A DNA stretch of 64,000 bases from Patescibacteria group bacterium (lineage in GTDB: Bacteria > Patescibacteriota > Minisyncoccia > Phycocordibacterales > PALSA-1337): positions 41 through 64,040 of the forward strand of contig JBBTYL010000003.1 of assembly GCA_038061795.1 (NCBI GenBank), given 5' to 3'. The notes under the pieces are model-generated. The model was not told where the DNA came from. It saw only the letters and a program-made list of their open reading frames with translations, and did not search any database. The position numbers were made by a program, and so were the translations under genes. This document shows, one piece after another, positions 1-64,000 of this stretch; the stretch's first letter is position 1; each line of letters starts with the position of its first letter.

Positions 1-16
1 TATATCATTAGTTTAA

Positions 17-48
17 CAAAAAGAAAAGGACCGATGCGAGACCGGCCC
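17..48 (-). terminator. Rho-independent terminator downstream of small ORF 72..167
   Basis: Minus strand GGGCCG-N9-CGGUCC hairpin (28..48) followed directly by UUUUCUUUUUGUU. Confidence 0.45.
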
Positions 49-71
49 ATTTTCCTTATTTCGAAACACGC

Positions 72-167
72 CTATGGCTTTCCGTAATGGAACCCATCGT
101 CGTCCTCGTAGCCTGCAGGAATGTAGCGAATAACGAACCAATTCCAAAGGAATCCGAGTGCTTTCAT
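72..167 (-). CDS. Small hypothetical protein, 31 aa (MKALGFLWNWFVIRYIPAGYEDDDGFHYGKP)
   Basis: ATG at 167 with GGGAGGA 5 nt upstream, a rare strong SD in this window. TAG stop at 72..74. Own terminator downstream. Below the ORF-track size cutoff. Confidence 0.35.
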   Translation of the reverse strand: MKALGFLWNWFVIRYIPAGYEDDDGFHYGKP

Positions 168-213
168 GGCTGTCCTCCCAGGTTGACCGAATTTACTGAC
201 ACGAGTGCTAACT

Positions 214-231
214 GGAGTATAATTATACTCC
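214..231. promoter_or_regulatory. Perfect 18-bp palindrome GGAGTATAATTATACTCC carrying a TATAAT on each strand
   Basis: Read directly. The minus-strand TATAAT (222..227) lies about 50 nt upstream of small ORF 72..167. The site is just downstream of rpsI. Confidence 0.35.
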
Positions 232-275
232 TATACAAAAAAGAAAACCCCTTGTGGGAGTATTCTTTTTGTGTC

Positions 276-686
276 TTATCGCTTTGACCACTGAGGAGAC
301 TTTCGGGCTTTCTTGAGACCGAACTTTCGGCGCTCCTTTGCTCGTGGATCTCGCTTGAGGAGGCCAGCCTTCTTAAGCCTGCCTCGAAGCTCTTTGTCCC
401 ACTCGATAAGGGCTCTTGCGCAGCCATGCCGCATAGCATCTGCCTGTCCGCTGATTCCTCCGCCACTTACTACCACAGTTACCTTGAATTTCGTTTCAGA
501 AAGCTTTGACTCTGTGAAGGATTCGACTGCCGACATCTGAAGCTCTTTTGTTGGGAAATACGTCTCAAGGCTCTTGCCGTTAATGTCGTATGATTGCTTG
601 GAAGCAGGCATAATGCGCACTCGAGCAGAAGCCGTCTTTCGTCGTCCGATTGCCTCTATGTATTTTTCTGATTTGATAGTAGACAT
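276..686 (-). CDS. rpsI: 30S ribosomal protein S9
   Basis: C-terminus GGGISGQADAMRHGCARAL...RDPRAKERRKFGLKKARKSPQWSKR is the S9 signature. Follows rplM as in the conserved operon. Confidence 0.95.
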   Translation of the reverse strand: MSTIKSEKYIEAIGRRKTASARVRIMPASKQSYDINGKSLETYFPTKELQMSAVESFTESKLSETKFKVTVVVSGGGISGQADAMRHGCARALIEWDKELRGRLKKAGLLKRDPRAKERRKFGLKKARKSPQWSKR

Positions 687-690
687 GGTG

Positions 691-1035
691 TTATTCGGTA
701 ATGGTTAAATTCTTCATCATCTGCTTACGAAGGCTGTTAGATGGAAGCATTCGATATACGGCCCTCTCAAAAACCTCCTTCGTCCCTTTTCGAGCGATAA
801 GGGCTGAAAGCTTTTCTGTATAAATTCCGCCTCGAAAGCCTGTGAAAGTCACATACTCCTTATCATCAAGCTTCTTGACATCAAAAGCCGCCTTGTTCGT
901 GTTTATGATCTTGACCTGAACGCCGGAAACCTTATTCCTAACGAATGAAGTCGTTCGCTTGCCCATCAGGAAGCTTGCTGCCTCGCTTGCAACCCGTCCT
1001 AGCTTCTTATTTTGTGCGTCTATTGTGTGTATCAT
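691..1035 (-). CDS. rplM: 50S ribosomal protein L13 (short form, 114 aa)
   Basis: IDAQNKKLGRVASEAASFLMGK... is an L13 N-terminal motif. rplM-rpsI gene pair. Confidence 0.92.
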   Translation of the reverse strand: MIHTIDAQNKKLGRVASEAASFLMGKRTTSFVRNKVSGVQVKIINTNKAAFDVKKLDDKEYVTFTGFRGGIYTEKLSALIARKGTKEVFERAVYRMLPSNSLRKQMMKNLTITE

Positions 1036-1040
1036 GTTAA

Positions 1041-1391
1041 TTATACAAATTCAATCATGGCCATCGGCGCAGCGTCAAGCTCACGGCGGGCAATCTTAAT
1101 AATTCGCGTATATCCGCCTTTTCTATCTTTGTATTTAGGCGCAATGACATCGAAAAGCTCTTTGACTTCCTTAACACCGCCTATTTTTGAGACAATAAGC
1201 CGTCTGGATGCCAAGGATCCTGACTTTGCCTTTGTGACAAGCTTCTCGACATAAGGCCGAAGCTCCTTTGCCTTCGGCAAGGTCGTCGTGATCCTGCTTT
1301 CATTGATTAGGTTCCGAGCAAGAGAACGCATCAAAGCATTTCTTTGGTCTTTTTCTCGTCCGAATTTTCTTGTTGATGAATGATGTCTCAT
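1041..1391 (-). CDS. rplQ: 50S ribosomal protein L17
   Basis: MRHHSSTRKFGREKDQRNALMRSLARNLI... is a typical L17 start. Sits downstream of rpoA. Confidence 0.95.
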   Translation of the reverse strand: MRHHSSTRKFGREKDQRNALMRSLARNLINESRITTTLPKAKELRPYVEKLVTKAKSGSLASRRLIVSKIGGVKEVKELFDVIAPKYKDRKGGYTRIIKIARRELDAAPMAMIEFV

Positions 1392-1409
1392 GTTCTTATG
1401 TTAAATGGA

Positions 1410-2378
1410 TTACTTAAGGGTGATGTTGTACTGTGACAACACCTTTTTGATTTCTTGGATTCCTTTGCTTCCTAGGCCTTCGATATCGAGGATGTCGACT
1501 TCCTTCTTCCTGGCAAGGCCGCCAACCGTTCGGATATTCGCGCTTGTAAGGGCCTTAGTCGTTCGCGCAGACAAGCCGATGGCATCGATTCGCGTCTTGA
1601 GGAATTCTACGTCAAATTCCTGCTTCGCATCACTATCGGCTGAAGCAGCTGATTCTTCGTTTTTTTCCTCAACAATCGCCTCTTCTTCTTTGAAGCCGAC
1701 AATAGACTTAAGCTGCATGATCATAAGGGAAATCGAGTTCTCCAAAGCCTCTTTTGGCATAAGCGTCCCGTCTGTCTCGATAGAAATTCTCAATCGATTG
1801 AAATCTGTCCGGTCGCCGACTCGCATGTTTTCAACCTCGTAGTTAGCCTTCTTGATTGGCGTGAATGTCGCATCGATTGAAATCGTTCCGATATCGACTC
1901 GATCCTTCGTAATAATTTCCTTTGCTACATATCCGAGGCCTTTCTCAACCGTAATTTCAACATCGAGATCAGAACCTTTATCCGTAAGAGTGGCAATAAG
2001 AAGCTCTGGGTTGAGTATCTCAACCTGGCCTGGGCATTCTATATCCTTTGCAGTCACAGTCTTCACGCCCTTTGCCTTGAGAGTGATTGTTTGCGGTTCA
2101 TCGCCAATAAGCTTGATTCGGAGTTTTTTGAAATTGAGAAGAAGCGTTATAACATCCTCCTTTACTCCATTCAGAGAAGAAAATTCATGCTCAACGCCCT
2201 TGATTTTCACTTTTGTAACCGCTGAACCAGGGAGTGATGAAAGGATAATCCTTCGAAGAGAATTTCCAAGAGTATGTCCGTAGCCAGGATAAAGGCCGTC
2301 GATTTCATAAATGCCGCTGAATCCCTCCTCACGGATTATTTTCGGTTTTGATGGAACGATAATTGAATGATTTGACAT
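1410..2378 (-). CDS. rpoA: DNA-directed RNA polymerase subunit alpha
   Basis: N-terminal domain GYGHTLGNSLRRILLSS motif and a C-terminal alpha-CTD (LSARTTKALTSANIRTVGGL). Position rpsD-rpoA-rplQ. Confidence 0.95.
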   Translation of the reverse strand: MSNHSIIVPSKPKIIREEGFSGIYEIDGLYPGYGHTLGNSLRRIILSSLPGSAVTKVKIKGVEHEFSSLNGVKEDVITLLLNFKKLRIKLIGDEPQTITLKAKGVKTVTAKDIECPGQVEILNPELLIATLTDKGSDLDVEITVEKGLGYVAKEIITKDRVDIGTISIDATFTPIKKANYEVENMRVGDRTDFNRLRISIETDGTLMPKEALENSISLMIMQLKSIVGFKEEEAIVEEKNEESAASADSDAKQEFDVEFLKTRIDAIGLSARTTKALTSANIRTVGGLARKKEVDILDIEGLGSKGIQEIKKVLSQYNITLK

Positions 2379-2403
2379 ATTTTTATTATTAAAATATTAA
2401 ATT

Positions 2404-3018
2404 TTATCGGCTATAAAATTCCAAAACCGCCCCCACATTAAACATCAGCTCAGAGTGAAGGATATTCGGGTTTCCATCGACTTTGACCTCCTTTTTATCA
2501 AAATTAAGCTTGAGCCATGCTGGAATCTTGATGGCCTTCAATCGTTCATCAAGCGCTGAGAAAAGAGCTTTTTTCTTGCTGCCTTCTCGTATGCCGATAA
2601 CATCCCCTACTTTCACATGATATGAAGGAATGGTGATGATCTTGCCATTGACTGTGAGATGACCGTGAGATGTCATCTGTCTGGCTGCCTGTCGCGTCGT
2701 AGCATAACCGGCTCGGAGAGCTACGTTATCTAGACGTGACTCCAGAAGCCCAGTAAGAATATCGGCAGTATTTCCCCTCTTTTCTGTCGCCTTTTGCACA
2801 TAGTTCGTAAACTGCTTGCTAGTAATTCCGTAGCTGTATCGAGCTTTCTGCTTCTCTATCATTCCAAGTCCGAAATCGCTTTTAGCGCGGGGCTTCTTGC
2901 CCATGCCCCTTCCGACGGATTTTTGCTCTGAACGCACAGCAAATTTCTGGGTCTGAGTCTTCTCAAAGATGTTTGCCCCGAGTCGTCGCGCTATTTTGTA
3001 TTTTGGTCCGATAATCAT
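2404..3018 (-). CDS. rpsD: 30S ribosomal protein S4
   Basis: GPKYKIARRLG start, S4 RNA-binding domain (RLDNVALRAGYATTRQAARQ), operon context. Confidence 0.95.
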   Translation of the reverse strand: MIIGPKYKIARRLGANIFEKTQTQKFAVRSEQKSVGRGMGKKPRAKSDFGLGMIEKQKARYSYGITSKQFTNYVQKATEKRGNTADILTGLLESRLDNVALRAGYATTRQAARQMTSHGHLTVNGKIITIPSYHVKVGDVIGIREGSKKKALFSALDERLKAIKIPAWLKLNFDKKEVKVDGNPNILHSELMFNVGAVLEFYSR

Positions 3019-3046
3019 ATTATTTATTAAAATTAATGAGCCTGCA

Positions 3047-3475
3047 TTATACTCGTCGAGGCTTCTTTGGCTGCGGACCGTTGAATGGCACAGGAGTCTC
3101 GTCCTTGATAGAGGAAATCACTGCTCCTTTAGAAATAAAGCCTCGAATCGCTGACTCTCGTCCTGATCCGACGCCTTTCACTACTACTCTTATTTCCTTG
3201 AGGCCAAGGAGGGCTGCCTTTGATGCAAGGGTCTCGCCGACCTTCGCTGCTGCAAAAGGAGTCCCTTTTTTTGCACCCTTGAATCCAAGGCTTCCGCTCG
3301 ATGACCACATGATCGCATTTCCGTCATTGTCAGTAAGGAGAACCTTGGTATTATTATAAGTTGACTGGACGTAAAGCACGCCTGAATCAAGGCGCTTTTT
3401 AGAAGCAGATGGCTGCTTTGCAGCGCCCTCCTTCTTTGTCTCCCCTTCAGTTGTAACAATTCTTTTTTTTCCCAT
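3047..3475 (-). CDS. rpsK: 30S ribosomal protein S11
   Basis: GVLYVQSTYNNTKVLLTDNDGNAI...GFKGAKKGTPFAA are S11 motifs. Confidence 0.95.
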   Translation of the reverse strand: MGKKRIVTTEGETKKEGAAKQPSASKKRLDSGVLYVQSTYNNTKVLLTDNDGNAIMWSSSGSLGFKGAKKGTPFAAAKVGETLASKAALLGLKEIRVVVKGVGSGRESAIRGFISKGAVISSIKDETPVPFNGPQPKKPRRV

Positions 3476-3478
3476 AAA

Positions 3479-3859
3479 TTATTTCTTTTCTTCCTTCTTT
3501 CGTCCTGAACCCATCGTCTTTCTGGTGTTTCCACGCACCGTTCGAGAATTTGTTTTGGTCCGTTGGCCTCTCACTGGAAGGCGTCGTGCGTGGCGCGTGC
3601 CTCTGTATGTCTTGATATCCTTGTGTCTCTTAATGTTTGACGCAACCTCACGCTTGAGATCGCCTTCGATTCTGAATGACTCAATGATCTTTCGAACTTC
3701 ATTCTCCTGATCGACCGTGAGATCCTTGGCTGCGAGCGCTGGATCAATTTTTGCTTTTTTCAAAATAAAGAGCGCTCGGGATCGTCCTACTCCATAAAGC
3801 GCCGTGAGTGAAATCTCAAGTCTTTTAGCATCCGGAATTGTAATACCTAATATTCGCAT
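3479..3859 (-). CDS. rpsM: 30S ribosomal protein S13
   Basis: MRILGITIPDAKRLEISLTALYGVG...YRGTRHARRLPVRGQRTKTNSRT. Confidence 0.95.
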   Translation of the reverse strand: MRILGITIPDAKRLEISLTALYGVGRSRALFILKKAKIDPALAAKDLTVDQENEVRKIIESFRIEGDLKREVASNIKRHKDIKTYRGTRHARRLPVRGQRTKTNSRTVRGNTRKTMGSGRKKEEKK

Positions 3860-3872
3860 AATATTTTTTTAA

Positions 3873-3989
3873 TTATCCCTGTCGCTGTTTATGGCGAGGA
3901 TTAGCTTGGCAAATGACATAAACGCAGCCCTTTCGTCGGACTACTTTGCACTTCGGGCAGATTTTCTTGACTGATGCTTTGACCTTCAT
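3873..3989 (-). CDS. rpmJ: 50S ribosomal protein L36 (38 aa)
   Basis: Hand translation gives [38 protein letters not shown]. Lies between infA and rpsM. Missed by the ORF track because of its size. Confidence 0.9.
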
Positions 3990-4008
3990 TCGATATTAAA
4001 ATTTATTG

Positions 4009-4245
4009 TTAAAGTCTTTTTGTAATCCTAGCCCTCCCTCCGTATGGATCTAGGGTAAGCTCTACCTTGTCACCGATCAGTATCCTGATGTGGTGCATCC
4101 TCATCTTCCCTGCCAAGTACGCAAGCACGACTTCCTCCTCTCCATCAATCCTCACTCTAAACAAAGTATCTGGCAGAGCTTCGGTAACTATACCGTACGC
4201 CGTAGCTTTTTTTTGCTCTTGAGTATTTTTTGTGTTGGAATCCAT
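4009..4245 (-). CDS. infA: Translation initiation factor IF-1
   Basis: S1-like core GIVTEALPDTLFRVRIDGEEEVVLAYLAGKMRMHHIRILIGDKVELTLDPY. Start set at the internal MDSNTK; the ORF track extends to 4281. Confidence 0.88.
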   Translation of the reverse strand: MDSNTKNTQEQKKATAYGIVTEALPDTLFRVRIDGEEEVVLAYLAGKMRMHHIRILIGDKVELTLDPYGGRARITKRL

Positions 4246-4329
4246 CAAAATTTTCGCGTTTAGCCATACTATCAGAAGCACTAGATAAAAGTCAAGTACC
4301 GCGTCAATACCTAGTATCGAAAAATAATC

Positions 4330-5637
4330 TTATTCGGCTTTATATTCCAGTATAATCTTTTCCGCTGAGTTTGGAAAGGACCTCATCCAGAATGGCGTAA
4401 TTAGAGCGTAAGCATTGCTTATAGCCGTATATTTGCCAAATACGGCGTTGCTTGCCTTAAGATCGATGCCTTTAAGCTCATCCTTTAGTTTAGATTCAGA
4501 AAATGTTCCAGTTATTGAAATCGGGCCACTTAGCGTGAATATCATCGGCGTGCCTTTCTTAATTGAAAAATCCTTTGCATTTGAAACTTTGAAATTCAAA
4601 TTAGCATCCCCGCCAACAATATACGTATCTGATGGGAATTTTTGAATCTCTCTGCCAGCTATGAACTTTATAAGCGCATCGGCCTTGAAGATTGCAGCGT
4701 ACGCAGTTCCCTTCACGATGATATCAGCGGAAGTATTTTCTTTCATTACTGGCTCTAGATTCGTATATTCAATCGTGTATGCGCTATCGTAAAGTATGAA
4801 TCCACTAGGAACGGCGGCTTTCAGCTTTGCTAGCAGCTGCTCCCTAAGGGCTCCCTGCAGTGCTGTAACTGCAGCTTTCTGCGCGTCGGGGACTATGATC
4901 ATTTTGTTTCCAGAAAATCCACTGGTAATGTCTGTTTTTAGGCGAGCATAAAAACCGTCATATTTCGGCGTGCCCTTATAACCGACGATTTTGTAATCGC
5001 CTTTAAGGTCAGCGATGGACGCATTGTAGTTTGCACCAGCCTGATCAGCAACTATAGCAACTTCTATGCTGCCTGGAGACGTTTTTTTTCCGGGAACGCT
5101 GATTGTGACAGTCGTGCGGTATATAAGGCCGTCAGGATTGGATAATCGCGTTCCTGCCACCAAAGTCTGGGCAGTACTGCTGAAATTATTGTAAATTACG
5201 GCTGTGCCTTTTGCCTTTGTCTGAACTGCTGGACCGCTTGTTGCAGGTATGACCTGATGCGCCTCATCGGAAACGCTTACGACCTCATATCCAAGCTCAG
5301 TTCCTGATGCATTTTTCTTTGCGGTAAACGTCCCATTCACATCAAAGTCAGTAACCTTGGGTGTTATAGTGACGACAGCTTTTGAATATGAAAGTGAAAG
5401 AGCAATGCCGATTACGGCTATGCAGACAAAGACAATAAAAAAACTGAGAACATATTTCCCCGTACTCCTCTTCCTTTTTGGAAGCTCCTCATCTCGATCA
5501 GCACGAGCGGCTGACCTAACCGTGGTTTTTCGGCGCGAAGTTTTCACAGGAGCATCCACTTCGTGTTCGATTGGAATATTCCTGATTGAACGTCTTCCAG
5601 TTGGAACGATATCTTGTACGACTTTTTTTGAAGGCAT
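4330..5637 (-). CDS. Hypothetical bitopic membrane protein (basic cytoplasmic N-terminus, one TM, large extracytoplasmic domain)
   Basis: 435-aa ORF. TM segment YVLSFFIVFVCIAVIGIALSLSY follows an R/K-rich head. No family recognised. Confidence 0.55.
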   Translation of the reverse strand: MPSKKVVQDIVPTGRRSIRNIPIEHEVDAPVKTSRRKTTVRSAARADRDEELPKRKRSTGKYVLSFFIVFVCIAVIGIALSLSYSKAVVTITPKVTDFDVNGTFTAKKNASGTELGYEVVSVSDEAHQVIPATSGPAVQTKAKGTAVIYNNFSSTAQTLVAGTRLSNPDGLIYRTTVTISVPGKKTSPGSIEVAIVADQAGANYNASIADLKGDYKIVGYKGTPKYDGFYARLKTDITSGFSGNKMIIVPDAQKAAVTALQGALREQLLAKLKAAVPSGFILYDSAYTIEYTNLEPVMKENTSADIIVKGTAYAAIFKADALIKFIAGREIQKFPSDTYIVGGDANLNFKVSNAKDFSIKKGTPMIFTLSGPISITGTFSESKLKDELKGIDLKASNAVFGKYTAISNAYALITPFWMRSFPNSAEKIILEYKAE

Positions 5638-5654
5638 AAATCTGTTTGCAAAAA

Positions 5655-6773
5655 TTATAACACAGTTCCAAGTGCAAGAGTATACATCTGCATCATAGTG
5701 CTCTGTGAAGAACCTTTTTCAAATGTTATCTTGCCAGGCTTTGAAACAGAATCATATGGAATAATGCTCAAGCTCAGGTCAGGTCGAAAAAGCAAGGCGT
5801 CCTTAAAGAGATCGAAGTGGCTGTGGGCCGCAAGATAGACGGTGCGAGGAATGCTTGTGCTGTCGAATTTAGAAACGAAGGACTTGATGCATGAATCCGC
5901 CCATTCCTGAAGGAGCGGCGTGACGGCTTTTTGAACTGATGATTTTTCAGCTTCGCTCAGCTTATCGCCTTGATAGAGAGAAAGGAGCGAGTCGCTTGAT
6001 TCTATGCCTTGGTTTGTAAGGCTGGCGATTTTTCGCTGCAACGCAGAAATACCGAAGGGAAAGGACGCTAGATGTCTGCAAAGATTGTTTTTGACTATGA
6101 CCACATCGGTCAATTCGCCGTGCACATGAATATAGATATATTCATGCTTGTCGTCCAGTATTTCACGAAGAGCTGCATATTGCATAAGAAGCGCGGAATT
6201 ATGCGTAAAGCTTCGAATATCAAGCCTGCCTTGAACGACTGAGTGCAATTTCGAAAGAAAACTCGTCGATGCGAACGATGTCGCCAATGAAAGCTCGAGC
6301 ATATGCGCTCTTTTCGAATCGAAATATGCGGTTGTGTAGCCGTTGAGCTTAATCTCGAAGATTTTCTGCTCAACAGCTTGTGCATCCTCGCCCATATCCT
6401 GCTTTAATTCACCCTTTATAAGATCAGCCAGCACGCCAGAATCAATCGCCGTTTCTTTCTTGTAATCGATTTTTATCGTCTTCAGCTGTGAGCTTATCCA
6501 AGGTGATGACAGTATGTAATGGATTTCTGAAACCCTCGGAGCGTCCTTGGCAAGATGCTCAATGACTTCTGACACAAGTTTTAGTACTCTTTTCATCAGG
6601 TGAGACCCGTTAGCGATGTGCGTCTTGCTTGGAATTGATCTAGTGACTACGGATAGTATATGCGCGGAACCGTCTATATCCCGAGAAACAAGCGCTCCAC
6701 GAACAAGCCCGCTTTGGATATCAAGAATGATGCTTTGCCTCCCCTCTTTAGTATGAGAAAAAAACGGGAACAT
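5655..6773 (-). CDS. Actin-fold ATPase-like protein (FtsA/PilM-like), tentative
   Basis: N-terminal SIILDIQSGLVRGALV resembles the phosphate-1 motif of FtsA/PilM. 372 aa. Tightly followed by the bitopic membrane protein. Confidence 0.4.
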   Translation of the reverse strand: MFPFFSHTKEGRQSIILDIQSGLVRGALVSRDIDGSAHILSVVTRSIPSKTHIANGSHLMKRVLKLVSEVIEHLAKDAPRVSEIHYILSSPWISSQLKTIKIDYKKETAIDSGVLADLIKGELKQDMGEDAQAVEQKIFEIKLNGYTTAYFDSKRAHMLELSLATSFASTSFLSKLHSVVQGRLDIRSFTHNSALLMQYAALREILDDKHEYIYIHVHGELTDVVIVKNNLCRHLASFPFGISALQRKIASLTNQGIESSDSLLSLYQGDKLSEAEKSSVQKAVTPLLQEWADSCIKSFVSKFDSTSIPRTVYLAAHSHFDLFKDALLFRPDLSLSIIPYDSVSKPGKITFEKGSSQSTMMQMYTLALGTVL

Positions 6774-6798
6774 GATGAAAACATTATATCATGCTTTT

Positions 6799-8607
6799 TT
6801 ATTGTAAAATCGCTTTTATCCTTCGCACGCCCTGAGACGATGCTTCTTCTTTTTGTATCTTGAATGTTCCGAGCTCTGAAGTGTTCTTTACATGAGGTCC
6901 TCCGCAGAATTCTTTTGAATATGCTGACTCAAGCGAATCACCGATATAGTAAATGGAGATCTCGTCGCCGTATTTTTCTCCGAAGAAGTGACGTGCCCCA
7001 GTTTTTTCAGCTTCTGCTCTTGGCAGAGTAATGTTCTGTACAGGCAAAGCTTTGCTAATTTTATCGTTCACAATGACCTCAACTTTCTTTTTTTGCTCAT
7101 CGGTCATTTTTTGTCCATATGAGAAATCGAATCGCAATCGCTCTGGTGTGATGTTGGATCCCTTCTGATCAGCACCTTCACCGAGCACATCATGGAGCGC
7201 TTGATGAAGAAGATGTGTTGCCGTATGATATTTGATTACTTGAGGATCATTTGCATCGGCAAGGCCGCCTTTGAACTTTTGTTCTGCGCCAGATCGAGAG
7301 AGGGATTGGTGCTTCTTGAATTCTGCTTCATAGCCAGCGATATCGATGACAAGATTCTTTTCTTTTGCAAGCTCTTTTGTTACATCAATTGGAAGTCCAT
7401 AAGATGAAAACAACATGAAAGCATCTGCTCCAGAAATTGAGCCTGATTTTGCAAGACGTTCAAACTCTTTGATTCCATGAGCAAGGGCTGTGGCAAATTT
7501 ATTGGCTTCCTCAATCAACACTTTCTTAATATGATCCTTTTTTTCTGTAAGTTCTGGATACGCTTGAGCGTATGTGTCAGCAATCGTATCCACAAAAACA
7601 CTTATTCTTTTTTCATCAAGCATCTTATCAGTCGTGCTTATGATTGCTCGTCGAATGAGACGTCGAAGGATATATCCACGGTCTGTGTTTGAGGGAATTA
7701 CTCCATCTGCAATGAGAAATGTGCCTGCACGAAGATGATCAGCGATAATTCTCTTGTTCCGAATTGTCTGATCAGGATTCTTCATGAGGCTCATCACTGG
7801 CTTGAACAGATCCGTATCATAAATATTATCAACGCCCTGAAGCGTCATTGTTAGCCGCTCAAGTCCTGCTCCTGTATCCACAGAAGGCTTTGGCAAAGTG
7901 CCAATTATTTTTCCATCCTTCTTTTCATACTGCATGAATACGTCGTTCCAGACCTCCACGACATCTCGTGCATTATCAGCTTGAAGGAACTCTTCATGAG
8001 TTATGCCTTTGCCTCCGAATTTTCCTGCAATATCATAATACATCTCTGTATCAGGACCGCAGGGACCGTTCTCACCGGCTTCCCACCAGTTCATTGAAGC
8101 AGGCATGTAAAAAATCCTGTTTCCATCGATACTATTTTTCTTGAAAATCTCTCTCCAGATATCTGCAGCCTCATCATCCTTCGACGCATTTGCATCGCCT
8201 TCGAAAACCGTTATATAAAGCTGTGAAGGATTGAGCCCAAGCCCCTCCTCTTTATCAGTCAAAAATTCATAGCTCCAATTGATTGCTTCTTTTTTAAAGT
8301 AATTTCCGAGCGACCAATTGCCGAGCATTTCGAAAAATGTGGCATGAGTCTTGTCTCCAATGTCATCAATATCGACTGTTCGAAGACATTTTTGAGAGTC
8401 TACGAGACGAGTCCCCTGCGGATGAGGCTTTCCGAGCAGATACGGAACAAGAGGCTGCATACCTGCAGTATTAAAAAGTGTTGCATTCGTAACCCCCTTT
8501 TCATCCGGAGTCACAAGAGAAGCTGAAGGAATGATTGCGTGCCCTCTTTTCTCAAAGAAAGCAAGAAATTTCGAGCGAATTTCTGATGAGGTCATCTGGA
8601 GATTCAT
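6799..8607 (-). CDS. alaS: Alanine--tRNA ligase, short form lacking the C-Ala/DHHA1 region
   Basis: SEIRSKFLAFFEKRGHAIIPSASLV start, the editing-domain HxxxH (HTATHLLHQALH) and CGGPHV. The protein ends about 30 aa after the editing domain (602 aa). Confidence 0.92.
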   Translation of the reverse strand: MNLQMTSSEIRSKFLAFFEKRGHAIIPSASLVTPDEKGVTNATLFNTAGMQPLVPYLLGKPHPQGTRLVDSQKCLRTVDIDDIGDKTHATFFEMLGNWSLGNYFKKEAINWSYEFLTDKEEGLGLNPSQLYITVFEGDANASKDDEAADIWREIFKKNSIDGNRIFYMPASMNWWEAGENGPCGPDTEMYYDIAGKFGGKGITHEEFLQADNARDVVEVWNDVFMQYEKKDGKIIGTLPKPSVDTGAGLERLTMTLQGVDNIYDTDLFKPVMSLMKNPDQTIRNKRIIADHLRAGTFLIADGVIPSNTDRGYILRRLIRRAIISTTDKMLDEKRISVFVDTIADTYAQAYPELTEKKDHIKKVLIEEANKFATALAHGIKEFERLAKSGSISGADAFMLFSSYGLPIDVTKELAKEKNLVIDIAGYEAEFKKHQSLSRSGAEQKFKGGLADANDPQVIKYHTATHLLHQALHDVLGEGADQKGSNITPERLRFDFSYGQKMTDEQKKKVEVIVNDKISKALPVQNITLPRAEAEKTGARHFFGEKYGDEISIYYIGDSLESAYSKEFCGGPHVKNTSELGTFKIQKEEASSQGVRRIKAILQ

Positions 8608-8640
8608 GGAGGTGAGTTTAGCATATTATAAGTATTTTTT

Positions 8641-8685
8641 AAAATAAAAAAGCGACGTCGCAGGATTAATCCTATTACGCCGCTT
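8641..8685 (-). terminator. Rho-independent terminator of the 9182..8703 two-gene cassette
   Basis: Minus strand AAGCGGCGU...ACGUCGCUU 9-bp stem (one G-U) enclosing the AGGAUUAAUCCU palindrome, then UUUUAUUUU. Confidence 0.5.
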
Positions 8686-8702
8686 AAGTTGTGTGACCAT
8701 GC

Positions 8703-9014
8703 TTAGTGGGAGTGCCGGCGCTGAATGTGTAAGAGCCGTTCGCAGATCCCCGTTGCAATTCCAGGAACATCACAGACCGACACACCCTCCCGAACAGTTT
8801 CGGGTTGGTGACTGATAAGGATGACGACGTCATTTGTCTCAGTTGCTGTGTTCGCAAAATCAATGTCGTCAGTGACAACAACCGATGTGACGAGTTCCTT
8901 TGAGGGTCCTGTATATCCCTTACACCACCTGACGATTCCATGAGCCACCTGCTCAAGGATAGTCTGTAAATGTCGCAGATTACTTGTTAGATGCGTCTGG
9001 GTTACGATATTCAT
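8703..9014 (-). CDS. Hypothetical protein (103 aa), visibly more G+C-rich than flanks
   Basis: ORF with its own promoter and terminator. No family recognised. Confidence 0.45.
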   Translation of the reverse strand: MNIVTQTHLTSNLRHLQTILEQVAHGIVRWCKGYTGPSKELVTSVVVTDDIDFANTATETNDVVILISHQPETVREGVSVCDVPGIATGICERLLHIQRRHSH

Positions 9015-9074
9015 ACTATTGCTGAATGGTTTGGTTCAGGTACCTGGCCCTTTCTTAGCCGACCTGTTGGTTTG

Positions 9075-9182
9075 TTAGTATCCGTACTTTGCCATTCCGT
9101 GGACAGCCAAGAGTGTTACTCCAGCTATGACCACAAAAAGAATTGGTAAAAGAATCCATCCGTGCTTTCGTGTTGTGTTCAT
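9075..9182 (-). CDS. Small single-TM protein, 35 aa (MNTTRKHGWILLPILFVVIAGVTLLAVHGMAKYGY)
   Basis: Hand-translated ATG..TAA ORF downstream of promoter 9235..9263 and upstream of 8703..9014. Confidence 0.3.
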   Translation of the reverse strand: MNTTRKHGWILLPILFVVIAGVTLLAVHGMAKYGY

Positions 9183-9234
9183 GCGATAAGTGGTTGTGGT
9201 TTATGTAAAGAACAATTTGAAATCCGTCGCTATT

Positions 9235-9263
9235 TATATATCATAAAATGGCTTTAAAGTCAA
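9235..9263 (-). promoter_or_regulatory. Sigma70-type promoter TTGACT-N17-TATATA
   Basis: Minus strand -35 at 9258..9263 and -10 at 9235..9240, with an exact 17-nt spacer. Overlaps the end of the upstream peptidase gene. Confidence 0.45.
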
Positions 9264-9265
9264 TA

Positions 9266-11071
9266 CTATTTCAAACTCTTAAGCCACTCTTTATATTTCA
9301 CCTCCATCTCCTCAAAGCTCTTCTTGTTGTCCGCAATCTTCTGCTTCCCGTGTACGAGCGCTATTTTTGCATTTAATTTCACTGGCTTTATGTAAAGTGG
9401 CACTTTATTGAGTCGAGAAATTTTCTTTCGTGCACCTGAAAGGATTTCATCTACCGAACGCGTGACCTGCTTTATGTAAGTTTCAGCACTTCTTGGCTTC
9501 CCTGTTGCCATCTTTATAAATTCTCCAGAAGTGTAGAGCGATCCGTGCTTCCAGACTTTAGTCATTTCCTTTCCGACATTCGGGTTATCAACGATATATC
9601 CGTATTTTTTAAGAAAGTATTCACGCCATTGCGCCACCCCGAGTTCCGCAAGGCCATAGCCATGATAGTAAGCTGAGCTTTCCCAAGAATAAATATGCGG
9701 AACATTCAAAATAGAAATGGAATCCTCGGATTTATCAGAATACTTTCTATAAACTTCCTTTGCAGTCTCAAGAATGAACTCTCGGGTCAGATTTTTGCAT
9801 TCATAAATAGCTCGCTCAAAATTCATCACAAACATGATGCTCATCATGTCGAGCGGCAAAAGTGGATGCACAGCCCGGATCTTCCTCTCAAAGAGATCAA
9901 ACGGATATGGATCGCCGTCCTTGTTTTTTGCGTAGCGCATTTTCCACTCTATGCTGCTTGAGATAGAATCCATGAACATGCTCTGTGTCTCCGACCAAGA
10001 AACCGTCGACGGCGGGTACTCTGTATTGAGGCAGACGTCTTTTTGAATTGAATTGAGCCTGTCTGCTGCATGGCCGGCCTCATGAAAGACCGTATGAATC
10101 TCCCGCATACCTGAGCCAAGCTGACCAAGAACAGTATTTGAAGTGAAATTTGCTGAACCCGGCAGTATTTTTCCTTTCTCGTCGTATCGAACAAGGGTTG
10201 GGTAATGACAAAAACCATTATCCCATTTTCCCTTGCGATCGAGCAGGTCCATCCTCAGTTCCCCGCCTCGGAAGTCAACGCCAAGCGCGGAAAAGGATCT
10301 GCCCCAGCGCAGAAGCGAATCCTTGAATGGGAAATACGGGTCCTCCTCCCTTGTAAAATCACCAGTCATCATATAGCCGAAATTCCAAGGCTTTCTCAAT
10401 CCCGGTTTTTCTTTTTCAAGTTCCTTGATATTGCCGAAGGCGTATTTGGTCTTTTCATATATTTGATCGAAAATCTCGAAAAGCTCATTTTTTGTCATTC
10501 CTTCATCAAGATGAATCTTGTAGTCATAAAAATCCTCATAGCCAAGGACCTGGGCATATTCATTCCTGCATTTTATTATCTCAACGAAGTCATCGAGCGT
10601 GTCCAGAGGCAGTTTCTCAAGCGCTTCAAAGCAGGCCTTGCGAGTGGCTTCATCAGGATTCGTGCGCATCATAGCTCGCATCCTGTTGCGGGATGCTTCA
10701 ACAAAGCTTCCGATTTTCGGATCAATGTAGCCCTCCTTTCGCGTGCTATGAACTTTCAGCACTTTCTCTTCAAGTTCAGCAACTTTTGCGCGGATAGGCA
10801 CCGCATAATCTGGAACCTGATAAAGACCGAAAAACCTGCTCCAGACCTGCAGTCTTTTCTTTTCGACGCCTTTTGCTTTCTTAATTGCTGTCTCAACCAC
10901 TGCTTTCAATTTTTTATTCGATCTGAAGGCACTTCTCTTTGCCTCAGCGTCATTCATTTTCTTGCCATCTTCCACAATTCCCATTCTCAAGTCCCAAAAA
11001 GCATTTTCAAAAGCAGCATGGAGGCGGGCGTAATCAGAATTCAATTTTTCCAAAAGCTGCTTAGAGGACAT
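9266..11071 (-). CDS. M3-family oligoendopeptidase (PepF-like)
   Basis: 601 aa with the zinc motif in TVFHEAGHAADR (HExxH). Length and architecture are typical of M3B. Confidence 0.85.
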   Translation of the reverse strand: MSSKQLLEKLNSDYARLHAAFENAFWDLRMGIVEDGKKMNDAEAKRSAFRSNKKLKAVVETAIKKAKGVEKKRLQVWSRFFGLYQVPDYAVPIRAKVAELEEKVLKVHSTRKEGYIDPKIGSFVEASRNRMRAMMRTNPDEATRKACFEALEKLPLDTLDDFVEIIKCRNEYAQVLGYEDFYDYKIHLDEGMTKNELFEIFDQIYEKTKYAFGNIKELEKEKPGLRKPWNFGYMMTGDFTREEDPYFPFKDSLLRWGRSFSALGVDFRGGELRMDLLDRKGKWDNGFCHYPTLVRYDEKGKILPGSANFTSNTVLGQLGSGMREIHTVFHEAGHAADRLNSIQKDVCLNTEYPPSTVSWSETQSMFMDSISSSIEWKMRYAKNKDGDPYPFDLFERKIRAVHPLLPLDMMSIMFVMNFERAIYECKNLTREFILETAKEVYRKYSDKSEDSISILNVPHIYSWESSAYYHGYGLAELGVAQWREYFLKKYGYIVDNPNVGKEMTKVWKHGSLYTSGEFIKMATGKPRSAETYIKQVTRSVDEILSGARKKISRLNKVPLYIKPVKLNAKIALVHGKQKIADNKKSFEEMEVKYKEWLKSLK

Positions 11072-12287
11072 ATTGGCCGTTCTTATATACCACCTTCGTG
11101 CTGCCGTCTTTCATATATGCAGTCACGGTTCGGGGCGCTGTAGAAACAATATCGGTGTGTACTGACGAGTCATTGTAACCAAGCCTCTCCCAGTCTTTCT
11201 TTGAAAGCTTGCTTGGGTCGCTGTTATAGCAATCATGATATGCATTACCAAGAGCAATGTGTGTATTTCCATGTGTACCACCGACATTCTCATCAAAAAG
11301 AGTTTCGGCCATGAATTTTGTAATGCGAGAAAATCTTTTGTCGGTCAAAGAAAATTCGCCAACCTTATCAGCATTTTCCGTGGCGATCATTTCCTTAAGA
11401 ACCTTTTCATTCTTCGTTGCAGAACTCTTTATAACTCTTCCATTCTTAAATTCAAGTCTGACATCATCAATAAGATTTCCATAGCGATAGAGCGGCTGAT
11501 TGAATTTTATCCAGCCTTCCGTACCTCTCCAATCTGGCGAAGTGAAGAGTTCAAAACTCGGAATATTACGTCCAGAACCCCCCATCCAGCTTCTTTTCTC
11601 GCCATGTTTGATCCAAAGATCAGCATCTGGCCCTTCTATATGGAATTTATCGACATCAAGCGCATTAAATTTTAGTCGGTAGGCTTCGAGCTTCTTGTAC
11701 AGAGCCTTCCAGGTTCCGATCGGATCCTTCTTATCAAGGTAGCAGGCTTTGATGATCTGGTCCCAGTACTCTTCAAGAGTCATACCAGCCTCCTTTGCCA
11801 TTGCAGGAGTTCCATAAAGTCCGAGAGTCCAAGTAAATTTGCCAGCATTCTCCTTTTTATTTCGCCATTCCATGTATGGCTTCATGGTCTTGCCGCGCTG
11901 CATGAGCTTCTTTGGTTCAATACCCTTGAGAGCATGCTTATTCGTCTCACTAATTATAAAGATGGAATGATCAATCTCGTCTATAAGGCCCTTAAGATGC
12001 TTTGACGGAAAGAATGAGAGCTGTTCCTCTTGCGCATTATCAAAAAAATCCCTATCGACATTGTATTCCTCATCGTTGCTTGGATAGTAGGTGCTGATGA
12101 CATGTCCTCCTGATTTCCATACGGCTTTTCTAAGCTCAAGAAAAAGCGGCTTTGAATATTCTTCAGCGATGATATTCACCACCTCACCCTTCTTGATTCC
12201 CTTTCCGCTATTTAAAGCAAAATTAACAAGCACTTTTGCGTACTTTTCTAGAATTTTCTGCGATGGCTTGTAATCACTTTTTTTCAT
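11061..12287 (-). CDS. M29-family aminopeptidase (AmpS/PepS-like)
   Basis: N-terminus ILEKYAKVLVNFALNSGKGIKKGEVVNI and C-terminal GGTHGNTHIALG / HTDIV motifs typical of thermophilic metalloprotease M29. Confidence 0.85.
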   Translation of the reverse strand: MKKSDYKPSQKILEKYAKVLVNFALNSGKGIKKGEVVNIIAEEYSKPLFLELRKAVWKSGGHVISTYYPSNDEEYNVDRDFFDNAQEEQLSFFPSKHLKGLIDEIDHSIFIISETNKHALKGIEPKKLMQRGKTMKPYMEWRNKKENAGKFTWTLGLYGTPAMAKEAGMTLEEYWDQIIKACYLDKKDPIGTWKALYKKLEAYRLKFNALDVDKFHIEGPDADLWIKHGEKRSWMGGSGRNIPSFELFTSPDWRGTEGWIKFNQPLYRYGNLIDDVRLEFKNGRVIKSSATKNEKVLKEMIATENADKVGEFSLTDKRFSRITKFMAETLFDENVGGTHGNTHIALGNAYHDCYNSDPSKLSKKDWERLGYNDSSVHTDIVSTAPRTVTAYMKDGSTKVVYKNGQYVL

Positions 12288-12973
12288 TATTTTTGTCCTG
12301 GCCTTTTCAATATGAAATCAATTTCTGGGGTCGGTCCGGCGATGTGTTCAATGATTTTCTCAGCAGCATATTCCGGCGCCATGAAATCACTGAATTCTGC
12401 TGGCGCCTTCTCGTCAAACAAATGCGTCTTGATTCCTCCAGGATATATTCCCACAACCTTGATTCCAGTTCCTTTTAACTCCTCTCTGATTGAATCAGTG
12501 AAACCTCGTACTGCCCATTTGCTTGCTGAATACATAGCTGAATTAGGACGTCCCGTGAGCGCAGAACTAGATACGATATTTACCAATACACCGAATCCTT
12601 GATTTTTAAAATAAGGCAGCACGGCGCGAGTTGCATTTACTGTCCCGAAAAGATTCACTTCGACGACCCTATGCGCCTGTTCCATATTGATCTCCCCAAT
12701 CGGCGCGTGCGGAAGCCAGATGCCAGCATTATTTATGAAAATATCGATCTTTCCGAATTTTGAGATGGATTTTTCAACAAGGCTAGTCATATCAGCTTCT
12801 TTGGTGACATCACCAACGACAGCAAATGCGCCGATTTGTTTTCCAAGTGCTTCAAGTTCTGTCTTATCGCGCGCAGAGACGACGACCTTCGCACCCTTAG
12901 CAATAAGTGCTTCCGCCAATGACTTTCCGAGTCCTCGGCTTGCTCCTGTAATGACGATTACTTTAATTTCCAT
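12287..12973 (-). CDS. Short-chain dehydrogenase/reductase (SDR) family oxidoreductase
   Basis: TGASRGLGKSLAEAL Rossmann motif, NNAG, and YSASKWAV catalytic YxxxK. Confidence 0.88.
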   Translation of the reverse strand: MEIKVIVITGASRGLGKSLAEALIAKGAKVVVSARDKTELEALGKQIGAFAVVGDVTKEADMTSLVEKSISKFGKIDIFINNAGIWLPHAPIGEINMEQAHRVVEVNLFGTVNATRAVLPYFKNQGFGVLVNIVSSSALTGRPNSAMYSASKWAVRGFTDSIREELKGTGIKVVGIYPGGIKTHLFDEKAPAEFSDFMAPEYAAEKIIEHIAGPTPEIDFILKRPGQK

Positions 12974-13559
12974 ATTTTTCTAAAATTTTAAAATCATTCT
13001 TCAAGGTCGTTATCTGATTACGATTGTATAGTGCCACACAAGGATGATACAAAGCAACTATTTCAATCGAACCGTATGAGGCATGCGCTTTGTATGCCTT
13101 ACCATGAGCCTTTCCTATGGGTTCCAGCTCAAGACCAAGTCCGAATTTCTCCATAATATAACCTAGAGCGTAACGTCCAAGGGTCGCTATGACCTCTGGC
13201 TGAAGAATCTCTATCTGGCGATCCAAAAACCCCCCGTAAGCCTCAATTTCTTCAGGCAATGGGTCCCTGTTCTCTGGCGGTCGGTCTTTTACTATATTTG
13301 TGACATATACGTCCTTGCGGTCAATGCCAGCGCTTGTCAAAAGTTCATCAAGCACCTTTCCAGCAGCGCCGCAAAACGGCCTTCCCGTCAAAGCCTCATT
13401 CTTTCCCGGAGCCTCACCGACGAACATTATCCGAGCATTATGGCTGCCCTCTCCGATGACTGGCAGGTATTTGTTTTTTGTACGGTATTTATAGAGAGGC
13501 GACGTCGAAAGCGCTAGAACCTCGTCCTTGATTTTCTTCAGCTCACCGGTTCTAGTCAT
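12963..13559 (-). CDS. Uracil-DNA glycosylase, family 4
   Basis: GEGSHNARIMFVGEAPGKNEALTGRPFCGAAGKVLDELL is the family 4 motif. Start set at the internal MTRTGELKK; the ORF track extends to 13706 across the upstream gene. Confidence 0.82.
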   Translation of the reverse strand: MTRTGELKKIKDEVLALSTSPLYKYRTKNKYLPVIGEGSHNARIMFVGEAPGKNEALTGRPFCGAAGKVLDELLTSAGIDRKDVYVTNIVKDRPPENRDPLPEEIEAYGGFLDRQIEILQPEVIATLGRYALGYIMEKFGLGLELEPIGKAHGKAYKAHASYGSIEIVALYHPCVALYNRNQITTLKNDFKILEKYGN

Positions 13560-14073
13560 AGAGATGGATATTGTCGTTGTCTTTGAGTGCCCTTCGCGAC
13601 AATTCCTTCGGCAGATATTCAATCCTGATTTTCGTATTTTTCTTGCAATAATCGTGTTCCCATCGTGAGCCGAACGATGATTCCCACCCGTAGATGAAAT
13701 GAACAACCGCTATTCTTCCGGAGGAGAAAAGCGGTTTATAAAAATTCTCAAGGATCGGTATGCAATGAATCTCATTCGGGTTCATTTTCTGCCACATTTG
13801 GCATAGACTATCCATCTTCTTCTGAAATGGAATCTGGCTGAATATGTTGTAGCCTTCATCCTTCGACAGTATCTCGATTATCTTTTCAAAGACATAAAGG
13901 TTACCAGGAACAGTCCCCACTCCGCCAGTCGAAATTGGCCCAGAAACCATGTGGATATCTCCTTCAATTTTTGAAATGACTCTCAGGGCGACTCGCGCAA
14001 GCTCATCAAAAGTCTGAGCTCTTGAGAGGGCTTGTTCGTCTTCGGTCGCCCAATGCAGGTAATGAATGCTCAT
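13552..14073 (-). CDS. Hypothetical protein, possibly nucleoside 2-deoxyribosyltransferase-like (DUF4406-like)
   Basis: 173 aa. VSGPISTGG resembles the (I/V)xGPMxG start of that fold. The assignment is weak. Confidence 0.35.
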   Translation of the reverse strand: MSIHYLHWATEDEQALSRAQTFDELARVALRVISKIEGDIHMVSGPISTGGVGTVPGNLYVFEKIIEILSKDEGYNIFSQIPFQKKMDSLCQMWQKMNPNEIHCIPILENFYKPLFSSGRIAVVHFIYGWESSFGSRWEHDYCKKNTKIRIEYLPKELSRRALKDNDNIHLYD

Positions 14074-14095
14074 AGTGCCTCCATTATAGAATTAT

Positions 14096-14938
14096 CTAGT
14101 TGATTCCGCAAACGCCGCGAATTTCAGAAATCACCTCCTCGCTTTCAGTCGGCTTCATTCCGATTTCCCTAAGAAAATTTGGCTGCTTGTAAATATCGGT
14201 ACATAGTACGACACCTTTCGACAAAAGGGCCTTTTTGTGGGCATTGGACAGCGAAACGAGGCAGGTGAAAGGATGCAGGCGGAGTTCCTCGATGATGTCC
14301 TGCAAATTGCCTTTGTGCGGGTAGTTCCACCCGAGCATTTTGACACCCTGGCACTCGCCGTAACGGATAGCTTGATCAGTGAATTTCGTATTCGTAATGA
14401 GCCAGCCTTCATCGAGCTTGCGGACAACGCCGCCATAATTGAACATGTTGCCGCGCAGATCATCGAAACGGGCTTTTATGTATAGAGCGACCTTGAGATC
14501 AGATTTCATCCCGAGTTCGTTGTGAAATTTCGCTTCAACCATCATTAGCTTGTCCTTGTTCCAAGCGACGACATCCACTTCATGCGCCACGCAGACGCCA
14601 AGCACCGTCTGATCGGTGAGAGTCTCATATCCCCATGCTTGGAATATGCGAGAGATGTATTTTTCAAAGGGAAACCCATCAGGGCCAAGCTCTGAAAGAG
14701 CTCGGCGAAGCGAATACTTGACCGCTATCGGCATGGAGTGCTTGCGGAGAAGCTTGAATGCTCGCGAATATATCTCGCTGGTTGGCATCCCATCGTACAT
14801 TTCCCTGCTGACATGATCAATCACGTCCTCGATGATCTGTTCGCTTCCGCCAGCGTTTTTTAGGGATTCCACGAGCTTGCTTTCCTCGAAAAGCTCTTTT
14901 GAGCCATCTGCCTTGGTGATGGTTATGAGATGATTCAT
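14096..14938 (-). CDS. ATP-cone domain fused to an Mrr-like PD-(D/E)xK restriction-endonuclease domain
   Basis: N-terminal ITITKADGSKELFEESKLVESLKNAG...SEIYSRAF is an ATP-cone. AHEVDVVAW...MVEAKF is a D...ExK nuclease core. Start codon shares an ATGA overlap with the mnmA stop. Confidence 0.7.
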   Translation of the reverse strand: MNHLITITKADGSKELFEESKLVESLKNAGGSEQIIEDVIDHVSREMYDGMPTSEIYSRAFKLLRKHSMPIAVKYSLRRALSELGPDGFPFEKYISRIFQAWGYETLTDQTVLGVCVAHEVDVVAWNKDKLMMVEAKFHNELGMKSDLKVALYIKARFDDLRGNMFNYGGVVRKLDEGWLITNTKFTDQAIRYGECQGVKMLGWNYPHKGNLQDIIEELRLHPFTCLVSLSNAHKKALLSKGVVLCTDIYKQPNFLREIGMKPTESEEVISEIRGVCGIN

Positions 14939-15990
14939 GCAGACAGTATACCACCACCAAGACATGCTTCGCCATCGTATACGACAAGCGATTGCCCCGC
15001 TGAAAGAGTATATTGTGGTTTTACGAATTCAACTGTTTTTTGGTCAGTGAATTTAACTTCCTGAAGTTCCTCTCTGTATCGAGAGCGGGCAAGCAAAATT
15101 TTGTTCAAAGGCACGCTTCCCTGATTCCAATTTATATCTGAAAGCGTGGTTTTTTTGATTCCGTTCGGCAAACTCCCCTCAGTTGTTTTGTTTGCAACAG
15201 TAATTGCGTTTTTTTCAAGATTTTTCGCGATTACATAATACGGTTGATCGTGGGAAGACTTTTTTGTAATCGTAAATCCGTGTCTTTCTCCAATGGTAAA
15301 AAAGAAGGCCCCATCGTGCTCACCTATGACATTCCCATTTTCATCAAGCACATCGCCCCTTTTTGGCTCAATGTAATGAGAAAGAAAATCTTTGATATCA
15401 ATCTTCCCGATGAAGCAAAGCCCTTGACTGTCTTTTTTGTCAGCATTTGGCAATTTAAACTTTTTTGCGTGCTTTCGCACTTCAGGTTTCTCGATGTTTC
15501 CCACGGGAAAAAGCGTCTTCGAGAGCTGGTCCTTGGTAAGTGTCCAGAGAAAGTACGACTGGTCCTTGTTCTTGTCATCTCCAGCTACAAGCTTTCCGGC
15601 CTTGATTTGAGCGTAATGCCCAGTAGCAACAAAATCAGCGCCCTGTTTCATTGCCCAATTGAAAAACCCGCCAAACTTCACGTAACGGTTGCACATCACA
15701 TCGGGATTCGGTGTCCTGCCGGACTTGTATTCTCTGATCATGTAATCTACGACGCCTTCCTTATATTCTTTTTCAAGATCAAGAGTCTCAAAAGGAATCT
15801 CGAGCTTGGCTGCCACGCGCATGGCGTCCAGGCGATCTTCTTTCCATGTGCACGTTATCCAGTCAGGCTGCCAAACCTTGATGAACACTCCCACGACTTC
15901 ATAACCCGCTTTTTTTAGCAACGCAGCAGAAACAGAGCTATCTACTCCGCCAGACATTCCGACATAGACTTTTTTCCTGATTCCCGACAT
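14935..15990 (-). CDS. mnmA: tRNA 2-thiouridine(34) synthase
   Basis: VYVGMSGGVDSSVSAALL PP-loop, SQGLCFIG, 351 aa. Confidence 0.93.
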   Translation of the reverse strand: MSGIRKKVYVGMSGGVDSSVSAALLKKAGYEVVGVFIKVWQPDWITCTWKEDRLDAMRVAAKLEIPFETLDLEKEYKEGVVDYMIREYKSGRTPNPDVMCNRYVKFGGFFNWAMKQGADFVATGHYAQIKAGKLVAGDDKNKDQSYFLWTLTKDQLSKTLFPVGNIEKPEVRKHAKKFKLPNADKKDSQGLCFIGKIDIKDFLSHYIEPKRGDVLDENGNVIGEHDGAFFFTIGERHGFTITKKSSHDQPYYVIAKNLEKNAITVANKTTEGSLPNGIKKTTLSDINWNQGSVPLNKILLARSRYREELQEVKFTDQKTVEFVKPQYTLSAGQSLVVYDGEACLGGGILSA

Positions 15991-16016
15991 GACTCGAGTA
16001 TAGGCTACCAGCGCTT

Positions 16017-16985
16017 TTATTTCAAATACGTGTTCTTGTTTGCAAGATGCCCATCGAACGTCGAGGCATACCGCATAACGCCGTCATTGCCGGTAAGATA
16101 GAACCAGTATGGAGTTTCGATCGGCGTTACGGTATCGAGGATTGTCGCCAAGCTTGGATTAGATATCGGGGCGATAGGCAGGCCCTTATTCGTATACGTA
16201 TTGTAAGGTGAATCGACCCTCAAATCATCAAGCGTAAATCCGCCTGCCTTGCCAGTCGTATAATAGAATGGCGCGTCGACTTGCAGTGCCATGCCCTTCG
16301 CAAGCCTTTTCCAAAGAATTCCGGAGATGATCCTCCTCGATTCATCGGCATATGCCTCCTTTTCGACTAGAGAAGCCATTACGACAATTTCGCCAAGGGG
16401 CCTTTTGAAAGCGATTATCTCTTTTTCAATGGTCGTAACCTTATCGTTGAAATTCTCTCTCATTGTACGGATAATCTCTTCAGGTTTGGCGTTTGCCAAA
16501 AAATAATAGGTGTCTGGGTAAAGATAGCCTTCATAATCATGTGCGAGCGAGACGAAGCGCGGAGCATTGAAATCAGAAAGGCTTCTAAGAAAAATATAAG
16601 CCATATCATACACATTCGTGCCCTCAGGGATGACGATGCGGATCTTCGGCTGTCCTTGATGCCCTTTTGCCATCCTGTAGGCAATCCTGAATAGATTCTG
16701 TTTTTCGGTGAACCTATAATCGCCTGCAAATATTCCGCGATTCTTGGAAAGGATTATTGACAAAGCCTTGAAAAAAAATTTGGACGATATGGCTTGCTCG
16801 CCATAAAGATTATTCGCGACTGATGATATCGTATCGCCCTTCTGAACATGAATATCGAATCTTTGGGTTGGAAAGTTTTTTGGCGGCTGCGAAATGACGA
16901 TAAGCGCTAGAGTACAAAGCGCCAGGATGATGAAGCTGACATTTTTCTTCCAGTGCTTGGAGAATGATTTGTTGAAGTATCGCAT
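16017..16985 (-). CDS. mltG: Endolytic murein transglycosylase MltG (YceG-like)
   Basis: N-terminal TM, EGYLYPDTYYF and SLVEKEA motifs typical of YceG/MltG. Confidence 0.88.
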   Translation of the reverse strand: MRYFNKSFSKHWKKNVSFIILALCTLALIVISQPPKNFPTQRFDIHVQKGDTISSVANNLYGEQAISSKFFFKALSIILSKNRGIFAGDYRFTEKQNLFRIAYRMAKGHQGQPKIRIVIPEGTNVYDMAYIFLRSLSDFNAPRFVSLAHDYEGYLYPDTYYFLANAKPEEIIRTMRENFNDKVTTIEKEIIAFKRPLGEIVVMASLVEKEAYADESRRIISGILWKRLAKGMALQVDAPFYYTTGKAGGFTLDDLRVDSPYNTYTNKGLPIAPISNPSLATILDTVTPIETPYWFYLTGNDGVMRYASTFDGHLANKNTYLK

Positions 16986-16987
16986 GG

Positions 16988-18298
16988 CTAGATCGGAAGG
17001 TTTGATGGTGCCTGGCTTCTCTTGGATGTGATGCGTGGAAGATTCGGCGTCTGTGCGACTTGACCAGGCAAATGATAAATCGTCGCAAGCTCTTCAACGT
17101 TGAGCACTATTGGCTTGCCTATCTCCGGCTTGTAAAAAAACGATCTTCTTTTGAAAGCCTCGAGGCCTTTTCTTTTTTCCCTTCTCTTGCGTATTCCCTT
17201 GAAATCCTGCCAAGGGTAATCAAAGCCGTCAAGCCAGTTGGTTACGCTGAAGCTGTTGAGATGGGGCGAGGCGAAGGCGCGAAGAAGCGAGCGCTGTGCG
17301 GATATGTTGGTTCCATCGAAAAAATCCTTCTTGCCCATATAGATAGATCTCAACCCCACATCGAAAGCGACCTTTGAGATGCTCCTTTCCAAAGCATAGA
17401 TTCTCTCCTGCTGGCCCTTCGTCGGGTTGGGGAACTTGGCCGTTGATGGATCGCTGCCCGGAGGCATCGCTTCTTTTCGAATTTTTTCAATCTCTTTCTT
17501 TGCTTGTTCCTTCCATCGATCATCCTTGCCAAACCATGTTCCTAGCTTCCTTTGTTCCTTCTTATGAGCCTTGATGATGACCTGGAACCAGCACTGTTGG
17601 TTTGCTCCGATCGAGCCCATGAATTCGATGACAGAGTTCAGCGGATCAACCTTGTTTTCTTCATCGACAATTTCTCTTTCTAGACCATAATCGACATACG
17701 TTTTGATTGGATAAGGGTCATGCGTGCCAAGCTCATAGTCAATGACATAAAGATCCATCTCCTTCGGATCGTAATGAACAGATCTCGCATAATCAGGAAT
17801 TTCGTGCATCTCTATGTTCGGATACTGCGCATAAAGAGCGCTCTCAATGAGATTTCTGTATCTCTTCTGGGTGTAAATTATGAATTTCACCTTGCCTTCT
17901 ATGGAAACTATCTCGAATGAAAAATGTGCTCGGAGCTTGCCGTCCCACCAGCGGTCGATGAAGGTGGTTTCTCCTCCCGTCTGGCGAAGCGACATAAAAA
18001 ATGTCTCCATGGCCAAGGGCGATTTCGTTATTTCCTGCGGAAGCCTGATATCAAGCAATATCCACTCAAGCTTATAAATGAAACGAGATCGGACATATAG
18101 AAGCCACGTTCTCCAAAACGTATACATTAGAAAAAGAGGAAACCAGAAAAACGATGAGGCTAGAATGAAGGCAAACACGTCGCCGAACAGCTCTAGGTAC
18201 TCCATGCCAAGCTGTGGAGCAAAAAAGATGACACAAAGGGCTGGAATGATTATGGCGCTAAGCCAGAGCGGCGAATATATTACGACTTTTTCAAACAT
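16988..18298 (-). CDS. Hypothetical polytopic membrane protein with a large soluble C-terminal domain
   Basis: 436-aa ORF with 2-3 N-terminal TM helices. No family recognised. Confidence 0.55.
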   Translation of the reverse strand: MFEKVVIYSPLWLSAIIIPALCVIFFAPQLGMEYLELFGDVFAFILASSFFWFPLFLMYTFWRTWLLYVRSRFIYKLEWILLDIRLPQEITKSPLAMETFFMSLRQTGGETTFIDRWWDGKLRAHFSFEIVSIEGKVKFIIYTQKRYRNLIESALYAQYPNIEMHEIPDYARSVHYDPKEMDLYVIDYELGTHDPYPIKTYVDYGLEREIVDEENKVDPLNSVIEFMGSIGANQQCWFQVIIKAHKKEQRKLGTWFGKDDRWKEQAKKEIEKIRKEAMPPGSDPSTAKFPNPTKGQQERIYALERSISKVAFDVGLRSIYMGKKDFFDGTNISAQRSLLRAFASPHLNSFSVTNWLDGFDYPWQDFKGIRKRREKRKGLEAFKRRSFFYKPEIGKPIVLNVEELATIYHLPGQVAQTPNLPRITSKRSQAPSNLPI

Positions 18299-18327
18299 AT
18301 GCCGCTAATTATAGCATATGAATTCTC

Positions 18328-19374
18328 TTATGCCGCTACATTTGATTCTATGATGTCGTACTTGCCATCCTTTGTCTTCCTGAAATATTTCTGGTTTTGG
18401 AGGTTTACCATGATCGTGTTTTCCTTGACGTATCGTTCCTTGAGAACCTTTTCAATGATATCTTCCTTTGCAAGCGGGCCATTTTTCGCAATTATGCTCT
18501 TGATAACATCCTTCACGACCCCCGACATGTAGCCCCATTCTCTGAGAGCGTAAAGTCCTCGTCCTACAAGTACAAAACGCTTATCCTTGATGAGCTCATT
18601 GTGCGTAGTCGCGACATGGGCTTTCTTTTTGAACACCTGAGTAATCTGTTTCGCGACCTCCTTGAAATGGATTGGCGAACCGTGCTTTCTGATAACAAGG
18701 AATGCGTAATCTCGCATGCCCTTTGTCTTCACATTCGGAGAGTGAGCAACGCCCCATTCGCCGATTGCGTTCTTGCCAAGGGATTTTGAAAGTGAGAGCC
18801 AGCGCTTCATGATTTCCTGATTCTTGTACTTTTCAGAAACAAGCTCAAGGTGGCTTAGGAATTTATTTATGATTTCAGATTCCGGCAAAAGATCGTCATC
18901 AGAAAGGCCATCGTAAAGCTTTCGAAGAGAATCCTCAACCTGCTTCGCAAGCTCCTCATTTACATGCCATCGATGCTTGAATTCATCATCCTCCTTTCGC
19001 TTCTTGAAAATGTCCCCGATAACAAGTATGAAATGGATGTTGTTCTGGAGAGACTTATCCTTAGCTACATGGCCAAGAAAATCGTCTTCTACGACGATGC
19101 CTCCGAGGCTGTGAAGCAAATCTTCAAGCTCGCCGAAAGCTGCCTTCTCAGACTTATAGGCATCAGACTTCCTGATGTTAGCAAGCGCATAATTCTCGAT
19201 TTGGCGGACCCTCTCGCGAGTGATGCCGTACAGCTTTCCGATTGCATCAAGCGTCATTTTTTCAGTATCCTTTCCAAGCCCGTATCTCTTGACTAGCACT
19301 TCGCGAGCACGATCAGGCAGAGCTGAGAGGAGGCGTTTCGTTGTCTGTTTTGGTTTGAATTGCACGGTAGCCAT
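18328..19374 (-). CDS. DNA-binding protein with an N-terminal sigma-70 region-4-like HTH and a C-terminal HARE-HTH-like domain
   Basis: LPDRAREVLVKRYGLGKDTEKMTLDAIGKLYGITRERVRQIENYALANIRK looks like region 4.2. The C-terminus HFKEVAKQI...FVLVGRGLYALREWGY resembles the delta-subunit/HARE-HTH fold. Confidence 0.55.
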   Translation of the reverse strand: MATVQFKPKQTTKRLLSALPDRAREVLVKRYGLGKDTEKMTLDAIGKLYGITRERVRQIENYALANIRKSDAYKSEKAAFGELEDLLHSLGGIVVEDDFLGHVAKDKSLQNNIHFILVIGDIFKKRKEDDEFKHRWHVNEELAKQVEDSLRKLYDGLSDDDLLPESEIINKFLSHLELVSEKYKNQEIMKRWLSLSKSLGKNAIGEWGVAHSPNVKTKGMRDYAFLVIRKHGSPIHFKEVAKQITQVFKKKAHVATTHNELIKDKRFVLVGRGLYALREWGYMSGVVKDVIKSIIAKNGPLAKEDIIEKVLKERYVKENTIMVNLQNQKYFRKTKDGKYDIIESNVAA

Positions 19375-19447
19375 ACAATGTTTGTTATTTGTGTATACTG
19401 ATACTACATTACCATTAATATAATGTCAATAGAATGGCCGAATGAAG

Positions 19448-22285
19448 CTATTGCACCACGATATTGATGAGCTTATTTTTGACGACAATCACTTTTTTAA
19501 TGACGGCGCCCTTGGTCCATTTCGCTATTTCAGGCTTATCTAAAGCCATTTTTTGGATAGTAGCATCATCAGTATCAGCTGCGCATTCTAGCGTTCCCCT
19601 CATTTTGCCATTCACTTGAATCGTCATCGTCACGGTTGATTCTGTCAGCTTTTTCGGATCAAATGTTGGCCAGACGCTCGCATGCACTGATGCCTTATTT
19701 CCTAGAATTGCCCAAAGCTCCTCGGCAACATGCGGTGCGAATGGGGCCAGAAGCTGAACAAGTATCTCATAGTGAGCTTTTGAAATTCTTTCTTCTTTCT
19801 CAAGATCATTCACTGCGATCATCATCGCGCTGATTGCAGTATTGAATTTCATATCCTCGATATCCGAAGAGACTTTTTTAATGGTTTTGTGGATGATCGT
19901 CTCGATTCTTTCGTTACCACCCTGTCCAACCTTTTCTTGAAGTTTCCATACGCGCTCAATGAACCTTCGTGACCCAGCAATCGTGTTCGTATCCCACGCA
20001 ATAGCCTGATCGAAAGGGCCCATGAACATCTCGTGGATGCGGAGAGCATCCGCCCCGATAGTCTTTATGATGTTGTCTGGATTGATGACATTGCCTTTCG
20101 ATTTTGACATCTTCTCTCCGCCTTCGGCAAGTATGAGGCCGTGCGAGGTGCGCTTCTTGTATGGCTCGCTTGTCGGAACAAGTCCAAGGTCAAAAAGAAA
20201 TTTGTGCCAAAAGCGAGAATAAAGGAGGTGGAGGGTCGTGTGCTCCATTCCCCCGTTATACCAATCGACAGGAGTCCAGTATTTGAGATTTTTAGGGTCG
20301 GCAAAGGCCTTCCTGTTCTTCGGATCAGCGTAACGGAGATAATACCAGCTTGAACCAGCCCAGTTCGGCATGGTATCGGTCTCCCTCTTTGCGGGACTCT
20401 TGCAGGCTGGACATTTCGTATTGACCCATTTTTCAATCGAGGCGAGCGGACTTTCTCCTGTCTCTGTAGGCGCATAATTCTTCACTTTTGGAAGCTCGAC
20501 TGGCAATTGCTCCTCTGGCACGGGAACTATTCCGCACTTTGCACAATGAACTACTGGTATCGGTTCTCCCCAGTATCTTTGACGGGAGAATATCCAGTCG
20601 CGGAGCTTGAATTTGGTGACCCATTGTCCGCCTGCGAATGCAGTGATTTCTTTTTTAGCTGATTCAGAGTCCTTGCCGTTGAATTGGGCGGAGTTAATCA
20701 TGAGTCCTGGCTCGACTGAAGCCCAGTTATCATTCATCAATCTATGCATCCAAATATCAAGCTCACCACATTGCATGGTATCCTTCCGAATATCCTTTTG
20801 ATCAAGCCACACGAGTTCATGAATTTCATTCTCTTCGGCTGAAATTTCATTGCGTTCTTCGTTTTCCAATTCAAAATACGCAACATTAAAATACGCAATT
20901 CTGTTTACATCCTTGTGGGCAGCGAAAAATTCACTCCTGACTTTTCCGCCGAGCACCTTTATAAATTTAAGATTCTTATAGCCTGTCTCTTCAAGCGCTT
21001 CTCTTTTTGCGGCCTCTACAACATCTTCATTGCCCTCTACTCCACCAACAATAAATGTGGTCCATGGCTGCTTCTTCCACTTCAAACAAAGTATTTTCTG
21101 ATTTTTTGGGTCTCGAATAATTACTTGGACCGCATTCCTTTCTATTACCTCCTTTCCAGGCCTGTGCGGATTCGTCTTATCAGTTCTCAATGGCATCACG
21201 ACATCCTTTACTCCCAACCCGTATTTCTTCGCAAAGTCCCAATCCCTTTCATCATGCGCAGGCACCGCCATCACCGCTCCAGTTCCATAATCGGCAAGCA
21301 CGTAGTCTGCAATCCAAATCGGAACCTCCTCGTTGTTTACAGGATTGATTGCCTTGATGCCTTTGAGTTCGACCCCGGTTTTAGCAGCTTTTGCATTTGT
21401 TCTCTCTTCCTCGTCCTTTTCTCTGACAGCCTTTATGTATTGTGCAACCTCGATCGTATTGTCAGCATGGCTGATGAATTCATCGACAAAGGCATGTTCA
21501 GGGGCGAGAACCACATAAGTGACGCCGAAAAGAGTATCCGGCCGCGTCGTAAACACTTTTATTTTCTTATCGCTGCCCTTGATCGGAAATTCTATTTCCG
21601 CTCCTTCGCTTTTTCCAATCCAATTCCTCTGCTGAATCTTTATCTTTTCAAGGAAATCAGTCTCGTCCAGATCCTTATCGAGCCTGTCTGCATATTTCGT
21701 GATGGCAAGCATCCACTGCTCTTTCTCTTTTTGCTCAACTTTCGTCCCACAACGCTCGCAGCAGCCATCTACGACCTCTTCGTTGGCGAGGCCGATCATG
21801 TCCTTCGGACACCAGTTTATCGTAAGCTTTTTTTTGTATGCCAGGCCTTTTTTCAAGAACTGCAAAAAGATCCACTGCGTCCATCTGTAGTATTTCGGAT
21901 CAGTCGTATTTATTTCCCTGGACCAATCGAAAGAAAATCCGAGGGCCTTGAGCTGGCGTCGGAACGTATCAGTATTGTTCTTTGTCACGATTGAAGGCTG
22001 AATGCCGGTCTTGATAGCATAATTCTCTGTAGGAAGCCCGAAAGCATCCCAGCCGATCGGATAGAGAACGTTATAGCCTTCTCTGCGTCGCTTGCGGGAA
22101 ATGATGTCCATAGCAGTATTGCTGCGGATATGTCCGACATGTAGACCGTCACCGGATGGGTATGGAAATTCGATGAGAGTGAAGAACTTCTTTTTCTTAG
22201 GATCTTCCTTGACTTTGTTCGGCTTCTTGGACTCCCAAGCCTTCTGCCATTTTTTCTCGATCCTGTCGTGGTCGTACGGGTTCAT
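19448..22285 (-). CDS. leuS: Leucine--tRNA ligase with a Nudix domain inserted in the CP1 editing domain
   Basis: HVGH and KMSKS class I motifs. CP1 motifs TTRPDTLFG and GTGAVMAVPAHDERDWDFAKKYGL. A perfect Nudix box GGVEGNEDVVEAAKREALEETGY at residues 414-436. Confidence 0.95.
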   Translation of the reverse strand: MNPYDHDRIEKKWQKAWESKKPNKVKEDPKKKKFFTLIEFPYPSGDGLHVGHIRSNTAMDIISRKRRREGYNVLYPIGWDAFGLPTENYAIKTGIQPSIVTKNNTDTFRRQLKALGFSFDWSREINTTDPKYYRWTQWIFLQFLKKGLAYKKKLTINWCPKDMIGLANEEVVDGCCERCGTKVEQKEKEQWMLAITKYADRLDKDLDETDFLEKIKIQQRNWIGKSEGAEIEFPIKGSDKKIKVFTTRPDTLFGVTYVVLAPEHAFVDEFISHADNTIEVAQYIKAVREKDEEERTNAKAAKTGVELKGIKAINPVNNEEVPIWIADYVLADYGTGAVMAVPAHDERDWDFAKKYGLGVKDVVMPLRTDKTNPHRPGKEVIERNAVQVIIRDPKNQKILCLKWKKQPWTTFIVGGVEGNEDVVEAAKREALEETGYKNLKFIKVLGGKVRSEFFAAHKDVNRIAYFNVAYFELENEERNEISAEENEIHELVWLDQKDIRKDTMQCGELDIWMHRLMNDNWASVEPGLMINSAQFNGKDSESAKKEITAFAGGQWVTKFKLRDWIFSRQRYWGEPIPVVHCAKCGIVPVPEEQLPVELPKVKNYAPTETGESPLASIEKWVNTKCPACKSPAKRETDTMPNWAGSSWYYLRYADPKNRKAFADPKNLKYWTPVDWYNGGMEHTTLHLLYSRFWHKFLFDLGLVPTSEPYKKRTSHGLILAEGGEKMSKSKGNVINPDNIIKTIGADALRIHEMFMGPFDQAIAWDTNTIAGSRRFIERVWKLQEKVGQGGNERIETIIHKTIKKVSSDIEDMKFNTAISAMMIAVNDLEKEERISKAHYEILVQLLAPFAPHVAEELWAILGNKASVHASVWPTFDPKKLTESTVTMTIQVNGKMRGTLECAADTDDATIQKMALDKPEIAKWTKGAVIKKVIVVKNKLINIVVQ

Positions 22286-22304
22286 AAGTAGTGAGTATCA
22301 TATA

Positions 22305-22335
22305 ACAAAAAACCCGCCTCGTGAAGACAGCGGGT
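22305..22335 (-). terminator. Rho-independent terminator between small ORF 22355..22549 and leuS
   Basis: Minus strand ACCCGC-N12-GCGGGU hairpin followed by UUUUUUG. Confidence 0.55.
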
Positions 22336-22354
22336 CTGAAGGAAATCATGGCAA

Positions 22355-22549
22355 CTATGCCTTTTTCCAAAAGAAAATCGAAGCAAAGACTACCAACGCG
22401 CATGCCCAGAGCCAAATCTTGTTACAGGTCCTTCTCTCCACTGTCAGGGTGGTAAGAAAAAGTACTCCCAAAAACACGATCAAGCCCAAGCAGAGGTAGA
22501 ATGCCTTTGTGCTTGTTGTTAACACCGCAAGGAACAGGGGTATATTCAT
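22355..22549 (-). CDS. Small membrane protein (64 aa, two predicted TM helices)
   Basis: Hydrophobic ORF with a TATAAT about 50 nt upstream and terminator 22305..22335 just downstream. Confidence 0.45.
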   Translation of the reverse strand: MNIPLFLAVLTTSTKAFYLCLGLIVFLGVLFLTTLTVERRTCNKIWLWACALVVFASIFFWKKA

Positions 22550-22606
22550 AGAGGGATTGGAGGGATTTTGTTGGTTAAAATTTAACTTACACTATCGGTA
22601 TTATAG

Positions 22607-22645
22607 CACAAAAGCAAAGCCCTGTCCATCGCTGTGGCAGGGCTT
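22607..22645 (-). terminator. Rho-independent terminator after small ORF 22666..22818
   Basis: Minus strand AAGCCCUG-N13-CAGGGCUU 8-bp stem followed by UGCUUUUGUG. Confidence 0.45.
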
Positions 22646-22665
22646 CGTTGAGGACTGTTTCCCGA

Positions 22666-22818
22666 TCAATACGACATTGAGGAGTAAGCGTAAGCAGCCC
22701 AAAACAGGAATGCAATGAGCCCAAGGAGCATGGTTACTCCTATGATAATCATGATTCTCAGTTTTTTGAGCGGTATACTCCCAGTCCGAATCCGGTTAGG
22801 AAGAACGTAGTTTCTCAT
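22666..22818 (-). CDS. Small single-TM protein, 50 aa (MRNYVLPNRIRTGSIPLKKLRIMIIIGVTMLLGLIAFLFWAAYAYSSMSY)
   Basis: Hand-translated ATG..TGA ORF followed 20 nt later by a terminator hairpin. Confidence 0.4.
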   Translation of the reverse strand: MRNYVLPNRIRTGSIPLKKLRIMIIIGVTMLLGLIAFLFWAAYAYSSMSY

Positions 22819-22857
22819 AGCTGCACTAATTTAAGCACTATTTAAAAATAATGCAAA

Positions 22858-23955
22858 TTAGATCTTAAACTCCATAACATCACCGTCCTTCACGATATAC
22901 TCCTTCCCTTCCGTCCTTAGAAGTCCCTTTTCTCGCGCAGCTCCAAATGATCCTGCCTCAATCAATTTATCCCATTCGATAACTTCGGCTCGAATGAATT
23001 TTTCTTCAAAATCTCCATGAATGGCTGTTCCTGCCTTCGGTGCCGTCCAGCCCCGTCCAATAGTCCATGCTCGAGTTTCCTTTTCGCCGGTTGTGAAGTA
23101 AGTAATCAAATTCAAAAGCTCATAGCCCTTTTTAATAAGGTTATCGATGCCGTCATCTTTTGCCCCGAGACCCTCTCGCAACTCTTTTTTATCTTTATCA
23201 TCGATGTCCTTGAGCTCGTGCTCGATACCAGCATCGACAATCACCCATTTCGCCCTGTTTTCATTGAAAAAATTAATAAGTGCCCTGTAGCGGTCGTCAT
23301 TCATCTCATCAAGATTCTTTCCTCCAGCTTTTTTGTTCAGGATATACATGAAGGGTTTTGATGTAAGCAGGTGCAAAGATTTCAAGAAAGGGGCCTCGAA
23401 TTCATCTGGAATAACAGTAGACGCAAGCTTGCCTGCATCGAGAGTAACTTTGATTTTTTCGACAAGGCCATTTTCTATTATTGCTTCTTTTTTACCAGCT
23501 TTAACTTCCTTGTTGAGATTTGCGAAGCGCTTCGTAACTGTCTGGAGATCTGCAAGTATGAGCTCAAGGTTAATAACCTCAATGTCCTTAAGTGGATTTA
23601 TCTTTCCATCAACATGAATGATATTGTCGTCCTCGAAGATTCGTACGACTTCAGCAATTGCATCTGTCTCGCGGATATTGGTAAGGAATTGGTTTCCAAG
23701 ACCTTCCCCATCAGATGCTCCTTTCACAAGTCCTGCGATATCGACGAATTCTACGACTGCTGGGACAGTCTTCTGCGTCTTCGAAAAGTCAGCAAGCTTG
23801 TGGAGACGCTCATCAGGAACGGCCACAACGCCGACCGAAGGATCTATAGTAGCGAATGGATAGTTGGCTACAAGAACGCTTTTTTTAGTAAGAGCGTTAA
23901 ATAGGGTGGACTTGCCGACATTCGGTAGACCCACGATTCCGATGGATAATGACAT
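22858..23955 (-). CDS. ychF: Redox-regulated ribosome-binding ATPase YchF
   Basis: IGIVGLPNVGKSTLFNALT P-loop and a C-terminal TGS-like end (EGKEYIVKDGDVMEFKI). 365 aa. Confidence 0.94.
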   Translation of the reverse strand: MSLSIGIVGLPNVGKSTLFNALTKKSVLVANYPFATIDPSVGVVAVPDERLHKLADFSKTQKTVPAVVEFVDIAGLVKGASDGEGLGNQFLTNIRETDAIAEVVRIFEDDNIIHVDGKINPLKDIEVINLELILADLQTVTKRFANLNKEVKAGKKEAIIENGLVEKIKVTLDAGKLASTVIPDEFEAPFLKSLHLLTSKPFMYILNKKAGGKNLDEMNDDRYRALINFFNENRAKWVIVDAGIEHELKDIDDKDKKELREGLGAKDDGIDNLIKKGYELLNLITYFTTGEKETRAWTIGRGWTAPKAGTAIHGDFEEKFIRAEVIEWDKLIEAGSFGAAREKGLLRTEGKEYIVKDGDVMEFKI

Positions 23956-23962
23956 AGGGATG

Positions 23963-23991
23963 ATTCTATGCTAATCTGTGCAGGAAATCAA
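23963..23991 (-). promoter_or_regulatory. ychF promoter TTGATT-N17-TAGAAT, with the ATG 7 nt after the -10 (leaderless geometry)
   Basis: -35 at 23986..23991, -10 at 23963..23968, ATG at 23955. All read directly. Confidence 0.6.
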
Positions 23992-24024
23992 TTTTTGCTC
24001 CCCTTCCACCCATGCCTTTTACCC

Positions 24025-24147
24025 ATGAGAATCATAGTATTTCTGATCGCGCTTCCTGAGGTGATCTGGTCAGTTCCCTGCCTTGGTCTCTCCTTCACTT
24101 ATTTCAGTCACCATCTTAAGCGGATGGCAGCCAAAAAGAAAAAATAA
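24025..24147 (+). CDS. Possible small membrane peptide, 40 aa (MRIIVFLIALPEVIWSVPCLGLSFTYFSHHLKRMAAKKKK)
   Basis: Hand-translated ORF in an otherwise unassigned 740-nt gap. Hydrophobic core with a lysine tail. An imperfect hairpin follows. Confidence 0.22.
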   Translation: MRIIVFLIALPEVIWSVPCLGLSFTYFSHHLKRMAAKKKK

Positions 24148-24205
24148 TTAGAATCAATTTCCAGAAGAGCGGCCGTCGGTCGTTCTTTCTTTTGGCTATC
24201 TCATT

Positions 24206-24230
24206 CTAAATGCAAGTCACTTGCATTTAG
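24206..24230. repeat. Perfect 12-1-12 palindrome CTAAATGCAAGT-C-ACTTGCATTTAG (copy 1)
   Basis: Read directly. Operator-like or hairpin-forming. Confidence 0.7.
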
Positions 24231-24259
24231 GTCACACAGAAATATGGATATATCTAAAT

Positions 24260-24284
24260 CTAGATGCAACTGACTTGCATTTAG
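24260..24284. repeat. Degenerate copy (22/25 identical) of the 24206 palindrome
   Basis: CTAGATGCAACTGACTTGCATTTAG, 54 nt downstream of copy 1. 10 of 12 arm positions pair. Confidence 0.65.
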
Positions 24285-24391
24285 CAAAAAGTGACTAAAT
24301 AAAGATCTGAACTCTATGACACCACCATCTTCAAAATTTGACTAAAGTTAATAATAATGATACTGTTAAATTCAGAAAGGTGGTGAATTAT

Positions 24392-24538
24392 ATGGGCAAT
24401 GGAGCCTATTGGTGGGTAGCTCTGGATAATGCCAGACACCCCGAGAGATACAGTGACCCGATCTATCAAGCTCTTCTGGTGATTGCATTCATTTGCTTTG
24501 TCGTCGGTTGTATCAAGCTCAAGAAATCGGAATCCTGA
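24392..24538 (+). CDS. Small membrane protein, 48 aa (MGNGAYWWVALDNARHPERYSDPIYQALLVIAFICFVVGCIKLKKSES)
   Basis: ATG preceded by AAAGGTGGTGA (strong SD, 6-nt spacing). C-terminal TM. A weak hairpin at 24546..24574 follows. The ORF track starts it at 24338. Confidence 0.4.
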   Translation: MGNGAYWWVALDNARHPERYSDPIYQALLVIAFICFVVGCIKLKKSES

Positions 24539-24634
24539 ATCTTTCAAGACCCTGCGATAGCATCAAGGGGTCTTATCATTTACCTAAATCTTAAACTCTA
24601 TCGCACCACCATCCTTCTTATATTTAAAAGTAAG

Positions 24635-24665
24635 GTGCCCCGTTGACTCTTCATCAACAGGGCAC
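24635..24665 (-). terminator. Hairpin downstream of gene 24696..24992 (12-bp stem, 1 mismatch)
   Basis: GUGCCCUGUUGA-N7-UCAACGGGGCAC on the minus strand, followed by CUUACUUUUAAAU. Confidence 0.4.
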
Positions 24666-24695
24666 GTGTGGTACTACGTCCAATGGGACGTAAAA

Positions 24696-24992
24696 TCAAA
24701 TATTTTGGGTGGGATCCAACCAGTCGTAAGGAACGCCGAGGTGCCTCCAACGGGAGGGGACGATCAGTAGGGGTGTCTCGACTAATCCATCAGTGTAAAA
24801 GCTGAGAAACTCGCAATCACGCTGCGGAATAATCATGAGCTGCCCTGAATCCGAAATGCGGTCAGGAAATTGGCTGGCGATCATTGCATCTTTCACCGGG
24901 CACCAATCGTACTCATTTTTTGCGAATCGTTTGATTGAAATCGCTAAATAGAGTCCTGCGCAAAGCAATAAAGCAAAGAACATGGTTATCAT
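24696..24992 (-). CDS. Hypothetical membrane-anchored protein (98 aa)
   Basis: N-terminal TM MITMFFALLLCAGLYLAISI. -10-like TAGAGT (25000..25005) exactly 7 nt upstream of the ATG. Confidence 0.5.
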   Translation of the reverse strand: MITMFFALLLCAGLYLAISIKRFAKNEYDWCPVKDAMIASQFPDRISDSGQLMIIPQRDCEFLSFYTDGLVETPLLIVPSRWRHLGVPYDWLDPTQNI

Positions 24993-25036
24993 AAGCTGTA
25001 CTCTATGCTACACCTCTTTATTTTATGAGTAAAGTC

Positions 25037-25264
25037 CTATTTCCCCATCACTTTCTTAAGTTCATCTTGATGCTTGAGCATCACGGCATTCATTGCGTCT
25101 TGCTGCGCCATTCCTCCCTTGATCTTTTCCTGCGCTTCCTCAGCAATTTTCATAAAGAAATCTGGATTCTTTTCTATCATTGCAAAAATCTGATCCTGTT
25201 GCTCTTGCGGAACATTCTTCATTTGCTTCTTCAGCATCGTTTTAAGTAAAAAGTTTTGAAACAT
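25037..25264 (-). CDS. Hypothetical Met/Gln/Lys-rich small protein (75 aa)
   Basis: ORF immediately downstream of zwf. Start moved to the internal MFQNFLL so that it no longer overlaps zwf by 77 nt. Confidence 0.4.
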   Translation of the reverse strand: MFQNFLLKTMLKKQMKNVPQEQQDQIFAMIEKNPDFFMKIAEEAQEKIKGGMAQQDAMNAVMLKHQDELKKVMGK

Positions 25265-25274
25265 AGCCAAAAGA

Positions 25275-26666
25275 TTATAGCACATCCTGTGCGCCATTTC
25301 TGTAGATGGTGAGCGGCACGACATTCCATGAAGAAAGGACTGAAGTGACATACTTCCAAGCGCTTGTAACTTCCTCAGTGCTCGTAAAAAGCGTCTGGTC
25401 TCCGATTATTGCGTCATAAAGCACTCTTTCATAGGCATCTGGCAGGATAGCAAGCGAAGCAGAATCGCTGTACCTGAACTTGAGAAGCTTCGATTCAACA
25501 TCCATTGTGAATCCAGGAGTCTTAACCCAGAAACGGACTTTTATGCCCTCGTCGGGCTGAATCCTGAATGTTAAGATATTCTGTCTTTCCTCATCTTTCT
25601 CGTTTTTAAAATAGATATCGATTTCTGTTTTTGTTTCAGCGAGCGACTTTCCGCTTTCGAGATAGAAAGGAACGTTTTTCCAGCGGGCGCTGTTGATATA
25701 TGACTCTATCCTGAAATAGGTTTCGGTTTGAGTATATTCCTTTACCCCTCCTTCAAACTTATAGCCCTCGTATTGCCCTCGCACCACTCGAGAAGCAATA
25801 TTTTTTGCTGTCATGGGCTGCATACGGTTGAGTACTTTTGCGCGTTCGCTGCGGATGGTGGCAGCGTCGGTCGATGCTGGAGGCTCCATTGCAATCAGCG
25901 CAAGCATTTGAAGCATATGATTCTGTCCGACATCCTTGAGAGCTCCTATGCCGTCGTAAAAAACGCCGCGGCCTTCCATTCCGATCTTCTCAAGCAGTTT
26001 AATATGGACCTTGTCTACATATTTTCGATTCCAGAGCGGTTCAAAAAGAGAGTTTGAGAATCGAAAAGCAAGGATATTCTGCAAAGCTTCTTTTGCAAGG
26101 TAATGATCGATTCGAAAAACTTGATTCTCATCGAAAAGCTCTCCAAGCTTCTTGTCGAGCTTCTTTGCCATCTCGCTGTCATTTCCAAACGGCTTTTCAA
26201 CGAGAATTCGCGTCCATCCCTCATCTCCACCGCAAGGAATAGTCAGTCCGGAGTTTGAAAGATGCTGGAAAATTGATTCGTAAAGAGATGGCGGGATAGA
26301 GAGGTGGAACAATTTGTTCGAGCATTGGTGGAAGGTGTCATCGATGTTCTTCAGTCTTTGCGCAAGCTGCGCATATGAGGAAGATGCATCGAAATTGCCC
26401 TGCTCATAATACATATGATCAATGAAGTGCTTCACCTCCTCTTCCTGATACTGGCCGGGCTTGATATTCATGTTCTCACGCACGTAAACTCGGAAATCCT
26501 CGCGGGTGAATGGCTTTCGGGAAAAACCTACGATCGCAAACTTACTCGGAAGCTGTTTTTTAACATACAGATTCAACAAAGCAGGAAGGAGCTTCCTTCC
26601 TGCTAAGTCTCCGGTAATGCCGAAGATAATGAATATTGTTGGTGTGGCTGTAGTTACTCCGTTCAT
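25275..26666 (-). CDS. zwf: Glucose-6-phosphate 1-dehydrogenase
   Basis: IFGITGDLAGRKLLPALLNLY NADP-binding motif and the RIDHYLAKE active-site motif. Confidence 0.92.
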   Translation of the reverse strand: MNGVTTATPTIFIIFGITGDLAGRKLLPALLNLYVKKQLPSKFAIVGFSRKPFTREDFRVYVRENMNIKPGQYQEEEVKHFIDHMYYEQGNFDASSSYAQLAQRLKNIDDTFHQCSNKLFHLSIPPSLYESIFQHLSNSGLTIPCGGDEGWTRILVEKPFGNDSEMAKKLDKKLGELFDENQVFRIDHYLAKEALQNILAFRFSNSLFEPLWNRKYVDKVHIKLLEKIGMEGRGVFYDGIGALKDVGQNHMLQMLALIAMEPPASTDAATIRSERAKVLNRMQPMTAKNIASRVVRGQYEGYKFEGGVKEYTQTETYFRIESYINSARWKNVPFYLESGKSLAETKTEIDIYFKNEKDEERQNILTFRIQPDEGIKVRFWVKTPGFTMDVESKLLKFRYSDSASLAILPDAYERVLYDAIIGDQTLFTSTEEVTSAWKYVTSVLSSWNVVPLTIYRNGAQDVL

Positions 26667-26691
26667 GAGTACCTATGATACCACAATTGGT

Positions 26692-28686
26692 TTAGATGAT
26701 GAATGCGACGATAAGAAGCGCAACGATGTTGAGAATCTTGATCATCGGATTGATGGCTGGACCAGCAGTATCCTTGTAAGGGTCTCCAACTGTGTCTCCA
26801 GTAACTGCTGCTTTGTGTGCATCGCTTCCCTTTCCTCCATGATTTCCCTGTTCAATATGCTTCTTTGCATTGTCCCATGCACCTCCTCCAGATGTCATTG
26901 AGATCGCTACGAAGAGTCCTGTGACGATCGAACCAACGAGAAGCCCTCCGAGGGCGACTGGGCCAAGAACAAATCCTACAAGGATAGGAGCAAGAACCGG
27001 AATAAGGGCAGGAATGATCATCTGCTTGATAGCCGCTGATGTAACAATATCAACGCATCGCGCATAGTCAGGCTTTGCAGTTCCTGCCATAATTCCAGGT
27101 ATTTCTCGGAACTGTCGGCGAACTTCATCAACAACCTGTCCCGCTGCCTTTCCAACTGACTCCATCGAAAGAGCCGCGAAATAGTACGGGAGCAGTCCTC
27201 CGATGAATAGACCGACAATGACCAAAGGATCTCCGAGCTCAAATAACAAACCATGAGTTTCCTGTGTGTATGATGCGAAGAGAACGAGAGCAGCAAATCC
27301 TGCTGAACCGATAGCATATCCCTTTGTAACTGCCTTCGTCGTATTTCCGACTGCATCAAGGGGATCGGTGATGTCTCGAATTTCCTGTGGAAGATGCGAC
27401 ATTTCTGCAATGCCTCCAGCGTTATCAGTAATAGGTCCGAATGCATCGATAGCGACGATAACGCCTGCCATTGAAAGCATGCTCATGGCTGCGATAGCAA
27501 TACCGTAAAGACCAGCAAAGTAATGCGTAAGAAGGATTCCAGCAACAATCGTGATCAATGGCCAAGCTGTCGACTTCATTGAGATCGCAAGTCCCTGGAT
27601 GATATTCGTTCCATGACCTGAATTTGAAGCATGGGCGATAGACTGAACTGGCTTGTACTTCGTAGATGTGTAGTATTCCGTAATAAGTACAAGTGCTGCT
27701 GTTACGAGAAGACCGACAATTGCACATCCGAAGAGATCCATGACTTCATATCGGCCATTAGCTGACATCATGATTCGAGTTACGAAATAAAATGCGATTG
27801 CCGAAAGAACTCCAGCCACAGCAAGGCCTTTGTACATAGCACCCATGATGTTGTTTGACTTTCCAAGCTTCACGAACCAGGTTCCGATGATGGATGCGAA
27901 AATCGCGACTCCGCCGAGTACAAGAGGATAAACGACAGCGCTTTCCATCGCTGAGCCAGCTTCGCCAAAGGTAACAACTGCAAGCATCATGGCTGCGATA
28001 GTCGTAACTGCGTATGTTTCAAAAAGGTCAGCTGCCATACCTGCGCAGTCTCCGACGTTGTCTCCAACGTTGTCAGCAATAACTCCTGGGTTTCGTGGAT
28101 CATCTTCTGGAATTCCTGCTTCAACCTTTCCTACGAGATCAGTTCCCACGTCAGCTGCCTTTGTGAAAATACCTCCTCCAAGTCTAGCGAATACTGAGAT
28201 AAGGCTTGAACCGAATGCAAGTCCGATAAGAGCTGGCACGTCCTGAGTAAGACCATAAAATCCTGCGACACCGAGAAGCGCGAGACCAACAACGAGAAGT
28301 CCAGTGACAGCGCCACCATTGAAGGCAAGCTTGAGAGCTGCACCGAGACCATTTCGAGCTGCTTCAGCTGTTCGCACATTCGCTCGTACTGATACGTTCA
28401 TCCCTATATATCCTGCGAGTGCAGAAAATACTGCACCAATCAAAAATCCGAAAGCTGTCTTTATGCCAAGAGTTGGCCAAAGGACGATAAAGAGGACGGC
28501 TGCGATGATTCCGATAGTCTTGTACTGTCGGTTCAAATAAGCCTTCGCTCCCTGTTGGATGGCAAGAGCGATTTCCTGCATCTTTTCGTTGCCTGCTGGC
28601 TTCTTTAGGATTGATTTTATTAAAAAGATACCGTATCCGATCGCTACCAATGAGCTTACTATCGCAAATATAACTGAAGCATTCAT
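26692..28686 (-). CDS. hppA: Membrane-bound proton/sodium-translocating pyrophosphatase
   Basis: 664 aa, polytopic. [18 protein letters not shown] and [21 protein letters not shown] signature motifs. Confidence 0.95.
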
Positions 28687-28762
28687 AATAAATGATTAAT
28701 TAACGTATTATTTATAATTTAACAATACGAAGGATAATAACATATTTCTGAAATTTGGCTAG

Positions 28763-28787
28763 CAAAAACCGCCCTTTGAAGGCGGTT
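28763..28787 (-). terminator. Rho-independent terminator after 28811..29539
   Basis: Minus strand AACCGCC-UUCAAAG-GGCGGUU followed by UUUUGC. Confidence 0.55.
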
Positions 28788-28810
28788 GAAGCTATAAAAA
28801 TGAAAGGGTG

Positions 28811-29539
28811 TTAATAGAACTCAACAATCACTGCTCCACCTGCAGAGCCACCGAAGTCTAGATATGGTCCTGAAAAATTCAGATCGCCACCTATCCCATT
28901 ACCGTCAGAAGTATAATAGCCGTTATATGATCCATTTGTAGCATTGATTTCAATGGATCCAAGTGTAAACTTTGACTGACTTGCGGGCCTACTAGTTCTA
29001 CCTATGTGAATCTGTGCGACATCACCGGGACTAACTGAAATAATCTTTTGGGCTACACCTCCATAACCAGTAGATATCACACCGCCTTGAGGTGTACCTT
29101 GACTCCAAGCTGCACCGATTACAGTAACCTTCGCAAAACTTGCTCCGTTTGGAACAATCCATGAATCATCACTAGTTGTGTTAAATAAGACAATCCCTGA
29201 TGCCCGTGACATTTGAGATGGCAGTGATTTCCATCCAACTTTTCCATCTGAATTAATTGCTGTAAGAACCTGATCTGGAATTACAGGGCTTGGATCAGCA
29301 TTTCGCACTGTAAGATCCGGCGTAATAACCGACATGAGCGTCAGTAGGCCGGTCTTGAGCTGCGAATACGGCACAATGCCTACATCATTTCCGCCAATCG
29401 TGACTGGAGCATCAGCGTTACAGTCTGGAGGAGCGCATTTCGGTCCAGTAAACGTAGCGGCCACTGCGTAACCCATACCGACGGTCAGCACGAGTCCCAG
29501 TATGATTGCCTTTATATTATTTTTCATATTTGTTTTCAT
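28811..29539 (-). CDS. Secreted hypothetical protein (signal peptide, Gly-rich C-terminus)
   Basis: MKTNMKNNIKAIILGLVLTVGMGYAVAA signal-like N-terminus. No family recognised. Confidence 0.55.
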   Translation of the reverse strand: MKTNMKNNIKAIILGLVLTVGMGYAVAATFTGPKCAPPDCNADAPVTIGGNDVGIVPYSQLKTGLLTLMSVITPDLTVRNADPSPVIPDQVLTAINSDGKVGWKSLPSQMSRASGIVLFNTTSDDSWIVPNGASFAKVTVIGAAWSQGTPQGGVISTGYGGVAQKIISVSPGDVAQIHIGRTSRPASQSKFTLGSIEINATNGSYNGYYTSDGNGIGGDLNFSGPYLDFGGSAGGAVIVEFY

Positions 29540-29540
29540 A

Positions 29541-29852
29541 TTATATTTCCTGCTGTCCTCTTATTTTTTTAATATCACTGAATGCCCTTTCTTTCTGCTG
29601 CTGACTGATCGGAGGCGCTGTCGATATCTGGTCTTTTATCTCCTCAAAAGCCTGCTGCTTTTGCGTGTTCAGGATTTCGGCATTTGAATCATTAGAAGAT
29701 CCAGTGTTGATCTGTGACGGCAAAATCATCGTGAAATAGACAGTGAAGCCCGCCGCGAGGACGCAGACTAGTATAAAAAGGAGGACATGTATCTGCTTGT
29801 TGTGATGAAGAACTGGAATGTTAAGAGGCTCGCTTTGATTCTGGTTGTCCAT
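29541..29852 (-). CDS. Membrane-anchored hypothetical protein (103 aa)
   Basis: Single TM IHVLLFILVCVLAAGFTVYFTMIL. Its stop lies 1 nt before the start of 28811..29539. Confidence 0.5.
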   Translation of the reverse strand: MDNQNQSEPLNIPVLHHNKQIHVLLFILVCVLAAGFTVYFTMILPSQINTGSSNDSNAEILNTQKQQAFEEIKDQISTAPPISQQQKERAFSDIKKIRGQQEI

Positions 29853-29914
29853 GTTGCTTATAAGTATAGCATCATATTATTTTTAGCTGGTAAAGATGCG
29901 GTGTGGATAAGTTC

Positions 29915-29953
29915 ATAAAAGAAAATCGCGCCGGATGCCGTATCCGAGCGCGA
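29915..29953 (-). terminator. Rho-independent terminator after 29962..30819
   Basis: Minus strand UCGCGCUCGGAU-N5-AUCCGGCGCGA extended hairpin followed by UUUUCUUUU. Confidence 0.6.
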
Positions 29954-29961
29954 AATCTGAA

Positions 29962-30819
29962 TTACCACAGTCTGCTGAAGCCGACAAGCGTAGAGCCATT
30001 TTTGCTCAGCTGCTCGCCGATGAAAAGGAAGCCATTTTTCCCTATCTTTCTTTCGAGGCGAATAACACCAACGCTCACTGTCCCGTATTCAGCACTTTCC
30101 TCTGTTGGCGTGTAAGCGAAAGTTGTATCAAGCGACCATCTCTTATCTAGAGGTACCGAGACAAGAAACTTCACCTGAAAAGATTCCAACTTGCGGTAGT
30201 AGCACCGCGCATTGATGAAAGCCAATTCCCGCTTATTCCTCCGTACCTGGGTACTGAAGAAAAAGTAAGGGCTCGCGGCGGGGCGAAGACCGTAATCATA
30301 CCCAGAACCTCTCCTTAAACTTTCTAGCCAGCTTTCTTTCGAAGGCTGGAATGCGAGTGAGTTCTTATCAAGCGACTCTTCCGCGGTGCCATTGATGGTA
30401 TTGCGGACAAAAATGCTTGTGAGTTTATTGGCCCTATCCGAGAAAAATACACCGAGACCATCCATGCTATTTTCGTAGAGTCCACGAAAGAAGAAGTATC
30501 CAGCCGATTCCTCACCTATTTGTCGCCCTGCATCAGCAAAGGAATCAGTCATGATGTCCTCGCCAATGGAGTTGATTTGCTCACCACTGAAGGCAAATGG
30601 ATCTGGATAGAGCCTTAGGGTAAGGTCCTGCATAAAGTTCTGATGCCCATGCTCTCCAGCATACGTCACAAGTCTCTCAAAAAAATCTTCTGGAGTACCT
30701 GTAATTTTAGAAATGTAGAGTGTGTTCGTATTTACTACTACGTTAGTTTCCTGGGCAAAAGAATCAAGACCACCCAGATAAACAAGAAAAAAGAAACCGA
30801 AAAAGGGTCTGGTTTTCAT
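29962..30819 (-). CDS. Secreted protein with outer-membrane beta-barrel-like features (tentative)
   Basis: Signal peptide MKTRPFFGFFFLVYLGGLDSFAQE. The C-terminal third shows alternating hydrophobic strands and ends ...TLVGFSRLW (aromatic terminal residue). The ORF track starts it at 30867. Confidence 0.45.
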   Translation of the reverse strand: MKTRPFFGFFFLVYLGGLDSFAQETNVVVNTNTLYISKITGTPEDFFERLVTYAGEHGHQNFMQDLTLRLYPDPFAFSGEQINSIGEDIMTDSFADAGRQIGEESAGYFFFRGLYENSMDGLGVFFSDRANKLTSIFVRNTINGTAEESLDKNSLAFQPSKESWLESLRRGSGYDYGLRPAASPYFFFSTQVRRNKRELAFINARCYYRKLESFQVKFLVSVPLDKRWSLDTTFAYTPTEESAEYGTVSVGVIRLERKIGKNGFLFIGEQLSKNGSTLVGFSRLW

Positions 30820-30900
30820 GATTGCGGGGTTGGGGTTGGTTTGACTTACGATGAACTGAAAACTCACACAAGCATACTCTTAAAATGCCACTATGCAAGC

Positions 30901-31467
30901 TTAGTATTTTCGTATCACGCCTTTGACCACTGCTGCAATTCTCATGTCGTTTTCAGGATAAATTGGTCCGTATTTCTTGTTTGCAGGTTGCAAATAGAAA
31001 GTGTTCCCTTTTTTCTTAAAATACTTCATTGTCCATCCTCCATCAACTTCAGCAATGACAATATCATTCTCTTTTGGATCATCAGTTCGCTCGGCTATAA
31101 CTAGATCTCCTTCATTTATTCCAGCCTCGATCATTGAATCCCCTTTTACTTTCAAAAGAAAAGATGCTGGCCTGTTTTTAATCAAATAGTTATCGAGATT
31201 GAGCGTATCGAGAGCCTCCTCTTCTGCAACAGTCGGGATGCCGGCTTCGACAAGTCCCAAAAGCTTAACTTCCTGAAAAAGATTCTTCGGGGTAAGCCTT
31301 CCTGATTCATCTTTATCGACAAAGCCAGCATCAATGAGCTTATTGATGACCTTGTAGACTGCATTCTTGGACTTGAAACCGAGAAGCTTCATGATTTCCG
31401 CGTATGTCGGCATCCTCTTCTGCCGTTCATAAAATGCAAATATTTTGTTCTTGTAGGTTTCTATCAT
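30901..31467 (-). CDS. lexA: LexA repressor (S24 peptidase)
   Basis: Winged-HTH N-terminus (PTYAEIMKLLGFKSKNAVYKVINKLIDAGFV) and the S24 domain VKGDSMIEAGINEGDLVI...MKYFKK. Confidence 0.9.
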   Translation of the reverse strand: MIETYKNKIFAFYERQKRMPTYAEIMKLLGFKSKNAVYKVINKLIDAGFVDKDESGRLTPKNLFQEVKLLGLVEAGIPTVAEEEALDTLNLDNYLIKNRPASFLLKVKGDSMIEAGINEGDLVIAERTDDPKENDIVIAEVDGGWTMKYFKKKGNTFYLQPANKKYGPIYPENDMRIAAVVKGVIRKY

Positions 31468-31476
31468 TATTGAGTA

Positions 31477-31686
31477 TTATAATACGAAGCTCGCAAGAAC
31501 GTGAGACATCCTTCTGAGCACGCTTGTTCGTGGCCGGCAGTTCGTTATGTAAAACTGCGACGCAAGAAACTTATGCCTTCGCGCTTCAGCCTTGTACGGA
31601 AGGCCCTTTATGATCTTGAGATCAATGACTTCATTCAGCTTCTTGATTTCCTTCCTAATGGTGATTTTTTGAAAAAATGTGCTCAT
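31477..31686 (-). CDS. Hypothetical 69-aa basic protein, first gene of the lexA operon
   Basis: ORF ends 10 nt before lexA and lies directly downstream of the LexA-box promoter. Confidence 0.45.
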   Translation of the reverse strand: MSTFFQKITIRKEIKKLNEVIDLKIIKGLPYKAEARRHKFLASQFYITNCRPRTSVLRRMSHVLASFVL

Positions 31687-31734
31687 AACTTTTTATTGAT
31701 TAATGTTGCAATGCAACGTTTCTGTTATGTATAT

Positions 31735-31763
31735 AGTATAAGTGAACAATCGTTCACCTGCAA
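31735..31763 (-). promoter_or_regulatory. Promoter TTGCAG-N17-TATACT of the lexA operon
   Basis: -35 at 31758..31763 and -10 at 31735..31740, with a 17-nt spacer that contains the LexA box. Confidence 0.6.
31742..31757. promoter_or_regulatory. LexA operator (Cheo-box type GAAC-N4-GTTC) within the perfect palindrome GTGAACAATCGTTCAC
   Basis: GAACAATCGTTC at 31744..31755 matches the Gram-positive-type SOS box. It lies inside the promoter spacer upstream of lexA. Confidence 0.7.
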
Positions 31764-31879
31764 GGGGGGACTGGGGATAACTCAAATTGGAAAGGAAAAA
31801 CTGGCTGATGCCAGTCTTTTCTTTCGTGGTAGACTTCAGTATTGAAAATGTAAACCAAGTTATAAGAGAACTTGAATAC

Positions 31880-32458
31880 CTAGAAAGTATTTTGTAACGC
31901 CTTAACAGTTTCAACTAATTTTTCTGGTTCTGCTACACTTACATTAAATGTAGTTAGTAGTGGGAACACATCGTTTACATTTCCTAAATGATCACGGTAC
32001 TGTAGCGGTGTATTAAATTCAAAACATACTGCTCTAGGAACGTTTACGAGGAAAAGCTCGAATGGGAAACGGCCAATTGATGTTCTCTTAGGATTTTCCG
32101 TAACATAAACATTTTTAATATTAGAAATTTGAAAATAAAACTGAAATTTCACACGACCAAAAGCCATATAAAAGTTTTCTGGAACTTCTTTGTAAAGTCC
32201 CTTATACCACAATTTATCACCGAGCGAAATTATCCTGCCATCCTTGGTTACCGTGACTTTTCTTGAAAAGCCCCTGAAATAAATTACTACGAATAATATA
32301 TAAAATAGATAGAATGCAATTGCAAGGTAGGTCATTTCACTTCCTATAAGTGTACTCATGAGCAAAAGAGCTGGCACACTCACAACAATTATCCATATTA
32401 GGATAAACTTCTGGGACTTTGAAAGCGCGTTCCTAAAGTTGATATTGTGTATGGACAT
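31880..32458 (-). CDS. Hypothetical membrane protein (2 N-terminal TM helices plus a soluble domain), AT-rich
   Basis: 192-aa ORF. No family recognised. Confidence 0.5.
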   Translation of the reverse strand: MSIHNINFRNALSKSQKFILIWIIVVSVPALLLMSTLIGSEMTYLAIAFYLFYILFVVIYFRGFSRKVTVTKDGRIISLGDKLWYKGLYKEVPENFYMAFGRVKFQFYFQISNIKNVYVTENPKRTSIGRFPFELFLVNVPRAVCFEFNTPLQYRDHLGNVNDVFPLLTTFNVSVAEPEKLVETVKALQNTF

Positions 32459-32619
32459 GTATCTTTATTTATTTTAATACTATAACACACAAACATTAAT
32501 CTGTGGACTTCAATATTCCATTATGGAACCAATTCGCTAAGGAATGCGAGAGATTGAAGCTTATATTGAAAGCAGATAAGGCCATATTGTAAATTACCCC
32601 ACAGCTACACCCACTATAA

Positions 32620-33291
32620 TTATTTCGAGAAAAGCGTCTTTTCAGGCGGCTTAATGAACTTCCTCATTTCAACATCAGAGAAAACTCTTTGAACGTCAGT
32701 CTTATTGAACATCATCATGAGTGGCTTCGTTGATTTTTCTGGGTTGCTGGCATCGGGAATAGAGAACCCTATATATTCAACCTTCTTTTTCATTCTATTT
32801 CTAACCCAATCTATCGCTGGCACGAGATCGGAGTCAGAGCTGACAACAATGGCAGTGTCATATTTATTATCAAAAGCTCCTACCAATAAATCTGTTGCGA
32901 TTTTTACATCTATACCCTTTTCTCTCATTCTTTCGGTATGTATCTTTTCTATGCCTATTTTCTTGAGCTTTTTATACTCAAGAACACGATTATCGACAAC
33001 CAGTTCCTCAATTCTCGTTCTTAACTTGCTTGTCTTTATATCCCAGCCACACTTTTTAAGAATGGTAAAAAGCTTCGTCTGTTTCGACATCAGTTCTTTG
33101 CTAAGCAGATCACCTTCTTTCTCGCGAATGGTGCCTTTATAAAACCTTTTTGAATTTTCACTGGCAGTACGACCATCAATAAGAAGACTAGCAAAAGCCT
33201 CAAAATCAAAATCATTCTCTTTGATGCCAAGCTTCTTTACCACCAAGTGATAAAAATTGCCACCATCTATGTATACAGTAATCCTTTCCAT
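32620..33291 (-). CDS. NYN-domain (LabA/DUF88-like) putative ribonuclease
   Basis: ITVYIDGGNFYH ... DTAIVVSSDSDLVPAIDWV are NYN/LabA motifs. Start set at MERITVY; the ORF track extends to 33327. Confidence 0.85.
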   Translation of the reverse strand: MERITVYIDGGNFYHLVVKKLGIKENDFDFEAFASLLIDGRTASENSKRFYKGTIREKEGDLLSKELMSKQTKLFTILKKCGWDIKTSKLRTRIEELVVDNRVLEYKKLKKIGIEKIHTERMREKGIDVKIATDLLVGAFDNKYDTAIVVSSDSDLVPAIDWVRNRMKKKVEYIGFSIPDASNPEKSTKPLMMMFNKTDVQRVFSDVEMRKFIKPPEKTLFSK

Positions 33292-33307
33292 GGTTTCCAT
33301 TATAACC

Positions 33308-33346
33308 CCAAAAAGAAACCCGCACACTCTTTGCAGAGGCGCGGGT
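33308..33346 (-). terminator. GNRA-capped hairpin plus U-tract between promoter 33360..33388 and the NYN gene (terminator or attenuator)
   Basis: Minus strand ACCCGCGCCUCU-GCAA-AGAGUGUGCGGGU (12 bp, one bulge) followed by UUCUUUUUGG. Confidence 0.55.
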
Positions 33347-33359
33347 GACTTATGCGCAT

Positions 33360-33388
33360 ACTATACAGGAATATCCCACAAAAATCAA
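33360..33388 (-). promoter_or_regulatory. Promoter TTGATT-N17-TATAGT
   Basis: -35 at 33383..33388 and -10 at 33360..33365, with an exact 17-nt spacer. Same -35 hexamer as the ychF promoter. Confidence 0.5.
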
Positions 33389-33560
33389 CTGTGGAAAAGT
33401 GCGAACAGCTGGAGGATAAAACTTGAGACATTACAGACTCGGTCACGGGTTCTCGCCTGTTGGCTCACCCTGCGACCCGAGAAAAGGTATCCCACACCCT
33501 TTCTCCCTTCGCCTTCGCTCAGTCCGGCTTTCTCGTCCAAGTGAAGTCACTAGGCATAGA
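33389..33560 (-). ncRNA. Candidate structured RNA of unknown class (G+C-rich, purine-rich on the minus strand)
   Basis: No credible ORF. Nested helices by eye (CUCGGGUC...GACCGAG, GAGAAAGG...CCUUUUCUC, ACUUGGAC...GUCUCAAGU). Lies directly after tRNA-Ala. Strand and ends are uncertain. Confidence 0.25.
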
Positions 33561-33589
33561 AAAAAGAGTGACAGGTGTCACTCTTTTTT
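33560..33589. terminator. Bidirectional terminator AAAAAAGAGUGAC-N4-GUCACUCUUUUUU downstream of tRNA-Ala
   Basis: Perfect 8-bp stem flanked by an A6 run and a T6 run. Confidence 0.65.
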
Positions 33590-33596
33590 CATGCTG

Positions 33597-33669
33597 TGGA
33601 CCCTACAGGACTCGAACCTGCCACCCCCTCATTGCAAATGAGGTGCTCTACCAGATGAGCTAAGGGCCC
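33597..33669 (-). tRNA. tRNA-Ala (anticodon UGC), CCA not encoded
   Basis: Hand-folded cloverleaf, 73 nt. Anticodon loop UUUGCAA, G3:U70 alanine identity pair, GGTTCGAGTCC T-arm. Confidence 0.93.
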
Positions 33670-33679
33670 AGTGGAAAAT

Positions 33680-33707
33680 ATTCTACCCTATTTCTTGTTA
33701 ATTGCAA
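33680..33707 (-). promoter_or_regulatory. tRNA-Ala promoter TTGCAA-N16-TAGAAT
   Basis: -35 at 33702..33707 (inside the ddl 3' end) and -10 at 33680..33685. The tRNA 5' end lies 10 nt after the -10. Confidence 0.5.
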
Positions 33708-34656
33708 GCTGGACGATATGATCAAGAAAATGCTCAAGCGAAGCGCCGACTGAGTGAAGCGCCTTTGGAATAAGAGACTCTTCAGTGAGTCCTGGCAGCG
33801 TATTAGTCTCGAGGATAAAGATGCCTCGCTTCGGATGGATCATGAAATCGGAGCGCGAATAGTGGCGGAGTCCGAGAGCCTGATGTGCCTGCTTTGCCAT
33901 CTGCTCCAATTCCCTCTTTTGAGTCTCTGTAAAATTACCAGGAACAATCTCATCCGACAATCCGCCATACTTCGCTTCAAAGTCAAAAAACCTGTCTCCA
34001 TGAGGACGTATTTCAATCGGCGGTAAAGCATAGAGATCATGGTCACGATAACCATCGACAACTCCGACAGTTGCCTCAATCCCATCAATAAATTCTTCGA
34101 TCAAAACGGAGTTGCTGTGTTCGAAAGCTTGCCTAATTGCTTCTTCCAATTCAGGAAAGCCCCTTACTATCTTCACCCCGACCGATGATCCGCTTGAAGT
34201 CGGCTTCACAATGACCGGCAAAGGAAATTTTTGAAACGCCTTATGAGCTTCGACGCTGATGTTCTGAAGAGATTCAAGCAGCAATGACTGCGGAGTTTTC
34301 ATGTTCTCCTTTTTGTAGACATTCTTTGAAAGCTGCTTGTTCATTCCGATAGCTGAAGCAAAAGAACCTGAGCCAGTAAAGGGAATCCCGTGTGTCTCAA
34401 GCGTATGCTGAACCTTCCCATCCTCGCCGTAGTGGCCGTGGAGCGCATTGAAAATAACATCAAAATGATTGAGTGCGACATGGGGCTTTATAGGAAGGCC
34501 GTGCATATGCCAAACGCCTTTCTTGTCTATAAGGATATCCCTCACGCTATATTTATCTGTGGGGAGATGATTCAAAACCGTTGCGCCAGTTTTCAGCGAA
34601 ACTTCATACTCGTTGCTTGGTCCTCCCCGAAGGACCCCGACGCGGGTTTTGTGCAT
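33688..34656 (-). CDS. ddl: D-alanine--D-alanine ligase
   Basis: VGVLRGGPSNEYEVSLKTG start and ATP-grasp motifs. Start set at MHKTRVG (ATG at 34656), 7 nt after TATAAT 34664..34669. The ORF-track N-terminal extension to 34878 runs through a terminator. Confidence 0.9.
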   Translation of the reverse strand: MHKTRVGVLRGGPSNEYEVSLKTGATVLNHLPTDKYSVRDILIDKKGVWHMHGLPIKPHVALNHFDVIFNALHGHYGEDGKVQHTLETHGIPFTGSGSFASAIGMNKQLSKNVYKKENMKTPQSLLLESLQNISVEAHKAFQKFPLPVIVKPTSSGSSVGVKIVRGFPELEEAIRQAFEHSNSVLIEEFIDGIEATVGVVDGYRDHDLYALPPIEIRPHGDRFFDFEAKYGGLSDEIVPGNFTETQKRELEQMAKQAHQALGLRHYSRSDFMIHPKRGIFILETNTLPGLTEESLIPKALHSVGASLEHFLDHIVQLAINKK

Positions 34657-34674
34657 ATGAATCATTATACTATG

Positions 34675-34795
34675 GAAAAAATAAACGTGCCGACAAGGTT
34701 TCCCCTGCCGGCACGAATTCACATGCTCCGAGTAAAAGCTCTCGGAGCGACTTTGAACCACTGGGTAAACAAAGAACGATTTCACGTGTGGGCTA
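34675..34795 (-). ncRNA. Candidate small RNA 2 (about 120 nt), delimited by a promoter and a terminator
   Basis: Downstream of promoter 34802..34829. Internal hairpin CUCCGAG-N8-CUCGGAG. Ends in the 12-bp GAAA-capped hairpin 34687..34714 plus GUUUAUUUUUU. No ORF. Confidence 0.4.
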
Positions 34796-34801
34796 GAATA
34801 A

Positions 34802-34829
34802 TTTATATCACACCACGGCAATTTTGCAA
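34802..34829 (-). promoter_or_regulatory. Promoter TTGCAA-N16-TATAAA with an extended-10 TG
   Basis: -35 at 34824..34829 and -10 at 34802..34807. TGA immediately precedes the -10. Confidence 0.5.
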
Positions 34830-34953
34830 ATAAAAACGCTGCAGGATCGGGCGAACGGAGGAACCGTTTACCGACCAATCCTGCAACGGGAATGTTTCCA
34901 AGGCCTTAGTGGATGGACGCCACGACAACCCTTAGAGGAAACAAAATTCAACT
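34828..34953 (-). ncRNA. Candidate small RNA 1 (about 125 nt), delimited by a promoter and a terminator
   Basis: Downstream of promoter 34961..34989. Helices GUUUCC...GGAAAC and GUGG...CCAC. The 3' extended hairpin 34837..34888 has an 11-bp basal stem followed by UUUUUAUUU. No ORF. Confidence 0.4.
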
Positions 34954-34960
34954 AGGTAAT

Positions 34961-34989
34961 ATTATACCACCTTTTCAACTACTTTGCAA
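34961..34989 (-). promoter_or_regulatory. Near-consensus promoter TTGCAA-N17-TATAAT overlapping the uvrC stop
   Basis: -35 at 34984..34989 and -10 at 34961..34966. The transcript start is not an AUG. Confidence 0.6.
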
Positions 34990-36202
34990 CTCTTTTCAGG
35001 AAGGCTCTATTTCTAAGCCTTTTATGATACGCGATTGCAAATCGATGCGACTCGCTATTGGCAAGCAGAATGTCCTTACCATGCACCTCAAACATCTTTT
35101 CATCACCAAGAAAATGGTCTGGTTTGTGTGCTTCATTCTTTACAATAGAAACAATCGGAATGTTTTTAACAATTTCCTTTGCTACATTCAATTGGCCCAT
35201 CCCTCCATCGATAGCGATAAGATCTGGGAGCTTCCATTCTGGATGATTGAAACGGCGAGTAAGGATTTCATTCAATGCGGCAGTGTCATTATTCGCATCC
35301 TTTGATATTTTAAATTTTTTGTACTGAGATTTTTGCGCTTCGCCATTTATAACAACTGTCATGACGCCAACAGTATCCTTTCCTGACATGTGAGCAATAT
35401 CGTATGCTTCGATCCGAAAACCCTCAATATTTTCTATTGCTTCTACTGATTTAATCAGCGACACATCCTGAATATGATTCAAAGCATAAAGCGTGTTGCG
35501 CACTTTTTGAGCTTTTTCGAATTCCTGTACTGCCACATGCTCATTCATCTCTTTTTCAAGCGTTTTTATGAGCTGACCTTTTTTCCCTTCAAAAAAGAGG
35601 ACAAGATTTCGGATTGTTTTCTGATAGTCCTTCTTCGCTTCGGGCGAATCTGTATCCGGAGAAAGACCGAGAGACCGGTAAAAAGCCTCCTGATGCCTGA
35701 GTGTTGCTTTGGCATCACGAAATGGGAAAATCTTACGTACGATCTTGAGTGCATCACGAAGAAGTGTGCCTTGTGGGTATGGTCCAAACTGATACTTAAT
35801 CTTGAAGCCGAGTTTTTCTTCATCGAGCTTCTCAAGTGTACGCCCTCGGGCGATGATTATGCGAGGAAATTCTTCGTCGCTGATAATGAGATAGTTGTAG
35901 CTTTTATTGTCTTTTTCCTTCGTATTGAAATACGGCAGATGCTTCTTGATTTCATTTGATTCAAGAATGATCGCTTCAAGAACTGAATCAGTCTGCATGT
36001 GTTCGATGGTAGAAGCCTTTGTGACCATGTCCACAAGCAGTGGACCACGAGTGGCAATAAGGTCATTGCTGAAATAGCTACGCACGCGATCATAGAGCGA
36101 GGTTGCTCGTCCGATATAGAGGATATTTCCTTGAGAATCCTTAAAAAAATAAACTCCAGGAGCCTCTGGTAAGGATAGTTTTTTGAAGTCTTGACTAATC
36201 AT
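34979..36202 (-). CDS. uvrC: Excinuclease ABC subunit C, short form lacking the C-terminal (HhH)2 domain
   Basis: GIY-YIG (PGVYFFKDSQGNILYIGRATSLYDRVRSYF), the UvrBC-interaction region and the RNase H-like endonuclease (IEAYDIAHMSGKDTVG). Start at MISQDF, 7 nt after the -10 TACACT. Confidence 0.88.
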   Translation of the reverse strand: MISQDFKKLSLPEAPGVYFFKDSQGNILYIGRATSLYDRVRSYFSNDLIATRGPLLVDMVTKASTIEHMQTDSVLEAIILESNEIKKHLPYFNTKEKDNKSYNYLIISDEEFPRIIIARGRTLEKLDEEKLGFKIKYQFGPYPQGTLLRDALKIVRKIFPFRDAKATLRHQEAFYRSLGLSPDTDSPEAKKDYQKTIRNLVLFFEGKKGQLIKTLEKEMNEHVAVQEFEKAQKVRNTLYALNHIQDVSLIKSVEAIENIEGFRIEAYDIAHMSGKDTVGVMTVVINGEAQKSQYKKFKISKDANNDTAALNEILTRRFNHPEWKLPDLIAIDGGMGQLNVAKEIVKNIPIVSIVKNEAHKPDHFLGDEKMFEVHGKDILLANSESHRFAIAYHKRLRNRAFLKRVAK

Positions 36203-36209
36203 TAATATG

Positions 36210-36238
36210 AGTGTACAGTATATTTCGAATAAGTTCAA
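36210..36238 (-). promoter_or_regulatory. uvrC promoter TTGAAC-N17-TACACT, with the ATG 7 nt after the -10
   Basis: -35 at 36233..36238, -10 at 36210..36215, ATG at 36202. Confidence 0.55.
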
Positions 36239-36266
36239 CTGCAGCTAACCCTGAGAGGACCTTAAC

Positions 36267-36713
36267 ATGACCCTAACATATTTGACGAAACGATTCTTAC
36301 GGTGGCTAATCAATCTGGATGCCATTAATAAACCTATGCCAGATCTGCTACCCAGCGACCGCCCTCTCATTGCAGGCGGTGCTGCTGTAGTCTTTACCAG
36401 TATATGTTATCTGATGCACTGGATCGGATATGGCGCTACGGCGCTCATCTGTTTGGTATTGTTGATCGTGTTACTCTGGACACATGTCAAACGGGCAGTG
36501 AGCATTATTTACTGGTCATGGTTTATCTGGAACCTGATTGGATGGTTCAACGCCTACGGTGCGTTCGGACCTGATGCCCCAACATTCTTTAAGCCAGCAA
36601 TACTGGCCTTAGCCGGACCCATTTACATCCTTTGCGTCATTGCCATTAACATATATCGGTGGCGATGCAGGGAAAAGGATGAGGACAGGTTGTCATTGTC
36701 CTCACACCAATGA
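36267..36713 (+). CDS. Hypothetical 4-TM membrane protein (148 aa), plus strand, visibly G+C-richer
   Basis: ATG preceded by AGAGGA with 7-nt spacing. Followed by terminator 36732..36767. Confidence 0.6.
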   Translation: MTLTYLTKRFLRWLINLDAINKPMPDLLPSDRPLIAGGAAVVFTSICYLMHWIGYGATALICLVLLIVLLWTHVKRAVSIIYWSWFIWNLIGWFNAYGAFGPDAPTFFKPAILALAGPIYILCVIAINIYRWRCREKDEDRLSLSSHQ

Positions 36714-36731
36714 AATCACTTTTTCACAGAC

Positions 36732-36767
36732 GCGCCTCTTATGTATGATGAGGCGCTGTTTTTTATT
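36732..36767 (+). terminator. Rho-independent terminator of 36267..36713
   Basis: GCGCCUC-N11-GAGGCGC followed by UGUUUUUUAUU. Confidence 0.65.
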
Positions 36768-36774
36768 CTAAATA

Positions 36775-39375
36775 TTATTTCTCCAAAGCTCTCTTCAAAT
36801 ACTGACCGGTATATGACTTTTCATTCCGTGCAACGTCTTCCGGAGTTCCCTTTGCGACGATTTTTCCCCCTCGCGCGCCTCCATCCGGGCCGATGTCGAT
36901 AATGTAATCGGCGGATTTGATGAGATCGAGGTTATGTTCGATGACGACGACAGTATTCCCTTTTTCAACAAGTCTCTGAAGTATTTCAATGAGCTTTCGC
37001 ACATCTTCGTAGTGAAGCCCGACTGTCGGTTCGTCCAAAAGATAGATGGTCTTCTGCAAATGAGCACGATAAAGCTCCGAGGAAATCTTCACTCGCTGCG
37101 CTTCCCCGCCGGAAAGCGTCGTTGCGGACTGTCCGAGCTGGAGGTAGCCGAGGCCCACCTCCTGAAGCGTGCTGAGACGATCTGAAACTGCAGGAATATC
37201 CTCGAAGAATTTCAATCCTTCCTCGACAGTCATTTGCAAAATATCATAAACGTTTTTTCCCTTGTATTTGATATCAAGCGTCTCCTTCATGAATCTTTTG
37301 CCATTGCAAACTTCACAAGGAACATAAACAGTCGGCAAGAAGTGCATCTCGACAGCAATTTCCCCGTTGCCCTGGCATGCCTCACAACGTCCGCCTTTGA
37401 CATTGAAAGAAAACCGTCCTGGTCCCCAGCCGTGAGCGCGGGCCTCTGCAGACGCAGCAAAGAGGTCTCGGATATGCGTCCACGCGCCCGTATAAGTGAC
37501 TGGATTCGATCGAGGCGTTCGTCCAATAGCTGACTGGTCAATAAGGATGGTTCGACCGAGGTATTCGCTGCCAGCAAAGCTCGTGCAATTGTAAACCTGA
37601 GCCGTTCGGTGTCGAAATTCAAGTCGAGCCTGCAAGTTTTTGTGAAGAATCTCATACATGAATGAAGATTTTCCTGATCCGGATACTCCAGTGATCACGT
37701 TAAGGCAGCCGAGAGGAATTTCAGCATTCATATCATTTATATTGAAAATATTTCCGCCCTTTACAACAATCTTTCCTTTCGGCTCGCGGCGAGTCTCTGG
37801 AACCTCGACTTTCTTTTCTCCCCGAAGGTACGAAAGCGTAAGGGAACCGGAAACATTCTTCTTCGCCGTAAGAAGCTCATCAAGATAGCCAGAAACGACG
37901 ACCCCACCTCCATGAACACCTGCACCAGGTCCGATATCGATAATATAATCAGACGCAAACATCGTATCCTCATCGTGCTCAACGACAATAATTGTATTTC
38001 CTAGATCACGAAGGCTCGTCAGGGTCTTGATGAGGCGATCATTATCTCTCTGGTGAAGGCCTATAGTCGGCTCATCAAGCACATAAAGTGCCCCTACAAG
38101 GCCAGAACCGAGCTGCGAAGCAAGGCGGATGCGCTGCGCTTCCCCTCCAGAAAGCGTGTGGGCGCGTCGATCAAGGGTCAGATATTCTATGCCGACATTT
38201 ATCATGAATTGCAGACGCGATTCGATTTCCTTAAGAATGACTTTTGCAATCTCTTTTTCTGTTTCGGTCAGCTTTATTTCATCAAAAAAGATTTCCGCCT
38301 GTTCAATCGACATCGAAGTCACATCAACGATGTTCTTATCATTAATTCTTACATGCAGGGCCTCGTCACGGAGACGCGCACCCTTGCAGGCCTGACAGTC
38401 CTCATTGCTAAAAAATTCCTTTGTGCCAAGCCCATTGCAGGTGGTGCAGGCTCCATACGGAGAATTGAAAGAGAACAGACGGGGTTCAATCTCTGGATAT
38501 GAAAAACCGTCGTACGGGCACATGAACTTTACTGACATGAGCTTTTCTTCATCCGGAAACTCAATTTTAATAAGTCCTTGGGCCTCCTCGATCGCTTTTT
38601 CAAGGGCCTCTGAAAGACGTTCCTTGGCATTATCACGCTGCTTGTTATTGTCCTTGAGATTATTCTTGAATTCGCTCAGAAAAAGCTCATCGACAAGCAC
38701 ATCAATGTCATGCTTCTTATTCTTATCAAGGATGATCTGCTCTCGAAGACGCATGACCTTTCCATCAATCTTCACCCTGTCATATCCCTTTCCGAGAAGA
38801 TCATAAAGAAGCTGGTAGTATTCGCCTTTTCGTCCGACGACAATCGGCGCATAGACTTTTACCTTCTGATCGCTGACCTCGACGCCCATGACGGTCTTTT
38901 CTGTTTTTTTCTCTGGCTTATTGTGAGTCGTCACCTGTCTGATGATGGTTTCAAGAATTTCTTCTTTTGAAATTCGATGGATTTCGCGTCCGCATGTCAG
39001 GCAGTGTGGCTTACCAACGCGGGCAAAAAGAATTCTAAGGTAGTCGTAAATTTCCGTAATCGTCGCTACGGTCGATCGAGGATTGTTTGATCGGGACTTT
39101 TGGTCAATTGAAATCGCAGGAGAAAGACCGATGATCTCATCGACATCAGGCTTCTGCATCTGACGAAGGAACTGGCGCGCGTATGAAGAAAGGGATTCGA
39201 CATAGCGGCGCTGCCCCTCAGCAAAGATCGTATCGAAAGCAAGCGATGACTTTCCAGACCCAGAAAGGCCGGTAATGGCCACTATCTTGTTGCGTGGCAT
39301 TTCGACCGTAATATTCTTGAGATTGTGAGTGCGAGCTCCCCGGACAATGATTTTTTCATCTGTCTTTTTAACCAT
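36775..39375 (-). CDS. uvrA: Excinuclease ABC subunit A
   Basis: Two ABC ATPase modules ([26 protein letters not shown] twice) and zinc-finger cysteines. 866 aa. Confidence 0.95.
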
Positions 39376-39418
39376 AAATATTGATGGTTAACTATATCAG
39401 GATATGGGGATTAGGCAA

Positions 39419-40216
39419 CTATTTTTTTATGAGAGCGTCGATCTCGCGGATAATCTCATCGAGAGAAACAGCTGCCTTTACTACGAATTTATTGGCTCCG
39501 AGCAGTTTTGCTTTTTCTATATCTCCCTGCTTGCTGAGGTTTGAAAGCATGATCACTGGGATTTTCCTCAATCTATCCTCGCCCTTTATCTTTTGCAAAA
39601 CTTCGAATCCGCTCATTTCCGGAAGAATGATGTCTAGGATTATGATATCTGGTATTTCTGCCGCCAGTAATGCGAAAGCTTCCTTGCCGTTGATCGCCTT
39701 GAGGAGCTTGTAGCCGGTCGCTTCAATCTTTTTTGAAAGGATGGTGCTCAGAAGCTTGTCATCCTCGACCCAAAGGACTTTCTTGCCTGTTCCATGTAAT
39801 TGATCCTTCACGACAGGTGCAACCGTATCTATAGAATATTCGCGTCCAAGCGCCTTCTCTATCTTTTCAATCACTTCTCTGGGCTCGACGTGTGTCTTTA
39901 TAATGAAGTCCTTCATCATCGGCGTTGAAGGCAGCTTATTCATCTGTATCGGCATTCCTGAATTTGAGACGACTATAACGGGTATCTTTGTAATTTCACG
40001 GTCAAAGCTCTTTTGAATGAGGACCTCGTAGCCGTTAAGGACTGGGAGGTTCGTATCGATAAGCGCAAGATCAGGCTTGAATGACTTCATCTTCCCTAGC
40101 GCATCCTTGCCGTTCGTAACGCTGTCAGTGCCATAGCCAAGCTCCTTGAGCTGCTGCATAAGGAGAGCTGAGAGATTCCTGTCTCCAAGGGCAATGAGAA
40201 TCTTTTCTTTGTTCAT
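39419..40216 (-). CDS. Tandem-receiver (REC-REC) response regulator without an output domain
   Basis: Two CheY-like modules. The second has a canonical VEDD...D...K pattern (VLWVEDDKLL, IILDIILPEMSG). The first has GD instead of DD at the acidic pocket. Confidence 0.8.
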   Translation of the reverse strand: MNKEKILIALGDRNLSALLMQQLKELGYGTDSVTNGKDALGKMKSFKPDLALIDTNLPVLNGYEVLIQKSFDREITKIPVIVVSNSGMPIQMNKLPSTPMMKDFIIKTHVEPREVIEKIEKALGREYSIDTVAPVVKDQLHGTGKKVLWVEDDKLLSTILSKKIEATGYKLLKAINGKEAFALLAAEIPDIIILDIILPEMSGFEVLQKIKGEDRLRKIPVIMLSNLSKQGDIEKAKLLGANKFVVKAAVSLDEIIREIDALIKK

Positions 40217-40243
40217 GGGGTAATTGTAGCATTAATTTAAACC

Positions 40244-42262
40244 TCACAATAGCTCCATTCTTTTCTTCAATGCAAGTAGCTCGTCCCTAAGCAATGCCGC
40301 AGTCTCGAAATCAAGCACTTTCACAGCCTCATTCATTTCCTCTTCCTTTATCTTCATGAGCTTCTTCGGATCCTTATTGAAAAGTTCCTCGTCAATTTTC
40401 ATCATTTCGGAAACGGTCTTATCATGCTCGCTCTTCAATTGGTCCGTGATGTCCTGAATTTTCTTGATAATAGTTTTGGGAGTGATTCCATGTTTCGTAT
40501 TGTAATCTGTCTGGATTTTTCTTCGGCGGGCAGTCTCGTTTATTGCATAATTGAGCGCATCATTCATGACGTCAGCATAAAGAATCACGCGGCCATTCAC
40601 GTTTCGAGCTGCGCGGCCGATGATTTGGATCAATGAAGTTTCAGATCGCAAAAAACCGGCTTTGTCGGCATCAAGAATGCCGATCAAGGAAACCTCTGGT
40701 AGGTCCAAGCCTTCTCGTAGCAAATTGACCCCGACAAGAACATCAAATTTTCCTCTTCGAAACTCGGTTAAAATAGTGATGCGATCAATTGTTTTGATAT
40801 CGCTGTGCAAATATTCTGATTTGATTCCTTTTTCCTTCAGAAATTCGCTCAAGTCCTCTGCCATTTTTTTTGTTAAAGTCGTTGCGATTGCTCGCTCTCC
40901 CCTTTTAATAACTTTTTCAGCCTCAGAAATGAAATCGAAGATCTGACCGACATAAGTTCCTTTTTCTGCAACCGGATTAACATCTATAACTGGATCGATA
41001 AGGCCCGTAGGACGAATGACTTGCTCCACAACCTGCTCGCTGTGTTCCTTTTCAAATTTTCCTGGAGTTGCAGTCGTGTAGATGACTTGACCGACAGCCT
41101 TTTCGAACTCCTCAAACTTCATCGGTCGATTGTCTTTTGCAGATGGAAGACGAAAACCAAAATCAACAAGCGTTTCCTTTCGTGAAGCATCACCCGCATA
41201 CATTCCGCCGAGCTGCGGCACAGTAACATGGGATTCATCGATAACAGTGAGGAAATCAGGGGTGCCGTCAGCTTTATGCGGGAAATAAGCGAGCAAGGAA
41301 TCCGGAGCCTCCCCCGCTTTCTTTCCAGAAAAGTGTCGCGAATAGTTCTCGATACCATTACAATACCCGACCTCCTTTATGAGAGCAAGGTCATACTTCA
41401 CGCGACGCTTCAATCGTTCAGCCTCGAGCATTTTTCCAGCCTTTTCTAGCTCCTTCAGTCGCTGTTCAAGCTCTGCCTTGATGGTTTCAAATGCCCTTTT
41501 TGATTGCTCATCAGTGCTGATGAAATGTTTTGCAGGAAAAAGAAAAACGGTCTCATGAGTCGCCCGCACTGCCATCGTCACTGGATCAAGTTCGATGATA
41601 TTTGAAATGACGCTTCCGTCGTACTCAATCCTATAAACCGTCCTGTCGCTCACGGGCATAATCTCTATCATGTTTCCAAGCGCACGGAACTGCCCTGCAT
41701 TGAGGTCAGAAGTTGTCCTTTCAAAATGGACACCGATAAGCTTGCGGATAAGCTCTGCGCGAGAAAGATCCATTCCCTTTTCCAACTTCAAATTTACTTT
41801 TTCATATTCTTCTGGGCTTCCCAATCCGTAAATGCAAGAGACTGATGCAACTATGATTACATCCTTACGCGTTAAAAGAGCCTGCGTCGATGCGTGGCGA
41901 AGGCGATCGATTTCCTCGTTGATCATGGCTTCCTTCTCTATATATGTGTCCGTAACCGGCATATAGGCTTCCGGCTGATAGTAGTCGTAATATGAGACGA
42001 AATAGTGCACTGCGTTATTTGGAAAGAATTCTCGGTACTCTTGCGCAAGCTGAGCTGCGAGAGTCTTGTTATGGGCAATGACGAGTGTCGGCTTGCCATA
42101 GTTCGCAATGACATTTGCCATAGTAAAAGTCTTGCCAGAGCCAGTAACGCCGAAAAGCGTCTGTTTTCGCAGACCTTTTTTTAGGCCGCTGGTAAGGCCT
42201 TCTATCGCCTTTGGCTGGTCGCCCGCTGGCGTCATGGTTTGTGAGAGGTTGAAGGTGGGCAT
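40244..42262 (-). CDS. uvrB: Excinuclease ABC subunit B
   Basis: GDQPKAIEGL, GVTGSGKTFT Walker A, DESH box and a C-terminal UVR domain (AALLRDELLALKK). Start set at MPTFNL; the ORF track extends to 42340. Confidence 0.94.
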   Translation of the reverse strand: MPTFNLSQTMTPAGDQPKAIEGLTSGLKKGLRKQTLFGVTGSGKTFTMANVIANYGKPTLVIAHNKTLAAQLAQEYREFFPNNAVHYFVSYYDYYQPEAYMPVTDTYIEKEAMINEEIDRLRHASTQALLTRKDVIIVASVSCIYGLGSPEEYEKVNLKLEKGMDLSRAELIRKLIGVHFERTTSDLNAGQFRALGNMIEIMPVSDRTVYRIEYDGSVISNIIELDPVTMAVRATHETVFLFPAKHFISTDEQSKRAFETIKAELEQRLKELEKAGKMLEAERLKRRVKYDLALIKEVGYCNGIENYSRHFSGKKAGEAPDSLLAYFPHKADGTPDFLTVIDESHVTVPQLGGMYAGDASRKETLVDFGFRLPSAKDNRPMKFEEFEKAVGQVIYTTATPGKFEKEHSEQVVEQVIRPTGLIDPVIDVNPVAEKGTYVGQIFDFISEAEKVIKRGERAIATTLTKKMAEDLSEFLKEKGIKSEYLHSDIKTIDRITILTEFRRGKFDVLVGVNLLREGLDLPEVSLIGILDADKAGFLRSETSLIQIIGRAARNVNGRVILYADVMNDALNYAINETARRRKIQTDYNTKHGITPKTIIKKIQDITDQLKSEHDKTVSEMMKIDEELFNKDPKKLMKIKEEEMNEAVKVLDFETAALLRDELLALKKRMELL

Positions 42263-42282
42263 AAAATAATTTACAATATACC

Positions 42283-42483
42283 ATGAAAGGCACAGAAAGA
42301 CATACGAATATGAAAAAAACCGTAATTGAGATTCCGCCATCTTCTTGGAAACGCGGTGGGCAACAACCTCGGAAGAGCTTCAAACATGACGGAGAGGCTC
42401 AGGAAACAGGACGACGCCCAAAATCCTCGTGCAACACGAAAAAGGAGGGCTCCAAAAGGGATGACCCCCTCGAGCTCCTTTGA
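42283..42483 (+). other. Plus-strand transcription unit of unknown nature: a 66-aa highly basic ORF or a structured RNA
   Basis: Promoter-like TTGAAG-N17-TACAAT (42249..42277) 5 nt before the ATG. Purine-rich, strongly self-complementary sequence. Dedicated terminator at 42508..42541. Confidence 0.3.
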
Positions 42484-42507
42484 AAAGGATTATAACTAGG
42501 TTATCGG

Positions 42508-42541
42508 GCCGCTGGCATCAACCAGCGGCTTATCTTTATTT
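42508..42541 (+). terminator. Plus-strand rho-independent terminator
   Basis: GCCGCUGG-N6-CCAGCGGC followed by UUAUCUUUAUUU. The minus-strand reading has no U-tract. Confidence 0.6.
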
Positions 42542-43534
42542 CTTTCGCAAGAGGACTTTTTGCACTGCTTTCTTTATATCCTTCTCGCCCATTCCATAGT
42601 GTTCAAGAAGTTCATCGGGCGTTCCTGATTGGCCAAATTTATTCTTTACGCCAATAAATTCTATCGGTACTGGAAAATGCTGTGCTAGACATTCCGCAAC
42701 AGCTGATCCCATTCCTCCAGCAATCTGATGTTCTTCGACTGTGACTATTGCTCCCGCCTCATGCGCAAGCTTCCAGACGGCGTCTTCATCGAGCGGCTTG
42801 ATCGTCGCTAAATTCAAGACCTTTACGCGCTTCCCTTCCTTTTCCAATTCTTGTGCAACTTTCAACGCTTTATAAACAAGAGCTCCTGTGGCAATAATTC
42901 CAATTTCTGCTTTGCCTGATTTAGGTTCAAACAATACTTGAGCTTTCCCAATTTCGAAAGGAGTTTCTTCGGTCGTAATGACTGGCGTTTTCTCACGCGC
43001 AAGACGTATATATGTTGGAAATTTTGTCTTGGCACAGGCGATCGTTGCTTTTTTCGCTTCTATGGAATCGCATGGCGAAATGACGACCATGTTCGGAATC
43101 ACTCTCGTTATAGCGAGATCCTCGATAGCCTGATGTGTTCCTCCATCTGGTCCTACGGAGATGCCCGCATGAGAACCAGCGATCTTTACCGGTCGATCAT
43201 TATAGCAAATCGTCGTTCGGATCTGTTCCCAATTACGTCCAGGGCTGAACATCGCATATGAAGTAATGAAAGGGATCTTGCTCATAGCTGCCATTCCCGA
43301 AGCGACACTTGCAAGATTCTGTTCTGCAACGCCCATTTCGATGAATCGCTCTGGAAATTTATTCTTAAAAAGATGCATTTGGGTAGATTCCGTAAGATCA
43401 GCACAAAGTCCGACAACGTTTTTATCTAACTCTCCCGCCTTCAAGAGGCCCTCGCCGAAACCTTTGCGGATGGGAACTTGTTCAACATCGATCTCGAGCA
43501 GCTTTGGGTTGAGTTTTTGGGAGAGGCTTATCAT
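42536..43534 (-). CDS. Transketolase, C-terminal (pyrimidine-binding plus C-terminal domain) subunit
   Basis: FIEMGVAEQNLASVASGMA..., SHAGISVGPDGGTHQAIEDLA. 332 aa, typical of split transketolases. Confidence 0.9.
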   Translation of the reverse strand: MISLSQKLNPKLLEIDVEQVPIRKGFGEGLLKAGELDKNVVGLCADLTESTQMHLFKNKFPERFIEMGVAEQNLASVASGMAAMSKIPFITSYAMFSPGRNWEQIRTTICYNDRPVKIAGSHAGISVGPDGGTHQAIEDLAITRVIPNMVVISPCDSIEAKKATIACAKTKFPTYIRLAREKTPVITTEETPFEIGKAQVLFEPKSGKAEIGIIATGALVYKALKVAQELEKEGKRVKVLNLATIKPLDEDAVWKLAHEAGAIVTVEEHQIAGGMGSAVAECLAQHFPVPIEFIGVKNKFGQSGTPDELLEHYGMGEKDIKKAVQKVLLRKK

Positions 43535-43537
43535 ATT

Positions 43538-43804
43538 TTAAAGCATAGATAGGTTCACAAACGCTATGATGATGGAAAAGGCAATCAAGGTTCCTCCCTC
43601 GATCCTCCTCATGGAATAATCTTTATTTGTCTGCTTGTAGTTGTAACTTGAATCCTTATTGAAAATGAGGACAAGACCGAGCCCTAGGCTGACAAAAAGA
43701 ATCAGATAGAACCAGAACGAGGTCACATCCTTTATTATGAAAAGATAGATTGCGTTTGCAAGAAAGCCTAATTTAAGTGCAATTTCAAAGTATTTCATAT
43801 GCAC
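43538..43804 (-). CDS. Small 3-TM membrane protein (88 aa)
   Basis: Hydrophobic ORF whose stop lies 3 nt before the start of the tkt C-terminal subunit. Confidence 0.45.
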   Translation of the reverse strand: MHMKYFEIALKLGFLANAIYLFIIKDVTSFWFYLILFVSLGLGLVLIFNKDSSYNYKQTNKDYSMRRIEGGTLIAFSIIIAFVNLSML

Positions 43805-43835
43805 TTAATTATAACCTATATTCGCACAAAACAAG

Positions 43836-44117
43836 CTATATGACGGTGAGTTTCAATCCAAGACCTGAAGTGACTTTTTGAAGAAATGACAAAGTAGGGT
43901 TCGTGCGTCCAGATTCAAAGCGCGCAAGAGCTGACTGGGCAATGCCGAGTTTTTGGGCCAATTGCCTTTGGGTAAGTTTTTTCTCAATCCGTGCCTTGAC
44001 GAGAGCATTATAAATCTTGAATTCGAGCTCTAGGCTATCATAAGTTTTCTTATTCTCCGGGTCCTTAAGAAATTCTTCCATGAATTCTTTATGCGTTGTC
44101 ATTTTATTTGTTTTCAT
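43836..44117 (-). CDS. XRE-family HTH antitoxin (HigA-like)
   Basis: KKLTQRQLAQKLGIAQSALARFESGRTNPTLSFLQKV is a Cro/C1 HTH. Immediately downstream of the Gp49-like toxin gene. Confidence 0.8.
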   Translation of the reverse strand: MKTNKMTTHKEFMEEFLKDPENKKTYDSLELEFKIYNALVKARIEKKLTQRQLAQKLGIAQSALARFESGRTNPTLSFLQKVTSGLGLKLTVI

Positions 44118-44143
44118 GTTGGTATGATAACATATATGTTATA

Positions 44144-44464
44144 TTAAGCAAGCTTATTAATTTCTTTTTGAACTCTTCTGGCATACTTGATATCCTTCAC
44201 ATCTATCTTCCAAGCTTTTTTGATAAAGCCATGAATAATGCACACTTTGCCGTTATGAAAAATATACAGTATCCTAACTTTTTTCTTTCCGAGTGTCCTT
44301 AATTCAAATAATCCTCCGCCTAGGCTTTTAGAATCAGGCATACCAATCAAATTTCCATATTCTTCAAGCAAACCTATTGTCTTTCTTGTTCGAGATGCTG
44401 AAATAGCATCAAGACTTCTTATAAATCCTTTTACTTTTTCATTATAGTAAATAACTTCCATCAC
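44144..44464 (-). CDS. Type II toxin, phage Gp49-like / HigB-RelE superfamily
   Basis: GGGLFELRTLGKKKVRILYIFHNGKVCIIHGFIKKAWKI pattern typical of Gp49/DUF891 toxins. Toxin-first order as in higBA. Confidence 0.72.
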   Translation of the reverse strand: MMEVIYYNEKVKGFIRSLDAISASRTRKTIGLLEEYGNLIGMPDSKSLGGGLFELRTLGKKKVRILYIFHNGKVCIIHGFIKKAWKIDVKDIKYARRVQKEINKLA

Positions 44465-44567
44465 CCAACTCTAGCAGAGCCAGATGAAGAAAAACCTAAG
44501 AAGTTCTAAAATCCTGATAAATTTTTGATTGAGCGATAAGAACTAGTAAGCGTCTAGATACCCTATT

Positions 44568-44870
44568 CTATAAGCTTCTATTCCTATTCTTAATTTTTCC
44601 GTAGAAATAACCTACAAGCACGCCTATACCAATGTAAACTAGTAAAATAATTACAAAGGCAATAATAAGTCCTAGAAAACCTGCTGCAGAATGGCCGAGC
44701 AAACTTAAATGAAATCCGGAGTATTTTCCAAGAAGATTAAGTGCATCAAGCGGGAAAATTGTAAGATCGTATCTTATGACGAAAGGGGGGATATACAATA
44801 CTGCAATAATTAAATATATTATTGTAAATACAATTCCTCCCTTCAACCAATATCTTTTTGTGTTTTGCAT
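44568..44870 (-). CDS. Small 3-TM membrane protein (100 aa)
   Basis: Hydrophobic ORF starting 9 nt after the stop of the tkt N-terminal subunit. Confidence 0.45.
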   Translation of the reverse strand: MQNTKRYWLKGGIVFTIIYLIIAVLYIPPFVIRYDLTIFPLDALNLLGKYSGFHLSLLGHSAAGFLGLIIAFVIILLVYIGIGVLVGYFYGKIKNRNRSL

Positions 44871-44879
44871 ATAATTTAA

Positions 44880-45734
44880 TTATACTTTAATTCCTAACGC
44901 CTTCCTCGCAATACTTATCTCTTCCGGCGTCCCTGGCGGCTTGCCGTGCCATTCGAACATGCGCTCGAAAGCTGGAATTCCTTTCGAAGAAATCGTATTC
45001 GCGATAATGACTGACGGCTTGTCGAAAACTGCAAGCGCCTGGGTATACGCTTGATCAATTGCCCTAAAACTATGCCCGTCTATCTCCTGCACATGCCAGT
45101 TGAAAGCGGCCCACTTCGCTCCAAGCGGGTCCAAAGGCATGATGTCTTCGGTAAATCCATCGATCTGGATGTTATTCCTATCAACAAAAACCGCCACATT
45201 CTGTAATTTTTCCTTTCCTGCAAGCATGATTGCCTCCCAATTCTGCCCTTCATCAAGCTCTCCGTCTCCGACAAGACAAATGAACTGCTTTCCTGAAGTT
45301 TTTTCAAAATCAATGCGTTCTGCGAGCGCCATTCCGACGAGTTGCGACAAACCAGAGCCAAGGGGACCTGAAGAATTCTCCAGCGCAGGCAAATATTCCC
45401 GGTGAGGATGTCCCTGAAGCTTGCTGCCGAATTTTCGTAGAGTTTTCAGCTCTGAAAGAGGAAAATATCCCGCATGCGCCATAGTCGCGTAAAGGACTGG
45501 GCAAATATGTCCATTGGAAAGAACGAGGCGGTCCCGGTATTCCCAGTCGGGCTTCTTCGGATCATGTTTGAGCGCATGGAAATACAGATATGTGAAAATA
45601 TCAGCCATATCAAGTGGTCCGGCAGTATGGCCGGACTTGGCTTCTATGAGCATCTCGATAATCGACTGCCTTATAGCATGCGCTTTTTCAAAAAGGAATT
45701 GGGCTTTTTCGTCTGTGAGAGGTTGAAGGGCCAT
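44880..45734 (-). CDS. Transketolase, N-terminal (thiamine-diphosphate-binding) subunit
   Basis: SGHTAGPLDMADIFTYLYF, RDRLVLSNGHICPVLYA, GDGELDEGQNWEA. Start set at MALQPL. Confidence 0.9.
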   Translation of the reverse strand: MALQPLTDEKAQFLFEKAHAIRQSIIEMLIEAKSGHTAGPLDMADIFTYLYFHALKHDPKKPDWEYRDRLVLSNGHICPVLYATMAHAGYFPLSELKTLRKFGSKLQGHPHREYLPALENSSGPLGSGLSQLVGMALAERIDFEKTSGKQFICLVGDGELDEGQNWEAIMLAGKEKLQNVAVFVDRNNIQIDGFTEDIMPLDPLGAKWAAFNWHVQEIDGHSFRAIDQAYTQALAVFDKPSVIIANTISSKGIPAFERMFEWHGKPPGTPEEISIARKALGIKV

Positions 45735-45755
45735 GATTACCCTTAAGTATATCAC

Positions 45756-46421
45756 CTATATCGCCTGAAAATCAGCGTAAGTATCCACAATGTTCTCTGA
45801 ATTGAAGATCGCTGACCCGACAACCAACCTATCGGCGCCTGCATGCTTCAGGAGAGGAGCTGTTTCAAGAGAAACTCCCCCATCAATCTGGACCTTAAGC
45901 TCTGGAAACATCGCTTTGACTTCTTTTACCTTATCAATAGTTCCTGGTTCGAATTTCTGTCCTTGAAAACCTGCTTTTCGAATTCCCATTACCTGTACAA
46001 ACTGAATTTTATCCACATATTTATTTAAATCTTCTACGTTTGCCGCCTGACCAATAGCAACTCCAATTTCCACGAGACCTTTAAGGACGTCTAGAACCGG
46101 TGTGAGGTCCTTTGAACTCTCGAGATGTAGAACTACTCTTTCAGCACCAGCTGAAAGCCACTTGCGAGCATCGTCGACGGTAGGATTATCGATCATGAGA
46201 TCAAATTCATAGTTTATCTGCTCCCATTCTGGCATTCCTCGTTCTTCGCGAAGAATCGACTCGAAATTCTCATCCTGCTTCCAATAAGGCCAGGTAATGC
46301 TCGGCACGAACTTGCCATCGCAAATATCTATTTGAACGAGCGGGGAAAGGCCTGTGATCAATTCAATATTTTCTTCAATTTCTCTGAAATTCTTCGGCAG
46401 TATTGCAGGTATGATCTCCAT
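45756..46421 (-). CDS. Ribulose-phosphate 3-epimerase-like TIM-barrel protein
   Basis: IIPAILPKNF...VQIDICDGKFVPSITWP parallels the Rpe motif PSILsaDf...hvDvMDGhFVPN. Sits between rpiB and tkt. Start set at MEIIPAIL (alternative 46454). Confidence 0.62.
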   Translation of the reverse strand: MEIIPAILPKNFREIEENIELITGLSPLVQIDICDGKFVPSITWPYWKQDENFESILREERGMPEWEQINYEFDLMIDNPTVDDARKWLSAGAERVVLHLESSKDLTPVLDVLKGLVEIGVAIGQAANVEDLNKYVDKIQFVQVMGIRKAGFQGQKFEPGTIDKVKEVKAMFPELKVQIDGGVSLETAPLLKHAGADRLVVGSAIFNSENIVDTYADFQAI

Positions 46422-46437
46422 ATGTTTGTTTGATTGG

Positions 46438-46887
46438 CTATTGGATATTATCAAGCATTTCTATCCTTTTTACATGACGCTCCTCGTGGGTGAAGGGCGT
46501 GGCTATCCAAAGACGAACAGCTTCCTGAGCTTCCTTCTCTTTTACAAAATCAGCGCCAATAGAAAGAACATTCGCATCATTGTGCTCACGAGAAAGCCTT
46601 ACGATTTCCATGCTTCCACCATAGTAAACATCAGCCCGCACACCTGGAAAACGATTGCAAATAATCGCTTCTCCCTGACCTGATCTCCCAAAAACGATTG
46701 CTTTCGTGTTTTCTGGATCATCTACGATCTTCATAGCGACTGGCAGCATGATTTCTGGGTAATTATCAGCGGGGTCGAAAGCGCGAGCTCCCATGTCTTC
46801 TATTTGAAACCCTTCAGCGATAAGAAAGTCCTTTATGTTGTTCTTGAGTCCGAATCCGGCATGGTCTGCGGCAAGTAATATCTTCAT
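46438..46887 (-). CDS. rpiB: Ribose-5-phosphate isomerase B
   Basis: MKILLAADHAGFGLKNNIKDFL start and the size (149 aa) are typical of RpiB/LacAB. Confidence 0.9.
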   Translation of the reverse strand: MKILLAADHAGFGLKNNIKDFLIAEGFQIEDMGARAFDPADNYPEIMLPVAMKIVDDPENTKAIVFGRSGQGEAIICNRFPGVRADVYYGGSMEIVRLSREHNDANVLSIGADFVKEKEAQEAVRLWIATPFTHEERHVKRIEMLDNIQ

Positions 46888-46891
46888 AAGT

Positions 46892-47203
46892 TTATGCGCT
46901 TATTGTAGCATCTTTTATTCCCAAATGTCTCTTTATGAGATCGAGGTCACTTTTTACCCCGCCAAATTCAGCATCAATCTTATCGAATCTGTCATCGATT
47001 TTATCGAATCTTTCATACACACGATCAAAATTACCCATCATAGCTTCGGTCATGTAATCAAACTTCTTATCAACTTCATTGAATCTTCGATCGATTTTTG
47101 AAAAGTTTTCATCAGTAATAATAAAACCGTTCTCTGAAGTTTTCCTCAGGGAATCAAAATCAGCTTTGGTAACAAATGGAGAATTGTAGGATTCTTGCAT
47201 CAT
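46892..47203 (-). CDS. Hypothetical coiled-coil protein with internal (R/K)FDKID-type repeats
   Basis: FSKIDRRFNEVDKKFDYM / FDRVYERFDKIDDRFDKIDAEF repeats seen in translation. Confidence 0.45.
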   Translation of the reverse strand: MMQESYNSPFVTKADFDSLRKTSENGFIITDENFSKIDRRFNEVDKKFDYMTEAMMGNFDRVYERFDKIDDRFDKIDAEFGGVKSDLDLIKRHLGIKDATISA

Positions 47204-47325
47204 AGATTAATTATTAAGTAATAATATCACATGATACAGAAGCGAAATGAAGAATTAATGAAGATTTAGGTTTTTCGACAGTTCAACAATAAATCTTGAC
47301 AAAATGTCCAGCGGGAAGAGTGTAA

Positions 47326-47877
47326 TTATGCTTTATAAAAATCTACTTCCTCATAATAATATGACTGTTCAATACCCTTCATAAAAACATCGCGATCATC
47401 GATTTTATCAGTTAGAGCTGCATGTAAAAGCTCGCGAATTTCGAGGTCGTTCACTGGGCTTCGCTGCATAGCATTCAAATAATCCGCTTTATCAATCTTC
47501 GCCCAATCAATGCATCGCTTGAGGTTTTTTTTAAAAATCAAATCCAACCAGATTCTCATACTACGTCCATTGCCTTCCATAAACGGATGAGCTATATTCA
47601 TTTCCACATATTTCGCTATAATTTCCTCAAAAGTGCTTTCTGGCATAATGCTGATGCTTTTGAGACTTTCACTCAAATATAAACAAGAGGCGAATCTAAA
47701 TCCCCCCTTGCTCATGTCTTTCGTGCGGATCTGACCGGCAAAATCATAAAGTCCTTTGAACAGATATTCATGAACCTGTTGCAGGCCTTTGACCGTGCCC
47801 ACCTCGAAACTTTCAATTTCTTGGCTGCCAAACAGTTTTTTTGCGCGTTCCTTGCTGATTGCATCGACGTTTTGCAT
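47326..47877 (-). CDS. Fic-domain protein (putative AMPylase)
   Basis: Canonical Fic motif [12 protein letters not shown]. 183 aa. The C-terminal SYYYEE resembles, imperfectly, the class III inhibitory motif (S/T)xxxE(G/N). Confidence 0.88.
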
Positions 47878-47947
47878 GTACCTATTATACCATAACTTTT
47901 GGCTAATTCCAAAAAAGTTTTAGCGATAGAAACCCAAAAAATTTAAA

Positions 47948-48946
47948 TTATCGAGTAAGCTTCCCCGCCTCAATCACATGCCTCACCAGCGTATGCGTAT
48001 ACCCCATCTCATTGTCATACCACGCCAAAACCTTCACGAGATTTCCTCCAACCACCTTCGTAAACGCAAGATCCGCAATAGACGCATGCGGATTTCCCTT
48101 TATGTCTGAAGACACGAGGTTTTCTTCTGTAACCGTAAATATTCCCTTCCAGCGTGCATCCTCTGCTGCTGCCTTTTTCAAAATTGAATTCACTTCTTCA
48201 ACTGAAGTATTCTTCTTCGCAATGAACGTAACATCGACTATAGAGCCTGCCACGACTGGAACTCGGATCGAAATGCCATCAAAAAGCCCTTCAAACTGCG
48301 TCATGACCTTCGCAACGGCGATTGCAGCACCTGTCGTAGAAGGGACAATATTTTGCGCCGCTGCTCGGCCTTCTCGCATATCCTTCTTCGCTGGACCATC
48401 AACAATAGACTGGCTGGCTGTATAAGCATGAACGGTATTGAGAACTGCTTTCTCAATGCCGATAGCATCGTCGAGAATTGCAAGCAACGGGCTTCCGGCA
48501 TTCGTCGTGCAAGAAGCATTTGAAGAAATTTCGCAAGTAGAAAGCTTGTCTTCATTAATTCCCATAAGGACAGTCGCACCGCGAATGACTGACATCGAGT
48601 CATCCTTGATTGGGGCAGAAACAACCACCCTCTTTGCACCTGCAACAATATGAGCCTGCGCTTTGTCGCTTGAGGTGAAAAGACCTGTTGATTCAACAAC
48701 GATATCAATCTCGAGCTTCGCCCAAGGCAGCTTTGTCGGGTCCTTCTCGCTCAAGTACTCTACGCCATCAAGCGTAAGGTCACTCATTCCATAGACAGAG
48801 TCATATTTTAAAAGATATTTGATGTTATCGACGGAAGCAAGGTCGTTTACGGCTACGATTTCGATTTCTGGATTCTTTTTTGCTACTTTATAAAATGCAC
48901 GTCCGATGCGGCCGAAACCGTTGATGGCGACTCGTATTTTTTTCAT
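47948..48946 (-). CDS. gap: Glyceraldehyde-3-phosphate dehydrogenase (type I)
   Basis: KIRVAINGFGRIGR and the SNASCTTN catalytic cysteine motif. Confidence 0.95.
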   Translation of the reverse strand: MKKIRVAINGFGRIGRAFYKVAKKNPEIEIVAVNDLASVDNIKYLLKYDSVYGMSDLTLDGVEYLSEKDPTKLPWAKLEIDIVVESTGLFTSSDKAQAHIVAGAKRVVVSAPIKDDSMSVIRGATVLMGINEDKLSTCEISSNASCTTNAGSPLLAILDDAIGIEKAVLNTVHAYTASQSIVDGPAKKDMREGRAAAQNIVPSTTGAAIAVAKVMTQFEGLFDGISIRVPVVAGSIVDVTFIAKKNTSVEEVNSILKKAAAEDARWKGIFTVTEENLVSSDIKGNPHASIADLAFTKVVGGNLVKVLAWYDNEMGYTHTLVRHVIEAGKLTR

Positions 48947-48964
48947 ATCATTATTATATCATGA

Positions 48965-50002
48965 CTAATTTGCTTGAACATTTTTACATAATTTCTTCAC
49001 AAGCCCTGGTCCGACATATATGAGGCTCGTGATAAGCTGAACCAAATCCGCTCCGGCAGTGAATTTCTCCTGCGCAGTCTCAATGCTCGACACCCCGCCC
49101 ACGCCGATTATGGTGAATCTGTTGCCGTAAAGCTCTTTAGTCTTATAGATGAGCTCTGTTGAAAGGTGTGTGCAGGGTTTCCCGCTTGTTCCACCGCTAT
49201 ATTCTCTTGGCGCCTCGCCCCTCACATCAAGCTTGCTGTAATCTTTATTTAAATTCCCAATCACAATGCCATGAAAGCCACTCCTGTCTATTATCTGAAG
49301 CAATGAATCAAAATGATCCCATGGGATATTAATCGGCATCTTGACATATACAGGCTTAACGCATGGGATTTTCTTAAGCGCATCTAGAAGCTTAGGCAGA
49401 AGCTCAGGATTTATAAAAGACTCGCCTCCAAAGGAGTTCGGGCAGGAAATGTTGATCGTATAGTAGTCTCCGACATTCTCTTCATTAAGCCGTCTGAAGG
49501 AATAGCAGTAGTCTTCAATGCCTGCTTCGATGGAAGCCGATTTATCATCATTGGTCCGAGCAATGCTGACGCCCACCACAAAACCGTTCACTTTCCTATT
49601 CTTTTTAATTCTCTCGATAATTGCATCGACTCCGTCGTTCATCAGCCCTTTATTTACAAGGATGCTTTTTGACTTGGGCAAACGAGTGAGGTGCGGTTTG
49701 GGATTTCCAACACAAGGCCGTGCCGTAACAGATCCGACCTCTTCGCCGGCAAGTCCAATCGAATTCAGGATATTCGTAAGGCGTGCGTTATAGTCGAATC
49801 CTGCAGATAAAAGAAAAGGCGTTCTGTATGTAATTCCATCTACCGTTTTTGATATATCTTTCCCTCGATATCCGTAAGGCAGACTCACAATCCATCTTCC
49901 AAGCCAGGACTTTCCCATGAATTCACCGAACCAAACCATAAAATCGTGTACGGATTCCGGATTGAACTTGAAAAAAATAGGTTTTAGTATGTATTTATAC
50001 AC
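48965..50002 (-). CDS. pyrD: Dihydroorotate dehydrogenase, class 2-like
   Basis: N-terminal extension MYKYILKPIFFKFNPESVHDF parallels E. coli PyrD. GFDYNA, NISCPN and GGVSS motifs. Confidence 0.82.
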   Translation of the reverse strand: MYKYILKPIFFKFNPESVHDFMVWFGEFMGKSWLGRWIVSLPYGYRGKDISKTVDGITYRTPFLLSAGFDYNARLTNILNSIGLAGEEVGSVTARPCVGNPKPHLTRLPKSKSILVNKGLMNDGVDAIIERIKKNRKVNGFVVGVSIARTNDDKSASIEAGIEDYCYSFRRLNEENVGDYYTINISCPNSFGGESFINPELLPKLLDALKKIPCVKPVYVKMPINIPWDHFDSLLQIIDRSGFHGIVIGNLNKDYSKLDVRGEAPREYSGGTSGKPCTHLSTELIYKTKELYGNRFTIIGVGGVSSIETAQEKFTAGADLVQLITSLIYVGPGLVKKLCKNVQAN

Positions 50003-50032
50003 TGTGGTGTTTTGTATTATAATACGTATAGC

Positions 50033-50605
50033 ATGGAAAATCTAACTGATGCCCAGCTTATTGCCCTTTATGCGGAAGGCAACCACAAGGCCTTTGATGG
50101 CCTTATCAATCGCCATAGCCAGGCGATTTATCGTTTCACGCTCAAGTTGCTTGGCAATTCTGATGAAGCACGTGATGCGACACAGGAGGCATTCATTAAG
50201 GCCTGGAAGCATATTGATAGATTCGACACTAGCAAGAACTTCAAAACCTGGATTTTTTCAATAGCGAAAAATGGCGCGATTGACAAGTTAAGAAAAAATA
50301 AATCAGTGAATTTTTCTTCGCTTGATGATGAAAAGAACATCTTTGACGCGAATATCCCTGATGATCAGCTTCTCCCAAATGAGATATTCGAGCGAAATGA
50401 GAATATCGAAATAATCAAAAATGCGCTTGGATCAATTCCCTTCGACCAGAAAACTGTGATCCTGCTCCATAACGGCGAAGAAATGACTTTCGAAGAAATT
50501 TCCGAGGTCCTGAGCAAGCCCATGAATACCGTTAAAAGCCAGTATCGCCGCGCTCTCATTTCTCTTAGGAAATATATCGAAAGCCAGAATGCACCAAAAC
50601 CATAA
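50033..50605 (+). CDS. ECF-type RNA polymerase sigma factor
   Basis: Region 2 (HSQAIYRFTLKLLGNSDEARDATQEAFIKAWKHIDRFD) and region 4 (MTFEEISEVLSKPMNTVKSQYRRAL). TATAAT at 50018..50023. Confidence 0.88.
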   Translation: MENLTDAQLIALYAEGNHKAFDGLINRHSQAIYRFTLKLLGNSDEARDATQEAFIKAWKHIDRFDTSKNFKTWIFSIAKNGAIDKLRKNKSVNFSSLDDEKNIFDANIPDDQLLPNEIFERNENIEIIKNALGSIPFDQKTVILLHNGEEMTFEEISEVLSKPMNTVKSQYRRALISLRKYIESQNAPKP

Positions 50606-50624
50606 CTTCAAACGTACTACCTGT

Positions 50625-50996
50625 ATGATCAAAGATTATAACCAAACATTGCCTGGGCTCGAACAGGACACCATAAGCAAGATCCAAAGTATTCGGAAGC
50701 ACAGGATATTCATGCGCCAAACCGGCTACGGACTTCTTTCATTGGGATCATTTGCTGGAATCATAGCTTCAGGAATATATGTAAAGGATATTCTTCTGAC
50801 TTCTGGCTCTTTTGAATATTTCTCACTGTTGTTTTCTGATGTGAAAACCCTTGCGTATTGGAAGGAGTTGTCGCTTTCAATGGCTGAATCATTGCCATTT
50901 CTTGGATTGGCGATGCTTTGTGGCATAGGAGCGCTTTTCCTTTGGTCTGCAATGAGAACTACGCAGCTTCAATTATTCAAAAAAGCATTAATTTAA
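50625..50996 (+). CDS. Putative anti-sigma factor-like membrane protein
   Basis: Position directly after the ECF sigma gene. Two TM helices. No sequence motif recognised. Confidence 0.4.
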   Translation: MIKDYNQTLPGLEQDTISKIQSIRKHRIFMRQTGYGLLSLGSFAGIIASGIYVKDILLTSGSFEYFSLLFSDVKTLAYWKELSLSMAESLPFLGLAMLCGIGALFLWSAMRTTQLQLFKKALI

Positions 50997-51005
50997 AAAA
51001 ATAAC

Positions 51006-51488
51006 ATGGAAACAAAACCGGGGCGACTAGGAAAAATGAATGCGGCCATCATCGGAATCATAGGACTAGCAGTCGTATTTGCAATCTTTCAGGCGGGCGT
51101 CTTCGTGGGATTCAGTAAGGCATCTTTCCTCTTCAGAGGAGGAGATAATTTTTACCGAGCATTTGAGGATGGCCCAGGGCGAATGGGCGGAAAGATGATG
51201 TTTCGTGATGAATTTTCTGGCGGTCACGGTGCCATTGGTAAAATCATAAAGATAAATCTCCCGACACTTGTGGTTCTTGGACCGGATAACATTGAAAAAA
51301 TCATCCTGACAAACGACAGTACAGAGGTGCGACAATTTCGAGATGCATCTTCTCTCGATAAGCTTTCAATAGATCAGCACATCGCTGTTCTTGGCGCGCC
51401 AAACGATGATGGTCAGGTAGTAGCGAAATTCATCAGGATAATCCCCGCGCCGCCAGCTGCCGGCTCAATCTCGACTAATCCTCAATAA
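51006..51488 (+). CDS. Membrane-anchored hypothetical protein (160 aa)
   Basis: N-terminal TM AAIIGIIGLAVVFAIFQAGVFVGF. Within the sigma/efflux operon. Confidence 0.5.
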   Translation: METKPGRLGKMNAAIIGIIGLAVVFAIFQAGVFVGFSKASFLFRGGDNFYRAFEDGPGRMGGKMMFRDEFSGGHGAIGKIIKINLPTLVVLGPDNIEKIILTNDSTEVRQFRDASSLDKLSIDQHIAVLGAPNDDGQVVAKFIRIIPAPPAAGSISTNPQ

Positions 51489-51490
51489 TC

Positions 51491-53110
51491 ATGAAAAAAA
51501 TAAAGCACTTCATTAAAACGAGGAAGATTTTAAGCATGCTTATACTGCTCGGGCTCATTGGCGCAGGCTACTGGATTTATGCAAAGTCAACCTCAACTGC
51601 TGGTGAAATGACATATATTACAGCAAAGGCAAAGCTTGGCGATGTAGTCACGAATATCACTGGGACAGGCCAAGTTTCCGCTTCAAGCCAGGTCGAAATA
51701 AAAAGCAAAGCTTCGGGCGATCTTACCTACCTCAATACAGCTGCAAATGGAACAATGATAAAGAAAGGAACGCTCATTGCACAAGTTGATACGCGAGACG
51801 CTGCAATAACTCTTGAAAGCGCTAAGATTGCCTACGAAAAAGCGGTCAAGCCGGCTGACGCTGCTGACATCATTGATGCCGAAAACGCCGTGACGGATGC
51901 TGTGCTAAGTAACCAAAAATCTTATGAGGAAGGATTCAACACGCTCGTCGCGACATTTCTTGATTTGCCTGAGATAGTGAATGGCTTGAATTCCGTTATA
52001 TATTCTCGCGATGGGTATTTGCAGACTGAAAAAGTCAGATCAGTCGGGCAAGTCGCTCTTGCTTACAGGGAAAAAACTGTACTTGGCTACGATAAAGCCA
52101 GTGCCGCCTATGACGACCTTCTGACCGAATTTAAAAATATCTCAAGAACGAGCGCCACGTCTACAATCGAATCATTTACCGGAAAAACTTATTTGCTTGT
52201 AAAAGATATTTCTGAAGCGCTTAAAAACGCCCAAAATGCTGTCGAGTACATAAAAACGCAAAATGATAATGAGAATGCCGAGACTCCGATTACAGACATT
52301 GCAACATGGACATCAACAGCCAATTCTGATCTTACAAGCCTACTTTCATCAAAAACATCCATGATCAGTACAATGCAAGATATTGCTAAGGCAAAAGCTG
52401 ATCTTGCAGACTTGAAAGACGGTCTCGACAGCCTTGACCTTCGATCTCAGCAGCTCTCCCTTCTTCAGAAACAAAATGATTATCAGGACTATTTCATTCG
52501 CGCTCCTTTCGACGGGCTGTTGGCAAAACTTTCTGTAAAGCCGACTGATTCCGTAAGCTCTGGAACAGCGATCGGTACTATCGTTTCAAGCCAAAAGCTT
52601 ACAAGCATCACGCTCAATGAAATCGATGTTTCAAAAGTGCATGTCGGACAGAAGGCGAAGCTGACTTTTGATGCGATCGATGACCTCATCATTGATGGAA
52701 CGGTTACTGCTGTCGATCTTATCGGAACAGTATCTCAGGGTGTTGTAAATTATAACGTCGAAATCGTGTTAGACACCCAAGATGACCGCATTAAGTCTGG
52801 AATGAGCGTCAGTGCTTCGGTCATTGTTGAATCAAAAGAGAATGTTCTGACCGTGCCAAACAGCGCAATCAAAACTCAAGGCAATCTTACATATGTTGAA
52901 GCTGGAAATCCTCCTCATAGGATTCCTGTTAAGGTCGGACTCTCAAACGACACAGTTACTGAAATAATCTCTGGACTCAACGCAGGTGATGAAATAATCA
53001 CAAGAACCGTTGCAGGAACTGCAGCAAAAACTACAGCTGCGGCGGCTCCAAGCCTCTTCGGCGGCGGTACGCGAACGAATTCTGGCAATGCCGTGCGTAT
53101 AAATAGATAA
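51491..53110 (+). CDS. HlyD/MacA-family periplasmic adaptor (membrane fusion) protein
   Basis: N-terminal TM, long coiled-coil hairpin region, and a beta-barrel C-terminal part (VHVGQKAKLTFDAI...GTVTAVD). Precedes the MacB-type ABC genes. Confidence 0.78.
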   Translation: MKKIKHFIKTRKILSMLILLGLIGAGYWIYAKSTSTAGEMTYITAKAKLGDVVTNITGTGQVSASSQVEIKSKASGDLTYLNTAANGTMIKKGTLIAQVDTRDAAITLESAKIAYEKAVKPADAADIIDAENAVTDAVLSNQKSYEEGFNTLVATFLDLPEIVNGLNSVIYSRDGYLQTEKVRSVGQVALAYREKTVLGYDKASAAYDDLLTEFKNISRTSATSTIESFTGKTYLLVKDISEALKNAQNAVEYIKTQNDNENAETPITDIATWTSTANSDLTSLLSSKTSMISTMQDIAKAKADLADLKDGLDSLDLRSQQLSLLQKQNDYQDYFIRAPFDGLLAKLSVKPTDSVSSGTAIGTIVSSQKLTSITLNEIDVSKVHVGQKAKLTFDAIDDLIIDGTVTAVDLIGTVSQGVVNYNVEIVLDTQDDRIKSGMSVSASVIVESKENVLTVPNSAIKTQGNLTYVEAGNPPHRIPVKVGLSNDTVTEIISGLNAGDEIITRTVAGTAAKTTAAAAPSLFGGGTRTNSGNAVRINR

Positions 53111-53121
53111 ATCAAACCTAC

Positions 53122-53823
53122 ATGATCGAAGTAAGAAATGTTACAAAGACATATGAATCTGGCGCTACAAGCTTTCAAGCCCTCAAGGGTGTTAGCTTCG
53201 AGATCAAGGATGGCGAATTCGTCGCTATCATGGGACCTTCTGGTTCTGGAAAATCAACATTGATGCATATTCTTGGAGCCCTTGATACGCCCACGAGTGG
53301 GAAATATCTCCTCGACAACAAAGATGTTTCCAAAATGACCGATGATGCTTTGGCTGATATCAGGCGGGATAAAATCGGGTTCGTCTTTCAATCATTCAAC
53401 CTTCTCCCTCGTGCAAGCGTAATCAGAAATGTGAGTCTTCCCCTTGTCTATGACGGCATCAGGCATGAGGAAAGAGAAAGTCGTGCAAAAAAAGCCTTGC
53501 TTTCCGCTGGATTCGACGAAACACATTTTCATCATCTCTCAAACCAGCTTTCTGGCGGTCAGATACAGCGCGTCGCAATCGCGCGAGCTCTGGTCAATGA
53601 TCCCAAACTAATCCTGGCAGATGAACCGACTGGAAATCTTGATTCCAAAACTGGTGAAATCGTTCTTGGAACTTTCCAAAGACTTAATAAGGAATTCGGA
53701 AGAACCATTATCCTTATTACTCATGAGCATGACGTGGCAGAGCACGCAGATAGAATCATTCACATTAAGGATGGCTCGATCATTAGCGATTCAAAGTCCC
53801 ACAATAGGAGAATTATAAAATAA
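53122..53823 (+). CDS. MacB/LolD-type ABC transporter ATP-binding protein
   Basis: [10 protein letters not shown] Walker [16 protein letters not shown] signature, [12 protein letters not shown] Walker B. Confidence 0.93.
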
Positions 53824-53824
53824 C

Positions 53825-55048
53825 ATGACTACTCTAGACATATTTCAGGAAACGTACTCCGCTCTTTCATCAAACAAAGTGCGCTCTGGATTGACCATGC
53901 TTGGCATCGTCATCGGAATAAGCTCTGTTATCGCCATGGTTTCTATTGGGCAGGGCGCTCAGAGCTCCATCCAATCAAGCATCCAGTCCATCGGATCAAA
54001 CCTAATCACTGTTATGCCCGGAGTACAGAGAGGTCCTGGAGTCCAAATAAGCGGCGGTCAAGGATCTGCACGAAGCCTAGTCCAAGCTGATGCTGACGCA
54101 ATTTCAAAAGAGATATCGATCGCACAGGCGGTCTCACCAGAGCTTTCTGGCAGATACCAAATCGTCAGCAAAGGCAAAAATACGAATACCTCCGTCCTCG
54201 GCAGCACACCAAGCTATCCAACCGTCAGGAATGTTGAAATTGATGAAGGAAACTTCATTACGGAGCAGAATATGAAAAGCGCTTCGAAAGTCGTAGTGCT
54301 TGGACCAACGGCACGAGACAGTCTTTTCGGCGAGGGGGCAGAAGCAGTCGGACAAACAATCCGTATCAAGAACATCGAATTTAAGGTCATCGGCGTGACA
54401 AAAACAAAAGGAGGAAGCGGTTTTAGCAATCAGGACGATATAGTTTTCATTCCACTGACATCAGCACAAAGATACATTGTCGGTGATAATTACGTGACAT
54501 CTATCAGCATCCAGGCAAAAGACGCTGAGTCGATGACTCAACTCCAAGAAGATGTTACAAATCTTTTGCTTGATCGACACAACATAAAGGGCGCAACTCT
54601 TGCTGATTTCAGCATTTTTAATCAAGCTGATATAGTTGCTGCTGCGTCAAGCGTTACACAGACATTCACTATCCTGCTTGGGGCTGTTGCGGGTATTTCG
54701 CTTCTCGTTGGCGGAATTGGAATCATGAATATGATGCTCACGACAGTCACAGAAAGAACTCGAGAAATCGGTTTACGCAAAGCGATTGGGGCAAAAAGAA
54801 AAGATATAAATATCCAATTCCTTTCAGAAGCCATTGCTCTTACATTCATCGGGGGGCTCATCGGCGTCATTCTTGGCTGGGCAATCTCCTTCGGTATATC
54901 GTACTTCGGCATTCTACAAACAAGCGTTTCAACCGGATCAATTTTACTCGCCTTTGGGGTTTCAGCTTTTATTGGTATAGTATTTGGGTATTATCCGGCT
55001 CGGCGGGCATCAAAGCTTAACCCGATCGAAGCGCTGAGGTACGAATGA
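53825..55048 (+). CDS. MacB/FtsX-type ABC transporter permease
   Basis: MacB_PCD-like periplasmic domain between TM1 and TM2, and a C-terminal FtsX domain (GGIGIMNMMLTTVTERTREIGLRKAIGA). Confidence 0.9.
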   Translation: MTTLDIFQETYSALSSNKVRSGLTMLGIVIGISSVIAMVSIGQGAQSSIQSSIQSIGSNLITVMPGVQRGPGVQISGGQGSARSLVQADADAISKEISIAQAVSPELSGRYQIVSKGKNTNTSVLGSTPSYPTVRNVEIDEGNFITEQNMKSASKVVVLGPTARDSLFGEGAEAVGQTIRIKNIEFKVIGVTKTKGGSGFSNQDDIVFIPLTSAQRYIVGDNYVTSISIQAKDAESMTQLQEDVTNLLLDRHNIKGATLADFSIFNQADIVAAASSVTQTFTILLGAVAGISLLVGGIGIMNMMLTTVTERTREIGLRKAIGAKRKDINIQFLSEAIALTFIGGLIGVILGWAISFGISYFGILQTSVSTGSILLAFGVSAFIGIVFGYYPARRASKLNPIEALRYE

Positions 55049-55051
55049 CGC

Positions 55052-56263
55052 ATGAATAAAACAAAAATAGTAATCGTCGGCGGAGGCTTCGGAGGCATCT
55101 ATACGGCTAAAAATCTTGAGAAGTTTTTTGACTGTGAGACAGCTGAAATCACGCTTATAAATCCGTCAAACTACTTCCTTTTCACTCCTCTGCTTCATGA
55201 AGTCGCGACTGGCGGCCTATCTCCAGAAAGCATCGTCGAACCAATTCGCGAAGTTTTCCGCGGCGATTGCATAAAGTTCGTCGAGGACACTGTCGTGGAA
55301 ATAAAATCAGGAACCAAGGAAGTGATAACATCGCGGGTTACTTATTCGTATGATTATCTCGTCATTTCTGCGGGTGCAGAAACGAACTATTTCGGGACTC
55401 CAGGCGCAAAGGAAAATGCCTTTGCGCTTAAAAACCTTAGCGATGCGATTGCATTGCGTAATCATATCATCACGACCTGCGAGAAGGCAGTTCTTGAGAA
55501 GAACAAAAGCCTGTTAAGCTTCGCGATTGTCGGGGCTGGCGCGACTGGCGTAGAACTTGCTGCAGAGCTGATTGAGTACGTGCAGCATACCATCTGCTCA
55601 TACCACAGAGACTCGGGATTCGGAGAAGAGGATATAAAAGTTACTCTCATAACCGCAACGCCAGATGTAATTTCTCAATTCCCCATCAAGATGCGGGACA
55701 TTGCCCTCAAGGAACTTAACGCGCGAGGAATAGTGGTTACAGCAAATTCCATTGTAGCAAAAGTGGATCCTCACGCCATTACTTTCAAGGATGGGCAAAT
55801 ATTGAATGCTCATACGCTTATATGGGTTGCGGGAGTTACCCCATCACTTGCATCAATTAAAGGAGTTGATGTCGGTCCAAAGAAGCGGATTGAAGTAAAT
55901 GAATCATTACAAAGCCTAAAAAATCCTGAGATATTCGCTCTAGGAGATGCTTCTGGAGCATTCCCCATGCTTGCGCAAGTCGCTGTGCGGCAGGCAAAAG
56001 TAGTCGCAAACAATATTTCCGCCCTGGTTGCTGGAAAAAAGCTCTTAAATTTCTCATTCGATCAGAAAATCCTGCTTATTTCTCTAGGACAATGGTATGC
56101 AGCCGGGCATTTCTGGAAAATCACTCTTCGCGGACCTGTCATGTGGTGGATATGGAGAACCGTTTATCTTTTCAACTTCCTGTCATGGCGAAAAAAGATT
56201 GAAATAGTCGCGGAATGGACCATCAACCTTTTTTATCCGAGAGACATTACCCTTATCAAATAG
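55052..56263 (+). CDS. ndh: Type II NADH dehydrogenase (NDH-2) family flavoprotein
   Basis: KIVIVGGGFGGIYTAKNL and a second IVGAGATGVELAAEL dinucleotide fold. Starts 4 nt after the permease stop. Confidence 0.85.
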   Translation: MNKTKIVIVGGGFGGIYTAKNLEKFFDCETAEITLINPSNYFLFTPLLHEVATGGLSPESIVEPIREVFRGDCIKFVEDTVVEIKSGTKEVITSRVTYSYDYLVISAGAETNYFGTPGAKENAFALKNLSDAIALRNHIITTCEKAVLEKNKSLLSFAIVGAGATGVELAAELIEYVQHTICSYHRDSGFGEEDIKVTLITATPDVISQFPIKMRDIALKELNARGIVVTANSIVAKVDPHAITFKDGQILNAHTLIWVAGVTPSLASIKGVDVGPKKRIEVNESLQSLKNPEIFALGDASGAFPMLAQVAVRQAKVVANNISALVAGKKLLNFSFDQKILLISLGQWYAAGHFWKITLRGPVMWWIWRTVYLFNFLSWRKKIEIVAEWTINLFYPRDITLIK

Positions 56264-56265
56264 GC

Positions 56266-57828
56266 CTAGAAAAGATTTCTGAAGAAATTAAAAATCTTCT
56301 GGAAAAATCCTCCGGACGCATCAAGGGCGCTTGCTGTCTGTGTCTGTTGCGGTTCCTGAATTGCTGGAATTTCTGCTATTATGTTTTCTGGTTCAACAAA
56401 CCCGACCTCAATATTGCTTGGCGGTACGAACTCTTCATCATCAGATGACGACAAATTCCTCTTGTAGCTTTCGATTGCCGCAAGCTGCTCAGGGGTCAAA
56501 GCGAACGAAGACTTGCAATAGATTTCATTGATCTTTTTCTTTGTAGTGTATGACACGATTCCGGAAGCCGTCTGGAGACCCCATGGAAGCATGACATCTT
56601 CAATATACTTTGTCTGGAATGCCTTCACTGCATCAAGCGTGACCTGATCAAACACGCCGTCTATTGCGACATCGATTCCTTCAGAATTCAAAAGGAATGT
56701 CTGAAGCTTTGTGACCTCCGCTGGATCATTGCTGCTTTTTATATTGAGATAATCTTTTATATACGTGCAGCTTCCGATGTCAGAAAGTGCTGGCAGGCTG
56801 GTCGCTGATGACACGATGGTTGTCTTTCTAGAACTGCCAGTTGAACTACTTCCTGAACGCGTGTTCTGGCTTTCTGCGGCAATGATTTCATCGCCATTCG
56901 AACCCTGTCCGTCGGGATCTCCCTCAGGACCATTTGATCCTTGTCCGTTTGGAATTATGCCATCTCCTTCGTTGCCGTTACTTCCCTGACCATTCGGAAT
57001 GATTCCGTCACCCTCATCATTATCATTGCCACCCTGGCCATTAGGAATGATTCCTCCGCCCCCTTCATCGCCTTGTCCTCCGCCATTTGGGATATAGGTA
57101 ACATCATTATAGGTTAAAGTGCAGCTATATATTACTCCTGGCAAAGCTGTTCCTACACACCCTTCATATGAAATTGAATACGAAGCGTTTTCAGAGCCAG
57201 TTACATTGAATACTGAAGGATCAATCACGACATCAATAGAAGCTGTTGATCCGGGAAAAGATGCCTGTGAAGGATTTCCAGCGTCAATAGAGACAATGAA
57301 GTCAGAAGCAGAAGCGCCACCTGCATCGTCATTGATTACATTTGTAACTACGGAAATAGTTGAAGTTGCAACAACAAATGAATCGTCTGTTGCTTCTTCA
57401 TCTACACGGATTTTAATATCAAAGTATCCTGTCTCTCCACAAATAATTTCTCCGCAAACGAGAATGACCTTATATCGATCAGCAGGAACACTGGACATAT
57501 CGAAAGCTGTAATGATACGGGAAGTCGAACCTCCTACAACCATTGTAGACATCGTGCCACCAGAAGCTGGTGGCAAAGATTCTTGAGCTTCTGTTCTTAG
57601 AGACAATGACACTGACTCAGAAAAAGCATCGGATAAAGAAATCGTAAAAGCTTCATCAGTGTAATAAATTCCACCTTCCACTGGCGAATTAACTGTCACA
57701 AAAGCAGGTTCTATAGCAGCTTTTGCTGAAAAAGGAGCAATTCCTAAAAAGAGTCCCAAAATAAGCACCATTATCAGAGTCCTGCATGAAAAATTCTTCA
57801 TAAATTGATTTCGTTCGTTATTCTTCAT
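56266..57828 (-). CDS. Secreted repeat protein with a C-terminal peptidoglycan-binding (PG_binding_1-like) domain
   Basis: Signal peptide LIMVLILGLFLGIAPFSAKA. (G)IIPNGQGSNG.EGD tandem repeats. LQTFLLNSEGIDVAIDGVFDQVTLDAVKAFQ PG-binding motif. Start ambiguous (57801, 57828 or 57867). Confidence 0.68.
   Translation of the reverse strand: MKNNERNQFMKNFSCRTLIMVLILGLFLGIAPFSAKAAIEPAFVTVNSPVEGGIYYTDEAFTISLSDAFSESVSLSLRTEAQESLPPASGGTMSTMVVGGSTSRIITAFDMSSVPADRYKVILVCGEIICGETGYFDIKIRVDEEATDDSFVVATSTISVVTNVINDDAGGASASDFIVSIDAGNPSQASFPGSTASIDVVIDPSVFNVTGSENASYSISYEGCVGTALPGVIYSCTLTYNDVTYIPNGGGQGDEGGGGIIPNGQGGNDNDEGDGIIPNGQGSNGNEGDGIIPNGQGSNGPEGDPDGQGSNGDEIIAAESQNTRSGSSSTGSSRKTTIVSSATSLPALSDIGSCTYIKDYLNIKSSNDPAEVTKLQTFLLNSEGIDVAIDGVFDQVTLDAVKAFQTKYIEDVMLPWGLQTASGIVSYTTKKKINEIYCKSSFALTPEQLAAIESYKRNLSSSDDEEFVPPSNIEVGFVEPENIIAEIPAIQEPQQTQTASALDASGGFFQKIFNFFRNLF
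56884..57096 (-). repeat. In-frame tandem repeats (period about 48-51 nt) encoding IIPNGQG(S/G)N(G/D)x(E/D)GD
   Basis: Four to five copies are visible in both the translation and the DNA. Confidence 0.75.
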
Positions 57829-57838
57829 TAATGCTTGA

Positions 57839-57867
57839 TTCATATCACCTTTTAGGTAAAATGTCAA
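57839..57867 (-). promoter_or_regulatory. Promoter-like TTGACA-N17-TATGAA upstream of the repeat-protein gene
   Basis: Perfect -35 at 57862..57867 with a 17-nt spacer. The -10 is imperfect (last base A). Confidence 0.35.
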
Positions 57868-57925
57868 GCACTCAAAAAATTAAGGGTAAAGTGGGAAACA
57901 CTTCAATTATACACCATATTCCCTG

Positions 57926-58090
57926 CTATCTGCTCATTCTGAATCCCAGCCAGATTCCGCAGATGCCGCCGATTATGCTAAAAATGATTGAAGAAAATGA
58001 AAAATAACCAGCGCCCCAAAGAAGCGGAAGCAGGCTTCCCCCATACGATCCCACTATCATTCCTGTGTAAATCAGAGTTTTTGGCGACAT
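57926..58090 (-). CDS. Small 2-TM membrane protein, 54 aa (MSPKTLIYTGMIVGSYGGSLLPLLWGAGYFSFSSIIFSIIGGICGIWLGFRMSR)
   Basis: Hand-translated ATG..TAG ORF, Gly-rich TM helices. Below the ORF-track cutoff. Confidence 0.35.
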   Translation of the reverse strand: MSPKTLIYTGMIVGSYGGSLLPLLWGAGYFSFSSIIFSIIGGICGIWLGFRMSR

Positions 58091-58105
58091 GACAGTCAAT
58101 TGACA

Positions 58106-58636
58106 CTATTGAGGCCTAACGGAAAACGAAAAGCGATATTCGTCATCAGCAGTCTTGCGTGTTGAAACAGGATATGGAACGACCTGATCAAGCGTAATTG
58201 ATAAACTTTCGATTGCAATGGTCTGACCCTCTTCGATTTCTGCAGTCGAGGACCCAACATTTAGAGCGACTTTTGCCCTGCCGGATTGAATGCAGGTTAC
58301 GTCAGAAGGACAACGGCTGTCCTCTGTCACCGCCAATGCTATGAGTTCCATACCATTAAAGTCAAAAGGTTCATTTAGCCCGAGTGTCGCCTTGACCGTC
58401 GTCGAAGTCGCCGTAACGTCAGGACAGACGAATTCGCACTTCAGGCCAGTGCGTCCGACATATGAACCATCCGGGCACATCATCGCGTCCATAGTGCAAA
58501 TTACCGTTTCTGTCTCTTTGACTTCCTCAACTGGCACAACGTGCTCTGGCGCATTGTTCTTTATAAAGCTCTTGATCTTTGTAGCGACAGAAAGGCCGAT
58601 GATCAAAAGCAGAATTGTTATGAGAGGTTTTTGCAT
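58106..58636 (-). CDS. Secreted Cys-containing hypothetical protein (176 aa)
   Basis: Signal/TM MQKPLITILLLIIGLSVA. No family recognised. Confidence 0.5.
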   Translation of the reverse strand: MQKPLITILLLIIGLSVATKIKSFIKNNAPEHVVPVEEVKETETVICTMDAMMCPDGSYVGRTGLKCEFVCPDVTATSTTVKATLGLNEPFDFNGMELIALAVTEDSRCPSDVTCIQSGRAKVALNVGSSTAEIEEGQTIAIESLSITLDQVVPYPVSTRKTADDEYRFSFSVRPQ

Positions 58637-58675
58637 ATATCCGAATTATATAAAAAGATATCGGGTGCCGCAAGA

Positions 58676-58711
58676 GCAAATAAAACAAAGCCGCTGGGTA
58701 AGCAGCGGCTT
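58676..58711 (-). terminator. Rho-independent terminator after the dehydroquinase-like gene
   Basis: Minus strand AAGCCGCUG-N6-CAGCGGCUU followed by UGUUUUAUUUG. Confidence 0.6.
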
Positions 58712-58731
58712 GCATGAAAAAACCGATTGAT

Positions 58732-59487
58732 TCACATAACGCCTCGCAGTTTGAGATCCTCTCGAACGTCATGGTCGTCAATTAATTCGTAGATAGACAC
58801 CTGGCCGGCAGCGGTAGGATTAAGCCCTGGCACGTATCCATACGTCGCCCATGACCCGTCGCGGACGCATCGAAATCGTTCCCGCGTTGCAAGTTCTCCC
58901 ATCGGGAAAGCGATGAGAGGCGTGTTGCCGCCATAGCGCCGCAAAGCGTCTCTTACAAGCTTGCAGTCCCCTTCTTTGACCGCCTTACTGACGAACTTGA
59001 AGAAAGCGCAGAGCGGAAAAGTCTCGAATTCCCTCACGGCTTCTTCTGGCTGGTCAGGCGTACCCTAGAGACGATGATCTGAAATACCGATTTTTTTCCA
59101 AGAAAACGGCGGGGTTAAATTTCGATCAATCACCCACCGCGCCAGATCGACGGCCCAATCAACAAACACATTTGAAGATGGATTTGCAATCTTCATGACA
59201 ATCGGGTCAGGAAGCGAATTCCAAAATTTCCATTGATCTTCAGGGGTAATGACGCGCATTCCTCCCTGCGATTTAGGACGCAATGCAAGAATCATGGGCT
59301 TGTCTGAAAAAAGCCCGTACAGATGTGCATAGAGAAAACTGATAAGATCAGTATTCCGCATGCCATCTAGACGAATCTCCACTGATGTGGCCACGCACGT
59401 GCGCCAGTAAACGGAGATGAGTTTTGAACTTTCGGAAGGGCACATCGAGGCGATGACCCCGAAATAAGGAGTAGTGTTAATGAGCAT
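58732..59487 (-). pseudogene. Type I 3-dehydroquinate dehydratase-like gene interrupted by one in-frame TAG (59065..59067)
   Basis: SVEIRLDG, KPMILALRPKSQGG, ISDHRL*GTP, FFKFVSKA, LIAFPMGELATRERF and AAGQVSIYEL align by eye with AroD motifs. The two track ORFs are in the same frame, separated only by TAG. Confidence 0.6.
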
Positions 59488-59497
59488 AATACTCTAC

Positions 59498-59526
59498 TTT
59501 ATACAACTAACCTACTCTATAGTCAA
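59498..59526 (-). promoter_or_regulatory. Promoter TTGACT-N17-TATAAA upstream of the dehydroquinase-like gene
   Basis: -35 at 59521..59526 and -10 at 59498..59503. The ATG lies 10 nt after the -10. Confidence 0.5.
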
Positions 59527-59607
59527 CTTGACTACAAAAAGCATATTAAGTAAGACACCCCGCAGCTTGCACAGCCGCGGGGTGGTGAAATCGGTTGATG
59601 TCATGGT

Positions 59608-60381
59608 TTACTTCTTGGGGCTGGCTGTCAAAACGCGAAGGCGTTCGATACCGGCCCTGATGCAGACGGCCTCGGGACTCAAAGCTGTAACGTCACGCAA
59701 CTCCAGGACAACCTTGCCGACGGTTTGCTCAACGAGTTCGACCGACAGGCCAAACGCATCGGCAACGTCTTTGACATTCAACTTGGGGTTGGTCTGCAGA
59801 TACGAGTGAATGAGCAACGCGATCATCGGGTGGACTTCGCCGTTGCTGACGAACTTCAGAAGTTTCGGCTTCGGTGAGTCTGATGGTGAAGCTGGTGCCT
59901 GCACACCGCGTTTCTTGTACGGACGACGGGTCTTTTTCCCAATCTTCTTGGCGCGGACTGTGCGAGGTTTCTTGCCTGCAGGGTTTTCATCACCTGCACC
60001 ACTAGCACCCTCTTCATCCTTGAACTTGATGTCATCAACTTCGCCGAACTTCTTCACAACGGCAGCCAAGGTGGCGTCAGCCATCGCTTTGAAGTTCTTG
60101 CCGTAGTCCGAATCAGCTTCGTAAAACTCACGAGCAGAATCCGTCAAGAGATGCACATTTGCTGGGCTGCAATTGCCGAAATGTGGACACATGACTTTCT
60201 TGTCATACTCCAATTTATCAATGACAACAAATACGGCCACGCGACGGATGAACCCAACCATTTTGTTCTTGCCTCCGGCGACAATGTCTTCCTTGGTCGT
60301 GCCTGCTTCTTTTGCTGACTCGCTCTCGAGTGAAAAAGCAAAAATAAACTCGATGAGCTCGTTTAGTGTCTTTGTCTTCAT
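59608..60381 (-). CDS. Hypothetical protein with a central Lys/Arg/Pro-rich segment and a possible C-terminal HTH (257 aa), G+C-rich
   Basis: Long ORF followed by the hairpin 59556..59584. No family recognised. Confidence 0.5.
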   Translation of the reverse strand: MKTKTLNELIEFIFAFSLESESAKEAGTTKEDIVAGGKNKMVGFIRRVAVFVVIDKLEYDKKVMCPHFGNCSPANVHLLTDSAREFYEADSDYGKNFKAMADATLAAVVKKFGEVDDIKFKDEEGASGAGDENPAGKKPRTVRAKKIGKKTRRPYKKRGVQAPASPSDSPKPKLLKFVSNGEVHPMIALLIHSYLQTNPKLNVKDVADAFGLSVELVEQTVGKVVLELRDVTALSPEAVCIRAGIERLRVLTASPKK

Positions 60382-60418
60382 GTACTATCTTTTTCTTGGT
60401 TTACTGCGATTATGTTTC

Positions 60419-61132
60419 CTACACTTTCGGTATCTTAAAAAAGAAGGGTTGTTTTACTTTTGGAATTACCTTCTTCTCGGCCTGTCCATTTTTCACTGGT
60501 TCAGACCCCACTACCTCAACAACCGGAACAGCCGGCTGTGGAACGGGTGCGACTTCGTTGGAGTTTTCCTCCTTTTGTATTCTGCTGTAATTTTTACTGA
60601 ATATGAACTTATGGCTGTTGGTCCTTTGCTTTTTGGGAGCCTTAGGAAACGCCTCCTGTCCATCCTCATCCTCAAATGAAGGCGCCATGTCCGAAGCCCA
60701 ATTCAGATTGGGCAATTCGACTTTGATGCCATCAAGCGTTTCTCCAGTCCGATACCTTTTGGGATTAAACTGGATGATCTCAACATGGTCTGAAACCGGC
60801 ACACAACGAAGTGTCCAATTTCTTGAAAAACCAAAGCATTCGGAAAAGTTCATTGGCCCTTCCCGCGCTCCAAAGATGAGAGACGGTTTCATCGAACCGT
60901 ATTCGAATTCCTCCATGGTACCGTCGGCAGTATTGAGCGCAACGAGCCTGAATTGGACCGCGCGCTTGTAACTTCCGAGATAAAATGGGACTGTCCAGTA
61001 TTCAAGGAAAATCCTCAAGCCAGACAGCGGAATGCTTCCATCAAAGTACGGACTCTCGTGGGTCGTAACAACCGAAGTAACCTCAAGAACTGTTTTGCCA
61101 GCTCTCGAAGACAACGTATTTTTTGTTTTCAT
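60419..61132 (-). CDS. Hypothetical protein (237 aa from MKTKNTL), G+C-rich
   Basis: Long ORF. The track starts it at 61189. No family recognised. Confidence 0.45.
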   Translation of the reverse strand: MKTKNTLSSRAGKTVLEVTSVVTTHESPYFDGSIPLSGLRIFLEYWTVPFYLGSYKRAVQFRLVALNTADGTMEEFEYGSMKPSLIFGAREGPMNFSECFGFSRNWTLRCVPVSDHVEIIQFNPKRYRTGETLDGIKVELPNLNWASDMAPSFEDEDGQEAFPKAPKKQRTNSHKFIFSKNYSRIQKEENSNEVAPVPQPAVPVVEVVGSEPVKNGQAEKKVIPKVKQPFFFKIPKV

Positions 61133-61240
61133 GAGCTGATCTTTCTGTCCTTGCGGACGGTAAGGGGTTTGCTGGCGTAACGCTATCACACCCAGACTAG
61201 TTAGGTCAAACCGAAGTTTTCTGCAATATGCATAAAAATA

Positions 61241-61774
61241 CTAGAGCGGAATATTTGACTCTCCCTCGAAGTTTTGTACGACTTCACCGAACTGCATGCT
61301 TTGTGAATCAAAAAGAAGCCAGATACTTTTTCCAATTGTTGGAGGAGTTGTGAATGGATCAGTTGGTGCTCGATCAGCATAATTTACGACCACAATCTTT
61401 CCCTTGCCTTTTTCTGTAGTCTGAGGAGCTATGCGATCACCAAGAAATAGCGCCTGTCCTCCGACATATCCTCGTTCGGTGTTGAGGGCTGCTACGACAT
61501 AATAGAAAGTTCCGCTTCCTCCTTTATTTTGAGTAATCAGGAAAACAACATCATCACGACCGTCATTATCAAGATCAGTCTTCAATTCGTTTCCGAAATA
61601 TTTAGTTTCATTACCAAGCCTGACTCGCTCACCTTCAATGATGAATTCAGCGTCCTTGTAGTCCGCAGCCACATAACCCTGTTTCTGCTCATAGATATAG
61701 TCGTTGAATGCGAAAAAAGCTGCAGCAAGCAGGACAAGTGCCGAGAAAATGATTAAAAGTTTTTGGGCGTTCAT
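61241..61774 (-). CDS. Secreted hypothetical protein with an FG-GAP/VCBS-like DxDxDGxxD motif
   Basis: Signal peptide MNAQKLLIIFSALVLLAAAFFA. TDLDNDGRDDVVFL calcium-binding-type motif. Confidence 0.5.
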   Translation of the reverse strand: MNAQKLLIIFSALVLLAAAFFAFNDYIYEQKQGYVAADYKDAEFIIEGERVRLGNETKYFGNELKTDLDNDGRDDVVFLITQNKGGSGTFYYVVAALNTERGYVGGQALFLGDRIAPQTTEKGKGKIVVVNYADRAPTDPFTTPPTIGKSIWLLFDSQSMQFGEVVQNFEGESNIPL

Positions 61775-61843
61775 GTTTAAATTATAATTTGTTTGCTGGA
61801 CATATAGAACAAGGCTAAAACTTATTTTACGGAATGATTAATC

Positions 61844-62096
61844 TTAACTATGATGCTTTTTCAAGTCACCAATAAGTTTTTTGGTCTCTTCAATAAAATA
61901 TTCCCAATCAGTATCCAGTAATTCAATTACAAGTGAAACCGTTTCATCACTGTTCTCGGGTCTGGAACCATATGAGGTTAGACCATGTAAGGATATTGTA
62001 GCACTTTTACTTGGAGTGAATAGACCCGTCGTGGTCAGGATTAAAATGAGACAAACGAGACAGTTGCAAGCTATATGGTTGAATGGTGCCTTTCAT
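61844..62096 (-). pseudogene. Possible frameshifted gene remnant
   Basis: ATG-initiated frame (MKGTIQPYSLQLSRLSHFNPDHDGSIHSK*) stops after 29 codons. A second frame without a start codon continues to a protein-like C-terminus (...SDETVSLVIELLDTDWEYFIEETKKLIGDLKKHHS*). Confidence 0.2.
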
Positions 62097-62171
62097 GCGA
62101 TTAAGTATACAAAAAGGAATTAGGTGGACTAGATGAGTTAAAATTAAAAAAATATTATATTTTTTAAAGAA

Positions 62172-62663
62172 CTAAGGATCAGGCCAATCTAGTTTACCAA
62201 TGAAATTCGTCTGGACTCTAGAATTAGTAATGTTACCCTTTGCAAATGTAAAAAATACTCGGTGCTTAGAAATGTATTTTGAAGCAGAATTTTTGAACCA
62301 CACCTCAACACTGGCGGTATATTCGCCATCTGGGATGTTGTAAAATTCCACACTATTAGAGTAATAATGTCCAGGAATAATAACAACCGGTTCATTTAAA
62401 TAATTATTAATTATTGTGGCTTGTTCATCTAATTTAAGTTGACGCCTATAAATAAGAATGTTTTCTTTCCCTTGATTTACAATAAACATTTTACTTGTTT
62501 CAAAATAAAGAAAAATTGAGGGAGTCTGATTTAATTCAAGTAATTGTTGATTAATATTATTCTGAAACATTCCAATGTAAAATGCAGCCAATAAAGTTAA
62601 CGACAATAGTATAATTTCTAATTGATTATGATATATACCTAATTTATTCCAAAAATATTTCAT
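62172..62663 (-). CDS. Membrane-anchored hypothetical protein (163 aa), strongly AT-rich
   Basis: ORF with one TM (LEIILLSLTLLAAFYIGMF). Only 2 nt separate its ATG from the discriminator base of tRNA-Gln. Confidence 0.5.
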   Translation of the reverse strand: MKYFWNKLGIYHNQLEIILLSLTLLAAFYIGMFQNNINQQLLELNQTPSIFLYFETSKMFIVNQGKENILIYRRQLKLDEQATIINNYLNEPVVIIPGHYYSNSVEFYNIPDGEYTASVEVWFKNSASKYISKHRVFFTFAKGNITNSRVQTNFIGKLDWPDP

Positions 62664-62665
62664 TG

Positions 62666-62736
62666 CTGGGGGATAGGGACTCGAACCCCAATACTCAGGA
62701 CCAAAACCTGATGTCCTACCATTAGACGATCCCCCA
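62666..62736 (-). tRNA. tRNA-Gln (anticodon UUG), CCA not encoded
   Basis: Hand-folded 71-nt cloverleaf. U1:A72 and G73 as in bacterial tRNA-Gln. Anticodon loop UUUUGGU. GGTTCGAGTCC T-arm. Confidence 0.9.
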
Positions 62737-62905
62737 AAATTCCGTTATGCCCTTAACCCAGCCCGTAATCTTGCGATTTAGGTCTGAACTTGCCCTTATA
62801 GTAACCCGCAAAAGTCCAATATACAAGGTTCCAGTATTTTTTCTTTTTATTTTTCTTGAAGTAGACATGCTTGAAGAAAGCGCACTGATGGATTTTATAA
62901 TAAGG

Positions 62906-62937
62906 CAAGAAAAAAGAGACGAACCGAAGTCCGCCTC
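62906..62937 (-). terminator. UUCG-capped rho-independent terminator after the dehydrogenase gene
   Basis: Minus strand AGAGGCGGAC-UUCG-GUUCGUCUCU (two G-U pairs) followed by UUUUUC. Confidence 0.6.
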
Positions 62938-62959
62938 TTGAGATCACGATATGAAGTGA

Positions 62960-64000
62960 TCAAGATCCAATCTTTTGTAAAACCATATCTCCCATTCCGC
63001 TACAGCCGAGCACTTTTTTACACCCACGCTCGGCGATGTCGCCAGTGCGGTAGCCTTCGCTGAGCACAGCATGCACCGCTTTTTCAATTGCCACCGCTCC
63101 GTTTTCAGCACCAATGTGCCTCAAGAGCATCGCTCCAGTCAGAATACGGCCAAGCGGATTCGCCTTGTCCTGTCCTGCAAGCGTCGGAGCTGTGCCGGCA
63201 CCACTTTCGAACATTGCTTGCCTAGTGTGCGGATTAATCGAGGAGCTGTGCATAAGACCCATTCCTCCAACCATCTCAGCCGCGCCGTCGGAAAGGATGT
63301 CCCCGTGTTCGTTACCGCAGGCGATAACACCGCGAAGCCGTTCCGGATGGAACAACAACATGTTGGCGGAATCCACGAGCTGATGTGTAAGTGTAACGTC
63401 TGAGAATTCAGCATCATGAACTTCTTGTGCGATTTTCCGCCAAAACATATAGCGAGACATGACATTCGCCTTGTCCACCGATATGAGCGGCAGACCTTTA
63501 GCACGTGCGTAGGCGAATGCGTCACGGAAGTATGAAATGAGCGTCAAGCGTCTGTAGTACGCAATTTCTGTGATTATTGGCTCCGTTCCGTCCACATCTT
63601 TTTTGAACTTCAGGCCAATTTTGTAAGGAATATCGCTGTAGTCGAAAAGATGGAACAAATCCGTCAATCCGAAGTAACTGTCCTCAAGCAGGAAACGAAT
63701 GAAGACCATCTCAACCCCTCCATCCGGAATGAGTTCTGGCCGAAGCGGTGAGAGATGCGACAATTCCTTCATCAGTATCATGGGCCTGAAGTTGAGCAGA
63801 AGACCGAGATTCTTACGGATAGGCAGAAGCGCACGAGCTTCAGGCATCATTTCAGGATGTTTCTTGCCAATAGTCGTGTCCATTGCAGGGTCACCGACGC
63901 CACCGAAGAAGATCGTGCCAATCTTGAGTGCCGTCTCCATTGATTCAGCAGGCGTTGTATCACCGCTTACCTCAAAGGCTTTCCAGCCCATAGGGGTGTT
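62960..64000 (-). CDS. Isopropylmalate/isocitrate/tartrate dehydrogenase family protein (partial, N-terminus beyond the window)
   Basis: NEHGDILSDGAAEMVGGMGL and ESGAGTAPTLAGQDKANPLGRILTGAMLLRH match family motifs. The first residues in the window align to about position 50 of LeuB-type enzymes. Confidence 0.8.
   Translation of the reverse strand, partial: NTPMGWKAFEVSGDTTPAESMETALKIGTIFFGGVGDPAMDTTIGKKHPEMMPEARALLPIRKNLGLLLNFRPMILMKELSHLSPLRPELIPDGGVEMVFIRFLLEDSYFGLTDLFHLFDYSDIPYKIGLKFKKDVDGTEPIITEIAYYRRLTLISYFRDAFAYARAKGLPLISVDKANVMSRYMFWRKIAQEVHDAEFSDVTLTHQLVDSANMLLFHPERLRGVIACGNEHGDILSDGAAEMVGGMGLMHSSSINPHTRQAMFESGAGTAPTLAGQDKANPLGRILTGAMLLRHIGAENGAVAIEKAVHAVLSEGYRTGDIAERGCKKVLGCSGMGDMVLQKIGS

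Follow-up and report, generated by a model that had tools for sequence, protein, structure and literature searches.

How does a bacterium locate its start codons when almost none of its genes is preceded by a Shine-Dalgarno (SD) motif? The question is raised by ychF, where a promoter-like element ends 7 nt before the ATG. The gene lies in a window (the whole stretch of DNA analysed, 64,000 nucleotides) from an ultra-small Parcubacteria/Paceibacteria-type CPR bacterium of Hainich groundwater. An earlier note had quoted eight arrangements of a -10 box, 6-8 nt and an ATG, and had read them as leaderless mRNAs; all eight are present on the minus strand, each at its claimed position. With a -10 box close to the ATG and almost no SD, many mRNAs probably begin at the start codon. 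On the combined evidence, we consider it quite likely that sigma-70-type promoters, most of them with an extended -10, abut ATGs without an SD and give rise to leaderless or near-leaderless mRNAs at about one-third of the genes.

Promoters next to start codons in the window

The arrangements are listed below (N7, for example, is a spacer of 7 nt); the first eight are those of the earlier note, and the last is a counter-example.

23953..23991 (-): ychF promoter and start, TTGATT(23991..23986)-N17-TAGAAT(23968..23963)-N7-ATG(23955)
36200..36238 (-): uvrC, TTGAAC-N17-TACACT-N7-ATG(36202)
34654..34715 (-): ddl, hairpin (34715..34686) and T-run, TATAAT(34669..34664)-N7-ATG(34656)
33289..33337 (-): NYN-domain gene, hairpin and T-run (33337..33309), TATAAT(33304..33299)-N7-ATG(33291)
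24990..25005 (-): 98-aa membrane ORF (24696..24992), TAGAGT-N7-ATG(24992); identical pipeline start
26664..26683 (-): zwf, TGgTATCAT-N8-ATG(26666); TIGR00871 position 2 at residue 9
22283..22330 (-): leuS, hairpin (22330..22314) and T-run, TATGAT (N11) overlapping GATACT (N8), ATG(22285)
48944..48961 (-): gap, TGaTATAAT-N6-ATG(48946); TIGR01534 position 1 at residue 5
15988..16025 (-): mnmA, TTGAAA-N17-TATACT-N6-ATG(15990); PF03054 position 1 at residue 6
14936..14953 (-): ATP-cone/Mrr gene, TGgTATACT-N6-ATG(14938)
47875..47912 (-): Fic gene, TTGGAA-N17-TGgTATAAT-N6-ATG(47877)
40214..40231 (-): response regulator, TGcTACAAT-N6-ATG(40216)
44115..44151 (-): XRE-type HTH gene (antitoxin-like), TTGCTT-N16-TGtTATCAT-N6-ATG(44117)
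44459..44476 (-): Gp49/HigB-like gene, TGcTAGAGT-N6-ATG(44461)
31465..31481 (-): LexA-like S24 peptidase, TATAAT-N8-ATG(31467)
61772..61786 (-): 177-aa ORF, TATAAT-N6-ATG(61774)
58634..58673 (-): 176-aa ORF, TTGCGG-N17-TATAAT-N8-ATG(58636)
43532..43547 (-): transketolase C-terminal subunit, TATGCT-N7-ATG(43534)
44868..44884 (-): 100-aa ORF, TATAAT-N8-ATG(44870); the pipeline instead calls TTG 44846
59485..59501 (-): 140-aa ORF, TAAAGT-N8-ATG(59487)
8605..8623 (-): alaS, TGcTAAACT-N7-ATG(8607); alternative TATAAT at N17
6771..6791 (-): 372-aa ORF, TGaTATAAT-N9-ATG(6773); predicted leader 0-3 nt
18296..18316 (-): DUF8128 gene, TGcTATAAT-N9-ATG(18298)
43796..43813 (-): 86-aa ORF, TATAAT-N9-ATG(43798)
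50018..50035 (+): ECF sigma factor, TATAAT-N9-ATG(50033)
14071..14088 (-): 173-aa ORF, TATAAT-N9-ATG(14073); GGAGG within the spacer
4243..4295 (-): infA (counter-example), TTGACT-N18-TAGTAT, 20 nt to ATG(4245)

Family-profile alignments (NCBIfam, Pfam) back the start codons assigned to ychF, ddl, uvrC, gap, zwf, leuS and mnmA, which appear sound; for ychF, TIGR00092 positions 1-365 match residues 1-364. In the window, ddl, uvrC, the NYN gene and infA have naive ORFs that cross their own promoters, as the earlier note had argued for the first three, and both the profiles and the source pipeline's calls confirm the shorter starts of uvrC and ddl. The long ORF of uvrC opens with a TTG at 36238 that is itself the -35 box; the UvrC profile begins at its residue 22 (profile position 7), and in the pipeline's call the protein starts at 36202 and has 407 aa. 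In the long ORF of ddl, the Ddl profiles start at residues 75-79; ATG 34656 is both residue 75 and the pipeline start. For the NYN gene, PF01936 position 1 falls at long-ORF residue 15, and 33291 is the pipeline start; both are compatible with the shorter start. The pipeline itself appears to mis-start uvrB and pyrD.

The reading of leuS needs one revision. GATACT-N8-ATG(22285) exists, but it lacks the conserved first T, and the choice of this hexamer is doubtful since TATGAT at N11 scores higher. Thus, leuS may have a leader of 4-5 nt; its predicted leader is at most ~20 nt and probably 0-5 nt. The promoter of the ATP-cone/Mrr gene lies within the 3' end of mnmA, and its ATG overlaps the mnmA stop (ATGA). 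The box of the ECF sigma factor is part of a palindrome, GTATTATAATAC, shared with the divergent pyrD. The predicted leader of infA is ~13 nt and carries no SD; from their promoter positions, infA and uvrA are predicted to be leadered.

A Logan unitig with the lexA-like gene (L099, ERR3858137), which starts 1 nt before the ATG, was considered as a transcript end and rejected, as it looks like a DNA assembly break. Sibling contigs of that run series start 74 or 252 nt upstream with a common 3' break point, and the contigs from Logan and ENA in which these genes occur look like DNA assemblies.

Spacing, enrichment and conservation

The comparison of -10-to-start distances with shuffles, proposed genome-wide in the earlier note, was run on the window. 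With curated starts, a -10 PWM score >=4 occurs at N6-8 in 21 of 63 genes, compared with 3.7 when the 60 nt upstream are dinucleotide-shuffled 2000 times (p<=5e-4); 3-nt bins past N18 contain 0-6 genes each. Under the source pipeline's gene calls, a good -10 lies at N6-8 in 20 of 69 genes and at N5-9 in 27 of 69, and a TANNNT peak at N6-9 persists with naive starts (the first ATG of the longest ORF). The hexamer precedes 23 of 68 start ATGs at N6-9 (34%) versus 10 of 322 internal in-frame ATGs (3%; Fisher p=3e-12). ATG is the start codon in 67 of the 69 pipeline calls and opens all 29 candidate leaderless genes. A generic two-hexamer promoter scan of four segments gave 37 vs 34.8, 49 vs 31.9, 27 vs 22.6 and 11 vs 15.3 expected, clearly above shuffles in one segment only; it does not discriminate here because the -35 boxes are weak.

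Enrichment of TAnnnT near starts, on which the leaderless reading depends, was found in related loci as well. Conservation was assessed in two sets of related CPR loci, together ~1,560 genes. The geometry is present at 215 of 702 start ATGs in the first set (31%, vs 4.3% of internal ATGs; p 3e-83) and at 294 of 862 in the second (34% vs 4.5%; p 4e-114). Among ychF orthologues, 29 of 45 from CPR have TANNNT at N6-9 versus 0 of 15 from Firmicutes, and among those of gap 55 of 73 do, 31 of them exactly at N6. Orthologues at 55-92% protein identity retain position and spacing though the flanking sequence diverges, which argues for selection. Loci whose G+C reaches 0.64 still show the signal, whereas in Firmicutes loci of lower G+C (0.39) the motif is depleted, not enriched.

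The spacing also bears on where transcription would begin. RNA polymerase initiates ~7 nt past the -10 box, favouring a purine after a pyrimidine. The largest and sharpest peak in both pooled sets is at N6 (85 and 134 genes, over a background of ~19-23 per position), a spacing that puts +1 at the A of the start codon, and 79-83% of the starts with the geometry have a pyrimidine at -1, which would be the preferred context for initiating transcription on that A. Hexamers resembling a -10 are also in excess at N9-N17, so that the spacing extends to N9 with a shoulder to ~N17. Part of the set would thus carry short leaders, falling outside the strictly leaderless class; some mRNAs probably have leaders of 2-10 nt.

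This shoulder suggests an alternative in which the promoters are real, but most mRNAs carry ultrashort leaders of 3-15 nt, with SD-independent initiation on unstructured A/U-rich leaders and a leaderless minority. Several window genes fit such a description, namely infA, uvrA (TATAGT N15), uvrB (TGgTATATT N12), rpiB (N14) and tktN (N11), as do about one-quarter of the gap orthologues, which have a TATAAT 27-35 nt upstream. However, N6 is the top peak in the pooled sets, and the ~80% pyrimidine at -1 fits initiation on A. We therefore regard predominantly ultrashort leaders as unlikely.

Promoter features and the Shine-Dalgarno signal

Alignment on the -10 box gives a consensus of TRTGn, TAtAaT and a TTG 23-21 nt upstream, which corresponds to a 17-nt spacer. 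The frequencies of T and G at -3/-2 of the hexamer are 0.53 and 0.51, with T at -5, and A reaches 0.62 at hexamer position 4. TGn accompanies 32-48% of the start-adjacent hexamers versus 7% of background, and the upstream TTG 16-30% versus 6%, although the -35 elements are weak overall. The extended -10 and TTG features and the A at hexamer position 4 are all missing from 6,195 coding-region TANNNT hexamers. A terminator-like hairpin with its T-run directly precedes the -10 box of ddl, of leuS and of the NYN gene, leaving just ~13-20 nt in which the transcript could start.

Many of the boxes sit, as judged from the sequence signal, within the 3' end of the preceding gene. Genes with a same-strand gap of <=25 nt have the motif in 29% of cases and other classes in 29-48%, and the short-gap hexamers still carry TGn (38% vs 7% background). 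With promoters embedded in the 3' ends of upstream genes, the genome appears to be split into many short leaderless units, and most of its transcription units probably give leaderless or near-leaderless mRNAs.

The claim that these starts have no purine-rich SD was essentially right. When scored as GGAG, GAGG or AGGA 4-12 nt upstream of the start, SD 4-mers precede 5 of 68 window genes, which is about background, compared with 53-66% in Firmicutes loci by the same script. They remain at background in related CPR loci (5-12% of every gene class), and no G-rich upstream peak was found in any CPR gene class, including genes without a -10 box; the Firmicutes loci, as a positive control, show an SD peak of 20% per position. 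One Doudnabacteria locus (L071) looks SD-rich, with 7 of 18 genes. A search for conserved 16S motifs in the window, its 10-kb extensions and 170 related loci found none. Loss of the anti-SD in this organism is suggested by the mRNA side together with the literature: only 48% of the 16S genes of Parcubacteria were found to carry the anti-SD motif (CCTCCT), and bS21 is frequently missing from the group (PMC9297842). The missing SD signal and the start-adjacent promoters fit this published anti-SD loss in many Parcubacteria.

In the GeneMarkS-2 survey, a motif equally common before operon-internal genes was an argument for a translation signal and not a promoter (PMC6028130). By that logic, TAnnnT could be a non-SD translation-initiation signal in leadered or polycistronic mRNA, as in 'group B' of GeneMarkS-2; the equal motif frequency at same-strand gaps of <=25 nt and the absence of SD motifs everywhere are in keeping with this. 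However, TGn and a TTG at a 17-nt spacer are DNA-level sigma-70 features, present even in the short-gap class, and at ddl, leuS and the NYN gene the boxes come straight after terminators. A related idea, that the 'TA' of the hexamer is the upstream stop codon at tight spacing, was rejected, as it holds for only 8 of 55 short-gap matches. A translation signal is thus an improbable explanation of the motif.

Slightly less probable still is that, in this compact and A+T-rich genome, the boxes serve as secondary or cryptic promoters, with protein made mostly from longer polycistronic transcripts and leaderless mRNAs playing a minor part. The location of many boxes inside upstream coding sequence and the weak -35 elements would suit such a situation, but the conserved position and spacing in diverged orthologues, the persistence of the signal at high G+C and the internal ATGs without signal speak against it. 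An artefact of base composition or of wrong start codons, for which A+T-rich upstream regions and the alternative starts available in several long ORFs might be invoked, is scarcely credible and was rejected on the shuffles, the same peak under naive start rules, the starts fixed by profile alignments and the depletion in Firmicutes.

The leaderless interpretation of the geometry is, by contrast with these alternatives, well supported computationally: position relative to the start, promoter features, the base at -1, terminators, start assignments and conservation all point to it.

Known systems and a proposed route to the start codon

The accepted genomic mark of leaderless transcription in bacteria is a Pribnow box lying 6-8 nt from the start of the gene (PMC6028130). 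It defines 'group C' of GeneMarkS-2, found in Actinobacteria such as Mycobacterium tuberculosis and in Deinococcus-Thermus, where the box precedes the first genes of operons and 25-50% of transcripts are predicted to be leaderless (PMC6028130). The CPR loci match group C, in which the AUG is at the 5' end, in spacing peak and in share of genes, and the survey defining that group makes no mention of CPR (PMC6028130). However, group C keeps an SD on leadered and operon-internal genes, whereas no class of CPR genes has an SD peak. Additionally, and unlike group C, the CPR promoters are mainly of the extended -10 type and occur equally often in intergenic DNA and within the ends of preceding genes. 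The Bacteroidetes-type group B resembles the CPR loci in the lack of SD, and may also share with them an upstream motif equally common before operon-internal genes. Its motif is a presumed ribosome-binding signal on leadered mRNA, whereas the CPR motif carries TGn and a -35 element at a 17-nt spacer and follows terminators.

Archaeal leadered mRNAs often lack an SD as well. In haloarchaea and other archaea (group D), leaderless mRNAs are the majority; several species have >60% leaderless transcripts, and for many archaea the figure is 60-80% of operons (PMC6028130). The archaeal promoter box lies ~26 nt upstream and serves another transcription machinery, whereas the CPR element is a bacterial sigma-70 -10 box at N6-9.

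In the CPR sequences, sigma-70-type promoters (mostly TRTGnTAtAaT, with a weak TTG at -35) have the last base of the -10 box 6-9 nt ahead of the A that opens the start codon. Given the ~7-nt offset and the preference for a purine after a pyrimidine, we propose that transcription would start at this A or 1-3 nt upstream. In other bacteria and in archaea, the 5'-terminal AUG of leaderless mRNAs is bound with initiator tRNA and IF2, without SD pairing. By analogy, the ribosome may recognise the 5'-terminal AUG with initiator tRNA and IF2 and no SD/anti-SD pairing. Some of the remaining genes would have very short, A/U-rich leaders without an SD, and others, which abut or overlap the upstream stop, may be translated by re-initiation after termination; the commonest intergenic gaps (1, -4 and 3 nt) suit the latter.

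The closest published work concerns the same broad lineage and concluded that SD helices do not form (Tsurumaki et al. 2022, RNA 28:1041; PMC9297842). The missing mRNA-side SD in the CPR loci is the expected counterpart of the anti-SD loss reported there. That study treats the ribosome; the word 'leaderless' is absent from it, and start-codon finding is not explained. The promoter-adjacent ATG is a candidate answer to how Parcubacteria lacking an anti-SD find their starts. Leaderless transcription is a known mechanism elsewhere, and what appears to be new here is the lineage. Our literature search, with subscription journals outside its coverage, found no paper describing leaderless transcription in CPR, so that an earlier report is possible, and no account of how CPR locate start codons.

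A large part of bacterial diversity belongs to the CPR, whose members are almost all uncultured and have reduced ribosomes, and for them a promoter-adjacent ATG is a concrete, testable answer to the problem of start-codon recognition. A start model aware of leaderless genes would improve CPR proteomes, and the many short transcription units predicted here matter for operon and regulon inference in CPR genomes. Paceibacteria/Parcubacteria, a large CPR clade, might even have abandoned SD-guided initiation altogether, with short leaderless mRNAs as the default, made from extended -10 promoters that crowd the start codons and may even lie in the gene before, and termination-reinitiation for the rest; we put this forward tentatively, as a serious possibility that we rate somewhat below even odds. 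If true, the leaderless default would be the mRNA-side counterpart of the reported loss of the anti-SD tail and bS21 in this clade, which would then be a bacterial analogue of initiation as it occurs in haloarchaea or mitochondria.

Spacing of -10 boxes and start codons in the window

A recurrent spacing of 6–8 nt between a -10 box and ATG had been taken in the earlier note to imply leaderless mRNAs, on the basis of eight genes (ychF, uvrC, ddl, the NYN gene, ORF 24696..24992, zwf, leuS and gap). On re-reading the sequence, the coordinates quoted for ychF are exact, as are those of the seven further examples. The ychF ORF opens with MSLSIGIVGLPNVGKST and is preceded by the following elements.

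Promoter and start of ychF
23991..23986, minus strand: TTGATT, followed by 17 nt
23968..23963, minus strand: TAGAAT, followed by catccct
23955, minus strand: ATG

In leuS, GATACT is present where quoted but is weak as a -10 box, lacking the first conserved T; the overlapping TATGAT at N11 (N being the number of nucleotides between the last base of the hexamer and the ATG) is the higher-scoring hexamer. A NUDIX hydrolase domain (PF00293, E=9.5e-15) is inserted at residues 383–501 of the encoded LeuRS (19448..22285, minus strand; 945 aa), between a truncated CP1 editing domain (residues 220–370, profile positions 1–147 of 185) and the catalytic domain's second half. We know of no other NUDIX insertion in LeuRS.

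When curated starts are used, a -10 score of at least 4 bits occurs at N6–8 in 21 of 63 genes, compared to 3.7 in dinucleotide shuffles (p<=5e-4), and each 3-nt bin past N18 holds 0–6 genes. Because some curated starts were picked after the promoters had been seen, the count was redone by two other start rules. Taking each longest ORF from its first ATG gives a peak at N6–9, and the gene calls that accompany the source assemblies (pipeline starts) place 20 of 69 genes at N6–8 and 27 of 69 at N5–9. The -10-like hexamer TANNNT lies at N6–9 before 23 of 68 start ATGs, versus 10 of 322 internal in-frame ATGs (p=3e-12). The geometry is real, is far past chance and extends well beyond the eight quoted genes. 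The 29 candidate promoter-adjacent starts with coordinates include housekeeping genes (ychF, gap, zwf, ddl, mnmA, uvrC, alaS and transketolase), regulators (LexA-like, response regulator, ECF sigma and XRE), a toxin-antitoxin-like pair, a Fic gene and hypothetical genes. The transketolase (42536..45734, minus strand) is split into an N-terminal gene (44880..45734) and a C-terminal gene (42536..43534); a Gp49/HigB-like gene (44144..44461), an XRE-type HTH gene (43836..44117) and two small ORFs lie between the halves, each of the four with its own -10 box at N6–9.

The hexamers have the character of promoters. When 240 upstream regions from the window and its relatives were aligned on the hexamer, its positions 3–5 favored T (0.44), A (0.62) and A (0.47), giving TAtAaT. 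It is preceded by an extended -10 (TGn; T 0.53 and G 0.51 at positions -3 and -2), by the first T of TRTG at -5 (0.55) and by a -35 TTG at -23 to -21 (0.47, 0.44 and 0.37), with a 17-nt spacer. None of these features is found in 6,195 control TANNNT hexamers within coding regions. Immediately ahead of the ATG stands a pyrimidine in about 80% of cases and G in only 5%. Initiation on a purine is favored when a pyrimidine precedes it. A -10 box at N6 would put the usual +1 on the A of the ATG, and N7–9 would give leaders of 1–3 nt, or the same A via flexible start selection.

Conservation among relatives

Proteins identical to those of the window (G+C 0.44, nearly all genes on the minus strand) occur in the ENA contigs Hain_H41_* (Hainich groundwater) and in NCBI assembly GCA_964357215.1. 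Judged by YchF, the nearest genomes are MAGs of uncultured Patescibacteria: a group labeled 'Ca. Saccharibacteria' (83–92% identity), H41-bin002_1 (85%) and Ca. Taylorbacteria (76%), followed by Paceibacterota, Parcubacteria, Kaiserbacteria and Nomurabacteria MAGs. These matches assign the window to a Parcubacteria/Paceibacteria-type bacterium of the Candidate Phyla Radiation (CPR). For related loci, genes were called crudely (longest ORFs of at least 80 aa, first ATG), which blurs a peak but does not create one.

In 50 CPR loci around ychF (744 genes), TANNNT reaches 11–12% at N6 and 5–7% at N7–9, over a background of 2–3% per position. The Shine-Dalgarno (SD) 4-mers GGAG, GAGG and AGGA never exceed 3% per position there, versus a peak of about 20% in 23 Firmicutes loci (G+C 0.39), where TANNNT is depleted near starts. 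In the window, the absence of SD sites described in the earlier note essentially holds. With the window left out, the ychF loci have the geometry at 215 of 702 start ATGs versus 143 of 3352 internal ATGs (p=3e-83). For 79 metagenome loci found via GAPDH, the values are 294 of 862 (34%) versus 4.5% (p=4e-114), with a peak of 134 at N6 and a flat SD signal.

Orthologues agree. Among ychF genes, whose start was fixed by the conserved N-terminus, TANNNT lies at N6–9 in 29 of 45 from CPR (TGn in 15, SD-like sites in 2) and in 0 of 15 from Firmicutes (SD-like sites in 11); for gap it is 55 of 73, 31 of these at N6, with one SD-like site. The orthologue hexamers vary (TAGAAT, TATTCT, TAATCT, TAAGCT, TAGACT and others) and their position is kept, a sign that the geometry is under selection. 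The signal is still present in loci up to G+C 0.64, and a large CPR clade has conserved the geometry. One Ca. Doudnabacteria locus (JACRDK010000022.1) has an SD 4-mer before 7 of 18 genes and the -10 geometry before 2 of 18, a contrast that suggests that the geometry is specific to certain CPR clades.

Gene spacing, terminators and start codons

Same-strand neighbors are tightly packed, with gaps of 1, -4 and 3 nt the commonest, and such short gaps would suit termination-reinitiation. Genes without the box show no G-rich upstream peak; A is mildly enriched at -8 to -5, and here too a pyrimidine is found at -1. The box precedes 29% of genes lying at most 25 nt behind a same-strand neighbor and is equally frequent before other genes. 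Two readings offer themselves: promoters may routinely lie within upstream genes, or the element may also act at the mRNA level. The partner elements that accompany short-gap boxes (TGn, 38% vs 7%; TTG, 16% vs 6%) lead us to favor the former, tentatively. An example is the ATP-cone/Mrr gene, with TGgTATACT-N6-ATG within the last mnmA codons and its ATG overlapping the mnmA stop codon. The upstream stop codon accounts for only 8 of 55 short-gap boxes.

Upstream of ddl stands a 13-bp hairpin (34715..34686) with a T-run, and 6 nt further on comes TATAAT, ahead of the ATG; a hairpin and T-run end 18 nt ahead of the leuS ATG and 4 nt ahead of the NYN TATAAT. Unless there is read-through, these three transcripts therefore start within about 13–20 nt of the ATG. 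Counter-examples to the short spacing are infA (TTGACT-N18-TAGTAT, then 20 nt to ATG), uvrA (TATAGT at N15) and uvrB (TGgTATATT at N12 ahead of ATG 42262), none of which has an SD site. Near the starts of the window a perfect GGAGG was seen once, 4 nt ahead of the ATG of a 173-aa ORF (14071..14088, minus strand), in the N9 spacer after TATAAT; it would be mostly or wholly absent from the mRNA if transcription starts ~7 nt past TATAAT. Divergent pyrD (GTG 50002, minus) and ECF sigma factor (ATG 50033, plus) starts, 30 nt apart, share the palindrome GTATTATAATAC, a -10 box read both ways. A 348-aa protein (18328..19374, minus strand) combines an N-terminal sigma-70 region 4 (residues 15–69) with HARE-HTH (220–280) and lacks sigma-70 region 2.

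As had been proposed, in uvrC, ddl and the NYN gene the long ORF extends across the gene's own promoter, since independent pipeline calls give starts at 36202, 34656 and 33291; the uvrC -35 box is the TTG opening its long ORF. Profile alignments place the starts as follows.

Profile onset relative to start codons
YchF: TIGR00092 positions 1–365 aligned with residues 1–364
Ddl: onset at residues 75–79 of the 396-aa long ORF; residue 75 is ATG 34656
UvrC: long-ORF residue 22 is profile position 7; residue 13 is ATG 36202
GAPDH, Zwf, LeuS: onset within the first 4–9 residues
MnmA: onset within the first 6 residues
NYN gene: onset at long-ORF residue 15, compatible with ATG 33291 and also with ATG 33300, which falls within TATAAT

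UvrC (34979..36202, minus strand) has merely 407 aa, with GIY-YIG (15–90), UVR (210–238) and RNase H-like endonuclease (263–384) domains and the C-terminal helix-hairpin-helix region finds no match; against TIGR00194 the protein reaches 258.9 bits, under the cut-off of 285.45. The source-assembly starts of three minus-strand genes are probably wrong. For infA (4009..4295), the ORF called from GTG 4281 (90 aa) passes through the gene's own TTGACT-N18-TAGTAT promoter, and ATG 4245 gives 78 aa. For uvrB (42235..42262; source start 42235), ATG 42262 opens with MPTFNLSQTMTPAGDQP, which we take, from E. coli and B. subtilis, to be the UvrB N-terminus. For pyrD (49939..50002; source start 49939), the form opening at GTG 50002 is covered by NCBIfam profiles from residue 1 onward. 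Across the whole window, pipeline start codons are ATG in 67 of 69 genes, with one GTG and one TTG; this share looks unusually high to us and fits initiation relying on the start codon itself.

Probable leaderless transcription in CPR

Leaderless transcription is the best explanation of the geometry and is quite probable; the proposal is refined here to a predicted continuum from truly leaderless mRNAs (N6–8) to leaders of a few nt, apparently with no SD use anywhere. GeneMarkS-2 defines a bacterial 'group C' with a Pribnow box 6–8 nt from gene starts and SD sites on other genes, in Actinobacteria and Deinococcus-Thermus, with CPR unmentioned (PMC6028130). The anti-SD motif was detected in only 48% of Parcubacteria 16S genes and bS21 is frequently absent, from which it was inferred that SD helices do not form, leaderless mRNAs not being discussed (Tsurumaki et al. 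2022, PMC9297842). Neither the window nor its 10-kb extensions nor 170 related loci yielded a 16S gene. YchF is reported, in work cited in PMC12641178, to regulate leaderless mRNA translation; that it is also the best example of the earlier note is treated as coincidence. No description of leaderless transcription in CPR turned up in full-text searches of non-subscription journals.

Logan/ENA contig ends were considered as transcript ends and not accepted as such. A Logan unitig (ERR3858137_773893, positions 1–568) starts exactly 1 nt before the lexA-like ATG (window 31467), and its siblings from the same run series start 74 or 252 nt upstream; its start is most likely an assembly break.

The leaderless mechanism is of a known kind; its probable dominance in Parcubacteria-type CPR, together with remaining genes that lack SD sites, appears undescribed.

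Follow-up and report, generated by a model that had tools for sequence, protein, structure and literature searches.

Does the spacer between uvrC and ddl in a groundwater bacterium of the Candidate Phyla Radiation (CPR) contain a gene of its own and, if so, of what kind? CPR bacteria are uncultured and have tiny, gene-dense genomes and an unusual translation machinery; to our knowledge, there is almost no description of their regulatory RNAs, and our literature searches found none of CPR small RNAs (sRNAs) or of leaderless CPR genes. The window, by which we mean the whole 64,000-nt stretch of DNA that was analysed, comes from an uncultured groundwater Ca. Taylorbacteria (Parcubacteria/CPR). 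Contigs obtained from groundwater of the Hainich H41 well (filter fractions of 0.1 and 0.2 μm) encode identical ddl proteins, and the nearest relatives in genome collections are MAGs labelled Candidatus Taylorbacteria or Parcubacteria. The minus strand carries all the genes that flank the locus, including uvrA (39375-36775), a short uvrC (407 aa; stop codon TAG at 34981-34979), ddl (ATG at 34656-34654; N-terminus MHKTRVGVLRGG) and a tRNA-Ala gene (33669-33596). The uvrC-ddl spacer is 322 nt long in the window. A preliminary description had proposed that it holds a stand-alone sRNA gene, which we call unit 1. From the evidence presented below, unit 1 is, on balance, probably the gene for a lineage-specific, non-coding small RNA (about 125 nt) of a groundwater Ca. 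Taylorbacteria.

The promoter proposed for unit 1, TTGCAA-N17-TATAAT overlapping the uvrC stop codon, was indeed found on the minus strand. Its -35 hexamer TTGCAA (34984..34989) lies in the last uvrC codons and is followed by an extended -10 element, TGgTATAAT (34961..34969, with TATAAT at 34966-34961 and TG at 34969-34968); the spacer between the two hexamers is 17 nt long and contains, beside the -35, the uvrC stop TAG. With a score of 10/12 including the TG, this was the top site of a promoter scan of 33400-36400. A stricter class of promoter (at least 5/6 matches to TTGCAA, a spacer of 16-18 nt and TGnTATAAT) had 2 sites on both strands of the 64-kb window, as compared with 0.04 in composition-matched (mononucleotide) shuffles. 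The second of these sites precedes a real leaderless gene at 47877, with 6 nt between it and the ATG. In at least 14 window genes of annotated length, the ATG is preceded at 5-8 nt by a TATAAT-like box, which validates the promoter consensus for this host. Shine-Dalgarno-like tetramers were not enriched upstream of genes (7/65, against 8.1 ± 3.0 at random positions). We infer that translation in this host starts mostly at the 5'-terminal AUG of leaderless mRNAs, with no Shine-Dalgarno signal, and TTGC-N17-TGnTATAAT would thus be its working promoter. The anti-Shine-Dalgarno motif of 16S rRNA has been reported to be missing in roughly half of Parcubacteria (PMC9297842). The -10-to-ATG spacing of the leaderless window genes would place the start of unit 1 transcription at 34952..34954 (minus strand), 7-9 nt after the -10 box, and the RNA would begin with (U)AGUUGAAUUUU. 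Control of this promoter by LexA (SOS) was considered and rejected: its resemblance to the palindrome near a lexA-like gene is limited to the -35 TTGCAA, which looks like a half-site.

The predicted transcript extends from 34953 to 34828 on the minus strand (about 125 nt). In agreement with the earlier statement that it has no coding start, there is no ATG anywhere in 34953-34828, and the longest ORF starting with GTG or TTG (34 codons) crosses the terminator hairpin and the U-run described below. Since its predicted start reads AGUUG, it has no AUG and its host appears to use leaderless mRNAs, the transcript is most simply taken as non-coding. That it encodes a small protein is extremely unlikely. 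ORFs with a TTG or GTG start do exist, up to the 34 codons just mentioned, but besides running through the terminator, no ORF is conserved in the related loci L046, L048 or L073, and a 1-nt deletion found in loci L001 and L044 falls in the RNA body.

The minimum free energy (MFE) fold of unit 1 (-49.4 kcal/mol) is much more stable than those of shuffled sequences (-31.1 ± 3.6 kcal/mol; z = -5.15), and none of 200 shuffles was as stable. It consists of two separate hairpin domains. The 5' domain (34893..34943, minus strand; z = -2.0 when folded alone) is a three-tier hairpin, made up in the MFE fold of helices P1 (34943-34937 with 34899-34893), P2 (34932-34927 with 34905-34900) and P3 (34923-34920 with 34912-34909). 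P3 carries the apical loop CGUCCAU (34913..34919), which contains the motif GUCCAU. The 5'-half helices that had been picked out by eye came back in the MFE fold as GUUUCC/GGAAAC, AGGGUU/GGCCUU and GUGG/CCAC.

The 3' domain forms a terminator hairpin of 52 nt that is GC-rich and branched (34837..34888, minus strand) and is directly followed on its 3' side by the U-run UUUUUAUUU (34828..34836). It thus has the GC-rich hairpin and adjoining U-run that define a Rho-independent terminator. The preliminary description had placed the hairpin and its U-run correctly, but the basal stem is a continuous helix of 14 bp rather than 11, topped by an inner stem of 3+4 bp, and the inner stem that it listed, UCGG/CCGA, had one base in common with its 11-bp basal stem. 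At the apex of the terminator stands an anti-Shine-Dalgarno-like motif, UUCCUCC (34857..34863, minus strand), whose UUCCU makes up the apical loop and whose last two bases begin the 3' strand of the inner stem. With -32 kcal/mol, the 3' hairpin is the strongest hairpin associated with a U-run in the window by a crude scan, which missed at least the terminator of the second unit described below. A simple terminator scan had overlooked the unit 1 hairpin because its loops were limited to 3-8 nt.

No other terminator was found between the uvrC stop and 34837, and the U-run UUUUUAUUU presumably ends uvrC transcripts too. Sequence evidence supports a dedicated sRNA gene, as had been proposed, but 'stand-alone' is only partly apt, since in physical terms unit 1 constitutes the uvrC 3' UTR and has its terminator in common with uvrC. 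This arrangement is that of the type I 3'-UTR sRNAs of enterobacteria (DapZ and MicL type), in which a promoter that lies in, or extends over, the 3' end of the preceding coding sequence gives rise to an RNA that shares the terminator of the mRNA and pairs with mRNA targets in trans with the help of a chaperone. As in these, the -35 of unit 1 lies in the last uvrC codons, the stop codon is in the promoter spacer, the uvrC terminator is shared, and the transcript is short and structured and has a terminator hairpin at its 3' end. Unit 1 differs from them in that there is no sequence or structural homology, that its host is a CPR bacterium and that the RNA body turns over between close strains. 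With an ordinary Rho-independent terminator, unit 1 has in common the GC-rich hairpin and the U-run, which must also stop uvrC transcription. Unlike an ordinary terminator, this hairpin is preceded by a near-consensus promoter of its own and by a conserved, structured 5' domain of 60 nt, and it is unusually long (52 nt) and branched.

No known family accounted for unit 1. Rfam 15 cmscan, run at the gathering threshold and also relaxed to E <= 10, left 34600-35050 without any match, which bears out the view that the RNA is not tmRNA, SRP RNA, 6S RNA, RNase P RNA or a known riboswitch. The same search found two tRNAs and nothing else over the whole window, and tRNAs alone in 16 related loci with analogous spacers. 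6S RNA folds as one rod-like hairpin, about 180 nt long and opened in the middle by a large bubble; it was ruled out for unit 1, which is about 125 nt long, forms two hairpin domains and gave no 6S match. As judged from sequence comparison, no described RNA family matches unit 1, which probably belongs to an unannotated family of the familiar promoter-to-terminator kind of sRNA.

We looked for signs of selection in related sequences. When units 1 and 2 were compared by blastn with 71 related loci, matches were confined to the same population and to locus L047; the window itself contains no further copy, and the terminator core is absent from viral contigs. Contigs of the same population were 99-100% identical over unit 1. 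In L045, a block that is 100% identical covers unit 1 and the 5' end of ddl, whereas uvrC is 94-95% identical; this identity reflects a recombined block and is therefore uninformative on selection. Information on selection comes from L047, a sister strain from that well with 92% UvrC identity, which holds the sole known diverged copy of unit 1. The two copies are identical at 104/126 positions (82.5%), as compared with 75/148 (50.7%) at the fourfold-degenerate sites of the adjacent uvrC (Fisher p = 3e-8). The 5' domain alone was identical at 53 of 65 positions (81.5%; p = 2e-5 against the fourfold sites). Differences were found at 7 of the 76 paired and 15 of the 50 unpaired positions (p = 0.004). 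Among the 7 paired-position changes, four preserve pairing, by exchange of G-U and Watson-Crick pairs, and three disrupt it. There were no two-sided compensatory changes within unit 1, and with the window and L047 as the only pair of sequences, classic covariation within unit 1 cannot be shown. In the terminator, L047 has three one-sided consistent changes and two adjacent broken pairs. It reads UUCAACC where the terminator loop of the window has UUCCUCC, so that this copy of the motif is not conserved, and the 5' copy of UCCUCC is degenerate in the window RNA (CCUCU). Thus, as regards the comparison with related genomes that had been suggested, unit 1 is conserved above the neutral level (82.5% against 51%) with substitutions biased by structure, and the argument from absence of conservation does not apply to it; two-sided covariation was not observed in unit 1 itself.

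To place unit 1 among its relatives, we gathered 83 further loci by way of UvrC and Ddl relatives, and obtained 43 distinct uvrC-ddl spacers, or 42 after removal of the 1-nt deletion variant of the window spacer. P0085 carried a ddl fragment only. From about 70% UvrC identity upwards, spacers mostly measure 125-410 nt and most genomes have a promoter-RNA-terminator unit. Below about 70% identity, most spacers are 12-40 nt long, with the -10 box of ddl at the uvrC stop, and the unit is mostly absent, which indicates that it is dispensable. The long spacers have a common layout: a TTGCAA-type promoter, a structured RNA of 90-170 nt, a strong terminator and then 'UUUUUUAUUGUAUAAU-N6-AUG' of ddl. 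In 10 distinct related loci, even with a different RNA body, the -35 TTGCAA has the same place, 11 nt before the uvrC stop ends, and the -10 box, which is outside uvrC, is near-consensus in lineages whose RNA bodies differ.

The RNA bodies themselves are unalignable across relatives except for motifs of 6-9 nt. An all-against-all blastn of 20 bodies yielded four weak pairs only, and MAFFT gave no usable structural alignment of the 5' domains. L046 and L047 provide the clearest case: their UvrC proteins are 96% identical, fourfold sites are 65% identical and flanks 87-90%, yet their RNA bodies cannot be aligned by blastn, the alignment ending after the -10 box and resuming in the U-run of the terminator. 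In other relatives, the same spacer contains unrelated insertions of 965 nt or 2.7 kb. The uvrC-ddl spacer is thus, by these sequence comparisons, a turnover hot spot. The 5' domains are nevertheless more structured than shuffled sequences: in 11 members folded without their terminators, z averaged about -2.5 (range -0.7 to -5.0).

These comparisons bear on the main rival explanation, that unit 1 is a relic. According to it, an insertion or duplication moved ddl, with a new -10 box, downstream, leaving behind the ancestral ddl promoter and the 3' UTR and terminator of uvrC, so that the RNA would be a terminated by-product with no role beyond termination and insulating ddl. The relatives with short spacers (12-40 nt), whose ddl -10 box is at or after the uvrC stop, make such an origin of the promoter plausible, and the unalignable bodies of close relatives, the unrelated 965-nt and 2.7-kb insertions and the failure of duplex predictions to find a target (in ddl or among 54 gene starts, see below) would also fit. 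Other observations speak against a mere by-product. The 5' domain, which termination does not need, is kept at 81.5% against 51% at neutral sites and tends to be more structured than shuffles, the -10 box stays near-consensus across differing RNA bodies, and strand-specific motifs and a covarying hairpin, described below, persist across RNA types. That both the 5' domain and the -10 box are conserved speaks for present selection on the product, and we consider the relic explanation unlikely, even if the promoter may have arisen in this way.

A second, tandem promoter-RNA-terminator unit, unit 2, was found between unit 1 and ddl (34676..34829, minus strand; -47.6 kcal/mol, z = -4.9). Its promoter consists of TTGCAA (34829-34824), a 16-nt spacer and TGaTATAAA (34810-34802), and its RNA of about 105 nt ends with a terminator (34715-34686) followed by a U-run, all on the minus strand. 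Unit 2 is absent from L047, in which unit 1 abuts the ddl promoter. The segment 42338-42480 was tried as a further member of the family and is probably not one (fold z = -0.2). The ddl promoter is located downstream of the unit 1 terminator, with unit 2 in between in the window genome; it has TATAAT at 34669-34664, 7 nt before the ATG at 34656-34654 (together 34654..34669, minus strand), and the sequence suggests that the ddl mRNA would be leaderless and start from this -10 box of its own.

This layout makes it very unlikely that unit 1 is a leader or attenuator of ddl, acting like a riboswitch when transcription from upstream bypasses the terminator and enters ddl. Such a role might be suspected from the position of the RNA, always immediately upstream of ddl, even in L075, where the upstream gene is not uvrC, and from the A/U-rich, unstructured stretch that a read-through RNA would have before the ddl AUG. 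However, there is no conserved aptamer-like core, the bodies being completely different at 96% UvrC identity, and ddl is served by an extended -10 box of its own 6-7 nt ahead of its ATG, with or without an RNA; a -10 box at 5-8 nt is seen in 37 of the 42 distinct loci, spacers of 12-40 nt without an RNA being among them. To this are added the complete unit 2 that separates unit 1 from ddl, the absence of any evident alternative antiterminator pairing in the MFE and centroid folds of unit 1, and the lack of a riboswitch match in Rfam.

What the RNA-bearing spacers do share is a set of short motifs, for which we compared 20 spacers, all phylogenetically related, a point to be kept in mind for the statistics. 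UCCUCC was present on the sense strand in 12/20 of them and on the antisense strand in none (8-fold enrichment, p = 5e-8), the fuller form of the box being (G)UUCCUCC(G). In the 20 spacers, GGAGG occurred 1 time in sense and 15 times in antisense, and GGAGGA not at all in sense. UUGU (TTGT) was 3-fold enriched, and a 5' R-GUUG and a U-rich tail recur in relatives. UCCUCC is often found in loops, and CCUCC bases were 56% unpaired in the MFE folds, as compared with 39% of bases overall. The loop GUCCAU is invariant in five RNA types of the closest clade, while each of its five stem pairs has changed in both partners; 88% of the cells in the GUCCAU stems were paired, against 36-52% in slid controls, and 0/500 shuffles reached this level. 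Covariation, suggested earlier as a check, is therefore seen across the wider family in one loop-bearing hairpin. A pseudoknot between the UCCUCCGAUGG box and the GUCCAU loop was discarded, as it appeared inconsistent across members by eye.

The RNA units often carry one or two short motifs each, often in hairpin loops, and some genomes have tandem units. These properties recall CsrB/RsmZ, which share with the present RNAs the fast-evolving bodies, the motifs in loops, the Rho-independent terminator and the tandem or paralogous copies; the differences are that the motif is not GGA, which RNAs of the CsrB/RsmZ type have many times over in hairpin loops, and that there are few copies of it per RNA. 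A protein sponge of this type, which would titrate a protein through UCCUCC and UUGU in loops and linkers rather than pair with mRNAs, could account for the rapid evolution of the bodies, for the persistence of short motifs, often in loops, and for the tandem units, and it would suit a host without Shine-Dalgarno sequences for a CCUCC seed to pair with. We nonetheless find it quite unlikely: there are only one or two motif copies, where RNAs of the CsrB type have many, no candidate binding protein was identified, and CCUCC bases are unpaired in only 56% of cases against 39% overall. The other known system that comes to mind is RsaE/RoxS of Firmicutes (Rfam RF01820), which pairs with Shine-Dalgarno regions through pyrimidine- or C-rich motifs in hairpin loops, including that of the terminator; the resemblance may extend to UCCUCC, which is enriched and often in loops, although it is not conserved at each position (L047). 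Unit 1 differs from it by the absence of an Rfam match, by having UCCUCC instead of UCCC, and by a host whose genes are not enriched in Shine-Dalgarno sequences (7/65 against 8.1 expected), which means that the canonical class of RsaE/RoxS targets is missing.

To return to the reading of unit 1 as an sRNA gene, the following mechanism may be proposed. A housekeeping-type promoter at the end of uvrC would give rise to an AUG-less transcript that terminates at the U-run, and this terminator would necessarily stop uvrC transcripts as well. The RNA would probably act in trans, with its exposed pyrimidine-rich UCCUCC, its GUCCAU and its 5' GUUG and U-rich tail making contact with purine-rich RNA or, alternatively, possibly with a protein that binds RNA. 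The helices on which these short elements are presented would be free to change, which would explain that promoter, terminator and motifs persist in spite of the turnover of the RNA body. Conversely, the maintenance of promoter, motifs and architecture with remodelled helices fits an RNA that works via short exposed elements. Whether these elements are base-pairing seeds or protein-binding sites, and which targets they would have, we can at present only infer. Pairing of unit 1 with the 5' end of ddl was rejected: predictions of full-length duplexes gave z values from -2.7 to +1.6, mostly near 0, and with seed-sized pieces ddl ranked 4th to 8th among the 54 gene starts of the window; the duplexes predicted for ddl and for these gene starts were unremarkable and did not discriminate between them.

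As a unit that runs from a promoter to a terminator, this sRNA candidate is ordinary in kind; its anti-Shine-Dalgarno-like motif is intriguing in an apparently Shine-Dalgarno-less host. It is a decidedly improbable but far-reaching idea that we are dealing with fast-evolving RNAs that display an anti-Shine-Dalgarno-like UCCUCC as such, in a lineage with leaderless mRNAs and without initiation led by Shine-Dalgarno sequences. If this were true, the UCCUCC RNAs might be free-standing mimics or decoys of the 3' tail of 16S rRNA or, alternatively, might pair with mRNA ends that contain GGAGG or start with 5'-AUGGAC, and this would represent a mode of translational control specific to organisms with leaderless mRNAs and no Shine-Dalgarno sequences. 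Co-occurring strains have different RNAs at this place, and the locus could for this reason be strain-specific; it may serve as a small marker by which to follow recombination and turnover at strain level in the groundwater population. It provides a syntenic sRNA candidate with a validated type of promoter and evidence of purifying selection, and it raises the question of how RNA-based regulation would operate in an organism with leaderless mRNAs and no Shine-Dalgarno pairing.

Directly 3' of unit 1, the candidate non-coding RNA between uvrC and ddl, we found a second, tandem non-coding unit on the minus strand (unit 2, 34676-34829). It has its own promoter (TTGCAA-16-TGaTATAAA) and a terminator at 34715-34686, followed by a U-run. 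The RNA of about 105 nt includes CGUUCUUUGUUU and a UCCGAG/CUCGGA hairpin, and its predicted fold has a free energy of -47.6 kcal/mol (z = -4.9). Unit 2 contained no usable ORF, its AUG directly preceding UGA, and the unit is missing from the locus of a sister strain from the same well (L047). As to unit 1, one variant within the population, seen in L001 (position 2716) and L044 (position 3261), which have near-identical versions of the spacer, reads CUCUAAGGUUG for CUCUAAGGGUUG. This 1-nt deletion affects P2, a helix in the 5' domain of the RNA, on its 5' strand.

The neighboring uvrC (34979-36202, minus strand) encodes a product of just 407 aa. The precomputed Pfam hits comprised GIY-YIG, UVR and UvrC_RNaseH_dom, while a C-terminal helix-hairpin-helix domain was absent among them. 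This short form was common to all relatives found.

Many genes across the whole window have a TATAAT-like box 5 to 8 nt upstream of the ATG (e.g., at 34654-34669, 47877, 48946, 58636, 61774, 31467, 26666, and 23955). Such a spacing implies that these mRNAs are leaderless. No Shine-Dalgarno enrichment was found in the window genes (7 of 65, versus 8.1 expected). Part of the Parcubacteria is reported to have lost the anti-SD motif (PMC9297842). Our literature searches turned up no account of CPR in which leaderless mRNAs predominate. Within 31467-31880 (minus strand), a promoter (TTGCAG-17-TATACT) stands upstream of the LexA-like S24-peptidase gene. After this promoter come AACGTTGCATTGCAACATT, a perfect palindrome that could be an operator or SOS box, and an ORF of about 67 codons (MSTFFQKITIRKEI...).

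A non-coding stretch of about 150 nt (33340-33560, minus strand) follows the tRNA-Ala gene and its terminator. Its 3' part (GGGTCG...GAGCCARCAGGCGAGRACYCGTGACCGAKTC) is conserved in a related locus (L005, 4330-4545), again downstream of a tRNA, whose anticodon was read by eye as Glu; at the end of this copy, the 3' end of that tRNA is repeated exactly. Rfam at E <= 5 returned nothing besides the tRNA. The stretch could represent what is left of an integration site, or else an element linked to the tRNA.

Comparison of 33688-37200 with L045, from a strain co-occurring in the same well, revealed mosaic identity: 100% for the uvrA 3' end, 94-95% for uvrC, 100% for the spacer together with ddl nucleotides 1 to 357, and 94% for the remaining ddl. 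This pattern indicates recent homologous recombination.

In two distant relatives (UvrC 52-53% identical), a different conserved element, ACGGTC..GCTCTCAC..CACAGGGGAAGG..TAGTCCGTC.TGCGACTTACA, occupies the same spacer (L030, 4224-4608; L060, 3230-3797). It stands downstream of a promoter-like site, had no Rfam match, and may be another unannotated RNA. Larger insertions were also observed, with spacers of 965 nt in L052 and L068 (the former with an ORF of about 200 codons, read by eye) and of 2738 nt in L010. The uvrC-ddl junction is therefore a general hot spot for insertion and turnover.

Follow-up and report, generated by a model that had tools for sequence, protein, structure and literature searches.

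Classical higBA operons, such as those of Rts1 and Pseudomonas, place the toxin gene first and have a second promoter for the antitoxin alone. Toxins of the gp49 family are ribosome-dependent mRNases whose gene precedes that of the antitoxin (PMC11980606), and in S. pneumoniae HigB the residues E66, R68, R73, F90 and K92 have been proposed to be catalytic (PMC9098466). The related M. tuberculosis toxins HigB2 and HigB3 were non-toxic on testing (PMC9098466), so membership of the gp49 family is no guarantee of activity. It has been hypothesised that the reduced-genome Patescibacteria largely lack toxin-antitoxin systems (PMC12455944). The gp49/XRE family described here is sizeable, with at least 129 clusters when sequences are grouped at 90% identity, and contrasts with that hypothesised scarcity.

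The window, by which we mean the whole stretch of 64,000 nucleotides that was analysed, comes from a groundwater Patescibacterium of Paceibacteria type and contains such a pair between the two genes of a split transketolase. All six open reading frames reported by a first-pass annotation were found on the minus strand in the order it had given, with intergenic spacers of 9, 106, 26, 37 and 3 nt running from tktN to tktC. Both halves of the transketolase are intact and encoded by separate genes: tktN (44880-45734, 284 aa from its ATG) specifies the thiamine-diphosphate-binding half (Transketolase_N, PF00456, 1.4e-60), and tktC (42536-43534, 332 aa) the pyrimidine-binding and C-terminal half (PF02779, 4.1e-38; PF02780, 1.3e-27). 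Between them lie a gene for a small membrane protein, TM100 (44568-44870, 100 aa), a Gp49/HigB-like toxin gene (44144-44461, 105 aa, RelE/ParE superfamily), an XRE/HigA-like antitoxin gene (43836-44117, 93 aa, with a C-terminal HTH_3 domain) and a second membrane-protein gene, TM88 (43538-43798, 86 aa from a conserved ATG). The insert genes have a GC content of 32-40%, against 45-48% for the tkt genes and a window mean of 44%. We consider it likely that the ~0.76-kb segment from ~44575 to ~43820 is an autonomous type II gp49/HigB-HigA cassette, which would have inserted, in a Paceibacteria lineage, between two older and unrelated small membrane-protein genes already present at a variable tktN-tktC junction. 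A literature search found neither the phrase ‘split transketolase’ nor a description of a toxin-antitoxin pair between such subunit genes.

The toxin, which starts at an ATG and has an in-frame GTG at 44464, matches PF05973 at 4.9e-13 (49.4 bits against a gathering cut-off of 23.9) over profile positions 2-88 of 90. Among solved structures its best sequence match is S. pneumoniae HigB (6AF3_A, 1.3e-4). The antitoxin scores 5.9e-15 against HTH_3, and its best solved-structure match is HigA (6AF3_B, 9.1e-9), the partner chain of the toxin’s own best match. An AlphaFold2 model of the toxin (pLDDT 89, element order E-H-H-E-E-E-E-H) shows a RelE-type fold, with helices near the N terminus, an antiparallel sheet of four strands and, at the C terminus, one long helix; the top Foldseek matches, at probability 1.0, were 6af4 HigB (TM-score 0.8), M. 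tuberculosis HigB1, RelE, YoeB and HigB2. Toxin residues E53, R55, R63, F79 and K81 align with the five proposed catalytic residues of S. pneumoniae HigB, and none of them varies among 49 homologues. In NCBIfam and PADLOC the toxin had no match above the curated cut-off, and the antitoxin had generic HTH matches only. The profiles, the matches to the 6AF3 A and B chains, the fold model and the conserved catalytic residues uphold the reading of the two genes as toxin and antitoxin, which did not fail in profile searches. If it behaves like the gp49-family toxins that have been characterised, the toxin would act as a ribosome-dependent mRNA endonuclease that the XRE antitoxin would bind and neutralise.

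S. pneumoniae HigBA is therefore the closest described system on both proteins, with which the pair has in common the long C-terminal toxin helix, the equivalent catalytic residues and the toxin-first order. It is unlike that system in that identity is only ~25%, the host is a Patescibacterium, the location is a metabolic operon, and the window pair is known from sequence and a structural model. M. tuberculosis HigB1 (the TAC toxin, Rv1955) and other PF05973 toxins are of the same Pfam family and fold; unlike the TAC locus, the window locus has no SecB-like chaperone gene.

The antitoxin gene follows the toxin gene on the same strand after 26 nt, and the pair is retained in all 11 related cassettes examined at the sequence level. 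Within this spacer lies a near-perfect 18-bp palindrome (44126-44143; TATAACATATATGTTATC on the coding strand) that occurs once in the window, where 0.02 matches are expected by chance. It is present at the equivalent position in 11 of 11 cassettes, though their toxins have diverged to ~40% identity, and in one of them (L094) it takes the form of a symmetric variant, GATATCATATATGATATC. Its right half, TGnTATCAT, resembles an extended -10 box 6 nt 5' of the antitoxin ATG. We infer from this arrangement that the palindrome is a candidate operator and antitoxin-only promoter: by analogy, the antitoxin may repress transcription through it, and the overlapping -10-like box would give rise to a transcript of the antitoxin alone that is leaderless or nearly so. 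As in classical higBA operons, the promoter-like element and palindrome are placed, on prediction, for transcription of the antitoxin alone; unlike in those operons, the element lies in the 26-nt intergenic spacer and not inside the toxin gene. It is only 6-9 nt from the antitoxin ATG, so a near-leaderless mRNA is implied if the element does function as a promoter. A similar box, TAGAGT, lies 6 nt 5' of the toxin ATG in the 106-nt spacer that follows TM100 (44462-44567), and 8 of 9 cassettes have a TAnnnT box 6-7 nt 5' of the toxin start. The centroid structure of this spacer has a local hairpin over the toxin start region, with an overall fold z-score of 0.12 that is not significant against shuffles. 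The candidate operator palindrome and apparent leaderless layout are specific to the subfamily of the window, unlike S. pneumoniae HigBA, and so compact and conserved a layout would allow promoter and operator use and leaderless translation to be tested in bacteria that are not yet culturable.

Scans for transcription signals across the insert, which the first-pass annotation had proposed to map, gave counts at chance. Promoter-like matches in the region numbered 8 against 6.7±2.5 expected, in a group whose promoters are not characterised. No terminator was called within the cassette on the coding strand; in the whole insert that strand gave a single call, a weak stem of 5 pairs within TM88, and the number of calls matched that in shuffled sequence. 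No Rfam family matched in the region at E<=1. Transcripts that read through the array, whose genes are co-directional and terminator-free, would most likely still express tktC, and its translation is probably coupled to that of TM88 across the 3-nt gap between them. A cassette-borne outward promoter re-expressing tktC was considered and rejected: the TATAAT box that might have supplied it also occurs in the pair-free relative L091, and boxes of this type stand upstream of tktC in 10 of 26 insert-bearing loci and 23 of 56 others, with no enrichment.

We compared the junction with that of related genomes. The transketolase is split in the same way in 80 of 83 related loci sampled, and tktN of the window is 59-95% identical to that of 80+ Patescibacteria loci. 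In ~80 related species tktN and tktC are separated by a median of 50-88 nt, in agreement with the earlier view that the split genes are usually adjacent, with the caveat that 20 of 79 related species (~25%) have 240 nt or more inserted there. The rarity that this view implied for an interrupted junction was not borne out, two neighbouring junctions in the same gene array being interrupted in 12% and 19% of species. The same figures weaken the idea that tktN-tktC is a hotspot both strong and specific: the junctions beside it are almost as variable, so the variability is a habit of the whole genome and not the mark of a dedicated hotspot. In the closest empty relatives, L007 and L004, the tktN stop and tktC start overlap as ATGA. 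Tight coupling does not protect subunit genes from interruption.

Those close relatives that lack the toxin-antitoxin pair, with transketolases 92-95% identical to that of the window, separate the cassette from its neighbours. In L091-L093 (tktN 93% identical) the junction holds TM100, 10 nt and TM88, and in L088-L090 (95% identical) it reads tktN-TM88-tktC. Their DNA ceases to match that of the window at the edges of the cassette, the left break against L091 falling at ~44572-44577. The right edge lies in the 37-nt spacer between antitoxin and TM88 (43799-43835), which also holds a resident TTATAATTAA box ~9 nt 5' of the TM88 ATG; the stretch of this spacer from TATAATTAA to the ATG recurs in pair-free L091, and is thus part of the site and not of the cassette. 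The nearest relatives of the toxin (64-70% identical), whose antitoxins are 80-86% identical to that of the window, are bare two-gene cassettes in seven different housekeeping contexts, none of the seven with membrane ORFs. The pair stands as the accessory cassette that it was first taken for, absent from close relatives and found by itself at seven other sites. The suggestion that the insert includes the membrane ORFs is not supported, since pair-free relatives keep them and the seven cassettes elsewhere lack them. On the junction comparison the insert would be confined to the pair, the membrane ORFs being there already; their symmetric bracketing would follow from the landing of the cassette between two genes in residence. 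On this evidence, the cassette is probably an ordinary selfish one in an often-variable junction, the membrane genes around it are unrelated residents, and its persistence would probably reflect addiction or defence and not a role in sugar metabolism.

The two membrane ORFs have no detectable similarity to each other, a comparison that the first-pass annotation had proposed. TM100 has the size and the 9-nt distance from tktN first described, and its hydrophobic stretches (~7-36 and 55-93) read as two to three membrane spans instead of a firm three. The three spans claimed for TM88 agree with its hydrophobic segments at ~5-23, 24-49 and 65-86, but its length of 88 aa counts from a GTG at 43804, and the conserved ATG gives 86 aa. 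TM100 carries a conserved C-terminal motif, GxxYGKIKNR; TM88 has a conserved start, MKYFEI, and the motifs LIFNKxSSYxY and RRIEG. TM100 had no match in Pfam or NCBIfam, and TM88 none above the curated cut-off in NCBIfam; in PADLOC, too, neither passed a curated cut-off. Word-indexed protein searches returned only two close matches for each, and an exhaustive search with TM100 at E<=1e-3 gave 60 representative clusters, most of them of full-length proteins ~100 aa long. A family profile places TM100 relatives at the junction in L091, L005, L094 and, weakly, L025 and L037; in L027, L045, L006, L010, L014 and L039 it finds them at other points of the rpiB-rpe-tkt array. Among fetched loci, TM88 homologues are confined to the junction, adjoining tktC in L088, L091 and L012 and lying one ORF further upstream in L009, in all four cases without the pair. 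With dN/dS of 0.18 for TM100 (against L091) and 0.02 for TM88 (against L088), both genes are, on their substitution patterns, conserved under purifying selection. The full five-gene arrangement, whose conservation in distant relatives the first-pass annotation had named as a test, was found in no other sampled lineage, but TM88 and TM100 do behave like long-standing neighbours of tkt and pentose-phosphate genes.

Flexible genomic islets are sets of variable genes between conserved flanks that are swapped by homologous recombination. The junction resembles them in its patchy, nested content among close relatives, its low GC, its lack of mobility genes and repeats, and the low synonymous divergence of TM100; it differs in its very small size, mostly 0.3-1.4 kb, and in lying between the subunit genes of one enzyme. 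The graded junction states among co-occurring groundwater relatives make it a small, clean case of conserved arrays gaining and losing small genes. A search of the cassette ends for target-site duplications and inverted repeats gave only short repeats at chance level, the ORFs of the region include no recombinase gene, and no attC-like RNA or DNA element was found. A transposon, insertion sequence or integron cassette is not supported as the vehicle, as terminal repeats, duplication, attC and transposase or integrase are all missing. The resemblance between GAATAGGGTAT and GAATATAGGTTAT at the two cassette edges was too loose and weak to count. A phage origin was also set aside, IMG/VR giving only distant relatives at 31-50% identity. 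The eleven genomic contexts fetched for the family are all from uncultured organisms, in Patescibacteria-type housekeeping neighbourhoods, and one genome has two copies.

A second toxin lineage, 42-43% identical to the window toxin, occupies the same junction in three other genomes (L005, L010 and L094). L010 and L005 rank 112th and 113th of 114 homologues of the window toxin, a distance which means that at least two toxin lineages use the tktN-tktC junction. This recurrence bears on an alternative history, which we regard as unlikely, in which the order TM100, toxin-antitoxin pair, TM88 was ancestral to this Paceibacteria clade, relatives are reduced forms that lost different parts of it, and a paralogous pair later replaced the first one in the window lineage. 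Such a history would account for the local tkt tree, where TM88 (L009, L012, L088, L091), TM100 (L005, L094, L091; weakly L025, L037) and the junction pair (L005, L010, L094) are scattered across one clade, for the presence of the pair at this junction in all three second-lineage toxin genomes with known context, and for the CTCTGYTAGAGTT motif that the window and L005 have in common directly 5' of the toxin start. It fits poorly, however, with the finding that the four genes occur together in no other genome sampled, and with the clean ATGA overlap of the empty L007 and L004, which would be hard to regain by deletion. Both proteins of the window pair also have much nearer relatives in cassettes at unrelated sites than in the other cassettes at the junction. 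Finally, TM100 has a dS of 0.30 against L091, compared with 1.4-2.1 for the flanking tkt genes, which indicates recent exchange and not strict vertical descent. The pair may, even so, have been lost from L091 instead of gained in the window lineage. This ancestral history and the insertion of a selfish cassette differ in history, not in function.

A TM100-family gene stands directly 5' of the pair, 62-106 nt from the toxin gene, in three of the four lineages with a pair at the junction (window, L005, L094), which could reflect linkage and not coincidence. Were TM100, toxin and antitoxin one three-gene module, with TM100 for instance a membrane-associated sensor or anchor, this placement would fit, but we hold that reading to be very unlikely. 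The TM100 family occurs without a pair in L091, L025, L037, L027, L045, L006, L014 and L039, and a membrane gene did not consistently accompany the pair, there being no TM100 at the pair of L010 and no membrane ORFs there or at the seven window-type cassettes elsewhere. The window TM100 is 88% identical to that of pair-free L091 while the toxin groups with foreign cassettes, and the two genes accordingly have different histories.

A selfish cassette among resident genes would leave tktC to read-through, and two further readings give the insert a part in its expression. It seems highly doubtful that recombination makes the Paceibacteria junction a landing pad for the repeated capture of self-promoted, near-leaderless HigBA cassettes, of at least two lineages, which then help to set tktC expression. 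If it were, the antitoxin might act on a downstream operator-like TATAAT box or the toxin might cleave the polycistronic mRNA, and growth arrest would be tied to pentose-phosphate flux in an organism of minimal metabolism. Co-option of the cassette in a narrower sense, with antitoxin-regulated or toxin-cleaved transcripts setting the TktN:TktC ratio and so coupling growth arrest to pentose-phosphate flux, has scant probability. It draws on the pair’s presence between both subunit genes in four lineages (window, L005, L010, L094), all of which have, 3' of the antitoxin stop, a TATAAT-type box resembling the right half of the candidate operator. The box of the window, however, is shared with L091 and so is not cassette-borne, insert-bearing loci are not enriched for such boxes before tktC, directly coupled tkt genes suffice for most relatives, and the cassette family is mostly at unrelated sites.

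That the arrangement is an assembly or binning chimera is hardly conceivable: the sequence does come from a metagenome-assembled genome, and the insert shows a sharp fall in GC, but relatives show graded intermediates, a protein identical to that of tktC occurs on seven public contigs, one of them in the 0.2-1 Mb size class, and among those listed two independently assembled, junction-spanning contigs (NCBI GCA_964357215.1 and an ENA contig from Hainich well H41) have the same six-gene order, with which a short Logan contig is compatible.

The window's split transketolase genes lie in a co-directional minus-strand array, with rpiB (46438-46887) and rpe (45756-46454) upstream of them and uvrB downstream. 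Between rpe and uvrB, ORF listing and Pfam searches bear out the six-gene order reported in the first-pass annotation: the TPP-binding half tktN (44880-45734; Transketolase_N), the 100-aa ORF TM100 (44568-44870), a 105-aa toxin ORF (44144-44461; Gp49, PF05973, 49.4 bits against a cut-off of 23.9), a 93-aa antitoxin ORF (43836-44117; HTH_3, 5.9e-15), the 86-aa ORF TM88 (43538-43798) and the pyrimidine-binding and C-terminal half tktC (42536-43534; Transket_pyr and Transketolase_C), separated in that order by 9, 106, 26, 37 and 3 nt. TM100 and TM88 have no Pfam match; hydrophobic segments were read as two to three membrane spans in the former and as three in the latter. GC content is 32-40% in the four inserted genes, 45-48% in the tkt genes and 44% on average in the window. 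The tktC protein occurs on seven contigs. Both displayed contigs that span the junction (NCBI and ENA) carry the six genes in exactly this arrangement, with which a short Logan contig also agrees, so the insert is not an assembly artefact. That annotation's observation, a toxin-antitoxin cassette and two membrane ORFs wedged into a split transketolase, is confirmed, and its interpretation is partly right.

In GenBank the toxin is already annotated as a ‘type II toxin-antitoxin system RelE/ParE family toxin’, and TM100 and TM88 as ‘hypothetical proteins’. The best solved-structure sequence matches of toxin and antitoxin fall in the same entry, 6AF3 (chain A, HigB, 1.3e-4; chain B, HigA, 9.1e-9). 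An AlphaFold2 model of the toxin built with 49 homologues as input was confident (pLDDT 89), and its closest structures were Streptococcus pneumoniae HigB (TM-score 0.8), Mycobacterium tuberculosis HigB1, RelE, YoeB and HigB2. Toxin residues E53, R55, R63, F79 and K81, all invariant across the alignment of the 49 homologues, align with E66, R68, R73, F90 and K92 of S. pneumoniae HigB, the catalytic set proposed in a study of ribosome-bound HigB1 (PMC9098466), in which two M. tuberculosis paralogues were found to be non-toxic. The gp49/PF05973 family has been surveyed as ribosome-dependent mRNases of the RelE/ParE superfamily with the toxin gene first (PMC11980606), and the window's cassette is likewise toxin-first. 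Profile, solved-structure, fold and catalytic-residue tests thus uphold the assignment, and every test that could be run agrees that the two ORFs are a predicted toxin-antitoxin system.

The first-pass annotation had suggested that the membrane ORFs might belong to the inserted unit; comparison with relatives shows that they do not. TM100 and TM88 are unrelated to each other. We reached six relatives (L088-L093; tktN 93-95% identical to the window's) through close homologues of TM100 and TM88. Three of them (L091-L093), from the same groundwater well as the window, read tktN-TM100-(10 nt)-TM88-tktC with no toxin-antitoxin pair, and the other three (L088-L090) read tktN-TM88-tktC. Aligned with L091, the window's DNA keeps its homology across tktN and TM100 as far as ~44577, and homology restarts in an AT-rich stretch directly 5' of the TM88 start; aligned with L088, the window has an extra block that spans everything between the TM100 start (44870) and the TM88 ATG (43798). 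These nested junction states among co-occurring relatives are a modest result in their own right. Neither TM100- nor TM88-like neighbours accompany related cassettes in the seven contexts examined elsewhere. The pair is bracketed symmetrically, a consequence of the cassette's position between two residents. Several contigs originate from Hainich groundwater well H41.

Sequence conservation indicates that both membrane ORFs are real genes. Homologues of TM88 (dN/dS 0.02) are present in four other lineages, adjoining tktC upstream in L088, L091 and a further related locus, L012, and lying one ORF further upstream in another, L009. TM100 (dN/dS 0.18) is one of a family of ~100-aa proteins for which 60 representative clusters were found; in a dozen related species, members lie either at the tktN-tktC junction or at other places in the rpiB-rpe-tkt array. 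In six related loci (L027, L045, L006, L010, L014 and L039) such genes are no more than a few kb away from rpiB, rpe and tkt, at positions that shift between immediately upstream of rpiB and between rpiB and rpe, a loose yet persistent association of this small membrane protein family with pentose-phosphate genes.

Searches found 129 homologues of the toxin, many at 60-70% identity, and the size of the gp49/XRE cassette family in Patescibacteria is a further modest result. In all seven contexts examined at 60-70% identity, a bare toxin-antitoxin pair sits in a different housekeeping neighbourhood. One assembly, GCA_965099885.1, carries at least two window-type cassettes on different contigs (L085 and L087), whose toxins share 69% and 67% identity with that of the window. 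A tRNA gene lies upstream of the toxin ORF in L085 (Leu; region 3733-3935), L086 (Ala; region 3886-3958) and L087 (Arg; region 3891-3963). Among the five window-type cassettes with a tRNA scan or a known upstream gene, the toxin ORF as called begins 43-66 nt 3' of a tRNA gene in three, suggesting that these cassettes favour the 3' side of tRNA genes or are co-transcribed with such genes. Neither repeats nor recombinase genes nor attC-like elements were found at the cassette, and a search of viral contigs gave no close relatives.

In three further loci, too, a gp49/XRE pair separates tktN from tktC: it follows a TM100-family gene in L005, precedes a 49-aa ORF in L010, and follows a 102-aa ORF and a TM100-family gene in L094. 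Their toxins group together at 57-58% identity, are 42-43% identical to the window's toxin and rank 112th-113th of its 114 homologues; the window's antitoxin shares 80-86% identity with antitoxins of cassettes at other sites and 54-63% with those of these three loci. In a local tkt tree, carriers of a junction pair are interspersed, within a single clade, with relatives whose junction is empty or partly filled. Two cassette lineages may have reached the junction independently, or an old junction pair may later have been replaced. Between the window and L091, dS is 0.30 for TM100 (44568-44870 and 4977-5276; 87-96% nucleotide identity) and 1.4-2.1 for the flanking tktN and tktC (74-93%). The low dS of TM100 favours swapping of junction content by recombination through conserved flanks, and hints at a recent TM100 exchange between two populations of the same well.

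Split transketolase genes had been described as usually adjacent, which fits a median tktN-tktC gap of 50-88 nt across ~80 species representatives, and the ATGA stop/start overlap in L007 and L004, the closest relatives with an empty junction, but inserts of at least 240 nt occur in 20 of 79 species. That a cassette interrupts an enzyme's two subunit genes stands, in a group where interrupted junctions are common. Read by eye from translated sequences, without profile searches, the inserts hold mostly small ORFs to which a crude count of hydropathy assigns two to four hydrophobic segments, besides a four-helix-bundle-like ORF, an acetyltransferase-like ORF and a 4-kb block; in all of them GC is below that of the tkt genes. 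The array's two neighbouring junctions are also interrupted (12% and 19% of species), so these genomes generally tend to gain small genes inside conserved arrays, and enrichment at tktN-tktC is only mild. In the related locus L006, the junction is a run of N (~3190-3260; masked or a scaffold gap).

The toxin-antitoxin spacer contains a near-perfect 18-bp palindrome (44126-44143; TATAACATATATGTTATC on the coding strand) that is unique in the window, where 0.02 chance matches are expected. All 11 cassettes examined have it in the corresponding position, with toxins down to ~40% identical, and the L094 variant, GATATCATATATGATATC, is perfectly palindromic. In every case the right half of the palindrome is TGnTAnnnT, resembling an extended -10 element, and ends 6-9 nt before the antitoxin ATG; reading of those 6-9 nt revealed no evident Shine-Dalgarno-like sequence. 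A TAnnnT box lies 6-7 nt upstream of the toxin start in eight of nine cassettes. Classical higBA operons have a second promoter for the antitoxin. The cassette may be self-promoted and would make near-leaderless transcripts, with the palindrome as putative antitoxin operator and antitoxin-only promoter; this conserved layout, putative as it is, is another modest result. Generic scans for promoters and terminators gave counts at chance level and so neither support nor exclude a self-promoted cassette. On the coding strand, the terminator scan made no call within the cassette, which leaves read-through to TM88-tktC as the simplest predicted route to tktC expression; the whole insert gave one weak stem, inside TM88. 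The 3-nt TM88-tktC gap suggests translational coupling.

Just 3' of the tktC stop (region 42483-42540), a GC-rich 10-pair hairpin (42506-42531) was called as a plus-strand terminator downstream of a 66-aa plus-strand ORF (42283-42483); a minus-strand 10/12 promoter-like site ahead of uvrB overlaps it.

A second accessory islet, of 30-40% GC, lies between gap and rpiB (46892-47877, minus strand). It comprises a Fic-domain gene (47326-47877, minus strand; PF02661, 1e-11; PADLOC candidate defence family PDC-S04, 6.7e-93) and a 103-aa ORF (46892-47203, minus strand) with many short FD-containing repeats such as FDKIDDRFDKIDAEF. L091 keeps a 121-aa homologue of the latter (2175-2540) with an ~18-aa tandem duplication, KFDYMTEAMMGNFDRVY; where the window has Fic, L091 has a 114-aa ORF whose N-terminus is hydrophobic. 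The rpe-tktN junction is also variable: a 110-aa LapA_dom membrane gene occupies it in L088 (3737-4069) and L091 (3722-4054), and the window (45735-45755) has an rpe-tktN distance of ~20 nt without that gene. Upstream of rpiB, L088 (GCA_029980445.1) carries a phage-integrase-family gene (459-1592) at the position held by gap and small ORFs in the window and L091.
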